Counted from the stretch's first letter, positions 1 to 47,965 are shown. The stretch: 47,965 nt of DNA from an uncultured Candidatus Saccharibacteria bacterium (GCA_964443365.1 CAYUCM010000001.1:6467-54431), one strand, 5' to 3'. Numbers and translations are program-made. The notes: generated by a model not told the origin, from the sequence alone.

Positions 1-1
1 T

Positions 2-94
2 TATGAGCCTTGGCACTTCAGATTCATCGGAATAGATAATGCACGAGATATATTCAATCAAAAAATAACCATTCAGGAATTTTTGAGTTTATAA
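2..94 (+). CDS. C-terminal fragment of a VanY/M15-type D-Ala-D-Ala carboxypeptidase (5' part outside window)
   Basis: Frame 2 reads YEPWHFRFIGIDNARDIFNQKITIQEFLSL-stop. EPWH-x-R-[FY]-[IV]-G is the conserved C-terminal His motif of VanY-like zinc peptidases. Confidence 0.55.
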   Translation, partial: YEPWHFRFIGIDNARDIFNQKITIQEFLSL

Positions 95-104
95 CACCCA
101 CTAG

Positions 105-653
105 CTAGTAAGAGGTCTTTTTTAAACTTCCGGGACTGTAGAATTCTCGTTTAAAGAACAAAGTTTTGTTTGTGTCTAAATCGCGCAATTCCATCTGCTC
201 ATAATCTTCTGTAAAAGAAATTGCATAATTTAATTCTGCATCATCAATTAATCTTTGATATAAATAAGAACCTTTTGGCAAATTTGAATATTTAGTATTA
301 GATAAATCGCTTTTTAATAACCAAGCGCCGGAATTAACAAGAGAACCATTTTTGTATTCAAAGTATCTATTTAAATCCCTGAACACAAAAACTTGTTTTG
401 AATTTTCAGTGTTTCTCCATTTCCCCTCTATCTTTTTTTCATAAGTATTCAGGGTTGAATTATAAGAATAAACAACGTCTGTAGCACTTGAGTTGTACGA
501 ATTTAAAGAAAGTGTCGTGGCACCTCCCAAAACATCAATATATTGTTGATATTTTTGACCGATAATAAAAACTAAATAAGGAAACACTCCAAAGAAAAAT
601 ATTATCGAAAGCAATCTTGAGTACCATGTTACTTTAAAGAATTCGATTTTCAT
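105..653 (-). CDS. hypothetical membrane-anchored protein
   Basis: ORF track 105..728. I chose the internal Met (MKIEFFKVTWYSRLLSIIFFFGVFPYLVFII) because it gives an N-terminal TM helix and avoids overlapping the upstream gene, which ends at 671. Confidence 0.5.
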   Translation of the reverse strand: MKIEFFKVTWYSRLLSIIFFFGVFPYLVFIIGQKYQQYIDVLGGATTLSLNSYNSSATDVVYSYNSTLNTYEKKIEGKWRNTENSKQVFVFRDLNRYFEYKNGSLVNSGAWLLKSDLSNTKYSNLPKGSYLYQRLIDDAELNYAISFTEDYEQMELRDLDTNKTLFFKREFYSPGSLKKTSY

Positions 654-670
654 ATAGCTATTATAGCTCA

Positions 671-1861
671 CTAATAGGATGTGCAAATGATTTGAAACAA
701 CATTCCCGTTTTTACAACCGCCGCCCAATGCTCTTGATCAACCTTTGAAACACCCGCTGTGTGATGACTAACAGAAACCTTTCCAGCACTATCTATAACA
801 AGAACCGTGGAACCCGGGTTGGTTGGTGCCCCGTTGTTGTTTTTATCACCCTGATCTAATGTGTTTGTTAATTCCACAACAGTTTCAGTCTTTTTGGTTT
901 TTGGATTAACTCTCTTATATATGTTTTTAATATGACTGATATGAGAGCCATTCCCTTGAGCTGTCCAATTATGAAACATACAATCAGTCTTTTTGTTCCA
1001 GAAAAGTTTTAGGATATTATCCATATTAGTTACAGCTGCAATGTTCATCCAAGCCTTACCCAAAAAAGTATTCTTATATTTTTTATATATCTTCTGTAGA
1101 TTACTAAGGCTTATACCAGTTTCACCTTTATTAATTACGTTCTGCATCAACCACTCTAAATATTGTGAATTCCAAACTATTTTTCCATTAACAACACTTG
1201 ATGTTGCCATTCCATTAGGAGGGATTAGTCCGAGAGTTGTGTTTACAGAATGAGCAACACTCAATAAACCGCACGTTCCATAAAGACCAGAGAGTATTGG
1301 CATAACTGGCAACTTATTAGTTGCATCCTGTTTATTTTTAACACTCCCCCTCTCAGCACAAGAACTTGATTGAACAATAAAGTCCTTGTTTAAATAATAA
1401 GAATTAGCATAAACACCAGCGCTTTCAGATGTTCCACTTTTTTCTAAATATAAATTTATTTTAGACCCACCAATAATTTGATTTTTGGTGTAGCTATAAA
1501 AGTCGGCACCGTCATAACTCGTCAAAAACTTAGTCTTTAAATAAAACTCTTGCAATTGTGTTAGATTACCAATTTGAACCAAATACATATTGTATGGATC
1601 ATATAGATTTATCAAAGACAAGGTTTTACTTGTTGAGTTTGTTCCAGATCCCGAGCCTGTGTTTGTAGCCGAACCTGAACCAGATGCAAAACCAGATTGT
1701 CCACTATGGGAACCTGAGCCGCTGCTAAAGCCCATTGTTAATGCTTGATTTTTTATCTTGTTAACAACATTATATTTATTAGATACAAAAAATACCGCAA
1801 AAACAATTAACAAAAATATAGTAATATATAAATACTTTAAACCCGTCTTAATCTTTTTCAT
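671..1861 (-). CDS. membrane-anchored secreted protein, paralog A; possible papain-like (C39-like) cysteine peptidase
   Basis: 396-aa ORF with an N-terminal TM (LYITIFLLIVFAVFFV) followed by a Gly/Ser linker. Candidate Cys in GTCGLLSVAHSVN, His in GSHISHIKNIY, Asp in TNTLDQG. This order resembles the C39-like Cys/His/Asp arrangement. The fold call is inference. Confidence 0.45.
   Translation of the reverse strand: MKKIKTGLKYLYITIFLLIVFAVFFVSNKYNVVNKIKNQALTMGFSSGSGSHSGQSGFASGSGSATNTGSGSGTNSTSKTLSLINLYDPYNMYLVQIGNLTQLQEFYLKTKFLTSYDGADFYSYTKNQIIGGSKINLYLEKSGTSESAGVYANSYYLNKDFIVQSSSCAERGSVKNKQDATNKLPVMPILSGLYGTCGLLSVAHSVNTTLGLIPPNGMATSSVVNGKIVWNSQYLEWLMQNVINKGETGISLSNLQKIYKKYKNTFLGKAWMNIAAVTNMDNILKLFWNKKTDCMFHNWTAQGNGSHISHIKNIYKRVNPKTKKTETVVELTNTLDQGDKNNNGAPTNPGSTVLVIDSAGKVSVSHHTAGVSKVDQEHWAAVVKTGMLFQIICTSY
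1666..1735. repeat. 70-nt segment identical to 2947..3016
   Basis: Base-by-base comparison: tagccgaacctgaaccagatgcaaaaccagattgtccactatgggaacctgagccgctgctaaagcccat occurs in both paralogs. It encodes MGFSSGSGSHSGQSGFASGSGSA on the minus strand. Confidence 0.9.
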
Positions 1862-1921
1862 GAAATAATTATATCACAAAAGAAATACTGACCTTAAACG
1901 ATTATCACACCTTGTTGCAGA

Positions 1922-3130
1922 TTATTTTGTGCTAACACAAATGATTGAAAAAACACCAACGCTCAACATGTTATCCCAGATAGCTCTTTGTCTCTTGCTT
2001 ACTTTACTGTCATGATGACCAAGCGTGATTGTTCCATCGCTTTCCACAATAAGAGTTGTTTTTCCTTGCTCTGTAGGAATGTTAACATGTTTTTTTCCAC
2101 CCTGATCTAATGTGTTTGTTATTTCTATATATTGTTTACCATCTTTTATGTAGATATTACTTATATGACTAATATGTCCGATCAGTTTACCACCCTCTTG
2201 AAGACCATAAGAAACAATGGAACAATCTGTTTTTTTACTATAATATAGCGATATAATCTTAATAAAATCAATTTTATTTACCGACGCGAGCCTGCCCAGC
2301 ACCGCCTTCCATATCTTAAGAATTTCTGGATGACTAACCCAGGCGTTAATCCCCATTTTAGATAAATACATTTTATAAAAATTTAAGACATCTTGTGGTG
2401 CTGTGGCTCCGTTTTGGGGAATTGTGTTCTTCATCAACCACTCTAAATATTCTTTATTCCAAATCCTTTTTCCACCAACAACCGTTGATGTTGCTATCCC
2501 AGCAGGCGGAGTCAATTTTAAAACATTATTAATTGAGTAGGCAGCTGATAATGGAGCACAAATACCAAGGTTCATACTATCAATCTTGGGAGTTTTAGAT
2601 GTGGAACCCGTATTACTTGTTGAAAACGACAGTGTTTTTGCCGAAAATTCAGCTGTAAACTTACAACTTGGAGATTCTACAATAAATTCCTTATTAACAT
2701 AAAATCCACCGTAGATCGCTGAACTTTCCATGTTTTTACTTCTGTCCAAATAGATATCAATTACAGAACCACCAGATATCCAATCTTTAGCATCGTTATA
2801 AAAACTCGTGCCATCGTAATTTGGCAGTGGTTGAATCTTTGAATAGAATTCTTGTAAATTAGCCTGACTGCGAATTTGAATATGCCACATATCAAGAGGG
2901 TTACCAAGATATGTTATTTTCAAAGTGGATCCTGAGCCTGTATTTATAGCCGAACCTGAACCAGATGCAAAACCAGATTGTCCACTATGGGAACCTGAGC
3001 CGCTGCTAAAGCCCATCATTGTTGAGGCTTGATTTCTAATCCTAGAAACAAAATCAGATTTATTAGCAAACAATATACCAGCAAGTATTATTATAATTAC
3101 GATTACAACTATAGATGTCTTGTTTTTCAT
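1922..3130 (-). CDS. membrane-anchored secreted protein, paralog B of 671..1861
   Basis: ORF track 1922..3169; start moved to MKNKTSIVVIVIIIILAGILF (Met14). Same architecture and motifs as paralog A: LGICAPLSAAYSIN, GHISHISNIY, TNTLDQG. Confidence 0.45.
   Translation of the reverse strand: MKNKTSIVVIVIIIILAGILFANKSDFVSRIRNQASTMMGFSSGSGSHSGQSGFASGSGSAINTGSGSTLKITYLGNPLDMWHIQIRSQANLQEFYSKIQPLPNYDGTSFYNDAKDWISGGSVIDIYLDRSKNMESSAIYGGFYVNKEFIVESPSCKFTAEFSAKTLSFSTSNTGSTSKTPKIDSMNLGICAPLSAAYSINNVLKLTPPAGIATSTVVGGKRIWNKEYLEWLMKNTIPQNGATAPQDVLNFYKMYLSKMGINAWVSHPEILKIWKAVLGRLASVNKIDFIKIISLYYSKKTDCSIVSYGLQEGGKLIGHISHISNIYIKDGKQYIEITNTLDQGGKKHVNIPTEQGKTTLIVESDGTITLGHHDSKVSKRQRAIWDNMLSVGVFSIICVSTK
2947..3016. 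repeat. second copy of the 70-nt identical segment
   Basis: Identical to 1666..1735, in direct orientation, offset 1281 nt. Confidence 0.9.
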
Positions 3131-3207
3131 TCTAAAAGTATAACATTGGTAAAAAAATATGCACATCAAAAACTCGTGGTTAATATAACATCAGAAGGTT
3201 TGGCAAA

Positions 3208-4341
3208 CTAGAGACTATTCAAATACTTAACGTATTCCCCAAAGGTCACACATTTTACATCTGGTTTTACGCAAATTTCTTTTGTAAAAGATTTTAAAGC
3301 TTCCCAATAGACGCCATCATTCCATTTAGAAAAATGATGTCCGATTACAACCGGCGCCCTATTCCCATTATATGATTTATTAAAATAATCTATGTAGGAG
3401 CTTTTTACTTCGTTAAAAAAATCTGTCCACAGAACATCTCCGCTTTTAACAACATCCTTACCAGAAGACTGAACAATCCAAAAATTATAATCCATAGCTA
3501 GAGTATGGCCACCTTTATACTTCCCCTTATTTTTTATTCCATTCTCATCAGTTCTCTCTTTGTCGATTTTTACCACCCCAATTCCAATGTGCCAAATTCC
3601 ATTATTGTCTTTTTTGGGAAAACTACCCATAAGAGCCGTGTCACTAGAATCATAATCAAATTTGTTTTTTGCAAGAACTTTATACAGAGATGAATTAATG
3701 CCAAGCTCTGGCGCGCGAAACCCCTTGATTGAGGATGAATTGAACGATAATTTAGCATTATCAACAATAGAAGAAAATTGTGAAAACTCTTTTTGCCAAT
3801 CCTCTTCTGACCACGATCTACCATTAAAATGTCCGACGGCGTGCGATCCAATCTCATGTCCATTTACATACGCATTATTAATAGCGTCAACACGTCTTTT
3901 AATATCATCATCACTTGTTGCATATCCAATCTTAGAATTTCCTGGGAAAGATTTTGGTGGATAATAATCCGCACGAGCCTTTTCCTTCGTTAATAAATAA
4001 ATTGGATTTATAAAATATGTGAAATGAACAGGGTGTCCAGCGTTTTTCATTTCTAGCGCAAAATTTACAGTATCTCTCCACATATCCAATGATCGTGATC
4101 CATCAAAAGAAAGAATCACGTATTGAACGCTACTTGTTCCCGACTGTTGGTTTAATGCAGAGTCTTTAATTTCAATTATGTCCCTAGGTTTTCCCGCGAA
4201 CACAGACATTGCAACCTTATCAAGAGTATTCATGCCTTTGTAAGCAAGGAATCCATTTATGTTAAACAATATTAAAAATAAAGAAATTGTTAGTACAACG
4301 GAAGCAAAAAATATTTTATTTGTAATTAGGTGATTGTTCAT
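3208..4341 (-). CDS. polysaccharide deacetylase (NodB/CE4 homology), N-terminally membrane-anchored
   Basis: 377-aa ORF with TM IFFASVVLTISLFLILF. ILSFDGSRS and NGHEIGSHAVGH resemble the NodB motif 1 and motif 2 metal ligands. Confidence 0.65.
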   Translation of the reverse strand: MNNHLITNKIFFASVVLTISLFLILFNINGFLAYKGMNTLDKVAMSVFAGKPRDIIEIKDSALNQQSGTSSVQYVILSFDGSRSLDMWRDTVNFALEMKNAGHPVHFTYFINPIYLLTKEKARADYYPPKSFPGNSKIGYATSDDDIKRRVDAINNAYVNGHEIGSHAVGHFNGRSWSEEDWQKEFSQFSSIVDNAKLSFNSSSIKGFRAPELGINSSLYKVLAKNKFDYDSSDTALMGSFPKKDNNGIWHIGIGVVKIDKERTDENGIKNKGKYKGGHTLAMDYNFWIVQSSGKDVVKSGDVLWTDFFNEVKSSYIDYFNKSYNGNRAPVVIGHHFSKWNDGVYWEALKSFTKEICVKPDVKCVTFGEYVKYLNSL

Positions 4342-4852
4342 TTTTATTATTTAAATAATTAGCGAGTCTTGCCATGGTGTAAAAGAGTGACGACAATCTA
4401 TTTAAGTATGCAAGAGTCACAGGCTCTGCACCAACAGAGACAACTCTTCTTTCTGTTTTTCTAATCAATGTCCTAGCATAATCCAAAAGCGAAGACTCCT
4501 CCCCTTCTCCAGAAATCAAAAAAGATTTAATAGGTGGTAAGTTTTTTTCCGCTAATGAAATATAGTGTTCACACAAAGAAACCTTGTCTTGTTCTATTTT
4601 CATTGAAGCCCCAGCGATTTCTGCCTGAACAATAAAAAGATTTTGTTGCGTTTCTAAAATTATTTCTGAAAAAGTTTTATCCTCAATTTTGAACGAGTTT
4701 TTTTGGCTCAAATTATATCTGACTACACCCAAAAAAGAATTAGCTTCATCCAAAGAGCCAAGCGCCTCTATGATCTTGTGATCCTTTAAAACTCTTTCAT
4801 TTGTGTTTAGAGTTTTTGTTGTTCCGTTGTCGCCTTTTCCTGTATAAAGCAT
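4316..4852 (-). CDS. PduO-type ATP:cob(I)alamin adenosyltransferase family protein
   Basis: MLYTGKGDNGTTKTLN... matches the N-terminal Y-T-x-x-G-D-x-G-x-T signature of PduO/MMAB proteins. 178 aa. The 3' end overlaps the next gene by 26 nt. Confidence 0.65.
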   Translation of the reverse strand: MLYTGKGDNGTTKTLNTNERVLKDHKIIEALGSLDEANSFLGVVRYNLSQKNSFKIEDKTFSEIILETQQNLFIVQAEIAGASMKIEQDKVSLCEHYISLAEKNLPPIKSFLISGEGEESSLLDYARTLIRKTERRVVSVGAEPVTLAYLNRLSSLFYTMARLANYLNNKNEQSPNYK

Positions 4853-4892
4853 TCAGGAATTATATCAGAAAAGATTAATAGATTGTAATAGG

Positions 4893-4922
4893 TTGACAAT
4901 GTAAGGACAAATGCAATATACT
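4893..4922 (+). promoter_or_regulatory. sigma70-like promoter for the antitoxin gene
   Basis: TTGACA (4893-4898), 18-nt spacer, TATACT (4917-4922), then 6 nt to the ATG at 4929. Confidence 0.5.
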
Positions 4923-4928
4923 TGAACT

Positions 4929-5210
4929 ATGGTAAACGCACAAACAACTATACAAATACGAGTAAAAGAAAGTCTTAAAAATAAAGCATCTAAGGTTTTT
5001 AAAAACATAGGGCTAGATTTATCCTCTGGAATCAAAATATTTTTAGCAGAAGTTGCCAATAATGAAGCTATTCCCTTTTGTCCAGCAACACCCAAAGGCA
5101 AGAAGCTTTTGCATTATAAGTTATATAAAAAAGAGATAGCAGAGGCAGAAGAAAACGGAAAGAGATTTGATTCGGCAAAAGAAATGTTGGATGATATCTT
5201 ACGTGATTAG
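4929..5210 (+). CDS. dinJ: RelB/DinJ-family antitoxin
   Basis: N-terminus TTIQIRVKESLKNKASKVFKNIGLDLSSGIKIFLAEV is the typical DinJ ribbon-helix-helix region. It sits directly upstream of a YafQ-like gene. Confidence 0.7.
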   Translation: MVNAQTTIQIRVKESLKNKASKVFKNIGLDLSSGIKIFLAEVANNEAIPFCPATPKGKKLLHYKLYKKEIAEAEENGKRFDSAKEMLDDILRD

Positions 5211-5262
5211 TTTACACAAAAACTTTTTATTTTCTTCATGTCAACACATATATATTACTTGA

Positions 5263-5541
5263 ATGTATCAGAAAATATACACAAGTAATTTCAAGAAACA
5301 ACTTAGAAGTATTATTCGCGGTGGACAAAATTTTGAGACTGAAATAATTGATGTAATAGAAAAGATTTCAAAAAGAATACCTCTTGATAGTAAATTCCGG
5401 AATCACAAACTTCGGGGTGAACTTTTTGGTCTTTATGAATGCCACATCAGACCAGATTTATTAATGATTTATAGAATCAACGAATTTATTGGAACCGTAA
5501 CCTTTGTTGAAATAGGCAGTCACTCAAAATTATTTGGATAA
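5263..5541 (+). CDS. yafQ: YafQ/RelE-family mRNA interferase toxin
   Basis: FRNHKLRGELFGLYECHIRPDLLMIYRI...VEIGSHSKLFG parallels E. coli YafQ (DHPLQG...RDAHVEPDWILIYK...TGTHAALFG). Confidence 0.7.
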   Translation: MYQKIYTSNFKKQLRSIIRGGQNFETEIIDVIEKISKRIPLDSKFRNHKLRGELFGLYECHIRPDLLMIYRINEFIGTVTFVEIGSHSKLFG

Positions 5542-5545
5542 TAGG

Positions 5546-5628
5546 TGCGCGAGAGAGGATTTGAACCTCCACGCCCTTACGGGCACTACCACCTCAAGGT
5601 AGCGAGTCTACCGTTTCTCCACCCGCGC
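5546..5628 (-). tRNA. tRNA-Leu (anticodon GAG), long variable arm
   Basis: Hand fold of the reverse complement: acceptor gcgcggg/ctcgcgc, anticodon stem ctacc/ggtag with loop ttGAGgt, T arm ggaggttcaaatcctc. Confidence 0.8.
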
Positions 5629-5671
5629 GTAATATAGCTCAACACGCATATTATGTACGAAATAGCAAAAC

Positions 5672-5700
5672 AAAACAAGACCCTCTCGGAGTCTTGTTTT
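5672..5700. terminator. bidirectional intrinsic terminator downstream of rplS
   Basis: aaaacaagac / gtcttgtttt 10-bp stem with a 9-nt loop; A/T tracts on both sides. Confidence 0.7.
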
Positions 5701-5728
5701 GCGAAATAATCAATGCTGACTATCTAGA

Positions 5729-6268
5729 TTATTCTGTTTTTGCGTCTTCTGTAGCTTCTACTGCGTCTTCTGTGTTTACATCTGCTGCTTCTACTACCTC
5801 CTCTACTGCAACTTCTGGCTCAACAACGGCATTTGCCAATTCTTCAGCCTCAAGTCTTGCGGCTTCTGCTTTTGTAAGATGAGATGAATCACGCTTTGTC
5901 ATTTCCATCTTCATTCTCTTACTAATTTCTTTAGCCGCCTTCTCTCTAATATAGTAAAGTTTTGAACGACGAACCTTGGCACGCTTAACCACTTCTATTT
6001 TATCAATGTTTGGAGAAAATAGTGGAAATATTCTTTCTACACCATATCCACCTGAAACTTTTCTAACTGTAAAAGTAGCTCCGGCTTCATTTCCGTGCTT
6101 TCTGGCAAGAACAAGACCTTCAAAAATCTGAATTCTTGTTTTGCCTTTTTCTTGAATTTTTTGGTGAACTTTAACGGTGTCACCCACGCGCATATCAAAT
6201 TCCTTTCTAGTAGCGTCTGTTTTTGCCACCTTAAGTTCTTTTGTTGCTGGTTTTTTAGCTGCTGTCAT
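5729..6268 (-). CDS. rplS: ribosomal protein L19 with Lys-rich N-terminal and acidic C-terminal extensions
   Basis: [66 protein letters not shown] is the L19 core. The start at MTAAKK is supported by a promoter 7 nt upstream. Confidence 0.9.
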
Positions 6269-6275
6269 AGGGAGC

Positions 6276-6284
6276 AATATAGCA
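6276..6284 (-). promoter_or_regulatory. extended -10 element (TGcTATATT) for rplS
   Basis: Minus strand reads ttTGcTATATTgctccctATG, with 7 nt between the hexamer and the ATG at 6268. Confidence 0.5.
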
Positions 6285-6321
6285 AAGTTATAGGGTTTTG
6301 GCAAATCCAAACAGCCAGTAT

Positions 6322-7146
6322 TTATAGCAATTCACACACATTTTGAAAATCCCTAGGAAGCCCAGCCTCAAATTCAGAAACGGTGCCAGTTAAAACATCT
6401 TCAGAATTATCCTTATTAATCACATCCTTTGGCAAAATAACCCTTATTTTACGAGCGTGAAGGGCGAGGCGTGTAAAACCAAGAGCGAGTGGGTGATTTT
6501 CAGCATAAAGACCATCGCCAACAATAGGATTATTAATCGCTTTAAAATGAACTCTAATTTGATGAGTTCTCCCAGTCTTTGGATAGACTTCGACAAAAGA
6601 AAAAGCTAGAGGAATTTTAGAATTACCCTTTCCAACCATTATGTTTCCGCGTCCCATAACAGGATCACCCTCAAATCTTTTAAGAACTTTGTAAGCAGTA
6701 ATCGCCATGCGCATTTCCCCTCTTGCAAAACGTTGGGCACTCCATTTTCTAAAATCATTTTTACTTCTCCCAATTGGTCTATCAATCACCCCTTCATCTT
6801 CTTTAACGAGTCCCCACACGAAAGTATTATAAGTTTTTTCTATTGTGTGATTTTGAAACTGCGATTTAAGAATATTAAAAGCCTCTTGTGTTTTTGCAAT
6901 TAACATTACACCAGATGTTTCCTTGTCTAATCTGTGTACGATTCCGGGACGTGGCAAAACTGTAGGCTCTTTACTTGGACCGCGATTAATAATCATTGGT
7001 TCTCCAATGTCTTGCAGTTCAGGAAACTCTTCTACTATAAAATCACACAGAGTTTTTTCTGTGGTTTTACCATCGCCGTGAACGATTACGCCCGCAGGCT
7101 TGTTTATGACTAAAACGTCTGAATCTTGATAAATAATGTTTAACAT
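6322..7146 (-). CDS. RluA-family pseudouridine synthase
   Basis: [15 protein letters not shown] catalytic-Asp motif, plus the C-terminal GRTHQIRVH motif. Confidence 0.8.
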
Positions 7147-7209
7147 TAAGTCTATAGTACCTGATATTGATATTATTTCAATAATAGTATATATTAGAGC
7201 AATAAATGA

Positions 7210-7285
7210 GGGCGATTAGCTCAGTTGGTAGAGCAACTCATTTACACTGAGAAGGTCAGGGGTTCAAGTCCCTTATCGCCCACCA
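7210..7285 (+). tRNA. tRNA-Val (anticodon UAC), CCA encoded
   Basis: gggcgat-ta-gctcagttggtagagc-a-actca-ttTACac-tgaga-aggtc-aggggttcaagtccctt-atcgccc-a-cca. Confidence 0.85.
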
Positions 7286-7331
7286 ATTAAAAAACGTGCA
7301 CCATGTGTGTGCGTTTTTTAATATATGGTTA

Positions 7332-7358
7332 GTCCGCCGCAAGGAGCTTGCGGCGGAC
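7332..7358. terminator. perfect 12-bp G+C-rich hairpin downstream of the 7427..8479 gene
   Basis: gtccgccgcaag-gag-cttgcggcggac. The U-tract is weak on either strand, so terminator function is uncertain. Confidence 0.4.
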
Positions 7359-7426
7359 TGTTAATTTGATGTCGGATAAACACTTGCGTGCATTCCGGTT
7401 TTAATCTTATAAGCAGAAGTAACGAG

Positions 7427-8479
7427 CTAGCGCCTTGACGCAAAGAAGCGACAAAGTGGGCAGTTCTCTGCAGTATAGATTCCGTTTGGCCTGAAAATAT
7501 TGGAGAAAATTGACACACCGCCAATCTCCAACCACTCAGACATGTTTAGGTTTGAAACGCAAGCAAGAGGTTTGAAGGCTTTTCCAATCACATTGTGAAA
7601 ATCAGCGGCGGTGAGGTCTGAAAAACACATTGACTCATCATACCTCTCACAGGTGATTAGATTGGCAAAAAGCACCAACCTTTCATCTGAAGGAGGATCA
7701 ATAGCCCTCAGAAGGTGAAGGTCCCCGACCTCTGGCGTTTTTACCATGTGAGATTCATTTCTGGGAGCAAAGAAATACTCCCTGAAATTGTCAAAGAAGG
7801 TGTAGGTCTGACAAGTCCCCCTGTCAACAAAAATAAATACGGGCTTACGCGGACGAAGCGCCTCATTGGTCCTCGGGTGTTTTTGGACACCCTTGGCACA
7901 ATTAAACGAATCATATCGAATATTGTCCGTACCCCATTTCATTAATGCATGCCTCAAACACGCAGTGACCCCCACATCTGTTTTTAGTCTGGGCATGAGA
8001 TCGTTGTCTATATCAGTGACCATGATGTAGCCATCATAATTTGATACACGTTGATTCCACAACTCCAGCTGATGAGGTCCACCGTTATGTCTTGTCTCAA
8101 TTGAAAGTTGTGTCTCCAGCCACTTGTCCACCTCAGAGACAAAGTCGCCAATGAAAGCGCTTACCTTATCTGGACCACCGTTGAAGAGTTTATTGTAACT
8201 TAATCTGTAAACGTAATGAACACCGTTTCTTACGTGGTGTCTGGCAGGATCTACAAATCCATACTCACGCAACAGACCGTCCTTCCTTAATCTTTCTGCA
8301 AGATCAAGAGAAAGTGAAGGCATATACATCCAGCCCTCATTCGTGCGATAAGAGGCGTCGCCCACCCGATTTGTCCTACTGGATAACTCTGAATACGGTG
8401 TTTCAAAGCAAACAAAAGGATTAAAATCAGAATGAAACTTTTGCCTCTCCAGCACCTCTGGTGAAGTTAAGATTTTCAT
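7427..8479 (-). CDS. orphan 350-aa Cys/Trp-rich protein of atypical composition
   Basis: Long uninterrupted ORF. No family recognised. Contains a hydrophobic strand followed by D-x-D (YIMVTDIDNDL). Visibly higher G+C than neighbouring genes. Confidence 0.6.
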   Translation of the reverse strand: MKILTSPEVLERQKFHSDFNPFVCFETPYSELSSRTNRVGDASYRTNEGWMYMPSLSLDLAERLRKDGLLREYGFVDPARHHVRNGVHYVYRLSYNKLFNGGPDKVSAFIGDFVSEVDKWLETQLSIETRHNGGPHQLELWNQRVSNYDGYIMVTDIDNDLMPRLKTDVGVTACLRHALMKWGTDNIRYDSFNCAKGVQKHPRTNEALRPRKPVFIFVDRGTCQTYTFFDNFREYFFAPRNESHMVKTPEVGDLHLLRAIDPPSDERLVLFANLITCERYDESMCFSDLTAADFHNVIGKAFKPLACVSNLNMSEWLEIGGVSIFSNIFRPNGIYTAENCPLCRFFASRR

Positions 8480-8627
8480 GCGGTTGCGGTTTAAAAAAAT
8501 TGGAAAGAACGATAATAAGCAGCGTGCTTACAAATCCCCCCAGGCAAGAATACTCCCACAATTTAAAAAAGCAAGTCCAAAAAAACGCCCGCCTTCTATC
8601 TCCAAAATAAATCTAGATATGAATCAA

Positions 8628-8702
8628 TGGTGCTCTCGGTAGGAATCGAACCTACATTAACGGCTTAGAAGTCCGCAGTTCTATCCATTGAACTACGAGA
8701 GC
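8628..8702 (-). tRNA. tRNA-Arg (anticodon UCU), CCA encoded
   Basis: Reverse complement: gctctcg-ta-gttcaatggatagaac-t-gcgga-ctTCTaa-gccgt-taat-gtaggttcgattcctac-cgagagc-a-cca. Confidence 0.8.
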
Positions 8703-8811
8703 TTGGATAGAAAACATAATAGCAGATTTTTTGATTTTTGCTAGCCCCTCCCTGTTGTCGCAAAATATACACAAATCGAATCTAAAAAACCTTGAATATA
8801 ACTATTATAAA

Positions 8812-9087
8812 TTACTCTAAAAACATAACCTCTCTTTGATTATATTTTTCTAACACCTCTTGTATTTCAGCTTCCTTATCTTTTACTACTGGCGCTTGAA
8901 TATTAGAAAAATCATTTTTTATTTCTGATCTAACGGCCAAAAAGAAGAAATAGCTCCAAATTGCTATGATCAATAAAACAAAGAAAAAGAAAATAAGTAT
9001 TTTTGGCCAATCCTGAACGGGCCTACTTCCAAAAAAATAGGAATTGGACATTTTATTTTTAAATAGTTTTACATTAATGTCCTTCAT
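8812..9087 (-). CDS. small single-TM protein, last gene of the pilMNO operon
   Basis: 91-aa ORF starting 2 nt after the pilO-like stop. TM ILIFFFFVLLIIAIWSYFFFLAV. Confidence 0.5.
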   Translation of the reverse strand: MKDINVKLFKNKMSNSYFFGSRPVQDWPKILIFFFFVLLIIAIWSYFFFLAVRSEIKNDFSNIQAPVVKDKEAEIQEVLEKYNQREVMFLE

Positions 9088-9088
9088 A

Positions 9089-9658
9089 TTATTTTTCTTT
9101 AATTATTAAAACATTTAGATCAATCTGCCAAAAATCAGAACCGCTTCCAGGAACACCCTGACTGCCAACTCCAACAAGAGAGAAGGTTTTTATTTGAACA
9201 TTATAAGGGGCATTATTTATTTTATTCAAAAAATCAAATACCTGCCTCTTACTACCAAACGCCGTCATTTTAACACTCAAATACTCTTTATTAATTTTAG
9301 AAAGTCCTTCATCGGCAACAATTTCAATAGAATTCGTCGTATATTTTTGAACATATTTATCAGCCAAATCTTCAATATTTTTTACGAAATTTATAGACCC
9401 CTCATTACCTGAAGAAATAATATATTTATAGATTTTAGAATTATTTTCATCGGACTTTTCTGCGACCTTCTTAATAGAATTCATCTTGTTAAAATCTTGC
9501 TCAAGCGCCACACTTTCTTCATGTAATGTTTTCAAATTATTACCCATTCCTCCAACATACAAAATCGACCAAACATAGAAGGATATAGCAAAAACGGCGA
9601 TGATGACTGATATTATTAATATATATACGGTTTGTTTTTGCATATTATTTTTTATCAA
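9089..9658 (-). CDS. pilO: PilO-like type IV pilus assembly protein
   Basis: 189 aa: N-terminal TM, then a coiled-coil segment, then a C-terminal domain. Positioned after the PilM and PilN genes. The call rests on position and topology. Confidence 0.5.
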   Translation of the reverse strand: MIKNNMQKQTVYILIISVIIAVFAISFYVWSILYVGGMGNNLKTLHEESVALEQDFNKMNSIKKVAEKSDENNSKIYKYIISSGNEGSINFVKNIEDLADKYVQKYTTNSIEIVADEGLSKINKEYLSVKMTAFGSKRQVFDFLNKINNAPYNVQIKTFSLVGVGSQGVPGSGSDFWQIDLNVLIIKEK

Positions 9659-10196
9659 TTTTAATCAAATTAAATTTAATAGAAAAATTGATATTATTTT
9701 TCTTGGCAAAACTAGATATCGGTATTTCTATACCCTGAAATTCTTCATGGGCCTTGAGTTTGTTTTGAAAATATACCAATGTATCCCTATCCCCCGCTAC
9801 ACCATCGATACTAATTGATGCACTCTTATTATCCACCAACATATATGAATAACGATTAATTACAACACCGCTCTGCAAACCGTCCATTAAAGTATTATAG
9901 ACCTCATTAGGATTTGGAATTTCTTGAGAAATTTTCAAGGCCTGTAAACCATAATCAACATTTTTAATTTTTTCATCTAAATTGTTTCCCTTAATTCCAT
10001 CAATGGAATTTTGTTTAATTTTATTTCCATTCTTTACAGTATTCAAACTACCAACAGCAGAAAGATATGTTGGCAAAAGAAGAGCTGTTCCAGCCACAGA
10101 AATAAGAGCAATAAAAATAGCAATCACAATAGCAATGCGCATTCTATATTCCTTGATGACTCTTTTCTTTTGTGTGTCTGGTAATAGATGTAACAT
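9645..10196 (-). CDS. pilN: PilN-like type IV pilus assembly protein
   Basis: MLHLLPDTQKKRVIKEYRMR followed by one TM (the PilN N-terminal LLP motif). Sits directly after pilM. Confidence 0.6.
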   Translation of the reverse strand: MLHLLPDTQKKRVIKEYRMRIAIVIAIFIALISVAGTALLLPTYLSAVGSLNTVKNGNKIKQNSIDGIKGNNLDEKIKNVDYGLQALKISQEIPNPNEVYNTLMDGLQSGVVINRYSYMLVDNKSASISIDGVAGDRDTLVYFQNKLKAHEEFQGIEIPISSFAKKNNINFSIKFNLIKIDKK

Positions 10197-10200
10197 ATAT

Positions 10201-11328
10201 TTATTGATCTTTTAATAAAGCGAGTCCAAACGCCGTACCGTAAGAAAGCGAATCTTTCATTGAAATTTCTGGAATCTCATTTTCAAAAGAAAATATATTT
10301 GTCCAAACATTTGCTATAGAAACTGGTGTCTTTAATGATATAGACAAATAATCTTTAAATCCAGGCATACTTGCGTCTTGACCTGCTAAGATTATTTTTT
10401 CTACACCAAAATCAATATTTTTATTTTGATCTGAAAACATGGAGTCCGCCATACCCTCGCCTTCTTTAAAATTATTAACACTATTCCAATATACTGAAAC
10501 CTTTCTAATTTCTTCAATCAAAACAGACGCGGTACTCATAAGTGCAGACGCAATCTTTTCATTTCCAACTTCCCGTGAAAAGCCCTTATCAAATTTTGCA
10601 AAAAGAGCAGAGTCTTTATCTGTGGACAAAGCACCCATTAGAGAGTTGGTAAAATCTTCAGATCCCATTGGTATAGTAGACGTAAATTGTACCGCCTCAT
10701 CGTTAACGATTGAAATAACCGTGTTTTTATAATTTATATTAACCACTAAATAACTATTCTTATCCCCCTTCTTAACGATTGCTCTTGAAAGCGCCTGGTT
10801 CTCAATCAAAAAAGAAATTGGCAAAAAGCCACAAGACTCAAAAAGAGTAATGTATTCATCAATTACTGTTTTTGGAACAACGGAGACCGCCAAAAACTGC
10901 ATGCCGGTTTTTTCATTCTTTGTAATTCTATGATAATCAAACACCGCCTCATCCAAAGAAACAGGAACGTTTTCTTCAATATGCATTTCTATTCTTGTTC
11001 TAATCTCTTCTTTGGTACCATCAACAACCTCAATTGTAAAAAGATACGATTTCTCTTCTGGAATAGACACCTCGACAAATTTAAAATTATTTTCTTTTTT
11101 GATTTTTTTCAAAATAGATAACACATCCGATCTTTGTAAAATCGACTCACTTGGCAAAATTGGGTTTTCAAGTTTTTCTTCAATGCACTTTCTCAATCTA
11201 AGTCCCTTAGATGTTCTAATTAATTCAACAACACGAATAGCACCAGAACTTATATCAACACCCGCATGAGACATTTCAAGAAAATGCGGAACTGGAAAAT
11301 ATTTATTGAAGAAACTATAGTACGACAT
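10201..11328 (-). CDS. pilM: PilM, actin-like type IV pilus assembly ATPase
   Basis: 375 aa. N-terminal GVDISSGAIRVVEL and ILAGQDASMPGFKDYL segments are typical of the PilM/FtsA-like fold. Confidence 0.7.
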   Translation of the reverse strand: MSYYSFFNKYFPVPHFLEMSHAGVDISSGAIRVVELIRTSKGLRLRKCIEEKLENPILPSESILQRSDVLSILKKIKKENNFKFVEVSIPEEKSYLFTIEVVDGTKEEIRTRIEMHIEENVPVSLDEAVFDYHRITKNEKTGMQFLAVSVVPKTVIDEYITLFESCGFLPISFLIENQALSRAIVKKGDKNSYLVVNINYKNTVISIVNDEAVQFTSTIPMGSEDFTNSLMGALSTDKDSALFAKFDKGFSREVGNEKIASALMSTASVLIEEIRKVSVYWNSVNNFKEGEGMADSMFSDQNKNIDFGVEKIILAGQDASMPGFKDYLSISLKTPVSIANVWTNIFSFENEIPEISMKDSLSYGTAFGLALLKDQ

Positions 11329-11336
11329 GTACTAAT

Positions 11337-11345
11337 ATTCTATCA
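11337..11345 (-). promoter_or_regulatory. extended -10 element (TGaTAGAAT) for pilM
   Basis: Minus strand reads cttgTGaTAGAATattagtacATG, 8 nt to the ATG at 11328. Confidence 0.45.
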
Positions 11346-11361
11346 CAAGAAAAAAGATTTG

Positions 11362-11712
11362 TTATTTTAATTTTGTACCGTTGGGTAAATCTTTACTTGG
11401 ATTAAGTAGAGCGAGGGTTTCTCCAGAGCTTGCAGCAAGAATCATGGCCTGACTTTCTAACCCCATCATATTTCTTGGCGCCAAATTGGTAACAAAAGGA
11501 AATTGTTTTCCAACTATTTCTTCTGGTGTTACATATTTAGCAATTCCAGATAGAACTTGACGAGGTGTTTCTTCGTTAAAATCTACAGAAAGTTTTAATA
11601 GCTTATCAGAGCCCTCCAGTCTTTCAGCACTAATGACCTGCCCAAGCTTAATTTCCACCTTGATTAAATCCTCTATTGAAATTGTAGTGTTTATGTTTGT
11701 TTCTTCTGTCAT
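11362..11712 (-). CDS. tRNA-binding domain protein (CsaA/EMAP-like OB fold)
   Basis: KVEIKLGQVISAERLEGSDKLLKLSVDF...QVLSGIAKYVTPEEIVGKQFPFVTNLAPRNMMGLESQAMIL matches the tRNA-binding domain pattern. Confidence 0.75.
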   Translation of the reverse strand: MTEETNINTTISIEDLIKVEIKLGQVISAERLEGSDKLLKLSVDFNEETPRQVLSGIAKYVTPEEIVGKQFPFVTNLAPRNMMGLESQAMILAASSGETLALLNPSKDLPNGTKLK

Positions 11713-11718
11713 ATTATT

Positions 11719-12153
11719 TTAATTATTGCCCTTAAATTTAACCCTATCTAAATAACTTTGCAAGATTATTGCTGCAGCAGAGGCATCCACATGATCGGTT
11801 TGACCTTGAAATTTTGTAGCCGAAACGGTTGAAAACATTTCAGGTTCAAAAAAAACTTCAATTTGTTGAGCCGCTAGAAAGTCCACCAAAATTTTTGCAT
11901 CCTTCATTATAATGTTTTCTTCTCCATGTAGATTGTTGGATTGGCCACAAACAACGGTTTTAACACCCTCTTTGTTAATAATTTCAAGAAGTTCTTTTTT
12001 TGTCGAATTTTCTCGCTCTTCCCTCTTTTCTTTATCATGACCAAAGCCAGATATTGTATTTAAAGGAAAAGCAAAAGATGAGGACTCGTCAGAAATTGCC
12101 AAACCTATTCTTTTTGAACCAAAATCAACGCCCATTATTCTGCCTTTATTCAT
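11719..12153 (-). CDS. ruvX: YqgF/RuvX putative Holliday junction resolvase / pre-16S rRNA nuclease
   Basis: IMGVDFGSKRIGLAISD N-terminal motif. The start could be Met1 (12153) or Met7 (12135). Confidence 0.8.
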   Translation of the reverse strand: MNKGRIMGVDFGSKRIGLAISDESSSFAFPLNTISGFGHDKEKREERENSTKKELLEIINKEGVKTVVCGQSNNLHGEENIIMKDAKILVDFLAAQQIEVFFEPEMFSTVSATKFQGQTDHVDASAAAIILQSYLDRVKFKGNN

Positions 12154-12196
12154 ATTAATTATAGTCTACCTAAGTATTGTTTTTTATACAACTATC

Positions 12197-12205
12197 TGAT
12201 ATTAT
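12197..12205 (+). promoter_or_regulatory. extended -10 element (TGaTATTAT) upstream of tRNA-Ser
   Basis: ctgatattat, followed by 9 nt before the mature tRNA 5' end at 12215. Confidence 0.45.
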
Positions 12206-12214
12206 ACGGACCAC

Positions 12215-12301
12215 GGAGGAGTGGCAGAGAGGTCGATTGCACCTGTCTTGAAAACAGGAGTCTCTTAACGGGGACCGTGAGTTCGAATCTCACCTCCTCC
12301 G
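12215..12301 (+). tRNA. tRNA-Ser (anticodon UGA), long variable arm, no encoded CCA
   Basis: ggaggag...cctgt-ctTGAaa-acagg...gtgagttcgaatctcac-ctcctcc-g. Confidence 0.85.
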
Positions 12302-12309
12302 CATTTCAA

Positions 12310-12343
12310 AACAAAACACACCCACGTGGTGTGTTTTGTTTTT
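12310..12343 (+). terminator. intrinsic terminator after tRNA-Ser
   Basis: Stem aaacaaaacacacc / ggtgtgttttgtt with a 5-nt loop, followed by a T tract. Confidence 0.75.
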
Positions 12344-12504
12344 ATATATAAAGACTAGATAATAACGACGTTTCCATAAAAAATAAACCCTGACTTATTT
12401 TGAACGCCACCATATCTAGCCCGTCAGATATATACTGTTTGAATCTGCACACCACACCAAATCGAGCAAACTTGATGTTTGGGGTGTAATGATTAAATTT
12501 TTAA

Positions 12505-12513
12505 TGATATAAT
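12505..12513 (+). promoter_or_regulatory. extended -10 element (TGaTATAAT)
   Basis: aaTGaTATAATtttaccATG, 6 nt to the ATG at 12520. Confidence 0.55.
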
Positions 12514-12519
12514 TTTACC

Positions 12520-13209
12520 ATGAAAAACTCGAAAAAATATTTTGCAGCAACCTTGGTAATTTTAGCTATTATAATGAGTCTCGGCGCGTATTTATATTTA
12601 CAAAAATCAGCGCAGGTTGAAGAGTCCCACAAACAGAAAAACACCGAGATTACACCGATTTCCACATGGAAAAAATATACTGATGAAAAAGAAGGTTATT
12701 CTTTTCTTTATCCGAACGATTGGGTTCCTAATAAGTATTTTTTGGAAACAAATATGGGGTTTTCAACAAAAGAGAATCTAAAATTATCAGAGGCAGCACA
12801 TGAATGGGGTGGAAAATATGTTGATTTTTCAATTACGGTCTGTGAAAACATTAATACTAAGTGTGCACTTGGTGTATCGACAACAACCAAGTATAAAAAT
12901 CTTGCCACACAAATTGAAACACAAAGAAACAAATCACACCGAATGTTTTCTGATGATAACTACGGATTTAAAACAATAACCAAACCCGACATCAGCCTTC
13001 AAATAAACGGCGTTACAGGTTATGGTTTAGATGTCGGCGGAGCGTATGGCACCTTTGAAGTTATTGTAGAAAACCCGAAGAATGGAAAAATATATCTATT
13101 GGGAATACCAAATGCCTATGAATACTGTGGGTATGATTATGAGTGCAAAAATAATCCACCACGCTTAAGTCCTGAGCAGAAAGCAATAATAGAAAGCTTC
13201 AAGTTTTAA
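12520..13209 (+). CDS. hypothetical secreted/membrane-anchored protein
   Basis: 229-aa ORF with N-terminal TM YFAATLVILAIIMSLGAYLYL. No family recognised. Confidence 0.55.
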   Translation: MKNSKKYFAATLVILAIIMSLGAYLYLQKSAQVEESHKQKNTEITPISTWKKYTDEKEGYSFLYPNDWVPNKYFLETNMGFSTKENLKLSEAAHEWGGKYVDFSITVCENINTKCALGVSTTTKYKNLATQIETQRNKSHRMFSDDNYGFKTITKPDISLQINGVTGYGLDVGGAYGTFEVIVENPKNGKIYLLGIPNAYEYCGYDYECKNNPPRLSPEQKAIIESFKF

Positions 13210-13235
13210 ACCTAGATTAAAAAAACACAATAACG

Positions 13236-13260
13236 AAACAGGGGTCGTCACCTGTTTTGT
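13236..13260 (+). terminator. intrinsic terminator
   Basis: aaacagg-ggtcgtca-cctgttt, followed by ttgtt. Confidence 0.6.
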
Positions 13261-13307
13261 TCATAACAACTATTTTAATATTTTTTTATGCTATAATTAT
13301 TCCAATT

Positions 13308-13790
13308 ATGGACAATGATACAAAAATCAAATCATTGAGTTGGAGCGCGCATGAACACGAGCATCGTGAAAAAAGTAAAGATTGGTATTGGTCTTTGGGT
13401 ATTTTGACAGTAACAGCATTAATACTATCAATTGTCTTTTCTAATTATATTTTTGGAGTCTTAATCTTAATAATAGGTTTTTCTTTGGCAATAGTAGGAT
13501 CTAAAGAACCACGATTTATTGATTTTGAACTGAACACAACTGGAGTCAAAATAGACAAACAACTATTCCCCTATTCCACCCTAGAAGCCTTTTGGGTTGA
13601 AAACAATCAAGACAATCATTTACCATCACAACTTTTAATTAAATCCAAAAAGGCTATAATGCCCCTTATAATAATGCCCCTTGAAAATACAGACCCAGAG
13701 GCAGTTAGAGATTTCTTATTATATAGACTGCTAGAAAAGGAGCTTCAGGAACCATTCTTACAATTTGTGCTAGAAAATTTGGGTTTTTAA
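13308..13790 (+). CDS. hypothetical two-TM membrane protein
   Basis: ORF track 13257..13790. The start was moved to MDNDTKIKSL because the upstream codons overlap the terminator hairpin. TMs: WSLGILTVTALILSIVF and IFGVLILIIGFSLAIVG. Confidence 0.5.
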   Translation: MDNDTKIKSLSWSAHEHEHREKSKDWYWSLGILTVTALILSIVFSNYIFGVLILIIGFSLAIVGSKEPRFIDFELNTTGVKIDKQLFPYSTLEAFWVENNQDNHLPSQLLIKSKKAIMPLIIMPLENTDPEAVRDFLLYRLLEKELQEPFLQFVLENLGF

Positions 13791-13867
13791 GAAATGTGTG
13801 GTATTTTATGTCCAGCCACCCGCTTTATTAAAGACGGCCAAATACGATCCGCGTGGCAATAATTTAA

Positions 13868-13939
13868 GCTCCCGTCGTTCAATGGATAGGACGCAACTTT
13901 GCGGAAGTTGTAATGTAGGTTCGATTCCTACCGGGAGCA
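13868..13939 (+). tRNA. tRNA-Arg with anticodon GCG (hand fold)
   Basis: gctcccg-tc-gttcaatggatagGac-g-caact-ttGCGga-agttg-taat-gtaggttcgattcctac-cgggagc-a. The anticodon stem has 5 perfect base pairs; U33 and G37 are present. Confidence 0.7.
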
Positions 13940-14039
13940 CCTTTGAACTGTACCTAGAGTGTACCTCATACGGTACACCACAAACCCACACCAATTTGAG
14001 TGTGCAAGGTTTGTACATTCGTCAACATAGAGAAAATTG

Positions 14040-14048
14040 TGCTAAAAT
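14040..14048 (+). promoter_or_regulatory. extended -10 element (TGcTAAAAT)
   Basis: attgTGcTAAAATagcctcATG, 6 nt to the ATG at 14055. Confidence 0.5.
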
Positions 14049-14054
14049 AGCCTC

Positions 14055-14294
14055 ATGATTAATTATTTTCAATTAATACCAACCTTTATACTAATCATAT
14101 ATTGGATAGGATCATTTTTCTTGGTGTATCACCTTTTAAAATACGGCATTACAAATTGGCCCAAAAGACTAGCAACCATTTTCTTATTAGGCTCTCTTTT
14201 TATGAGCATGATATCTTTTATGTTGTTTAATCAAATAGATTGGCAAAAAACTTTTGACGACGGCAAAGTTCAGCTTAAAAACTTAAGTAAATAA
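14055..14294 (+). CDS. small two-TM membrane protein
   Basis: 79-aa ORF. TMs: LIPTFILIIYWIGSFFLVYHLL and LATIFLLGSLFMSMISFMLF. Confidence 0.5.
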   Translation: MINYFQLIPTFILIIYWIGSFFLVYHLLKYGITNWPKRLATIFLLGSLFMSMISFMLFNQIDWQKTFDDGKVQLKNLSK

Positions 14295-14298
14295 ATTT

Positions 14299-15003
14299 AT
14301 GACGAAAATAATTCTTAAAAAACAAAATTGGTTTTTTGAAGGAAAGGAGGAGCAAGAAGATGTTATGCTTGTTCTTCACAGACATTGGCTAACTCTTGGG
14401 GTACAGATTTCAGCAGTTATATTACTAGGTTTTTTACCTTTTGTATTACTGTTGGTATTAAGTAGTGTAATCGTCAAATTTAATTTAATACCAATATTTT
14501 CATTCTTTTGGGTTATTTATTATATGGGTTTATGGTATTGGCTATTTTATGTTGTAACAATGTATCAATTAGACAACTGGATTGTTACAAACAGAAGAAT
14601 AGTAGATAGCTTACAAAGTGGATTCTTCAATAGAAGAATTGCAGAATTACATTTGGAAAAGATTCAAGATGTGTCTTACAAAGTAGAAGGTTTAATACCA
14701 ACTTTTTTTAATTACGGAACTGTAGAAATTCAAACCGCTGGAACTGAACATAAATTCTTTTTTGATCAAATTCCAAATCCACAAGGTGTAAAAGATGTGA
14801 TTATGGAATTAATTATTGTAGAAGAGAAGAAGGAAGAAGAAATACCTAATCCCCCACATCATCCACATCATCACCATATTGAAAATAGTAGCGTAGAAAT
14901 TATAGAAGAGGCACCAGACCCAAACACCGACCCAAACACAGTTCCAAACACAGAACAAAAAATCGCCCAAGAACAAACACCAGAATCAAGAGGTAACTTT
15001 TAA
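14299..15003 (+). CDS. membrane protein with bacterial PH (YdbS/YdbT-like) domain and a His/Pro-rich tail
   Basis: Two TMs followed by NWIVTNRRIVD...EKIQDVSYKVEGLIPTFFNYGTVEIQTAG, which is bPH_2-like. The tail reads NPPHHPHHHHIENS...DPNTDPNTVPNT. Confidence 0.5.
   Translation: MTKIILKKQNWFFEGKEEQEDVMLVLHRHWLTLGVQISAVILLGFLPFVLLLVLSSVIVKFNLIPIFSFFWVIYYMGLWYWLFYVVTMYQLDNWIVTNRRIVDSLQSGFFNRRIAELHLEKIQDVSYKVEGLIPTFFNYGTVEIQTAGTEHKFFFDQIPNPQGVKDVIMELIIVEEKKEEEIPNPPHHPHHHHIENSSVEIIEEAPDPNTDPNTVPNTEQKIAQEQTPESRGNF
14917..14952 (+). repeat. three tandem 12-nt units inside the CDS
   Basis: gacccaaacacc / gacccaaacaca / gttccaaacaca, encoding DPNT-DPNT-VPNT. Confidence 0.85.
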
Positions 15004-15034
15004 TGGCGAGCGCCCACATTAGGACAAGGCTTAC

Positions 15035-15068
15035 AAAACAAAAACCGCATATCGCGGTTTTTGTTTTT
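15035..15068. terminator. bidirectional intrinsic terminator between convergent genes
   Basis: aaaacaaaaaccgc-atatc-gcggtttttgtttt: a long A/T-flanked stem with a 5-nt loop. Confidence 0.8.
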
Positions 15069-15100
15069 CTTTTTAATTAAGCGGGACTGGCTAAGGTTGC

Positions 15101-15355
15101 TTACGCAAGCTTCTTAACAAAATTACTCAATCTTGACTTCTTTCTGTCTGCTGCACCCTTCTTAATAAGACCCTTCTTTGCGGCCTTGTCTAAAGCCTTA
15201 TAAGCTTCTGAAAGAGCTTTTTGAGCATCAGCCTTAGATGCTGACTTTCTAACGCTTTTTACAGCAGTATCAACCTTCTTTTTACGACGAAGATTTACCA
15301 CCATCTTTTTTTCAGATCCTCTAAGTGCTTTTTTTGCTGATTTGGTTATTGGCAT
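15101..15355 (-). CDS. rpsT: ribosomal protein S20
   Basis: MPITKSAKKALRGSEKK...KGLIKKGAADRKKSRLSNFVKKL. The ATG at 15355 is preferred over the TTG at 15370 used by the ORF track. Confidence 0.85.
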   Translation of the reverse strand: MPITKSAKKALRGSEKKMVVNLRRKKKVDTAVKSVRKSASKADAQKALSEAYKALDKAAKKGLIKKGAADRKKSRLSNFVKKLA

Positions 15356-15399
15356 ATGTAATGAGAACAATATCAGAAAAAGTCAAATTAATCAACTTT

Positions 15400-17217
15400 T
15401 TAGTGATGTTCATAATACTTGTAAAAATATCCCTTCTTCTCAACTAATCTCTTGGGTGTTCCCTGTTCAACAATAAGGCCATTTTCCATAACAATTACCT
15501 TGTCCGAATTCATTATGGTAGACAATCTATGAGCAATAATTATAACCGTCTTATTCTTTGCGATTTCTTCAAGTCCGGTGACTAGGGTTTTTTCTGTTTT
15601 AAAATCTAAGGAACCCGTTGGTTCGTCCAAAACTATAATTGATGAATCCTTAATCAGCGTTCTTGCCAAAGACACTCTTTGTTTCTCCCCACCAGAAAGC
15701 TTGCCCCCATTATTACCAACCTGATAATCCATTTCCTCTGGAAATTTTTTAATAAAATCCATTAAATCTAATTTGTCTATTATAAAGTCAATATGCTCTT
15801 TATTTATTTTATCTTCATCGAGAGAATACAAAAGATTGTTTTTAATCGTATTATTAAACAAATACAAATCTTGCGTCATAAAAGCAAAGTGTTTTTTGAG
15901 AGATTCCAAACTGTATTTTTTAATATCAACACCATCAATAAACACACTATCCGCTGGGCAATCATAAAAACGCAATAAAATATTTACCAAGGTAGACTTA
16001 CCAGATCCTGTTTTTCCAACTATTGCAATCTTTTCTCCTTTTTTAAAATCTGTAAAAATTCCCTTTAAAACCTCATTTTCTTTGTATGCAAATTTTAAGT
16101 TTTTTATTTCAATTTTATCTTTCAATCCATCAAACTCTATTTCACCACCCTTAAATATAAATTTATCTTCATCAGACAAAAGCTCTTGTATTTGTCCAAG
16201 TCTAATACCCAATTCAATTAGATGGGCTTGTCCGCTTTGAATTGAAGATATTAGCGATGGAATTCTAGATAAAATAAAGACAAAAATAACTGCGCCAGAT
16301 ATAGAAAGTGCATTATCGTAAAAAGACATCATGGCTATAATTCCAGCCACAGAAAGAACTATAGTCATAGATGCAATTTCTTCTATCGGTGTTAGTAGAT
16401 GAAACTTTTTCTGAATTTTTATATCCACATCAACCTCCTTCTTACTTTCAATTTCAAAATCTGATCTTTCTTTTTCTTCCCTACCAAAGCCCTTCACCAA
16501 AACCAAACAAGCTATTAAGTCAGAAATCTTATTTGAAAAATTAATTCTAGCTGTTTCTTTTTCCAGATGAAGCCTGTTAACATTGTTCTTTATTTTTCGT
16601 AAAAATAAATATAATAAAAACAAAAGCGGAACTACAATAATTGTTAATTTCCAAGAAACATACAGTAAATATGAGAAGTATGCTATGAAGGTAATAACAT
16701 CTATGGCAATTTTATTTAACGAACTCAAACTCCCGCCTATTGTTGAACCAGACTCTATTAAAATTCTATTTAATTCATTTTTGTTTTGATTATCAAAAAA
16801 CAGCTTTCCAAATGACAGGTATCTTCTAAACAACAGGTCTCTCATTTTATTTGAGGCCACAGCTGTTTGAAGATTGGAGCTGTAAAATGACAGGAAGTTT
16901 ATTAGAGACCTGAAGACAACAGTAAAATAAAGCGCCCCTCCTAATAACAGTAAAATCTTCCAAAAAGAATCTTGAAATCCAATTTTATATATTAAATCTC
17001 TTAAATATCCCAAACTCTCAATGGTTGCCAAATCTCTTTTGAGCACCAAGTTTACTATCGGAAAAAGAAGAGACAACAAAAAGAAGTTGGAGAATATTAA
17101 GAAAACCGCCAAAACAGCACCGATAGATAGTATTTTTATATTAATACCAGTTACATTAAAAACCCAAAAAACCTTACTTAAACTGGCTTTTAGACGCTTG
17201 GGACTGAAATCAAACAT
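15400..17217 (-). CDS. ABC exporter, fused permease/ATPase (MsbA-like type)
   Basis: Six-TM N-terminal half. Walker A GKTGSGKST, signature LSGGEKQR, Walker B IIVLDEPT. Confidence 0.85.
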   Translation of the reverse strand: MFDFSPKRLKASLSKVFWVFNVTGINIKILSIGAVLAVFLIFSNFFLLSLLFPIVNLVLKRDLATIESLGYLRDLIYKIGFQDSFWKILLLLGGALYFTVVFRSLINFLSFYSSNLQTAVASNKMRDLLFRRYLSFGKLFFDNQNKNELNRILIESGSTIGGSLSSLNKIAIDVITFIAYFSYLLYVSWKLTIIVVPLLFLLYLFLRKIKNNVNRLHLEKETARINFSNKISDLIACLVLVKGFGREEKERSDFEIESKKEVDVDIKIQKKFHLLTPIEEIASMTIVLSVAGIIAMMSFYDNALSISGAVIFVFILSRIPSLISSIQSGQAHLIELGIRLGQIQELLSDEDKFIFKGGEIEFDGLKDKIEIKNLKFAYKENEVLKGIFTDFKKGEKIAIVGKTGSGKSTLVNILLRFYDCPADSVFIDGVDIKKYSLESLKKHFAFMTQDLYLFNNTIKNNLLYSLDEDKINKEHIDFIIDKLDLMDFIKKFPEEMDYQVGNNGGKLSGGEKQRVSLARTLIKDSSIIVLDEPTGSLDFKTEKTLVTGLEEIAKNKTVIIIAHRLSTIMNSDKVIVMENGLIVEQGTPKRLVEKKGYFYKYYEHH

Positions 17218-17223
17218 GTCGTT

Positions 17224-17232
17224 AGTATATCA
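17224..17232 (-). promoter_or_regulatory. extended -10 element (TGaTATACT) for the ABC exporter gene
   Basis: Minus strand reads gaTGaTATACTaacgacATG, 6 nt to the ATG at 17217. Confidence 0.5.
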
Positions 17233-17246
17233 TCTATTTCAAGTTG

Positions 17247-17255
17247 TGTTACAAT
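17247..17255 (+). promoter_or_regulatory. extended -10 element (TGtTACAAT) for ruvA
   Basis: gtTGtTACAATatcagcATG, 6 nt to the ATG at 17262. Confidence 0.55.
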
Positions 17256-17261
17256 ATCAGC

Positions 17262-17882
17262 ATGATTGGATATCTAAAAGGAAAACCTGTCTACAGAGAC
17301 GCAAAATTTGTTATTTTAAACACCGGCGGAGATGTTTTTGGTGTTGGATACAAAGTATATACAACATCTGATGTCCTTATGGGTATGAATAATGAATCAG
17401 GTGACAGTGGTGACACCATAGAACTTTGGATACACACCGTCGTCAAAGATGACGCCATTGATCTTTATGGATTTAACAAAAGAGATGATTTAAATTTCTT
17501 TGAACTTTTACTAACCGTATCTGGAATAGGGCCAAAATCTGCTTTAAATATACTAAATTTGGCAAACACAAAGAACATAAGCCAAGCTATTCAAACTGGA
17601 GACACCTCATATTTGACCAAAATATCAGGTATTAGCAAAAAAATCGCAGATAAAATAGTTTTGGAGCTTAAGGGTAAGGTGGACGATATGTATGATGATG
17701 AGCTTGACAATGTGGTCAATAAAAACAAAAATAGCATCGAGGTTGAAGCACTAGAGGCCCTTAAATCTCTTGGCTACACTCAAAAAGAAGCAAAGGATGC
17801 GCTTGATAATGTATCGCAGGAAATCAAAAACTCAAAGGATATAGGCGTCATAATTAAAGCAACGCTCAAGATGTTAAACTAG
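17262..17882 (+). CDS. ruvA: Holliday junction DNA helicase RuvA
   Basis: MIGYLKGKP...LYGFNKRDDLNFFELLLTVSGIGPKSALNIL (HhH motifs). Start chosen at Met7 of the track ORF. Confidence 0.85.
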   Translation: MIGYLKGKPVYRDAKFVILNTGGDVFGVGYKVYTTSDVLMGMNNESGDSGDTIELWIHTVVKDDAIDLYGFNKRDDLNFFELLLTVSGIGPKSALNILNLANTKNISQAIQTGDTSYLTKISGISKKIADKIVLELKGKVDDMYDDELDNVVNKNKNSIEVEALEALKSLGYTQKEAKDALDNVSQEIKNSKDIGVIIKATLKMLN

Positions 17883-17890
17883 TTAAATTA

Positions 17891-18883
17891 ATGCCGGAAT
17901 TACCAGAAGTACAAACAACCGTTAATGGACTCAACAAAAAAGTTAAGGGATTCAAAATAACTCAAGTTTGGAGTTCTTATAATAGTTCATATTATAAATC
18001 AAAAGAGAATATAAAAAATCTCGCTTTTTTTGACGAATTTAAATCAAGAATTACGGGCGCCACAATTTTAAAATCAGAACGACGCGGAAAAAATATTTTA
18101 ATTCACTTAAATAACGATGAAACAATTCTAATTCACATGAAAATGACGGGGCATTTAATGTTTGGTGAGTATGTTTTTTCTAATAACAAAATGGACGAGA
18201 AGGATCCATGGAAGCCACAAAACCCCAAGAACAAGGCCTTGAACGACCCATTTAATAGAAACATAAGATTTGTTTTGTCTTTAGAAAAAGACGGGGCAAA
18301 CGTGAATGCGGGTGCAAAAAATACAAATAAAACAACAAAAAAGGTAGCGGGGGCTGAAAAACACCTCGTACTTTCTGACACAAGAAAATTTGCAAAAATA
18401 ACTGTTCATAAAAGTAATACAGCGAGCCACTCCCCCGATCTATCTCATCTTGGACCAGAGCCTCTAGATAAGTCTTTTGATTTTAATGTTTTTAAGAAGC
18501 AGATTTTTAAAAAACCAACTGGCAAAATCAAGACGGTTCTTTTAGACCAAACAATAATCGCAGGTATTGGAAACATATATTCTGATGAATCTTTGTGGTT
18601 AGCGGGAATTCACCCGGAAAGACTCGTTAAAAATATTAAGGAGAATGAATTGAAAAAACTTTATCAATCTGTAATTTTGGTTTTGAAACATGGAATAGAT
18701 TTTGGAGGAGATTCAATGTCGGATTATAGAAATATCGATGGAGAAAAAGGTGGTTTTCAAGAAAGACATAACGTTTACAGAAAAAATAAAGAGAAGTGTG
18801 GCAAGCGCGGATGCGAGGGTTTTATTAAAAGAATTGTTGTTGGTGGAAGAGGCACACACCTTTGCGATAAGCATCAAGTTTAA
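17891..18883 (+). CDS. mutM: formamidopyrimidine-DNA glycosylase (Fpg/MutM) with a low-complexity insertion
   Basis: MPELPEVQT catalytic N-terminus, H2TH region IAGIGNIYSDESLW, C-terminal zinc-finger-like CGKRGC...HLCDKH. Confidence 0.85.
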   Translation: MPELPEVQTTVNGLNKKVKGFKITQVWSSYNSSYYKSKENIKNLAFFDEFKSRITGATILKSERRGKNILIHLNNDETILIHMKMTGHLMFGEYVFSNNKMDEKDPWKPQNPKNKALNDPFNRNIRFVLSLEKDGANVNAGAKNTNKTTKKVAGAEKHLVLSDTRKFAKITVHKSNTASHSPDLSHLGPEPLDKSFDFNVFKKQIFKKPTGKIKTVLLDQTIIAGIGNIYSDESLWLAGIHPERLVKNIKENELKKLYQSVILVLKHGIDFGGDSMSDYRNIDGEKGGFQERHNVYRKNKEKCGKRGCEGFIKRIVVGGRGTHLCDKHQV

Positions 18884-19416
18884 AGACTAAACAGAATGAT
18901 ACCAGCGGTCACAGAGACATTTAAAGACTCCTTCTCTCCCGCCATAGGTATTTCTGCTATATAATCGGCATATTTTAAAAGAGTTTTAGAAAGCCCGTCA
19001 ACCTCGTTACCAAAAACAAATGCCAATTTTTCAGCGCGCAGGTTTTTTATTTTTTTATAATCGATGGATTTTGGCGCCTGCTCTACGGCAACAATTTTAT
19101 AGCCTTCTTTTTTAATTTTCTTAAAAAGCGCAGCGTGCGTTTTAAAATATTCCCAGGGAATAGTTTTTTCTGCCCCTAGGGCAGTTTTAGCAATTTGACT
19201 ATCTGGACGATTAAATTTATCCAAAGGTCTTGGCGAATACCCAGACAGATACACCATAGAAACACCCGCCGCGTCTGATGTTCTAAAGATAGAGCCAATA
19301 TTATAGGAGCTTCTTATGTCTGGCAAAACAACCGCTATTTTAAAAGACGGCTTTGTGTCTAGCTCAACTTTTTTAAGGGAAGGCTTGGGTTTTTTGTTGG
19401 TTTTAGTATTGGACAT
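18880..19416 (-). CDS. SpoU/TrmH-family RNA 2'-O-methyltransferase
   Basis: Motifs NIGSIFRTSDAAGV, FVFGNEVDGLS and IPMAGEKESLNVSVTAGIILF. Confidence 0.8.
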   Translation of the reverse strand: MSNTKTNKKPKPSLKKVELDTKPSFKIAVVLPDIRSSYNIGSIFRTSDAAGVSMVYLSGYSPRPLDKFNRPDSQIAKTALGAEKTIPWEYFKTHAALFKKIKKEGYKIVAVEQAPKSIDYKKIKNLRAEKLAFVFGNEVDGLSKTLLKYADYIAEIPMAGEKESLNVSVTAGIILFSL

Positions 19417-19494
19417 TTTCTTATTTTTTGATATAGTTCTAACATTATTTGAATTTGTTTACAAATTTAAATGATTAACCCCGCAAGGGGTTAT

Positions 19495-19567
19495 CCGCCC
19501 GTAGCTCAGATGGTAGAGCACCTGCCTTTTAAGCAGAGGGTCGTAGGTTCGATTCCTACCGGGCGGA
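19495..19567 (+). tRNA. tRNA-Lys (anticodon UUU), apparent C1-G72 first pair, no encoded CCA
   Basis: ccgcccg-ta-gctcagatggtagagc-a-cctgc-ctTTTaa-gcaga-gggtc-gtaggttcgattcctac-cgggcgg-a. Confidence 0.75.
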
Positions 19568-19651
19568 CATTGAATTGTATTTCCAAGCAATAACACGGCG
19601 GCGGTAGTGGTAACAGCCACATGAAGTATGCAAAACAAGAGACAACATCCA

Positions 19652-19684
19652 AAAAACACCAGACCAATACAGGCTGGTGTTTTT
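19652..19684 (+). terminator. intrinsic terminator about 85 nt downstream of tRNA-Lys
   Basis: aaaaacaccag-(11-nt loop)-ctggtgttttt. Confidence 0.65.
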
Positions 19685-19913
19685 GGGTATTATCTCTGTT
19701 TTTCTAAATGCAAACGACTGGCATTTAGAAATTTGATATCCTAAAGGGTGTATAGTCGGCGCCAATTCAGCCTTGTTTTATTGAATTTACTAGTTATTTT
19801 ATGCGTATTCTCCACGCCTTTAGATGTGTGTTTTGGTAATGCAAGTCACTTGCGTTTGACCTGTTATTTCACCTGTATTTAACCCATCACCTCGTCTATA
19901 TTTACCACCCTCA

Positions 19914-20705
19914 TTACAAACCCAACGTCATCCTCTCCAACTCCACCATCAAATCCCCTTCGCCCCGGTGTGCATCGTGATAAATTAAAACCAGCTGTTT
20001 TAAAATAGAATTCAACTCATCATCACCCCACGACAATGATGCCTTTTTGGATTTTTGAAAAACATAAGGAGAAAGCCCTGCGTTTTTAGCACCCCCCGCA
20101 TCCTTACAGTTTTTTGCCAAAAAGACAGATTTAAATTGCCACCACAAAACTCCATGTATTTCCTCTCCCGCAAGCTCGGCTTCTTTTAATTTTTGAAATT
20201 CTTGCCACGCCAAAGCTTTGTTTCTAATAGCAAAGTTTTCAGCAAAAGCAAAAGATGTTGGTCTTTCTTTTTTAAGTGATAAAGTTTGATTTGTACGATT
20301 TTCCCCAGCCGAAGATTCGTCAAAATGAAAAACCTTAAAAGCGTACTTTTCTAGCTTTTTTAAATTTGGGGCAGACATCTTTTCCTCGACAATAATCCAA
20401 GCGTGATCACTTTCCTTAAAATTTTCTAAGTTTTTTATCAAGAAATCTGAAATTTCTGAGTTTGCATTATTGGCCGACTTTGATGCACCGGCACTTAGTG
20501 TTATCAATCTATCTAAAACAACAATATATTTTGCCAAAAACAAACCCTGACTAGACAAAAGCTCGTTTAATAAATCCAAAGACGCACCGTCCTCATTTAT
20601 TTTATACAAAGAAACATCAGGCTGTTTCTTTTGCATTATAGAAACAAGCTCGTTTTGCTTAGCTTTTATTTTATCTATATTTGTTCCGTGTATGAGGTAT
20701 AGCAT
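19914..20705 (-). CDS. possible DNA polymerase III delta subunit (HolA-like), short form
   Basis: The N-terminus MLYLIHGTNIDKIKAKQNEL...GLFLAKYIVVLD resembles the HolA N-domain pattern. It lies immediately downstream of polA. Weak call. Confidence 0.4.
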   Translation of the reverse strand: MLYLIHGTNIDKIKAKQNELVSIMQKKQPDVSLYKINEDGASLDLLNELLSSQGLFLAKYIVVLDRLITLSAGASKSANNANSEISDFLIKNLENFKESDHAWIIVEEKMSAPNLKKLEKYAFKVFHFDESSAGENRTNQTLSLKKERPTSFAFAENFAIRNKALAWQEFQKLKEAELAGEEIHGVLWWQFKSVFLAKNCKDAGGAKNAGLSPYVFQKSKKASLSWGDDELNSILKQLVLIYHDAHRGEGDLMVELERMTLGL

Positions 20706-20717
20706 TTTAGTATTTTA

Positions 20718-23147
20718 TCATAAACCCTCCATCTCGCTCCAATTCTCACCAATATTAGAAGATGTCATCAAAGGAACACCATTTGACTGCTCGTCACTTA
20801 AAACATCCTGCATTTTTTCTTGAATAATTTTGGTGATTTGATTTATAAACTCCTTATTATCCTCAACTTCAAAAACTAATTCATCATGAACTTGTAACAA
20901 CATTTTTACACGCCCCTGCGCGCCGTTTTTGGGATCGTTTATATAATCATAAATTTTACGCATGCTAATTTTAAGGATATCAGCAGAAGTTCCTTGTACC
21001 GGCGCATTAATAGCCATTCTTTCAGCCGCCGCACGTATAAAAGGAAGCCTTGATTTTATTCCCTCAAAATATCTTCTTCTTCCAAACAAGGTCTCTGTAT
21101 AGCCCTTTTGCCCAGCCAGCTTTTTGGTATTTTCCAAATAATCAGCAATACCAGAAAAAGTTTTAAAATATTCATTATAAAAGTTTTGGGCTTCTTCCTT
21201 GGTACTTTCCAAATTTCCCCTTAATGCATTAACTCCCATACCATATAAAATTCCAAAATTAATAACCTTGGCCTTTCTTCTCATGTCTTTTGTAACATCT
21301 TCTTCTTTCACGCCAAACACTCTTGAAGCAACACCAGTGTGAACATCCTGCCCTTTCTTAAAGATTTCAATTAAATTTTTATCTCCAGAGAGTACCGCCG
21401 CAATTCTTAATTCAATTTGCGAATAATCAAAAGACATAAGCTTAAAGCCTTTTTGTGCGATAAAAGCACCGCGCACCCTTCTTCCAAGCTCTGTCTTAAT
21501 CGGTATGTTTTGCAAATTTGGATTTTGCGATGACATTCTTCCTGTTGTTGTTCCCGCTTGTAAAAACCTAGCATGAAGCCTGCCTTCTGAATCTGTTAGC
21601 GTTGGGAGTGTGTCTACATAAGTGGAGAGTAGTTTTGCAAGCTCTCTATATTCTAATATTTTATCTATTATGGGATGAGCTCCTTTTAATTTTTCAAGCT
21701 CAGACTCTTTTGTAGAACGAGCTCCTCCAGCCGTCTTCTTCATTCTCTTTCCAGATTCAAGCAGAGACATTAAATTCATTTCGTCAAAAAGAACGCCCGA
21801 GAGTTGCTTTGGGGAATCTATATTAAATTCCCTACCCGCCATACTCCAAATTTCTTTTTCTAATCTGGAAAGTTCCTTGTGATAATCTTCAGAAAGTTTT
21901 GCTAGAAATTTTTTATCGAGCAAAATTCCATTCTCCTCTATTTGTTTAACAACAGGAATTAGTGGAATTTCTATTTCATTTAAAACAAATTCAAGGCCCT
22001 GCTTTTTAATCTCTCCCATTAAATATTTTTCTGCGTCTTCATATTTTTTTGTCTTTGTATAACGCAAAACATCTTCATACGACGGATTAGTGATTGTGGA
22101 ATTTAAAACCCAAAGCGCCAAACACACTTTTTGTTTTTGTTCCTCAGAAATGTTTTCAACCTTATTTATAGGCTCTTTTTGAACGTCTTCACCCTTTCCC
22201 TTTTCCAATACACCTCGCAATCTTTGCCCAAGAGTTCTGAATTCAAATTCGTCAAATATTGATTGAACCTTGTTTACATCAAGAGTCTCAGTCCACGTCT
22301 TTTGAGGAATTTCAAAATCTATTGAAGCATCCCTTCTTATTGTTGCAAGCATTTTGCTAAATTTTGCTTCCTCCTCGCCATTAACAAGCAGGTCAAATAT
22401 TCTCTCTGTTACACCAAGTTTTTTAAAATCCGCTCTAATTTTTAAATTGTCTTTTTCAGATTTTTTAGAGTCTTCAATTTTTTTGTAAAGATTTTCAATA
22501 GTATGAAAATTAGAGATTAAAGTAGTGGCTGTTTTTTCTCCAATACCAACAATTCCAATAATGTTATCAGAAGTATCACCTCTAAGACCCTTATAGTCTG
22601 GCAAATATTGAGGTTCAAAACCAAAACGATCAATGACCGCCTGTTCATCGTATAAAACAGTATCCTTTATTCCTTTTTTTAAAGTAAAAACAATAACCTC
22701 CTTTTTTCTTATAAGTTGCATGGTGTCCATATCCCCAGATGCAATTATAATCTTCAGGTTTTTTTCATCTTTTGTTTTTTCTACAATTGTTCCCAAAATA
22801 TCATCCGCCTCAAAACCAGGTTTATCATAAATTGGAATATTAAACGATTCAAAAATATTTCTTGATAGTTTTAACTGTTCAACCAACTCATCATCGCTCT
22901 TTTTTCTACCAGCCTTATAATCCTTATAGGCCTCATGTCTATATGTTGGCTGAGGTAAATCATAACAAGCCACAATATAATCTGGATTAAATTTTTCAAT
23001 AATTCCAATTAGCATTGACGAAAGACCATACAGCGCACCGGTTGGAACACCCTTGGATGAAGAAAAATCAGGCAAGGCGTGATATCCTCTATGAATTATT
23101 GCATGAGAATCAAGTAATACTAACGTTTTTTCCTTATTGTTGGTCAT
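20718..23147 (-). CDS. polA: DNA polymerase I
   Basis: 5'-3' exonuclease N-domain (LLDSHAIIHRGYHA...GDTSDNIIGIVGIGEKTA). Pol A motifs: SFDYSQIELRI, RRKAKVINFGILYGM, QVHDELVFE. Confidence 0.9.
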   Translation of the reverse strand: MTNNKEKTLVLLDSHAIIHRGYHALPDFSSSKGVPTGALYGLSSMLIGIIEKFNPDYIVACYDLPQPTYRHEAYKDYKAGRKKSDDELVEQLKLSRNIFESFNIPIYDKPGFEADDILGTIVEKTKDEKNLKIIIASGDMDTMQLIRKKEVIVFTLKKGIKDTVLYDEQAVIDRFGFEPQYLPDYKGLRGDTSDNIIGIVGIGEKTATTLISNFHTIENLYKKIEDSKKSEKDNLKIRADFKKLGVTERIFDLLVNGEEEAKFSKMLATIRRDASIDFEIPQKTWTETLDVNKVQSIFDEFEFRTLGQRLRGVLEKGKGEDVQKEPINKVENISEEQKQKVCLALWVLNSTITNPSYEDVLRYTKTKKYEDAEKYLMGEIKKQGLEFVLNEIEIPLIPVVKQIEENGILLDKKFLAKLSEDYHKELSRLEKEIWSMAGREFNIDSPKQLSGVLFDEMNLMSLLESGKRMKKTAGGARSTKESELEKLKGAHPIIDKILEYRELAKLLSTYVDTLPTLTDSEGRLHARFLQAGTTTGRMSSQNPNLQNIPIKTELGRRVRGAFIAQKGFKLMSFDYSQIELRIAAVLSGDKNLIEIFKKGQDVHTGVASRVFGVKEEDVTKDMRRKAKVINFGILYGMGVNALRGNLESTKEEAQNFYNEYFKTFSGIADYLENTKKLAGQKGYTETLFGRRRYFEGIKSRLPFIRAAAERMAINAPVQGTSADILKISMRKIYDYINDPKNGAQGRVKMLLQVHDELVFEVEDNKEFINQITKIIQEKMQDVLSDEQSNGVPLMTSSNIGENWSEMEGL

Positions 23148-23155
23148 TTACCAAG

Positions 23156-23164
23156 ATTATAGCA
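23156..23164 (-). promoter_or_regulatory. extended -10 element (TGcTATAAT) for polA, inside the end of tsaE
   Basis: Minus strand reads gaTGcTATAATcttggtaaATG, 8 nt to the ATG at 23147. Confidence 0.45.
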
Positions 23165-23675
23165 TCATTCCATTTATCTGGTTAGGATTTGGACTAAAGA
23201 ACATTTTTCTTGTGTTTTCGTCAATAAATTCAAATTCTATTATTGGCGAATCTTTTGGTAGTACGTCCAAATCAGCCACCATTTCTGGCCACTCAAAACA
23301 AATTAAATTCTTTGGATTTTTAAGAGTATTTTCAAAATCAATTGATAAAATCTCTTTGGCGGACTCTAAACGAAAGGCATCGATATGAATCAGCGTGTCA
23401 AAAGGTATAATCAAATCATTATTTATTTGATCTTTTTTAATTTTATATCTTTTTTCTATCGAAAATGTAGGACTGGTTATTTCCTCCTCAACACCTAAAA
23501 GTAAACCTAGTTTTTTTGTGAAGGTTGTTTTTCCAGAACCCAAATCACCCCTTAAAACAAGCACTGTTGCTAGATTGTCTTTTTGAGAAGTGGCGCTTTC
23601 TTTGATTAATTCGTTCAGAACAGTTTCTGCAAAAGCCAGTGTGTCATCTACAGAATACGATGTAAAATTAATCAT
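23157..23675 (-). CDS. tsaE: tRNA t6A biosynthesis ATPase TsaE (YjeE)
   Basis: VLRGDLGSGKTTFTKKL Walker A, plus SPTFSI and HIDAFR(L) motifs. Start moved to MINFTSY so it does not overlap the upstream gene ending at 23692. Confidence 0.75.
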   Translation of the reverse strand: MINFTSYSVDDTLAFAETVLNELIKESATSQKDNLATVLVLRGDLGSGKTTFTKKLGLLLGVEEEITSPTFSIEKRYKIKKDQINNDLIIPFDTLIHIDAFRLESAKEILSIDFENTLKNPKNLICFEWPEMVADLDVLPKDSPIIEFEFIDENTRKMFFSPNPNQINGMML

Positions 23676-23691
23676 TTTTGGTATTGTTTGA

Positions 23692-24966
23692 TTATTTTCT
23701 ATCCATGAGTGGTTTAACCCTGGTTTCATATGCTCTTTTTCTTCCGGCTTCATCAAGTTTTGAAAATTCAACTATTACCCGAAGAATCGCGTGATTATGA
23801 TCACTAATATTATAAAGAGCGCTATCAAATTTTCTTTGACTAGGTTTTCCACCCTCCATTAAATTTGGATCGTTTGGATCAATGGATTTTTTTACATCTT
23901 TATCAAATTGATCATAGTCAAAAGTGGACATGTTTCCCTTACCCTCTTTTGTATACTCTCTGAATGACTTTACCCCACCGAGTTTTCCGTAAGCAGGAAA
24001 AACACCCTCGCGTGTAACCATCAGCCTGTAGTAAACAAAAGAATCTACAGGTATACCTTGATTGGCGTGACTTTCCATTATTTGAAGAGCATAAACATTG
24101 TTTTTAGCATCCCAACCAATAATTCCATGTTTAATAGCCATATTTGTCGCTGGATTTAGGATTAGGGTTGATTTTTTTGTAGGCAAACCATTCTCAACAC
24201 CAGTAAACGCACCAAGATATTGTTTTATTTTTTCTCCCGGACCCTCCTGGCTTGCGTAAGTTCCATTTCTTTCCTTGCTAGGGGTTGCTTTATTTACCTC
24301 AGAATTCTGGTTTGTAGCCGAGCTATGATTCTCTGGAGTTTCTTTTGATGTAGTTTCATTTTCTGTATCAACACTTAACCTTATTTTTATACCATAAGTT
24401 CCATCCTCCCTCTTTTCAACACCAACACCCGGAGAAAAAGTAACGTCATTTTTGGTTTTCTGATTGCAGGCAACTAAAGCCAAAGGAAAGGCCACCGCCA
24501 AAGCAACACCCTTTTTTGTATATCTTTGAAAGAAACTTATTTTTCCACCTTCGTCGTTTTCAGAACCCTCACCCTCGGCATCAGACACTTCTGATAATAC
24601 GGTTTCTGTTTCTTGACCGCCTTCTGATGGTGAAGCTTCACCCTCATCAACAAACAGACCATCTGTAAAATCAAATACAGGCTCTCCTGGAGAAAGGTCT
24701 GTATTTGAAAGATCGGGTAGTTCATCTTCAAAATCCTTGATAAAAGCCCCTGGATCTAATTTGAGTTGGTTTTCAGCAAAGACAAACTCAGGGGAAGAAT
24801 AATTAAGATTAATATCTTCCAATGCTTTTAACTCGCCTTCTATATTTAGACCACTCCCAATTGCATCTGAGTTTGTTGTTACTGAACCCTGAGATTCAAC
24901 ACCAACTTCTGTGCTTTCAGCACCAACCTCCGGAACTTCTGTTTTGTGTTTGAAGAAATTAAACAT
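23692..24966 (-). CDS. orphan bitopic membrane protein: acidic N-terminal about 150 aa, one TM, about 255-aa external domain
   Basis: 424-aa ORF. TM GVALAVAFPLALVAC at about aa 153-167. No family recognised. Confidence 0.55.
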   Translation of the reverse strand: MFNFFKHKTEVPEVGAESTEVGVESQGSVTTNSDAIGSGLNIEGELKALEDINLNYSSPEFVFAENQLKLDPGAFIKDFEDELPDLSNTDLSPGEPVFDFTDGLFVDEGEASPSEGGQETETVLSEVSDAEGEGSENDEGGKISFFQRYTKKGVALAVAFPLALVACNQKTKNDVTFSPGVGVEKREDGTYGIKIRLSVDTENETTSKETPENHSSATNQNSEVNKATPSKERNGTYASQEGPGEKIKQYLGAFTGVENGLPTKKSTLILNPATNMAIKHGIIGWDAKNNVYALQIMESHANQGIPVDSFVYYRLMVTREGVFPAYGKLGGVKSFREYTKEGKGNMSTFDYDQFDKDVKKSIDPNDPNLMEGGKPSQRKFDSALYNISDHNHAILRVIVEFSKLDEAGRKRAYETRVKPLMDRK

Positions 24967-25014
24967 ATTTTTATCGATTTATTACTATACCAAGTATTAT
25001 ATACCAAATTTAAT

Positions 25015-25050
25015 AAAACAAAACACCCCGCTTGAGGTGTTTTGTTTTGT
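25015..25050. terminator. bidirectional intrinsic terminator
   Basis: aaaacaaacacc-ccgcttga-ggtgttttgtttt (one bulged base), with T tracts on both strands. Confidence 0.7.
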
Positions 25051-25069
25051 AAAAAACCAACCTATACCC

Positions 25070-25372
25070 CTATTCCTCTATTTGCTTTAAAGTTTCATCG
25101 TCTGTAGCAAGTTCCAAAACAGCCTCGTCCAAATCATTACCTAGTTTTTGTTCTGCTTTTTTTACAAAAGCAATGTCATCCGCTGTTTCTTCTTCCTCTG
25201 TTGGTCTTTTAATAGCTTCTACCTCTTGGCAAACAGGGTCTAATTCTTTTGCTATTTCCGCTGTGTCATCCTTGATTTGCTGTACCCTTTTTGCGAGAAA
25301 GGCTTCTAATTCTTCCCCTGTTAATCCCTTGATATCATCAGCCGTTATTGGTGTTGTGTTATTTTGTTGCAT
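25070..25372 (-). CDS. small acidic hypothetical protein
   Basis: 100-aa ORF starting 16 nt after the stop of the 721-aa gene. Glu/Asp-rich and helical in appearance. Confidence 0.5.
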   Translation of the reverse strand: MQQNNTTPITADDIKGLTGEELEAFLAKRVQQIKDDTAEIAKELDPVCQEVEAIKRPTEEEETADDIAFVKKAEQKLGNDLDEAVLELATDDETLKQIEE

Positions 25373-25387
25373 GATTTTTATTTGGTT

Positions 25388-27553
25388 TTAGGAATTAAGA
25401 ACATCGTTCATCTCTCTGCAAAAAACCCTAATTTTATCTAGTAAGGTTTTATCTATAGTTTTATTACTATTTCTTCCTTTACCACCCCCAAATCCTTTGA
25501 TTATTTTTAATAAATCGTCCTCAAGTTTAACTAACGGATGACCCTCGGTTTCTTCATTGGCCAATTTGGCTCTATCTAAAAATCCTCTTATTTTATCACG
25601 CATTGTTTTAATATTATTAAACAAAGAGTTTGTGTTTTGTTGATTGCCAATATCGTTCTCCGTAAAAGAATCTATTATTTCTAGACCCTTTCTGGCACTG
25701 TCAACAAAGCTCAGTATTACTGATTCTTCCAAACCATCAACCACACCGCCCGCCATTCCACCAACCTCTGTGTCTTTTGGTGTTGAGTCAGCAGTGGAAT
25801 CCGCTGTGAATTTTTTAGCCCCATTCTCCTTCGCGCCACCTTTTTCTTCCTTGTCTTTTCGTTCGTTCTCCCAATCCGCTCTTTCTGAACTACCTGGTAG
25901 TGGTGGGGGTGTTATTTTTTTTCCAACAGAAGGTGTGGCTGTTTTCCTTGATGTCTTATTTGGTTTTAATCTATTTACAGCCTCAACATATGGTTTTTTA
26001 TATTCATCAAAACGATTTGTTCTGTTATCTGTGGCCTCCACCAAATCTTCTAGCCTATCACGCACCCTGTTGTAATAACCTAATCTACCACGACTTTCTC
26101 CTATAGCGTTTGAAATTTCATTAATTTTGGTTTTAATAATTTTTCTATCAGCACGACTAAGTCCAGGTGCAGACATTGCCGTCTTAAGATTTAACATTTC
26201 AGTTTCGCCTTTTGTTATAACCCCTTGTAGACGTCCAATTCCATCGTCAATCAAACTTCTTCTTTCTAGATTTTTATAATATTCTGTGTCTTCTCTTATT
26301 TTTTCAGTACGGGAGTCAATATCACCAATAAAATCATCCAATATTCTCTCCTTTCTTTTTCTATAAAACAACATTTGCTCTTTCATATTTTCAGCAGCCT
26401 CACCCGCAAGTTCCCTGCTGTTTTGTTTTTCTAGACCCTCCTTTGCTCTGGTTAACAAATTAACCATATCAATATTTCCATCCCTCCTCGCCCTTTCTAG
26501 TGATTCATTAATTTGTTCCAACTTATTTTCTCTATCTAATTTATCCTGTTCTGATGATTTTTTTGCTTTTTCAGCTTTTCCTATTGCCTTATCTAAATCT
26601 TTTTGTTTTTTGTTTAATAGTAATTCATTCCAACCAAGAACAATATCCAACTTTGTTTCCCTAGGTTTTAGAACAAACAAACTAATTAACCCATCTTTAA
26701 CCCATCCAAACTTACTTTTTAGTTTTGAAAAATGAGTAGAAATAAACCCCTTAGCAGGACCAAACTCCTCTGAGTTTATCATTCTGGTTAATTCATTTTC
26801 TTTATCTATGGAATCTAGAAGTTCTCCTCTGCTCTTCTTGGGTAATGGCGGAGGTTGTGTTTCTGGATTTGTTTTTGGCAAAGCAGGAGGTTGTTGTCTT
26901 GGCTTAACATCATCAGGTATTTCATCATAATATTTTAGCCTATCCCCTTTGTCTCTTTTAAGAGACTCTATTGTGGACAGATTGTTGTCTTCTTGCTCGG
27001 GTATTTTTTTAAATGGTACATTTGGTGTTTTTATTTTAGCATTAGGAACAGGTCCTCCATAGGAAGCACTATAAGCTCCCCAAAAATCAGCTGTCGTTGG
27101 TTCATTTTTTTTAATTCTCTTTCTATTTATGGGTTCATACTTTCCCATTTTTGTGTCCGTGTCTTTTGCGTTTTCAGCCGTAGTGGATAGTGTTTCGTTT
27201 TTAATACCTGAATCTATTAAATTAAGGTCGACATTTTTTTGAATATTAAAACCATCATAAGCCTCACCAGATGTTGTTCTAAAATCATCATCCTGTGACA
27301 CATCAAGGTTTTCAATCCCCCCACCTGGTATTAGTGTTATTTCTTTCGCACCCTCAGGAACATCATCGGGTGCAAGGGTTGATTCTTCAGACATTTTAGA
27401 AAGTTCATATTGACCCTCGTCTGTTAAGGGATCAATTCCACCGCCAAATTCAAGGTTTATTAAATCAACATCCCCCTCTTTTTTAGTTGTTGTTTCTATC
27501 CCTCCTTCTTTGATTTCCTCAGCTGGGTGACCTTGCTCAAATTTTAATTTCAT
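25388..27553 (-). CDS. orphan 721-aa protein with Pro-rich tracts and a long central coiled-coil-like region
   Basis: Long ORF. QQPPALPKTNPETQPPPLPKK at aa 220-240, ITPPPLPG at aa 547-554, a charged heptad-like region at about aa 310-520. No TM seen. Confidence 0.6.
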   Translation of the reverse strand: MKLKFEQGHPAEEIKEGGIETTTKKEGDVDLINLEFGGGIDPLTDEGQYELSKMSEESTLAPDDVPEGAKEITLIPGGGIENLDVSQDDDFRTTSGEAYDGFNIQKNVDLNLIDSGIKNETLSTTAENAKDTDTKMGKYEPINRKRIKKNEPTTADFWGAYSASYGGPVPNAKIKTPNVPFKKIPEQEDNNLSTIESLKRDKGDRLKYYDEIPDDVKPRQQPPALPKTNPETQPPPLPKKSRGELLDSIDKENELTRMINSEEFGPAKGFISTHFSKLKSKFGWVKDGLISLFVLKPRETKLDIVLGWNELLLNKKQKDLDKAIGKAEKAKKSSEQDKLDRENKLEQINESLERARRDGNIDMVNLLTRAKEGLEKQNSRELAGEAAENMKEQMLFYRKRKERILDDFIGDIDSRTEKIREDTEYYKNLERRSLIDDGIGRLQGVITKGETEMLNLKTAMSAPGLSRADRKIIKTKINEISNAIGESRGRLGYYNRVRDRLEDLVEATDNRTNRFDEYKKPYVEAVNRLKPNKTSRKTATPSVGKKITPPPLPGSSERADWENERKDKEEKGGAKENGAKKFTADSTADSTPKDTEVGGMAGGVVDGLEESVILSFVDSARKGLEIIDSFTENDIGNQQNTNSLFNNIKTMRDKIRGFLDRAKLANEETEGHPLVKLEDDLLKIIKGFGGGKGRNSNKTIDKTLLDKIRVFCREMNDVLNS

Positions 27554-27667
27554 TTTATTGTTTGTATGTTAATCAATATCTCAGTCAACATTATACAACC
27601 ACACAAAAAACAACACAACCACACTCTTATAGCCTATTCTCAAAAAACAGTATAAAATACAAACATC

Positions 27668-29383
27668 ATGACAATACATTTTGACGAGGACAAGCAAAAT
27701 ACAAGAATGAAGCACCTGCTTCAAGAAGAAGAGGAGACGGCTATGGAAATGCTCGCTGAAAGACATGGCTTTACATATATAGACCTATCCAAAGTTCCAA
27801 TCAATCCAGACGGTCTTAAAATAATAGACGAGGAAACAGCAAGAAATAGTCAAACCGCAATATTTGATGTTGTTGGAACAAAGGTTTCTATCGCTGTTCA
27901 CAAACCAGAAGATCCATTAACCCTAGATGTATTAGACACTCTATCCAGAAGGGGTTATAACAATATTATTTTTGTTGCATCAATACATAGTCTAGAAAAA
28001 GCGTGGGAAAGATATAAGGATATTTCTTTTGCTTCAGAAACTGAAGCTGGATCTCTTGAAATATCAAATCAAGAAATTGAAGAACTCCTTGCAAAAGCCC
28101 AAAAAACCGAACAAATTTCAGTTTTGGTAAAAGAAGCCCTTGAAATGAAGAAGACCCACCGTGTTTCAAGGCTACTTTCAGTAATAATGGCCGGTTCTCT
28201 TTCTACAAAATCATCTGACGTACACATAGAGACCGAAGAAAACAGCTCAAGACTAAGGTACAGAATCGACGGCGTATTAACAACTGTTTCTGATTTTGAC
28301 ATGGAAACATATGAATTGTTGCTTTCTCGTATAAAACTTTTATCTGGATTAAAGCTTAATATTAAAGAAAACGCTCAAGATGGTAGATTTACTGTAAAAA
28401 TAAAAAATACAGACATAGAAATTAGAACCTCTACAATACCAGGGGCATACGGAGAATCTATTGTTATGCGTATTCTTAATCCTGAGACAATTATGGTTTC
28501 AATGGACAAATTGGGCATGTCACCAAGATTTTTAGAGGCCGTTAGAAAAGAAATTTCTAGACCAAACGGACTTATTTTAACAACCGGACCAACAGGATCA
28601 GGAAAAACAACAACACTCTATGCGTTTTTACGAGAAGTAGCAAGTCCTGAGTATAAAATAATTACAATTGAAGACCCTGTTGAATATCACCTTCCAGGAA
28701 TCGTACAAACACAAGTTGAAGATCGCAAGGGTTATACATTTGAAGCCGGGCTTAAGTCTGCGATGAGACAAGACCCAGACATTATAATGGTTGGAGAAAT
28801 TAGAGATGCAGAAACAGCAATAACTGCAATTAATGCAGCCTTAACTGGACACCTTGTGTTTTCTACACTACACACCAATAATGCCGCTGGAACATTTACA
28901 AGATTAATTGATCTTGGTGCAGATCCAAAAACTCTGACCTCCGCAATACATGCAGCAATTGCCCAGAGACTCGTTAGGGTTTTATGTGATAAGTGTAAAA
29001 AGAAAATTCCAATACCAGCAGAAAGACAAGCTTTGGTTGATGATGTTTTAGAATCAATTAAGGAAATGGAGGAAGGAAAAGAATTTAACGAGAAGCCAAC
29101 AGAAATTTGTACAGCCGTTGGTTGCGATGTCTGCAATAAAACTGGGTATTCAGACAGAATTGGTATACATGAAATTATATTAACAGACAGTTCAATAGAA
29201 AAAATTGTTAGAGAAAATCCAAGTGAGAGAGAAATCAAAGCGGTGGCTAAAAAACAAGGTTTTCTAGACATGAGACAAGATGGAGTATTGAGAGTTTTGA
29301 GAGGTACAACTTCTTTTGACGAATTAGAGAGAGTGATTGATCTTGCAAAAGATGATTTACCAGAAGCAAATACAGAATTTTAA
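27668..29383 (+). CDS. pilB: type IV pilus assembly ATPase PilB (GspE/PilB family)
   Basis: Walker A TGPTGSGKTTTLYA, Asp box, Walker B DPDIIMVGEIRD, His box LVFSTLHTN, tetracysteine CDKCKK...CDVC. Confidence 0.9.
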   Translation: MTIHFDEDKQNTRMKHLLQEEEETAMEMLAERHGFTYIDLSKVPINPDGLKIIDEETARNSQTAIFDVVGTKVSIAVHKPEDPLTLDVLDTLSRRGYNNIIFVASIHSLEKAWERYKDISFASETEAGSLEISNQEIEELLAKAQKTEQISVLVKEALEMKKTHRVSRLLSVIMAGSLSTKSSDVHIETEENSSRLRYRIDGVLTTVSDFDMETYELLLSRIKLLSGLKLNIKENAQDGRFTVKIKNTDIEIRTSTIPGAYGESIVMRILNPETIMVSMDKLGMSPRFLEAVRKEISRPNGLILTTGPTGSGKTTTLYAFLREVASPEYKIITIEDPVEYHLPGIVQTQVEDRKGYTFEAGLKSAMRQDPDIIMVGEIRDAETAITAINAALTGHLVFSTLHTNNAAGTFTRLIDLGADPKTLTSAIHAAIAQRLVRVLCDKCKKKIPIPAERQALVDDVLESIKEMEEGKEFNEKPTEICTAVGCDVCNKTGYSDRIGIHEIILTDSSIEKIVRENPSEREIKAVAKKQGFLDMRQDGVLRVLRGTTSFDELERVIDLAKDDLPEANTEF

Positions 29384-29403
29384 AAAAACAAAAAATCAAT
29401 ATT

Positions 29404-29435
29404 AAAAAAACACCAGCAATCTCTGGTGTTTTTTA
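29404..29435 (+). terminator. intrinsic terminator after pilB
   Basis: aaaaaaacaccag-caatct-ctggtgtttttt. Confidence 0.8.
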
Positions 29436-29583
29436 ATTGCAGGTTTGACATTTACTGTAATTAATCCTAAAACAAAAAACTGTGCAAATGTTCGTTGACT
29501 TAGATGCTTCTCGCGAGTATTGTTATTTTATCAACGAACAAAGACTAAATTCAGTCAGAGAAAGTTGATACAAAAAAACAGCA

Positions 29584-29736
29584 CTTTAAATCTCTAAGCG
29601 ATGCTTTAAGTCCTAAGACCTAAAGCCCGATAGTTCTTTAAGGATAATTCCAGGAACGTGACGTAAGTCCGCACCAGAACGTCCTCTAAGAAAAACCGAT
29701 AAACCCGCGAAGGTTGTATCGCTTAGAGATTTAAGG
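29584..29736. ncRNA. candidate structured RNA of unknown class (strand not resolved)
   Basis: ctttaaatctctaagcgat (29584-29602) pairs with atcgcttagagatttaagg (29718-29736): 19 bp including one G-U. The enclosed about 115 nt is markedly more G+C-rich than its surroundings and contains further local stems. Confidence 0.4.
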
Positions 29737-29889
29737 GGCCGTTTGTTTAACTTAACACACCAAAAACTTCTAGCTGAGTTAGATTTCAATTCTAACACGT
29801 TTTTTAATGTGGCCGCAACTATTTTTTAAAGTCAAAGTAATCCTAACACAAGTAGGTTTTAATGTCAAGCCCCTATTGTGAGTCTTATT

Positions 29890-29898
29890 TGTTAAAAT
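29890..29898 (+). promoter_or_regulatory. extended -10 element (TGtTAAAAT) for ruvB
   Basis: ttTGtTAAAATacatagaaATG, 8 nt to the ATG at 29907. Confidence 0.5.
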
Positions 29899-29906
29899 AC
29901 ATAGAA

Positions 29907-30941
29907 ATGAATCAAACTATCCCCCATCAAGACCCCATAACAGACGAGGATTTAGAAAAACCCAATGATAAAGTCCTGGATCAGGAGTTGCGTCCAGGGA
30001 CATTTGAAGAATATATTGGGCAAGAACAGATTAAAAATAATCTCAGAATTTTATTAACAGCAGCAAAACAAAGAAAACACCCCCCAGAACACCTTCTTTT
30101 TTATGGACCGCCCGGCTTAGGAAAAACAACCCTGGCCCACCTAATCGCCAAAGAAACCGGCGCCCAAATTAAAATAACATCCGGGCCAGCCATAGAGCGC
30201 GTGGGAGACCTGGCTTCAATACTTACCAACCTATCTCCTGGTGACATTCTTTTTATAGATGAAATACATAGATTAAACAAAACCGTTGAGGAAGTTTTAT
30301 ATCCAGCCATGGAATCTGGACAAATTGATATCATCATAGGAAAAGGACCTTCAGCAAGAACAATTCAACTTGATTTGCCACCCTTCACTCTTATTTCGGC
30401 AACAACCAGAATTGCCATGATATCCTCCCCTCTTCGTTCAAGATTTTCAGGTGGTGTTTTTAGACTGGAATTTTATACACAAGAAGAAATAGAAAAAATA
30501 GTAATGAGGTCTTCCAAAATTCTAAACATGGAAATAGACCCTGTTGCAATTAAAGAAATCGCAAAAAGAAGCAGAGCAACACCAAGAACCTCTAACTATC
30601 TTTTAAAAAGATGTAGAGATTATTCTCAGGTCTTAAATAAAAAATTAACAAAAGAAATTGTTGAGGAGGCCATGTCTCTACTTTCTATAGACAACAAAGG
30701 TCTAACCTCAATGGACAGATCAATAATTCAGACCATCGTAGAAAAATATAAAGGTGGACCTGTTGGACTTGGAACAATAGGGGCCTCTCTTTCAGAAGAA
30801 GAAGCAACCATTGAAGAATTTAGCGAACCATACTTAATACAGCTTGGTTTTATAGAAAGAACGCCAAGAGGTCGTGTTGTTACAGAGTCTGGATATGCTC
30901 ATTTGGGAATAAATTATCCAGAAGAAAGAAAATTACTATAA
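29907..30941 (+). CDS. ruvB: Holliday junction DNA helicase RuvB
   Basis: LRPGTFEEYIGQEQIK...LLFYGPPGLGKTTLAHLIA...ILFIDEIHRL. Start chosen at MNQTIPH (Met16 of the track ORF). Confidence 0.9.
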   Translation: MNQTIPHQDPITDEDLEKPNDKVLDQELRPGTFEEYIGQEQIKNNLRILLTAAKQRKHPPEHLLFYGPPGLGKTTLAHLIAKETGAQIKITSGPAIERVGDLASILTNLSPGDILFIDEIHRLNKTVEEVLYPAMESGQIDIIIGKGPSARTIQLDLPPFTLISATTRIAMISSPLRSRFSGGVFRLEFYTQEEIEKIVMRSSKILNMEIDPVAIKEIAKRSRATPRTSNYLLKRCRDYSQVLNKKLTKEIVEEAMSLLSIDNKGLTSMDRSIIQTIVEKYKGGPVGLGTIGASLSEEEATIEEFSEPYLIQLGFIERTPRGRVVTESGYAHLGINYPEERKLL

Positions 30942-30995
30942 AAACTCGCATAAATTAAACACGGATTGAATTTCGTATAATTTAAAATCAAACTC

Positions 30996-31469
30996 ATGAA
31001 AATTTTAGCGATTGATCCTGGATATGAAAGACTGGGTGTTGCGGTTTTAGAAAAAAGCAGAGGACAAAAAGAATCTTTAATATATTCGGAATGTTTTAAA
31101 ACACCAAAAGAATTACCGTTTGAAGATCGTTTATATCAAATAGGCACAAAAATAAATTCACTAATTATAGATTATAAAACCGACACACTCGCAATAGAAA
31201 CTTTGTTTTTTAGTAAAAACACAAAAACAGCAATGCGCGTAGCAGAAACAAGAGGTGCAATTATTTATATAGCAAAACAAAACAACCTTTTAATTAAAGA
31301 GTTAAATCCAATGGAAATTAAACTGGCAGTTACGGGCGATGGAAAAAGCGATAAAAATCAAATGATTAAAATGGTTCAGTTGATTTTAAAGATAAATAAA
31401 AAGACGGAAGATGACGAATACGATGCGATATCGTGCGGAATAGCTTGCGCGTCACTTTCAAGATATTAA
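30996..31469 (+). CDS. ruvC: crossover junction endodeoxyribonuclease RuvC
   Basis: MKILAIDPGYERLGVAVLE...LAIETLFF...DEYDAISCGIA. Confidence 0.85.
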   Translation: MKILAIDPGYERLGVAVLEKSRGQKESLIYSECFKTPKELPFEDRLYQIGTKINSLIIDYKTDTLAIETLFFSKNTKTAMRVAETRGAIIYIAKQNNLLIKELNPMEIKLAVTGDGKSDKNQMIKMVQLILKINKKTEDDEYDAISCGIACASLSRY

Positions 31470-31486
31470 TATGTTATTAACAGGTT
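31459..31486 (+). repeat. 28-nt repeat, copy 1 (27/28 identical to 35992..36019)
   Basis: caagatattaatatgttattaacaggtt. It covers the last ruvC codons, the stop and 17 nt beyond. Confidence 0.9.
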
Positions 31487-31554
31487 CACTTGATTATTTT
31501 TTTTGATATGATAAATATATCAAATAAATTAACAAATAATTAAATTGTAAAAAT

Positions 31555-31872
31555 ATGTCTGATGAATTAGATTTAAGAGACGAACAAGAAGAAACTGACG
31601 GTTTGGCTGATATCGGTGAAGACGACGCAGATTTGGGAGACATTCCAGCTGGTGCTATTACTGATGATGACGATGCTGACGATGTCGACCCAGAGCTTTT
31701 AGAAAAGAGTGTTGGGGATGATGAATTTGACGAGAATGCAGAAACTCCTGTAGAGCTTGATCCTTTTGGTTTTGGTGAAATTAAAATAGACGAGGAAACT
31801 GGAGAATATGTTCCAGCGGATGAGGATGATGAAGAAGAACCAGAAGAAGAGGTTTCAGATAATATATTTTAA
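31555..31872 (+). CDS. hyper-acidic small protein
   Basis: 105-aa ORF. By hand count, 47 residues are D/E and only 3 are K/R. Confidence 0.55.
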   Translation: MSDELDLRDEQEETDGLADIGEDDADLGDIPAGAITDDDDADDVDPELLEKSVGDDEFDENAETPVELDPFGFGEIKIDEETGEYVPADEDDEEEPEEEVSDNIF

Positions 31873-31893
31873 AGATTTAAACAATAAAACATC

Positions 31894-31918
31894 AAAAGCC
31901 TTACAAAAGGCTTTTTTT
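31894..31918 (+). terminator. intrinsic terminator
   Basis: aaaagcctt-acaa-aaggctttt, followed by a T tract. Confidence 0.8.
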
Positions 31919-31941
31919 GTTGTAGAATTAAAAATACCTAT

Positions 31942-34374
31942 ATGTTTAAAAATAAAAAGAGTTTTTTGGATTTATTAATTAACAAAAAAAGAAAGTCTAT
32001 AACAAAGACACTACTTAAGGACATTATACTCGTGTTATTAATCTGTTTCTTGATTTGTGTTGGAATTTTCTTTGTTTGGGCTTCAACGCTAAAAACACCG
32101 AGCCTTTCTTCTTTTGACGACAGACTGCTCGGTCAATCGGCAAAAATATATGATAGAACGGGTAAAATATTGCTTTATGATTTGAGCGAAAAGGTCAGAA
32201 GAACAGTTATTCCATTTGAAGAAATTTCTCCTTATGTTAAAAATGCCACAATAGCAATTGAGGATGCTGAGTTCTATCAACACAAAGGAATTAGAATAAC
32301 CTCTATTTTTAGAGCTGTTATAGCAAACATTTTTTCTCTTAAATTCAGCCAAGGAGGATCAACCATCACACAACAGGTTGTTAAAAATTCATTATTAACT
32401 CAAAAAAAGAATATTTCAAGAAAGGTTAAGGAGTGGATTTTGGCAATCAAACTAGAAAAGAGTGCATCTAAAGACACTATTTTAAACATGTATCTTAACG
32501 AGGCACCATATGGGGGTAGTATTTATGGAATAGAAGAAGCAAGTAGTGCCTTCTTCGACAAAAAAACAAAAGATTTAACTCTAGCAGAAGCGGCTTATTT
32601 GGCCGCACTGCCTCAATCCCCTACTGTTTTGTCTCCGTATGGAAAAAACAAAGAAAAGCTAGAGGCTAGAAAAAATCTTGTGTTGGAAAAAATGTTGGAA
32701 AACAAAATGATTAGTAATGAAGAGTATGAAAAAGCAAAAAAAGAAGTTGTGGTATTTCAACCAAAATCAATTGCGGGTATTAAGGCTCCACACTTTGTAA
32801 TGTTTGTAAAAGAATATTTAGAAGAAACTTATGGGGAAGAACTTCTTTCAAGGGGTGGATTAAAAATAACCACAACCCTAGATTATGAATTACAAGAAAA
32901 AGCAGAAAGAACAATTTATAATTATGTAGAAAAAAATGGGCCGGGTTTTAAGGCGGGTAATGCAGCTTCTGCGGCTATTAATCCAAAAACAGGTGAAATT
33001 TTAATGATGGTTGGGTCAAAAGACTATTTCGACAAAAACAATAGTGGAAACTATAACGTCACAACAGCAAAAAGACAGCCTGGATCATCTTTTAAGCCCT
33101 TTGCCTATGTCACAGCCTTTATGAAGGGTTACACCCCTGAAACACCCGTCTATGACCTGGAAACAGAGTTTAATGTTAATTGTTCGCCAATAAGTAGTTT
33201 AAATTCTAAAGATTTAAAATGTTATTCTCCTCAAAACTACGAGGGTGGGTTTAAAGGTTTAATGACCTTCAGAAGTGCCCTTGCTGAATCCAGAAACATA
33301 CCTGCTGTTAAGGTTTTGTATTTAGCAGGAATTGAAGACACCATCAAAACAGCAACATCTATGGGTATTAAAGACCTGGGGTCACCCAATCAATATGGTT
33401 TAACACTTGCACTTGGAGGTGGAGAGGTTTCTCTTCTTGATATGGTTTCTGCTTATGGAGTATTTGCTAATAATGGAAATAAAAAACCTGTTGTTTCTGT
33501 TCTAAAAATAGAAACTGATAAGGGTGTTGTTTTGGAAGAGTTTGATCAAAACAAAGAAGGAAAACAAGTTATTACAGAACAATCCGCAAAACTACTAAAT
33601 AGTGTTTTGTCTGATGCAAAAGCAAGATCTGCAATTTTTAGCAGTAAATTATTTGGAGACAGACAAGTTGCACTTAAAACTGGTACAACAAACAGCTCCA
33701 GAGATGCTTGGGAAATAGGTTATACCCCAAGTATTTCTATTGGAGCGTGGATGGGAAACAATGATAATAAACCCATGGCCCAACAAGCTTCAGCAAAAAT
33801 TGTTGGCCCCTTATGGAAAGAACTTATGGATTTTGCATTAACAAAAGTTCCCGTTGAATTATTTGAAACACCGGAACCTTATGAAACAGGCTTAAAACCT
33901 TTTCTCTTGGGAGAATGGAGAGGTCCAGGCAATGAAATACACTCTGAATTATATTGGATTAATAGAAAAAATCCAACAGGTGAAGCTCCAGGACTTAATA
34001 ATGGTGATGAACAATTCAGAAACTGGGAGTATTCTATATCAAATTGGGCAAAAACAGGCACAGCAGAAACCTTATTTAATCAAATAACAAACAAAAGCAG
34101 TTCGTTTAAAATAGAAAACCCTAAAAATATGTCCACTCTTAAAAAAGAAGAGAGACAAACTATTACTGTTTCTGGAATTGATCAGAACACTTCGTTAATT
34201 GAATATTATTTAAACGGCGAATTAATTGGAAAATCATCAGAAAATCCATTTAGTTTTTCATTCATACCAAAAGAAACAGGTTTTAATGATTACGAAAATG
34301 AATTAAGAGCTGTTAAAACCTCATCAAACGGACAAAAGGAAGAATCTGTTATTCTTTATTTATCAACCCAATAA
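31942..34374 (+). CDS. class A penicillin-binding protein (glycosyltransferase + transpeptidase)
   Basis: GT51 motifs IAIEDAEFYQHKGI and GGSTITQQVVKN. Transpeptidase motifs SSFKP, SRN (ESRNIPAV) and KTGT. Confidence 0.9.
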   Translation: MFKNKKSFLDLLINKKRKSITKTLLKDIILVLLICFLICVGIFFVWASTLKTPSLSSFDDRLLGQSAKIYDRTGKILLYDLSEKVRRTVIPFEEISPYVKNATIAIEDAEFYQHKGIRITSIFRAVIANIFSLKFSQGGSTITQQVVKNSLLTQKKNISRKVKEWILAIKLEKSASKDTILNMYLNEAPYGGSIYGIEEASSAFFDKKTKDLTLAEAAYLAALPQSPTVLSPYGKNKEKLEARKNLVLEKMLENKMISNEEYEKAKKEVVVFQPKSIAGIKAPHFVMFVKEYLEETYGEELLSRGGLKITTTLDYELQEKAERTIYNYVEKNGPGFKAGNAASAAINPKTGEILMMVGSKDYFDKNNSGNYNVTTAKRQPGSSFKPFAYVTAFMKGYTPETPVYDLETEFNVNCSPISSLNSKDLKCYSPQNYEGGFKGLMTFRSALAESRNIPAVKVLYLAGIEDTIKTATSMGIKDLGSPNQYGLTLALGGGEVSLLDMVSAYGVFANNGNKKPVVSVLKIETDKGVVLEEFDQNKEGKQVITEQSAKLLNSVLSDAKARSAIFSSKLFGDRQVALKTGTTNSSRDAWEIGYTPSISIGAWMGNNDNKPMAQQASAKIVGPLWKELMDFALTKVPVELFETPEPYETGLKPFLLGEWRGPGNEIHSELYWINRKNPTGEAPGLNNGDEQFRNWEYSISNWAKTGTAETLFNQITNKSSSFKIENPKNMSTLKKEERQTITVSGIDQNTSLIEYYLNGELIGKSSENPFSFSFIPKETGFNDYENELRAVKTSSNGQKEESVILYLSTQ

Positions 34375-34375
34375 G

Positions 34376-34633
34376 TTAAAATTGTATCTTTTTAATTTGT
34401 CTTTCAGAACTAATCTTATTAATAAAATCTATAATTTTGGCTTGATTTAAAAATATTTTATTTTTTTGAACAGAATCAACTTTGAAAATAACCGTGTTTT
34501 GTCTAAAAAACATGGTTTTTTCATTTATTCTTAAATTAAATTCCTTATTTATAGCCTCAAAAACCTCTTTTTTTTCTTCTATTGGGTTTTTAATTAACTT
34601 ATAGTTTTGCAATAAATCATCAAGTTTAATCAT
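34376..34633 (-). CDS. small protein downstream of dnaN, possibly DUF721/DciA-like
   Basis: 85 aa. The C-terminal pattern NTVIFKVDSVQKNKIFLNQAKIIDFINKISSERQIKKIQF resembles the DUF721 core. The call rests on position plus this pattern. Confidence 0.35.
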   Translation of the reverse strand: MIKLDDLLQNYKLIKNPIEEKKEVFEAINKEFNLRINEKTMFFRQNTVIFKVDSVQKNKIFLNQAKIIDFINKISSERQIKKIQF

Positions 34634-34655
34634 TTTTATTATTTTAAAGATTCCT

Positions 34656-35759
34656 TTAACGATTCATAGGCATCAACAAATACAAGAAATTACTGTTTTC
34701 TCCAATAGGCTTTAGAATCATTGGTTTATTAATTCCACTGAATGAAATAGAAATACTTTCTGAACCAACTGAGTTTAGGGCATCTAATATATATTTATAA
34801 TTAAAATTAATATCTATAGAATCTCCTATAATTTTTCCATTTAAATTGGCTGAATTTTCTCCAATTTCATTGTTTTTTGTTATAATTTCTATATTATTTT
34901 CTTCTTTTCTAACTATAATTTTAATATGGTTAAAGGAATCAGAAAATATTGAACTCATTTTTAAGGTATTTAGAACGTCCTGCTTTAAAACAACAATTTC
35001 TGAAACAAAGTCTTTTGGAATAATCGCTTTATAATTAGGAAAATTTCCTTCTATTATTCTAGAAACCAAATATATATCCCCATAAGATATAGCTATTTGA
35101 TTTTGTTCCATAGTTATAGAAAGGTTTTCATCTACACCTTCAAAAACCCTAATTATTTCAACAGCATTTTTAACTGGTATTAAAATTTGAGAAAAATCTG
35201 GCATCTGTTTTGTTTTTACAGTTTTTTCTGCAAGACGCAAACCATCGGTTGCAACAAACACAATAGAATCCCCTTCTGTGGTCACACAGACACTCGAGAG
35301 CTCTGGTTTAATACTTGATGTGGCAGAACTATACCAAACCGCCTTAACACCCTCTATGAAGGCACCTGCGGGCATACTAAAACCCGAAGAGGTGTCCACG
35401 CTTGGTATTATAGGATAATCATCTGTTGGTAGTGTTTTTATTACCGTATTTGTTTTTGATGTAGAAACTATCAAGCTGCCATCCTTAGAATCCAATTCAA
35501 CATTTTTTTCAGAAGATAAATTATTAAGAAAAGAATTTAGTGTTGATCCTGGAACCGCTACTTCACCCTCTTCATCAATCTTTGCTGTTATTTTAATTTT
35601 TATACCAATATCCAAATTTGTTGCACAAACAAAAAGTCCGTCTTTGTCAGCTTTTAACAAAATACACTTCAAAGAAGGTAGTGAAGCATTCTTGCTGGTT
35701 ATCTTTTCAACCTTAGAAACAGCTTCTGATAATTTTTCTCTTAAGCACTCTAATTTCAT
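34656..35759 (-). CDS. dnaN: DNA polymerase III beta sliding clamp
   Basis: 367 aa. MKLECLREKLSEAVSKVEKITSKNASLPSLKCILLKA... Three-domain length. Directly downstream of dnaA. Confidence 0.9.
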   Translation of the reverse strand: MKLECLREKLSEAVSKVEKITSKNASLPSLKCILLKADKDGLFVCATNLDIGIKIKITAKIDEEGEVAVPGSTLNSFLNNLSSEKNVELDSKDGSLIVSTSKTNTVIKTLPTDDYPIIPSVDTSSGFSMPAGAFIEGVKAVWYSSATSSIKPELSSVCVTTEGDSIVFVATDGLRLAEKTVKTKQMPDFSQILIPVKNAVEIIRVFEGVDENLSITMEQNQIAISYGDIYLVSRIIEGNFPNYKAIIPKDFVSEIVVLKQDVLNTLKMSSIFSDSFNHIKIIVRKEENNIEIITKNNEIGENSANLNGKIIGDSIDINFNYKYILDALNSVGSESISISFSGINKPMILKPIGENSNFLYLLMPMNR

Positions 35760-35812
35760 ATGTGTATTAATTATATACTTTTATAAATAAAAACAAATAC
35801 TACTATTAATCC

Positions 35813-35829
35813 TGTGGATATGTGGACTT
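35813..35829 (-). promoter_or_regulatory. two overlapping DnaA-box-like sites
   Basis: tgtggatat is the reverse complement of aTATCCACA (8/9 to TTATCCACA). tgtggactt is weaker (6/9). Confidence 0.45.
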
Positions 35830-35991
35830 TTTGTTTTATCTACTAATATAAAGGTTTTTTAATAAAAGACAAACTAAAAGACGGTGTTTCAAAAGGTGGC
35901 TTTAACAATGTCTTTTATGGTGGTGTTAATAAGTACACCTTTAATTAACAGGTTATTTTTAAATAAAAACAGCTTCAACACAGTCTTATAA

Positions 35992-36030
35992 CAAGATATC
36001 AATATGTTATTAACAGGTTATTAACATATT
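35992..36030 (+). repeat. 28-nt repeat copy 2, extended into a 13-4-13 near-palindrome
   Basis: caagatatcaatatgttattaacaggtt (35992-36019). aatatgttattaa-cagg-ttattaacatatt (36001-36030) has arms complementary at 12/13. It also contains gttattaaca twice at 11-nt phasing. A further ttaacaggttatt copy lies at 35945-35957. Confidence 0.85.
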
Positions 36031-36060
36031 TAATACTAAAATAATAATTAAATTAACCCA

Positions 36061-36097
36061 AACAACAAGACCTTGGGTTGCTCAAGGTCTTGTTGTT
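36061..36097. terminator. 14-bp perfect hairpin downstream of dnaA
   Basis: aacaacaagacctt-gggttgctc-aaggtcttgttgtt. Confidence 0.7.
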
Positions 36098-36123
36098 ATA
36101 TATTTGCTAGTGCTATTTATGAT

Positions 36124-37458
36124 TTAAATCATTGCCCTTATTTGATTGATTTCCGACTGTAATTCTGGATTAATTTTTATCTCATTCTTAATCTTTTCAC
36201 AGGAGTGTATAACTGTTGTGTGATCTCTCCCTCCTAGTTTTTGACCAATTGATGGAAGGGATATGTTGTAGTCCTCTCTTAAAATGTACATAGTTAATTG
36301 TCTAGGTTTAACCACCTCTTGTCTTCTTGTTTTGTTGTAAATAGTATCTTCCTCTAAATTATAGAACGAAGATACAGCCCTAACTACATCCTTAACAGAA
36401 ACTGTTCTGTGGGGTCTTCCCGTGTTTTTTGTGTGTTGTTTAATTTCAGAAAGACTCAAATCTCTACCTTTTAGTTGAGATTGGCAAATTATGGTGTTTA
36501 AAACTCCCTCAAGCTCTCTAATGCTGCCATCTACTGAAGAAGCTAAATAAGAGGCTGTTTCATCAGAAAGGTTAAAATTGTTGATTCTAGCCTTTGTTTT
36601 TAATATTGCCATTCTTGATTCTGTATCTGCTGGTGAAATATCAATAATCATTCCAGACATAAACCTTGATTTTAGGCGATCTTCCAGGTTTGGTAGGTAA
36701 TTTACATGAACATCTGATGAAAAGATGATTTGTTTGTTGTTGTCATATAAATAGTTAAACAAATGGAACAATTCTTCCTGAGTTTTTTCTTTATTGGATA
36801 GAAACTGTATATCGTCCATAATAAAAACGTCATATTTTCTATATTTTTCCTTAAAATTGTTGATTTTTCCAGATTGTAGGGATGTTATATAGTCTGTTGT
36901 GAATTTTTCAGAGGTAACATAAAAAACACGCCTATCTTTATTGTGATTTTTGATATAATTACCCACAGCCTGCATTAAGTGTGTTTTACCCAGTCCTGTG
37001 TTGCCATAGTAAAAAAGAGGGTTATAGGCAACCGGTTTTTTAATGATTGCTTGTGCTGCTGCGTGTGCTAATTCATTAAATTGTCCAACAACGAAGTTTT
37101 CAAAGGTATATCTTGGGTTTAAATTGTCTTCAGGGCTGATAAATAAGCCGCTTAGAGGTAATTCTTTAATAGTTTGACCGTCCTCACTCCCCTCGCCTTC
37201 TTTTTTCTTTTTTTGTGTTGAAATAATGTATTCAATTGATCTAATTGATTCATTTTTTCCTCTCAAAATTTCTAATATTTTTTTATGATATCTTTGAGAT
37301 AGCCATTCTTTAGCAAAAGTGTTTGGAACAGCTAGATAAACCACCCCACCCTCTATCTTGTTGATGTATGTATCCTTAAACCATGTTGAAAAATTAGCTC
37401 TAGAAACTTCAATCTCCATTTGTGCCAATAAATCATCCCATAGTTTTTTAATATCCAT
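36124..37458 (-). CDS. dnaA: chromosomal replication initiator DnaA
   Basis: NPLFYYGNTGLGKTHLMQAVGN Walker A, FIMDDIQFL Walker B, C-terminal DNA-binding SLPSIGQKLGGRDHTTVIHSCEKI. Confidence 0.95.
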   Translation of the reverse strand: MDIKKLWDDLLAQMEIEVSRANFSTWFKDTYINKIEGGVVYLAVPNTFAKEWLSQRYHKKILEILRGKNESIRSIEYIISTQKKKKEGEGSEDGQTIKELPLSGLFISPEDNLNPRYTFENFVVGQFNELAHAAAQAIIKKPVAYNPLFYYGNTGLGKTHLMQAVGNYIKNHNKDRRVFYVTSEKFTTDYITSLQSGKINNFKEKYRKYDVFIMDDIQFLSNKEKTQEELFHLFNYLYDNNKQIIFSSDVHVNYLPNLEDRLKSRFMSGMIIDISPADTESRMAILKTKARINNFNLSDETASYLASSVDGSIRELEGVLNTIICQSQLKGRDLSLSEIKQHTKNTGRPHRTVSVKDVVRAVSSFYNLEEDTIYNKTRRQEVVKPRQLTMYILREDYNISLPSIGQKLGGRDHTTVIHSCEKIKNEIKINPELQSEINQIRAMI

Positions 37459-37527
37459 AGTGGTGAATATTATACCCCCTGATTTTTTAAAAGAAACTTG
37501 AATAATACAAAAAAGTATGTTGATACA

Positions 37528-37536
37528 TGTGGATAA
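37528..37536 (-). promoter_or_regulatory. perfect DnaA box
   Basis: tgtggataa is the reverse complement of TTATCCACA. It lies next to a long A/T-only stretch (37541-37580). Confidence 0.7.
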
Positions 37537-37576
37537 CCCTGTATTTTTTTTAAAAATATTTTATAAATTTTTTTTA

Positions 37577-37605
37577 TTTACAAAAACACAAAAATGATGT
37601 AATAT
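37577..37605 (+). promoter_or_regulatory. sigma70-like promoter for rpmH
   Basis: TTTACA, 17-nt spacer, TAATAT, then 7 nt to the ATG at 37613. Confidence 0.55.
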
Positions 37606-37612
37606 CCTTCTT

Positions 37613-37753
37613 ATGTCACAAACATACCAACCAAATAAAAGAAAGAGAGCAAAAACACATGGTTTTTTGGCCAGAAAGAAAACACATGGCGGACGCCGTG
37701 TTGTAGCCGCTCGTAGAGCAAAAGGAAGAAAGAAGCTTACAGCTTCAGTCTAA
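37613..37753 (+). CDS. rpmH: ribosomal protein L34 (not in the ORF track; 46 aa)
   Basis: Hand translation: [46 protein letters not shown]-stop. Confidence 0.9.
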
Positions 37754-37765
37754 TCCTATTTTATT

Positions 37766-38137
37766 TTGAAAAAGATGACTAAAATTAAAGGTTTATCTTC
37801 TTCACAAATTAGTTTAATTATGAAAAAAGGAGGGGTCTGCAACTCAGGCTCTTTTCTTTTTAAAACACATATAATTAATAATTCTATAGAAGGAGGGGTT
37901 TTGAGGGGTTCTTTTATTATTTCGAAAAAGAAAACAAAAAAAGCCGTAGATAGAAACAAAATCAAAAGAATTTTTAAAGAGTCTTTTTTAGAGGCCTTTA
38001 ATAATTTAAGCCCTACTAATACAGCAATAGATATTCCCCCTTTTATCGTTCTAATCAAAACAAACAAAAGTAAATTTTTACATTTAACAGAAGAAATTAG
38101 GCAATTTCTACTAAAAAATTATATAATTAAACAATGA
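37766..38137 (+). CDS. rnpA: RNase P protein component
   Basis: KKAVDRNKIKRIFKESF motif; position between rpmH and yidC. Its TGA stop overlaps the yidC ATG (ATGA). Confidence 0.8.
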   Translation: MKKMTKIKGLSSSQISLIMKKGGVCNSGSFLFKTHIINNSIEGGVLRGSFIISKKKTKKAVDRNKIKRIFKESFLEAFNNLSPTNTAIDIPPFIVLIKTNKSKFLHLTEEIRQFLLKNYIIKQ

Positions 38138-38850
38138 TAACGAATTTTTTTACAAACACTTTCTATATTCCCCTTTATAATGGATTGGTATTTATAATTA
38201 ATCATACACCAGGGTTTGATCTTGGTTTGGCGGTTATTGTTTTCACTTGTATTGTTAAGTTTATATTGATGCCCCTTTCTAAAAAATCTGTTGTTACACA
38301 GTTAAAAATGAAAGAGCTGGAGCCTGAATTAAATAAACTAAAAGAACAATATGCAAAAAACAAAGAAGAACAAGCAAGAAAGTTATTGGAATTTTACAGA
38401 GAAAATAATTTAAACCCATTTTCTGGAATACTTTTAATTTTAATACAAATTCCTATTATCTTTTCTTTGGCAGCTATTTTTTATAGAGCCGGACTTCCTG
38501 TAATAAATGTTGATGCTTTGTATTCATTCGTTTCTAATCCTGAAAGTGTAAATGTTTTATTTTTAGGCTTCTTAGATATAACAAAAAAGAGTATTTGGTT
38601 AAGTATTTTGGTGGGAATAACACAATTCGTTCAAATAAGATATTCTGTTCCAGCCTTTAAATCAACAGGAAAAGGTGGTGCACAAGAAGATTTTGCCAAA
38701 AGTATGAATGTTCAAATGAGATATACTATGCCCGCCATTGTTTTTTTAATCTCATTTAGTTTAACATCAGCCATTTCTTTGTATTGGATTACTTCAAACG
38801 TTTTTGCTATTGCACAAGAAATGTACTTTAGAAAAACCGTTAAGAAATAA
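38134..38850 (+). CDS. yidC: membrane protein insertase YidC (short, monoderm-type)
   Basis: PLSKKSVVTQLKMKELEPELNKLKEQY...LEFYRENNLNPFSG..LLILIQIPIIFSL. Confidence 0.85.
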   Translation: MITNFFTNTFYIPLYNGLVFIINHTPGFDLGLAVIVFTCIVKFILMPLSKKSVVTQLKMKELEPELNKLKEQYAKNKEEQARKLLEFYRENNLNPFSGILLILIQIPIIFSLAAIFYRAGLPVINVDALYSFVSNPESVNVLFLGFLDITKKSIWLSILVGITQFVQIRYSVPAFKSTGKGGAQEDFAKSMNVQMRYTMPAIVFLISFSLTSAISLYWITSNVFAIAQEMYFRKTVKK

Positions 38851-38867
38851 CAGAATAAACATTGTAT

Positions 38868-38893
38868 TAAAAAACCACCGTCGGTGGTTTTTT
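38868..38893. terminator. bidirectional terminator between yidC and the T4SS-like operon
   Basis: aaaaaccac-cgtcg-gtggttttt. Confidence 0.75.
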
Positions 38894-38898
38894 AATAG

Positions 38899-40338
38899 TT
38901 AATTTTGTTTTGTTGATTTGGTGGAGGTTGCTTTGGCGCCTGTGTTTGTTGTATTTTTTGTTTCTACAGATTTGGTACTCGTTGCCGCTTCTGTTTTTGG
39001 TTTTGGGATTTCAAAGCCCCACAGACTAAGATCTTTTTTGTTTGAAAAAATAATATAATCCTCTTTTTTGCTTAAATTCATATTAATAATATCTAGTCCC
39101 GTCTTAACAAAATCTTTTGTTACAACAAGAAGTTTGTTTTCTTGTGTTTCTACATTAATTTTCCAAATATTGTCGTCAAAAAACACTAGCCCTTGATACC
39201 ATGCGTCTGGATATGGTGCATATGTAATAGCTTCACCTGCGGCACAATAAACCACACTCTTTTCTAATTTTGACCAAACACATTTTTCAGGTAAAACCTT
39301 TAAAAACAAATCTTTTGTGCTGTTATTTTTTGTGTCTAAAACAGAAAGTTTTATAGACCCATCAACAGATTCCCCAACTAATACCTTGAGTCCGTCCGGA
39401 GACATTAGGGTGGTTAGCCCCGCCTTTTCGCCAACAAGTCTTTTAAATGATTTAATTTTTGGATTAATTGTATATGCAAAACCATTGGCATATGCTGAGG
39501 GTTTTGTGTTTAAAACAATAATGTCTTTGTTTGGCCAAGACAATAACCACTCTCTAAATGGCGATTTATATATTATTACAGCTCCTGTACCGTCTAATTT
39601 GCTTGTTTTAATGATAGATTCAACACCTTTTGTTTCTGTATAATAGACGAGAGAATCTTTTTCTGGTGAAATTGCAGGGAAAAGCATATTATACTCCAAG
39701 TCTTTGGTTTTTAGAGATAACTCTGTAGAGGTTGCATCTTGATAAAACAATGTTGCAAGCTTTGTTTCTATTATGTCGGAGTTTTTTAATAAACCTCTAA
39801 ATATTATATTTTCTCCCTTCAAATCAAACAAAGATTCCAACATCCTTGTTTGTGTTGAATTTGATATTCTTAAATTTTTTAACGAAGAAGAAGCCGTCTC
39901 ATAAACATAACCTGTTCCCCTTTCTACAAAACGTATTTTTTCTTCCTGACCAATAATTTTAGGTTTTATAATTTGTTTTTTTCCAACATTTTTACTACTA
40001 CTTGCTATTAACGTGCTGCTTGTTGAATAAATGTCTTTTGTTATAAATGTAAAACCAGATACGGGAGAAGAGTGAATCATTCTAAGTGGTGGAACCTGTG
40101 GTGTGGATGTTGATGTTGGTTTACTTGTTTCTGGTTCTTGATTGGAAGTTGAATTTGTTGTGTCTTTTGGTAAATCTGTTCTAACCCCACCAACTCCACC
40201 AAAAATATTTTTATCAGTATTATTTACTGGTGTTAGTTCTGTTGTTGATTTGTTTGTATAGAAATAAAGACCAAGAATAACACCAGCGGCCAAACTTAGT
40301 ATTAGAATTATTATTATAAAAAGTTTTGTTTTTGACAT
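38899..40338 (-). CDS. secreted/anchored 479-aa protein with Ser/Thr-rich linkers (last gene of the T4SS-like operon)
   Basis: N-terminal TM LFIIIILILSLAAGVILGLYFY. A Thr/Ser/Pro-rich segment, then a large beta-rich-looking domain, then a Thr/Lys-rich tail. Confidence 0.55.
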   Translation of the reverse strand: MSKTKLFIIIILILSLAAGVILGLYFYTNKSTTELTPVNNTDKNIFGGVGGVRTDLPKDTTNSTSNQEPETSKPTSTSTPQVPPLRMIHSSPVSGFTFITKDIYSTSSTLIASSSKNVGKKQIIKPKIIGQEEKIRFVERGTGYVYETASSSLKNLRISNSTQTRMLESLFDLKGENIIFRGLLKNSDIIETKLATLFYQDATSTELSLKTKDLEYNMLFPAISPEKDSLVYYTETKGVESIIKTSKLDGTGAVIIYKSPFREWLLSWPNKDIIVLNTKPSAYANGFAYTINPKIKSFKRLVGEKAGLTTLMSPDGLKVLVGESVDGSIKLSVLDTKNNSTKDLFLKVLPEKCVWSKLEKSVVYCAAGEAITYAPYPDAWYQGLVFFDDNIWKINVETQENKLLVVTKDFVKTGLDIINMNLSKKEDYIIFSNKKDLSLWGFEIPKPKTEAATSTKSVETKNTTNTGAKATSTKSTKQN

Positions 40339-40342
40339 GTTT

Positions 40343-40942
40343 TTACTTTGTTAATAATAATGTTTCTACATTGTTTGTTTGTAATACAAGTTCTGGGTTG
40401 ATTGTATAAAGAATAACATATGAAAATAGTGCGATTAAAAGCCCGGCAATGGCTGATTTAATCATGTCCCGCCCCTTTTCTGTTCCAGAAATAGAGTCTG
40501 TTGTACCAAGTCTTATTCCCCCAAGTGTTATCATTACTATTGCGAGAGCAACAGCCGCCATTATTCCAATTTTATACAATCTAGAAAAAAATTCCCCAAG
40601 CGCAGGTAATTTTAATATACCCTTCTCCTCCCCCAGTAGTCCATTTAAAGGGGCAAGCATACAATAGTTGTATTTATTGTCTCTTGCGCTTATAGAACAA
40701 TCAGAACCTGAACTATTGTTTGTTGTTTTTGATGCTGTGGGTGTTATAACAGGAGCTTGATTTTGTGTTGATTCTGCAAATTCAGGAAAGAGTTGATTAA
40801 AAACCTCACCGTTTGTACTTTGACCATTTATTCCATCCACGTATGGGGTTGTCATTGCGGCCAGGCCTATATTAAAGGCAAAAACAAACATAATCAAAAC
40901 AGTCGCTATAACTCTAAAAGTTTTTTTAATCGAAAAAATCAT
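40343..40942 (-). CDS. VirB2/TrbC-like T4SS pilin candidate
   Basis: Signal peptide IATVLIMFVFAFNIGLAAM. The C-terminus has two hydrophobic helices (IGIMAAVALAIVMITLGGI and AIAGLLIALFSYVILYTI) separated by a short charged loop, which is a VirB2-like topology. Confidence 0.45.
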   Translation of the reverse strand: MIFSIKKTFRVIATVLIMFVFAFNIGLAAMTTPYVDGINGQSTNGEVFNQLFPEFAESTQNQAPVITPTASKTTNNSSGSDCSISARDNKYNYCMLAPLNGLLGEEKGILKLPALGEFFSRLYKIGIMAAVALAIVMITLGGIRLGTTDSISGTEKGRDMIKSAIAGLLIALFSYVILYTINPELVLQTNNVETLLLTK

Positions 40943-40980
40943 TACTAATATAATACAACAAATTAAGCTTTGTGTATATT

Positions 40981-42024
40981 TTAATTTGCACCAAATATAA
41001 ATTCTAAAATATTTTTTGTAGATTGGGTAATGTATTTAGGATTGATTATATCAACAAGAATTGATGCTGAACTTATAGCCTCTTTTTCATTTTGTTTAAC
41101 CACAATAGAGCTTGTGTTTGATGGCAGGCTTATTTTTTCTGAATTAATATACCAAGTATAATTAAGATCCGTATTTTTGTTGTTTACGCTAAAATTATAA
41201 GGAAAAACACTGATTTTAGCTTCTTTTCTCTTTTTTAAATCGATTTGATTTCTCAGAGAATAATTGAACATTATGCCGTTTGTTGGGTTGTCTTCGTAAA
41301 ATAGTACAAAAGAATTTTTTTCTGTTAAATCAACACTGCCGGAGCCTTTTTTGCTGCTATTGTTTACAGGATAGGCCTCCACCTCTATTGTTGTGTCCTG
41401 CGATAATATGTCCGCAATATATTTAAAAGAGTTTTTTCCCTTACCAGAATAATCCCCCTGTACTTCTCCATTGACTATCCATTTATAGACAACAGACGAA
41501 TCCGGAGTTCTGCTCTTTCCATCGATAAAATTAGGAATAGTAACCATATTTACGGCCGATTCCGCAGAAAACAGAGCCTTTCCTTTATAAAATGGTGGTG
41601 TATAAGTTTCTGCTTGCCACAATAAATCTATATTTGTTGGGTTAAAAACAAAGGTTTTGCTTATTTTTGGTTGATTTTTTGGATAAATATTAACAATAAT
41701 TTTGCTCTCTGTTCCATTTCCAACCTGAAAAACAAATCTCTTTTCACCAACACCTCTTAGTTGTTGTTTGTTGTTTAAAATCCACTGCACATCTGTTGAA
41801 TCAAGGTCTAAGCTGTATGTTTCTAAAGAAATTGTGACAGTTTCTCCTGGTTTTGGGCTTTCTGGGGAAATGTTAATATCCAGCTGTTCTTTAATTTCTG
41901 GTATTTCTCCTGGCACAGGAATATAAGCTTCCGCCTCAACCCTTTTGTTTTGTATAGAAAAAATAATTACAAAAACAGCAATGAGAGTTAAAAAAATAAA
42001 ATGTTTTTTCAATAGAAAATTCAT
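40981..42024 (-). CDS. secreted 347-aa hypothetical protein
   Basis: N-terminal TM/signal FIFLTLIAVFVIIFSI; beta-rich sequence beyond it. No family recognised. Confidence 0.5.
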   Translation of the reverse strand: MNFLLKKHFIFLTLIAVFVIIFSIQNKRVEAEAYIPVPGEIPEIKEQLDINISPESPKPGETVTISLETYSLDLDSTDVQWILNNKQQLRGVGEKRFVFQVGNGTESKIIVNIYPKNQPKISKTFVFNPTNIDLLWQAETYTPPFYKGKALFSAESAVNMVTIPNFIDGKSRTPDSSVVYKWIVNGEVQGDYSGKGKNSFKYIADILSQDTTIEVEAYPVNNSSKKGSGSVDLTEKNSFVLFYEDNPTNGIMFNYSLRNQIDLKKRKEAKISVFPYNFSVNNKNTDLNYTWYINSEKISLPSNTSSIVVKQNEKEAISSASILVDIINPKYITQSTKNILEFIFGAN

Positions 42025-42053
42025 TAGTATATATTATACACCAATATTATTTT

Positions 42054-42539
42054 TTATGAACGATCATTTTGTAAAAACTGTTGAATTTTATTTTGTTCAG
42101 GGTTTCCTACTAATACCGCCACATCCTTTTTGTCATTCCCGTTATCATTATTATCATCTTTTTGAATCATTGGACCAAGGTTTAATATCACACTTAATAC
42201 AAAACCAGGAAGTGCGTTTAAAACAGGTATGGTTTCTATTAAGGCGCTTGATCCAAATTTAGAACTGTTTTTTAAATGAAATTTTAAGCCCAATTTTCTA
42301 TATATGAAGAAAAACAAACCAAAGCCGGGTGCCGTAATGAAAACCGCGGATATAAAACCACCAACCACCACTATTAAGTTTATTAAGGCAGACACAGTAT
42401 CAAAAACAATCGCTAAAGCAATCATCTTATAAAAAGTACCTCTTGTAATGGTTTTTTCTTCAGAAGATGAATCTCCATTTGTCTGATCTTCCATTTCCTG
42501 TGCGAGTTGTTGTTGGGCTAATGCCTGGTCCTCGTTCAT
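42054..42539 (-). CDS. multi-TM small membrane protein
   Basis: 161 aa: acidic N-terminus, then hydrophobic segments MIALAIVFDTVSALINLIVVVGGFISAVFI, GFGLFFFIY and IPVLNALPGFVLSVILNL. Confidence 0.5.
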   Translation of the reverse strand: MNEDQALAQQQLAQEMEDQTNGDSSSEEKTITRGTFYKMIALAIVFDTVSALINLIVVVGGFISAVFITAPGFGLFFFIYRKLGLKFHLKNSSKFGSSALIETIPVLNALPGFVLSVILNLGPMIQKDDNNDNGNDKKDVAVLVGNPEQNKIQQFLQNDRS

Positions 42540-42566
42540 AAATTATATTTTATTAAACCCGGTTGT

Positions 42567-44414
42567 TTAAAATCGATTATTTAAGCCCTCGGCCTCCTTT
42601 CTTCTCATTTCAGCCAGCTCCGCCTTTTCTTTCTTAATCTGAAGAACCTCAGATGGTTTTGATGTAATTATTTGATTTTCTGTATATGATGCTATAACCT
42701 TGATTGCAACGTGTTTTTGTCCAGCAAAGAACATTCCCTCTCCCACATCTGATTCCAATAATAAATATTTTTCCTCCTCTGTTAAATTGAATGTTTTTTG
42801 AATAATATCAATTGATGATGGCGATTGTTTTAACAGAATTTGAATTGAAGAGTTTGAAATAATCGGTAATCCATAAGGTGATTTAAGAAAGTCCTCAACG
42901 TCTTGTGTAATTGTTGCAAGTCCTAGATAATATTTTCTACCTCTTTTTGCAAGCCCCAACAAGAACGCGGCTGTATCTTCAGATTTCATCAGATACCACG
43001 CCTCGTCAATAACCAAAAGCCTCTTTTTAAGTTCTTTTCTAATGGCGTTCCATATGTAATGCATTACTATATACATGGCGACAGGTTTTAATTCCTCCTC
43101 CATGTCTCTAAGGGAGAAAACCACAAACTTTTTATTAATATCAATATTTGATGGTCTGTTTATAAAACCAGCCCAAGTTCCTTTTGTATATTTTGTAATT
43201 CTTTGAACCAAAGACTCTCCACCCTCCATTCCACCTAAAACCAATTCAAAATCAGACATCAAAGGAGGTTCAGCTGCTGCAAAATTAGATTCAGCGGTAA
43301 TATCCTTAAGAGCATAGGTTTCTGTTATTGCTCTGTCTATAACAGCATCTTCTTCAGGTGTTAGTCCACCAAGCATTATTCTAAATAGGCCCACAAGATT
43401 AATAATATTTGAACGAAGAACGTCCGCAGAAGACTCCCCCTCTCTTGGTACCGGCAAATCAAATGGATTGATATGATGCTCTGATGTTAGAGAAATATTA
43501 AAGTATCTTCCACCTGTTGCTTCTGCTAAATATTCATATTCTCTTTCTGGATCAAGAACAATAACATCGGTATCAAACATCATTGATCTAATAATCTCTA
43601 ATTTTGTTTGGTATGACTTACCAGAACCAGCCTTTGCAAACGTTACAGAGTTATAGTTTTCTAGAGAAAATCTATCAAACAAGATAAGACTAGAGTTGTG
43701 TCTGTTTATTCCATACAAAATTCCCTTGTCTGATGTAAGGTCGAATGAAATGAAGGGAAATATACTTGATAAGGGTTCTGAGTTTAATTTGGAGTGAACT
43801 CCAAGCTTGTCCTCTCCTATTGGTAAAACACTTTGAAAGCCTTGTTCTTGTTGAAAGAGTGCCGGTTTAATGAAAACCAAATTTGCTTCTAGTATTGATT
43901 TTATTTCCGATTCTATCTTGTCTAACTCTTGCTCATTTTCTCCATATATTGAAATATATAAACCTATGTCAAAAAGTCTTTCTTGGGCTTGCTGTAGCTT
44001 GTCTCTTAATTCTTCAAGGTCTTGATATGCTGTATCAAGCTTAGGATCTCTAACAAGACCTTTTTGTTCTCTCGTGCTAATGTCCACTTCAATATCAGCA
44101 ACCTTTTTTGTAAATTGTCTAAGTATTGTTGCTGTATCTATTGGGTGAATAAAAATTGAAATATCAAAAACTTTGTCTAGATTAATTATTGGCGCAAACC
44201 AGTTTTCAGATAGAAATCTTGGGTATGAAATAACAAAGAATGTTCTAACAATCTTTTCTCCAAGATTAATTGTTTTAGGGCTAATTTTAAGGCCAGATGG
44301 AGCTATGATGTCTTGAAGTTCAAGTACACCAGATTGATAAATTTCTTTAGGTAAAATAGAACTTATTGGAGAGGGTTCTTCTTTTTTGGGTTTTAAAAAG
44401 TCTAGCAAGCTCAT
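42567..44414 (-). CDS. virB4: VirB4/TraE-type T4SS ATPase
   Basis: Walker A FAKAGSGKSYQTK, Walker B RLLVIDEAWYLM, and the ITQDVEDF motif region, preceded by an N-domain about 250 aa long. Confidence 0.8.
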   Translation of the reverse strand: MSLLDFLKPKKEEPSPISSILPKEIYQSGVLELQDIIAPSGLKISPKTINLGEKIVRTFFVISYPRFLSENWFAPIINLDKVFDISIFIHPIDTATILRQFTKKVADIEVDISTREQKGLVRDPKLDTAYQDLEELRDKLQQAQERLFDIGLYISIYGENEQELDKIESEIKSILEANLVFIKPALFQQEQGFQSVLPIGEDKLGVHSKLNSEPLSSIFPFISFDLTSDKGILYGINRHNSSLILFDRFSLENYNSVTFAKAGSGKSYQTKLEIIRSMMFDTDVIVLDPEREYEYLAEATGGRYFNISLTSEHHINPFDLPVPREGESSADVLRSNIINLVGLFRIMLGGLTPEEDAVIDRAITETYALKDITAESNFAAAEPPLMSDFELVLGGMEGGESLVQRITKYTKGTWAGFINRPSNIDINKKFVVFSLRDMEEELKPVAMYIVMHYIWNAIRKELKKRLLVIDEAWYLMKSEDTAAFLLGLAKRGRKYYLGLATITQDVEDFLKSPYGLPIISNSSIQILLKQSPSSIDIIQKTFNLTEEEKYLLLESDVGEGMFFAGQKHVAIKVIASYTENQIITSKPSEVLQIKKEKAELAEMRRKEAEGLNNRF

Positions 44415-44441
44415 AATATTTTAATTGTATGATAAAGTTGA

Positions 44442-45089
44442 TTAATTTCCAACTGAAATTGGTTTTTCTACCGTTCCTGGATTAAATAATTTATAAAAGA
44501 ATTCTATAGCCTCCTCTGTTCCCAGTTGCGCCGTTCTAATTCCGCATCTTATAAGTCCTTGTTCTATAACAGAAGTTCTTTGCTGTAATTGACTTTTGTA
44601 TTCTTCAAATCGTAAAAATTCTTCCTCATCTTCCTGTGCTTTGTTTTTCTTTTTTCCAAAAAAACCAGAAATTGCACCATTCTTTTGATTCATTATTGTT
44701 GGCGAAAACGGCACAACTACAAAGAAGCTTTTTGTCATAATATTTACAGACTCCGTTAGTCCCCTTATAAAGTCTATATATTCTCTTGTTTGGGTCTTCA
44801 TTAACTCACCAGATTGATCTTTAATTCTGTCTTCTAGTAAGTTAATATAAGGTGTTATGTCCAATCTTCTTGATTGAACAAATATTTGTATTGAAAAATT
44901 GATAGAATTTATAAAGTTTTGAAATTGATATATAACAGATTGCTGTTCTTCTTGGGATTTAAGCGCAAAGTTTATTGACGAAGCTAAAAGTATAGCCCTC
45001 ATTGATCCGTCCTTTAATACAACAATTCCATCCCTAATTTCTTTTATGGGAACAAATTCTTGTGTTGGTTTTGTGTTGTTGTCTACCAT
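44442..45089 (-). CDS. 215-aa protein resembling the extreme N-terminal domain of VirB4-like ATPases
   Basis: PIKEIRDGIVVLKDGSMRAILLASSINFALKSQEEQQSVIYQFQNFINSINFSIQIFVQSRRLD. Pattern recognition only. Confidence 0.35.
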   Translation of the reverse strand: MVDNNTKPTQEFVPIKEIRDGIVVLKDGSMRAILLASSINFALKSQEEQQSVIYQFQNFINSINFSIQIFVQSRRLDITPYINLLEDRIKDQSGELMKTQTREYIDFIRGLTESVNIMTKSFFVVVPFSPTIMNQKNGAISGFFGKKKNKAQEDEEEFLRFEEYKSQLQQRTSVIEQGLIRCGIRTAQLGTEEAIEFFYKLFNPGTVEKPISVGN

Positions 45090-45109
45090 TTTTTTAATTA
45101 TATATTTAT

Positions 45110-45538
45110 TTATTCAAAATTATCGACTTGTTTGCTTTGCTTTTCGTTAATATCCAAACTCCACGCCAAATCCTTTAGCTTACTACTGGTCATTTTTGTG
45201 TGAGATGCTGGAGCTATTTTGGTTTTTTTGTCCTCTTGCACCATTTGTTTTACAGGCTTGTCGATTTTTTTGTATGTATAAAGCCTGTGAGAAAAAATAA
45301 AGTAAAAGGCCGCTTCTAGTGTGACAATAAATGGTCTGTCATTAACTCTATAAAAAGCTAAAGCCAAACCAAGCATCAATACAGGAATCATTACGATTAT
45401 TGCAATGAAATGAGGTAATAATCTATACAGCACAAAAGCAATTCCTACTCCACCGACAAGATAAACAAATTGTTTGAATGTTAATTGACCAAACAGTTTT
45501 TCATCTTCTTCAATAAACTGAGGTGTTTGATATCTCAT
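45110..45538 (-). CDS. PrgI/VirB3-like small membrane protein
   Basis: QFIEEDEKLFGQLTFKQFVYLVGGVGIAFVLY plus a second TM. It lies just upstream of the VirB4-like genes, as in Gram-positive T4SS loci. Confidence 0.55.
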   Translation of the reverse strand: MRYQTPQFIEEDEKLFGQLTFKQFVYLVGGVGIAFVLYRLLPHFIAIIVMIPVLMLGLALAFYRVNDRPFIVTLEAAFYFIFSHRLYTYKKIDKPVKQMVQEDKKTKIAPASHTKMTSSKLKDLAWSLDINEKQSKQVDNFE

Positions 45539-45575
45539 GCGTAAAATAATTATAGCATGAAATTAATTCTTGTGT

Positions 45576-45917
45576 TTATTCCTGTGGCAATTCTTGTGTT
45601 TGTAGTTGTCTCAAGCTGTCTTTTATGGGGTGTATTATCAATTCATTAATATCTTTTGATATTTCTATGGCCTCAGACTTTGATATTTGAACCTCTTCTT
45701 CTATTTTATTAATAATATCTGCTGAATTTACTTCTCCAAAAACAATTTTTGCCAGTAGGGCCTCTAATTTTGCTGATTGGTCTATGTGTAATTTATGTTT
45801 CTTGCTTATTTGAGCAAGTGTTTCATCATAATTACTTTGATTTATTACCTGTTTCAGGTCATCAGATATTGAATCGTAAGCCTTCTGATTGTTTCTTGTT
45901 AGTGATATTGCTGTCAT
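45576..45917 (-). CDS. hypothetical 113-aa helical protein
   Basis: ORF in the operon. Shares a SKK-HK-x-IDQ-x-A...G...I...I segment with the next gene upstream. Confidence 0.5.
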   Translation of the reverse strand: MTAISLTRNNQKAYDSISDDLKQVINQSNYDETLAQISKKHKLHIDQSAKLEALLAKIVFGEVNSADIINKIEEEVQISKSEAIEISKDINELIIHPIKDSLRQLQTQELPQE

Positions 45918-45919
45918 TT

Positions 45920-46621
45920 TTATAGTTGTTCTCTGTAGGGGTCTACTTTATAATATGTCGATTTTTCTGTTTGTGTTACAGGTTGATTTAATTTTGCCGT
46001 CATTTGATCTTCTTTTTTGAGTGAGTTTTTGTTTGGCATTACGGATATGGCTGGCGTTGAAGGGGTGGTTTCTGGTGTTGGTGGTGAGACTGTTGTTGAT
46101 TGTATTGCTGGTTCGGTTGGTAATTGTGCTTGATATGTTGTATTTGCAGACATGTTCTTTTTTAATATTTCCAACGACGAACTCACAAGCGGTGTTGGAT
46201 TTTCAATTTCTTTTAGAATGTCTTCCGCGGTTTCTTCTTTTTGGGGTTCTTTATTAAAATCAACCTGTTCTTCTTTGGGTTCTAAATCTTCGTCAACAAA
46301 AAGGTCGTCCCATGGCTTATCTGCCCCCTTGAGATTGTTTGGAATTAATATTTTTTCATCGATTTCCTGATAAATTTCTTGATAAAAATCTGGAATCTTT
46401 CTCTTTATCAGATCTAACAATTCTGATTTTGCGAAAAAACCAAGCGCCACAAGTGTGATTGTGTTTGCAATAGATTCTATTGCGTTTTGATCAATAATTT
46501 TTCTTTTAGAAAACACATTAATCAAGTCTTGATCTGTTTCTAAATCATATAGTTTGTTTCTTAGCGCCTCAGGCAGATTAGACATTCTTTTTCCTATTTC
46601 TTGCGATTCTATTTTTTGCAT
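45920..46621 (-). CDS. hypothetical 233-aa protein (helical N-domain, Pro/Thr-rich tail)
   Basis: ORF in the operon. The N-domain is related to 45576..45917. The tail reads TTVSPPTPETTPSTPAISV. Confidence 0.5.
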   Translation of the reverse strand: MQKIESQEIGKRMSNLPEALRNKLYDLETDQDLINVFSKRKIIDQNAIESIANTITLVALGFFAKSELLDLIKRKIPDFYQEIYQEIDEKILIPNNLKGADKPWDDLFVDEDLEPKEEQVDFNKEPQKEETAEDILKEIENPTPLVSSSLEILKKNMSANTTYQAQLPTEPAIQSTTVSPPTPETTPSTPAISVMPNKNSLKKEDQMTAKLNQPVTQTEKSTYYKVDPYREQL

Positions 46622-46669
46622 TTTTTTATTTTAATTATTTTTTGGAAATCTATAATTTATAAATCTATA

Positions 46670-47953
46670 TTACGAAGATGCTGAAGCCTGTTTCTTCAGG
46701 TCCTCTATCTTGTTGTTATAAGTTTCTAGCTTGTCTCTGACTTTTTCAATTTCATTTACGTGGGCCTGAGCGTCAGCCAGACTGTCGTGGGCATTTTGAA
46801 ATGCCTGTTGATAGTTGTTGTAATTAGCTTGGGCTCGGGCTTTATCAATGTCGCTAGACATGGGATTGCTTAATGTTGTATTTAAAGCAAGCAAAGAATT
46901 GTCTCGTCGCCCTCTTGCTGTGTTCTTGGCCGCTCTAAGTGCAATAATACTCGTTGGTGCGGCGCTGGTTGTTATATCTGAATGATAATTTGAAATAAGC
47001 TCCATCATCTTTTTCGTCCTCTCCTCTGGTTTAAGGGTTCTGTCGTTAAGATATCTATTAGCTTTGGCAATATCGGTTGGGTTTTGTAGTATGGCGGGTA
47101 TTTTTCCAATTATACCAGCATGGTTTCCCCCGGCATCTAGGTGATAAAGTTCTCTGTGTATTTTATTTACTGCTTCTGCAGCACTCTTCTTTTTTGATGT
47201 ATCAAGTTGATCCATTGCTGCAAGCTCTGCTCCCTTGAACATAAATCCACCTCTTGGCATTTCTCCTTCGCTTGTTAAACCATAAGCCCTGTTTGTCGCC
47301 GCTTTTAGTTTTTTTGCATTGTCTCTTTGTGTGGATGTAATACCGGTTCTGTCTTCATATTCAGTATCAGTTTCGTGGTTTAGTTTGTCCACAGCATAGC
47401 CGGTTCTTTTAAAGTAATCCAACGCAGATTCCCCAGATCTTTGTTTAAGTGTTGATGTTGCAAGTTTTGCTCTCTCTTCAATTGCTTTCTTGTCCGTATC
47501 AACCCTACTTCTATATGAACCGCTGCCGCCCAACTTGGATTGAGCTAGTTTGTCTAATCCCTGAAGAGATCTGCTTCCAATAAATCTTCCAATAGCACTG
47601 TTTCCCGTTGCCATTTTTGCCAGAGCTGTACTTTTTGAGGCTTTGTTGAATGCCCAACTTGCGGGCGCCGTTGCTCTATTGACTGCAAAGTTTTTACCCC
47701 ATTTTCCCATCGCACTACTCCAGCCTTGCATTTTCTTTGACCCCATTGCTCCAAAGTTTGCCGCAACAATTAAGGGCATTGTTAAAAGAACACACATAAA
47801 TACAAAATAGAATACATTTCCAATCGCACTAAAATCTTCTGCTGTAAATAAAGCCATAAAACCACCTTTCTTACTATTGTCTCCCCATAACATTTCAAGT
47901 GCAATAAACATCATTATCATGTATGCTGGCGCAAACAAGAGATTTGTTCTCAT
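46670..47953 (-). CDS. membrane protein with a long hydrophilic coiled-coil tail; possible VirB6/TrbL-like component, probably 5'-truncated by the window
   Basis: TMs LLFAPAYMIMMFIALEMLW and NVFYFVFMCVLLTMPLIVAANFGAM. The frame stays open (WWKK) from the ATG at 47953 to the window edge at 47965. Confidence 0.35.
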   Translation of the reverse strand: MRTNLLFAPAYMIMMFIALEMLWGDNSKKGGFMALFTAEDFSAIGNVFYFVFMCVLLTMPLIVAANFGAMGSKKMQGWSSAMGKWGKNFAVNRATAPASWAFNKASKSTALAKMATGNSAIGRFIGSRSLQGLDKLAQSKLGGSGSYRSRVDTDKKAIEERAKLATSTLKQRSGESALDYFKRTGYAVDKLNHETDTEYEDRTGITSTQRDNAKKLKAATNRAYGLTSEGEMPRGGFMFKGAELAAMDQLDTSKKKSAAEAVNKIHRELYHLDAGGNHAGIIGKIPAILQNPTDIAKANRYLNDRTLKPEERTKKMMELISNYHSDITTSAAPTSIIALRAAKNTARGRRDNSLLALNTTLSNPMSSDIDKARAQANYNNYQQAFQNAHDSLADAQAHVNEIEKVRDKLETYNNKIEDLKKQASASS

Positions 47954-47965
47954 TTTTTTCCACCA

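Follow-up and report, generated by a model that had tools for sequence, protein, structure and literature searches.

A probable chromosomally fixed type IV secretion system beside dnaA in a Paceibacteria-type Patescibacterium

A row of genes resembling a conjugation module lies close to dnaA in the genome of an uncultured Candidatus Saccharibacteria bacterium: Is it a mobile element, or a resident machine of the chromosome, and what would such a machine do? The window we have analyzed is the whole stretch of 47,965 nt (GCA_964443365.1, CAYUCM010000001.1:6467-54431). Its ORF listing bears out the layout described in an earlier note, which was made from the sequence alone: Ten minus-strand ORFs, all in the same direction and separated by 2–48 nt, span positions 38899–47965. 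The operon shares with yidC (38134–38850) a bidirectional intrinsic terminator (38865–38897), also described before, which lies between yidC and the convergent last gene and has a 15-bp hairpin stem with T-runs on either strand. Beyond yidC are rnpA (37766–38137), rpmH (37614–37754), dnaA (36124–37458) and dnaN (34656–35759), coordinates which confirm the core-chromosome site proposed in the note. The dnaA gene was recognised by its translation and because related loci keep it beside yidC and dnaN; the spacer between dnaA and rpmH holds the sole perfect DnaA box of the window. The GC content of the operon is that of the adjoining genes, with no compositional break.

The motor is a VirB4-type ATPase, as had been claimed. 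This 615 aa protein (42567–44414), which comprises the central and P-loop domains, matches the NCBIfam model NF045971 for the CD1110 family of VirB4 (E = 2.5e-110, 369.9 bits, cutoff 325) and covers positions 178–734 of the 752 in the profile. Pfam detects P-loop_TraG (E = 4.7e-25) and AAA_10 in it, and both Walker motifs are intact in the translation (Walker A AGSGKSY, Walker B LLVIDEAW). The best NCBIfam models are those for the VirB4 of CD1110 and of Mycoplasma ICE. The protein is 76–96% identical to VirB4 in 80 Patescibacteria genomes, whereas plasmid VirB4s, all of them from Firmicutes or Actinobacteria, reach 35% identity at most. Our analysis consists of these identities and profiles; the placement of VirB4 in a Patescibacteria clade, nested in MPF-FATA, is taken from the literature (PMC12102498).

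The adjoining gene (44442–45089) codes for a 215 aa protein, one of those which the earlier note could not recognise. This part of the note does not stand. The protein matches the NCBIfam models VirB4_plasma (E = 6.2e-11, profile positions 99–279) and TrsD/TraD NF041427 (E = 5.8e-8, under its 200-bit cutoff). Its residues 4–205 align with residues 22–196 of the full-length VirB4 of plasmid pCDC3875 (E = 4e-8), and its orthologue in the related locus L082 contains the TraC-like domain PF26593. Orthologues are found in 46 of 46 genomes, with an average identity of 60%. These alignments show that VirB4 is split here into two genes, one for a TrsD-like N-terminal domain and the other for the 615 aa ATPase. 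A separate gene for a TrsD-type N-terminal domain is also found in pGO1 (trsC-trsD-trsE of pGO1/pIP501; NF041427, PMC12102498).

Two genes upstream of virB4, the 142 aa protein (45110–45538) belongs to the PrgI/VirB3 family, in agreement with the previous reading: It matches PF12666 (E = 1e-10, 42.4 bits, cutoff 27), and its hydrophobic stretch, residues 19–66, corresponds to a two-helix membrane hairpin. Orthologues are present in 44 of the 46 genomes, with a median identity of 47%. This profile match and the CD1110-type VirB4 support the description of the locus as a monoderm T4SS-type machine. The first gene of the operon was assigned earlier to the VirB6/TrbL position. Its 431 C-terminal codons occupy 46670–47965 (ORF listed as 46670–47953), and the reading frame is still open at the end of the window, so this copy is incomplete. 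In L082, a near-identical orthologue is at least 758 aa long, and several hydrophobic helices lead into its charged tail; the tail is long, hydrophilic and coiled-coil. Topology and position (upstream of PrgI, like VirB6 in pCDC3875) agree with the assignment. Sequence support is weak: The L004 orthologue (676 aa) matches TrbL (PF04610) with E = 0.005, TrbL is matched by 4 of 29 orthologues (best 2.7e-4), and hhalign against a CD1112 VirB6 gives a value which is not significant (E = 0.12). Position, topology and these matches tentatively suggest an extended VirB6-like polytopic membrane protein.

The 199 aa protein (40343–40942) has hydrophobic segments at residues 2–35, 118–148 and 159–187, a topology made of a signal or anchor, a low-complexity stretch and two hydrophobic helices. 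Its own match to PF18895 (E = 0.004, 17.5 bits) falls below the 26.6 cutoff, but 36 of its 44 positional orthologues match this family, the best one with 4.7e-10. From its orthologues and topology, and located near virB4, it is a predicted VirB2/TrbC-like T4SS pilin, as had been proposed. Some of the orthologues carry CHAP, NlpC/P60 or SLT domains, which are those of peptidoglycan hydrolases.

Two small proteins, unrecognised in the earlier note as well, have no match in profile libraries. One of them is a 233 aa protein (45920–46621), searched in Pfam, NCBIfam and PHROG. Its TAEDILKEIENPT motif is invariant, and a second motif, YYKVDPYRE, is C-terminal. It shares its N-terminal helical domain with the 113 aa product of the next gene (45576–45917), a paralogue of this domain. 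Neither has hydrophobic segments, which points to a cytoplasmic location. Iterative HMM searches seeded by either one end with an identical set of 68 proteins from 65 loci, members of the family stand just upstream of PrgI, and about 210 representative clusters among 1.84 billion match the 233 aa protein. In most related genomes a single gene of 200–380 aa is found at this position. The other protein without a match has 161 aa (42054–42539) and is assigned to the membrane from its hydrophobic segments (residues 35–80 and 99–125, about three helices). Members of this family follow virB4 directly (position +1) in 56 loci. A comparison with the pilin and with the accessory proteins of pCDC3875 found no relationship.

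For the two remaining proteins, also unrecognised earlier, structure prediction and fold searches gave results. The AlphaFold2 model of the 347 aa protein (40981–42024; pLDDT 89.5) has a helix at residues 4–26 followed by three beta-sandwiches, and Foldseek matches it to Hoc, fibronectin FnIII, titin and adhesin stalks (E about 5e-9). It has 360 homologues, none of them named, and is found in 45 of the 46 genomes. According to this model, it is a membrane-anchored extracytoplasmic rod with three tandem Ig/FnIII-like domains. The model of the 479 aa protein (38899–40338; pLDDT 86.9) shows a helix at residues 3–28, a disordered segment at 34–66 and an all-beta region at 85–443. TolB 7mx5 is its best Foldseek match (E = 9e-10) and also its best match by sequence profile (E = 3.3e-4). 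The predicted structure is thus that of an N-terminally anchored, extracytoplasmic TolB-like beta-propeller, with PD40-like blades and a Ser/Thr-rich linker between anchor and propeller. Cysteines C353 and C365 are invariant, and a few homologues carry PG_binding_1. The likeness to TolB of the Tol-Pal system has limits: The TM-score is only about 0.36–0.44 and identity about 10%, the N-terminus consists of the anchor and the disordered linker and lacks the TolB N-terminal domain, the surrounding genes include neither tol nor pal, and the organism is presumably monoderm. A VirB8-like NTF2 fold was ruled out for both proteins.

The core of the operon is collinear with Gram-positive conjugation modules: VirB6-like, PrgI/VirB3, VirB4 and a small membrane protein. 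The same order is seen in MPF-FATA systems of the CTn2/CD1110 type and in pCDC3875, whose module consists of VirD4, a hypothetical protein, VirB6, PrgI, another hypothetical protein, VirB4, a small protein and an SLT hydrolase. In contrast with these systems, which reside on plasmids or ICEs, the locus in the window is fixed in the chromosome, has no VirD4, relaxase or SLT/CHAP hydrolase, and includes a VirB2-like pilin, a component absent from Gram-positive systems (PMC12857230). Profile searches detected no peptidoglycan hydrolase (VirB1-like) domain in the operon. Functional analogues of VirB2, VirB3, VirB4 and VirB6 are shared with the Agrobacterium VirB/VirD4 system (MPF-T). Unlike that system, the locus belongs to a monoderm envelope and has no VirB7/VirB9/VirB10 outer-membrane core; VirB5, VirB8, VirB11 and VirD4 were not detected.

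Is this an ordinary ICE or its remnant, with a relaxase, a coupling protein and an integrase located just past the edge of the window? The ATPase falls in the CD1110 family of conjugative elements and the window stops within the first gene of the operon, as such an element would allow. In agreement with the earlier statement, no relaxase, VirD4-type, VirB11 or integrase domain was found among the ORFs scanned across the window. For the sequence past the end of the window we have used L004, the closest relative which extends that far. The 5.5 kb upstream of its VirB6-like gene code for three proteins without a family match, two of them envelope proteins, and then ksgA and a UvrD-type helicase rather than mobility genes. 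No relaxase or coupling protein was found there, nor among the sampled upstream proteins of L012, L019, L024 and L071, and L004 has no att-like flanking direct repeats. The flanks argue against an ICE, as does the even base composition.

Synteny across relatives, which the note had suggested looking at, points in the same direction. In about 45 species-level genomes of Paceibacteria type the gene order is kept (X300, X550, VirB6-like, the 233/113 aa family, PrgI, TrsD, VirB4, the 161 aa family, Ig rod, pilin and propeller) and is followed by yidC, dnaA and dnaN, at the same chromosomal site and with recurring flanks. Median identity in these genomes is 79% for VirB4, 58% for DnaA and 43% for YidC; the better conservation of VirB4 than of DnaA also speaks against an ICE. 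A virB4-linked relaxase is also rare, with just 15 cases in a dataset of 3,035 genomes (PMC12102498). An ordinary ICE is therefore largely refuted, and we consider it extremely improbable. The locus is quite likely a vertically inherited, chromosomally fixed T4SS of a Paceibacteria-type Patescibacterium, derived from monoderm conjugation systems of the MPF-FATA/CD1110 type and now off mobile elements.

In such a machine, the VirB6-like protein, PrgI, TrsD and VirB4 would form the membrane translocon and its motor, which may polymerise the VirB2-like pilin into a tube or pilus through the cell wall. From their folds, topology and conserved position, the 161 aa protein, the Ig rod and the propeller might build a wall-spanning scaffold or contact apparatus; these lineage-specific proteins would stand in for the VirB8, VirB1 and adhesin parts found in Gram-positive systems. 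The two paralogues could be cytoplasmic partners, as their topology and position suggest.

The machine most likely serves episymbiosis and not conjugation, that is, host-cell contact and macromolecule transfer to or from the host. This is suggested by the lack of a linked relaxase or coupling protein, by the neighbouring essential genes and by an ATPase more conserved than DnaA. The absence of a coupling protein refers to the window: VirD4-like genes are found elsewhere in most Patescibacteria genomes (PMC12102498), and one may be present in this genome too, so DNA transfer may occur. In Southlakia, the homologous locus SEML1_0006-0019, which adjoins dnaA and recF, is essential for epibiotic growth, pilins included (PMC10633639). 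By analogy, our locus might be essential as well, a property carried over from another class, Saccharimonadia, with different downstream accessory genes. A 2026 preprint describes tubular structures at the parasite-host interface which may be T4SS pili.

Southlakia also bears on a DNA-uptake machine similar to Helicobacter ComB or archaeal Ced, which would take in DNA of the host or the environment as a source of nucleotides. Both relaxase and T4CP are absent here, the class cannot synthesise nucleotides (PMC10633639), the T4SS genes of class ABY1 lie together with comF, recG and radA, and VirB4 has a weak, partial match to the DNA-import ATPase CedB (E = 1.3e-9). Nevertheless, profile searches found no ComEC or DNA-binding component among the operon proteins, and deletion of comEC ends transformation in Southlakia but keeps viability, while its T4SS is essential (PMC12857230). 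ComEC-dependent uptake thus fails to explain essentiality, and we regard an uptake machine as quite unlikely.

The ATPase and the pilin might instead make an adhesive surface filament only, with no translocation of substrates. The surface-exposed pilin, Ig rod and propeller evolve fast (median identity 30–38%), as parts involved in host recognition would, and there is no T4CP for substrate recruitment. On the other hand, the genome also encodes PilB and PilM, so that type IV pili already serve adhesion, and the large VirB6-like channel protein has been retained, which points to a conduit. A filament of this kind seems rather unlikely to us, and transfer in the context of episymbiosis is still preferred.

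The locus is real and biologically important, and all the main features described in the note have been reported before in papers on Patescibacteria (PMC12102498, PMC10633639, PMC12857230). Chromosomal, origin-adjacent T4SS clusters were described in 2023–2025 in nearly all these ultra-small bacteria (CPR), including the arrangement without relaxase or coupling protein. TrsD, PrgI, VirB6 and VirB2-like pilins are known near their virB4, with rare relaxases, and in Paceibacteria dnaA, dnaN, rnpA, rpmH and ksgA are close to it (PMC12102498). Our locus agrees with this clade (Quinonero-Coronel et al. 2025, PMC12102498; Wang et al. 2023, PMC10633639) in the order VirB6-like, PrgI, TrsD, VirB4, in its PF18895 VirB2-like pilin with no linked relaxase or T4CP, and in its chromosomal site beside the same genes. 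Differences are found downstream: Southlakia epibionticum has an array of six pilin genes, a 1113 aa protein, a lysozyme and a PEGA-domain protein, while the window has one pilin, the 161 aa protein, the triple-Ig rod and the TolB-like propeller, with no hydrolase. The predicted folds of the 479 aa and 347 aa proteins are new. So is the paralogy of the 233 aa and 113 aa proteins: In contrast with the published systems of the clade, this locus has two copies of the cytoplasmic gene that precedes PrgI.

The T4SS-like cluster (38899-47965) consists of ten minus-strand ORFs, separated by only 2-48 nt, as the earlier note had described. In transcription order they are G1 (46670 to the window edge), G2 (45920-46621), G3 (45576-45917), G4 (45110-45538), G5 (44442-45089), G6 (42567-44414), G7 (42054-42539), G8 (40981-42024), G9 (40343-40942) and G10 (38899-40338). 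The frame of G1 is open up to the final base of the window, so this gene is truncated. Between G10 and the convergent yidC there is a hairpin (38865-38897) with a 15-bp stem and T-runs on both strands, in agreement with the terminator proposed to be common to both. No comparable minus-strand terminator is found within the cluster. A promoter scan only gave background level, and no tRNA or Rfam elements were found near the cluster.

The neighbours of the cluster are yidC, rnpA, rpmH (37614-37754), dnaA (36124-37458) and dnaN; dnaA was identified by its translation and by its conservation beside yidC and dnaN in related loci. The GC content of the cluster (0.31-0.34) is that of the neighbouring genes. 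The window has a single perfect DnaA box, TTATCCACA, at 37528-37536, in the AT-rich spacer between dnaA and rpmH. Taken as a whole, DnaA-box-like matches across the window do not exceed chance, boxes with one mismatch are not enriched, and the GC skew lacks a sharp origin signal. It is therefore the dnaA-dnaN and rpmH-rnpA-yidC neighbourhood that supports origin adjacency.

Five of the ten genes could be related, some only weakly, to parts of a type IV secretion system. With Pfam PF12666, G4 reaches E=1e-10, above the gathering score; it is a PrgI/VirB3 protein with a single hydrophobic hairpin. G6 is a VirB4 ATPase and scores 369.9 bits with the NCBIfam CD1110-family model, whose cutoff is 325. 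Both had been recognised from the sequence. The match of G6 spans only positions 178-734 of this VirB4 profile. G5, which the earlier note had left among the unrecognised genes, matches the TrsD/TraD family and, in several VirB4 models, their N-terminal part; its residues 4-205 can be aligned (E=4e-8) with residues 22-196 of a complete VirB4 from a clostridium. VirB4 is split, and G5 (215 aa) supplies the N-terminal domain that G6 is missing.

The two other assignments are less sharp. G9 had been considered a VirB2/TrbC-like pilin. Its topology, a signal or anchor followed by two hydrophobic helices, fits this suggestion, and PF18895 (T4SS_pilin) is matched by 36 of its 44 positional orthologues (best value 4.7e-10), but G9 itself stays below threshold (E=0.004). 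G1 does occupy the position of virB6 in Gram-positive modules, as had been noted, and its near-identical relative in L082, a related locus which reaches past the window end, has at least 758 aa: a polytopic membrane domain and, after it, a long charged tail. Matches to TrbL, however, are found in only 4 of 29 orthologues (E=0.005 to 2.7e-4), and a profile comparison (hhalign) of the G1 orthologues with a CD1112 VirB6 was not significant. By sequence, G1 is only weakly VirB6-like.

Many orthologues of G9 (L005-L076) have 300-480 aa, compared with 199 aa in the window. Some of them contain peptidoglycan-hydrolase domains: CHAP (three cases), NlpC/P60 (two), SLT, 3D and Amidase_5 (one each). They amount to pilin-VirB1-like fusions. 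No such domain is present in the 199-aa pilin of the window. Some related genomes have two tandem pilin genes.

The nearest plasmid-borne VirB4 proteins are all from Firmicutes or Actinobacteria, with an identity of at most 35%. We have used the C. botulinum plasmid pCDC3875, which has an MPF-FATA-type conjugation module, as a comparison. Its gene order is VirD4, hypothetical, VirB6, PrgI, hypothetical, VirB4, small protein and SLT hydrolase. The core of the cluster is collinear with this monoderm conjugation module; in contrast to it, the cluster lacks VirD4 and the hydrolase, and has a pilin in addition. A monophyletic clade of Patescibacteria VirB4 proteins, nested in MPF-FATA, has been described; TrsD is the component most commonly associated with it, and PrgI, VirB6 and VirB2-like pilins are also found near these virB4 genes (PMC12102498).

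A VirB4 scan of species-representative genomes gave 584 relatives. The best 80 of them show 76-96% identity, and nearly all of these 80 are recorded as Patescibacteria MAGs of the Paceibacteria/Parcubacteria type or simply as bacteria. About 45 loci with full flanks share one gene order: UvrD-type helicase, KsgA, an anchored and then a secreted protein (about 300 and about 550 aa), the VirB6-like protein, G2/3, PrgI, TrsD, VirB4, G7, G8, the pilin, G10 and, on the opposite strand, yidC, followed by dnaA and dnaN. The chromosomal position of the cluster is thus fixed, and the accessory genes are as conserved in position as the core. The sequence past the window edge was inferred from L004 and L082, the relatives which extend beyond it. 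Between ksgA and the VirB6-like gene there are two or three conserved genes outside the window (L004 2020-5257, with equivalents in L012, L024 and L071): those for the anchored and secreted proteins and, in some loci, a third of about 100 aa. All of these probably belong to the same unit. Neither the anchored nor the secreted protein has a convincing Pfam family.

This synteny and the flanking genes speak against an integrative and conjugative element, an explanation which is largely refuted. In L004, the closest relative with sequence past the window end, no relaxase, coupling protein or integrase is found upstream of the cluster, and there are no att-like flanking repeats. When the remaining sizeable ORFs in the window were scanned with Pfam, the outcome agreed with the earlier reading: no VirD4, relaxase or integrase was detected, housekeeping and type IV pilus genes are found instead.

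Conservation differs strongly between components. Across one set of 46 genomes (loci L005-L075), the median identity is 79% for VirB4, 60% for TrsD, 58% for DnaA, 47% for PrgI, 45% for DnaN, 43% for YidC, 38% for the pilin, 31% for G8 and 30% for G10. The motor is therefore more constrained than the replication initiator, a gap which may be slightly inflated, as the loci were selected by VirB4 similarity. Such a constraint is unusually strong for a secretion ATPase. The exposed parts (pilin, G8 and G10, 30-38%) diverge quickly. A conserved motor with diverging surface parts fits a vertically inherited core machine, not a mobile element.

Among the accessory proteins, G2 and G3 are both cytoplasmic. 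As iterative searches started with G2 or with G3 reach the identical 68 proteins, the two are paralogues. The family is narrow (its profile matched only about 210 clusters when run on 1.84 billion representatives), with invariant motifs TAEDILKEIENPT and YYKVDPYRE. We have rejected DPYRE as a shared C-terminal tag: it is absent from other proteins of the window and related loci, where this C-terminal motif is limited to the G2/G3 family. No known domains are found in the longer, fused forms of this family. Two adjacent paralogues are present here (window 45576-46621, L004 7629-8727, L082 2291-3435), while most related genomes have a single gene of 200-380 aa at this site.

The family of G7, which has about three hydrophobic helices, lies directly downstream of virB4 in 56 related loci. 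It has no detectable relatives elsewhere in Pfam, NCBIfam, PHROGs or comparisons with pilins and pCDC3875 accessory proteins; hhalign rejected it as a second pilin. Neither are G2, G3 and G9 related to the accessory proteins of the pCDC3875 conjugation module, and PHROGs gave no match for any unrecognised cluster protein.

Structure prediction was more informative for G8 (347 aa) and G10 (479 aa), two of the proteins that had matched nothing recognisable. In the AlphaFold2 model of G10 (pLDDT 86.9), a disordered Ser/Thr linker joins a transmembrane helix to an all-beta propeller, with TolB as the best match both by fold (7mx5, E=9e-10) and by sequence profile (E=3.3e-4). Two invariant cysteines and occasional PG_binding_1 fusions among its homologues fit an extracytoplasmic, wall-associated protein. 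The model of G8 (pLDDT 89.5) begins with a helix, after which come three Ig/FnIII-like sandwiches; G8 is not a VirB8 of the NTF2 type. Its fold matches are only generic rod-like modules: Hoc, fibronectin, titin and adhesin stalks.

The cluster is real, and its interpretation as a minimal monoderm T4SS-type machine is supported. Its chromosomal location, origin adjacency, lack of relaxase and T4CP, pilin and monoderm ancestry are already described for such systems. Relaxases are rare in a survey of Patescibacteria T4SSs, VirD4-like genes are mostly sited elsewhere in the genome, and dnaA, dnaN, rnpA, rpmH and ksgA are found near T4SS genes in Paceibacteria and Microgenomatia (PMC12102498). A homologous Southlakia locus, SEML1_0006-0019, which adjoins dnaA and recF, is essential for epibiotic growth by Tn-seq; it contains a VirB6-like gene, PrgI, a gene in the TrsD position, VirB4, a lysozyme and a pilin array, and the PEGA Ig-like protein SEML1_0005 is encoded beside it (PMC10633639). 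Patescibacteria T4SSs are the first reported to be essential to their own bearer, and it has been speculated that the pilus is a conduit for uptake or signalling (PMC12857230). Tubular structures, possibly T4SS pili, are reported at a parasite-host interface (2026 preprint).

The VirB6-like protein, PrgI and TrsD plus VirB4 would form a membrane motor which builds a tube from the G9 pilin across the wall, with G2/G3 working on the cytoplasmic side. Where other systems have VirB8, VirB1 and adhesins, this lineage may use G7, G8, G10 and the two upstream envelope proteins as a scaffold or contact apparatus of its own. In an episymbiotic lifestyle, the machine would most likely serve for contact with the host and for the exchange of macromolecules. 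A DNA importer of the ComB/Ced type is a possible alternative, which the comEC result in Southlakia makes less likely. A filament for adhesion alone is also possible, but a large VirB6-like channel protein is kept, and type IV pili are encoded in the window as well. We consider it rather unlikely that G7, G8, G10, G2/G3 and the two upstream proteins form an undescribed wall-spanning, substrate-handling apparatus of Paceibacteria, which would replace VirB8, VirB1, adhesin and coupling protein and convert a motor of the conjugation type into an essential pilus for host feeding (import).

A large part of bacterial diversity belongs to the Patescibacteria, which are host-attached and have almost no biosynthesis of their own. 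Our additions are modest: the split-off VirB4 N-domain, the predicted TolB-like propeller of G10 and triple-Ig fold of G8, the paralogy of G2 and G3, a conserved unit reaching two genes past the window, and the slower evolution of VirB4 than DnaA. Conceptually nothing goes beyond the published surveys, but this is a clean Paceibacteria example, and two accessory proteins with confidently predicted extracytoplasmic folds could be a guide for pull-downs and for the interpretation of cryo-ET data.

The type IV pilus genes of the window include a PilB-type ATPase (27668-29383, plus strand; T2SSE, E=7e-119), PilM (10201-11328, minus strand; E=7e-28) and a weak PilN (9645-10196, minus strand). The organism therefore encodes both systems within 48 kb of the origin region. 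Six sizeable minus-strand ORFs have no Pfam match at E<=0.01: 721 aa (25388-27553), 424 aa (23692-24966), 263 aa (19914-20705), 396 aa (671-1861), 415 aa (1922-3169) and 350 aa (7427-8479). The first two are divergent from pilB.
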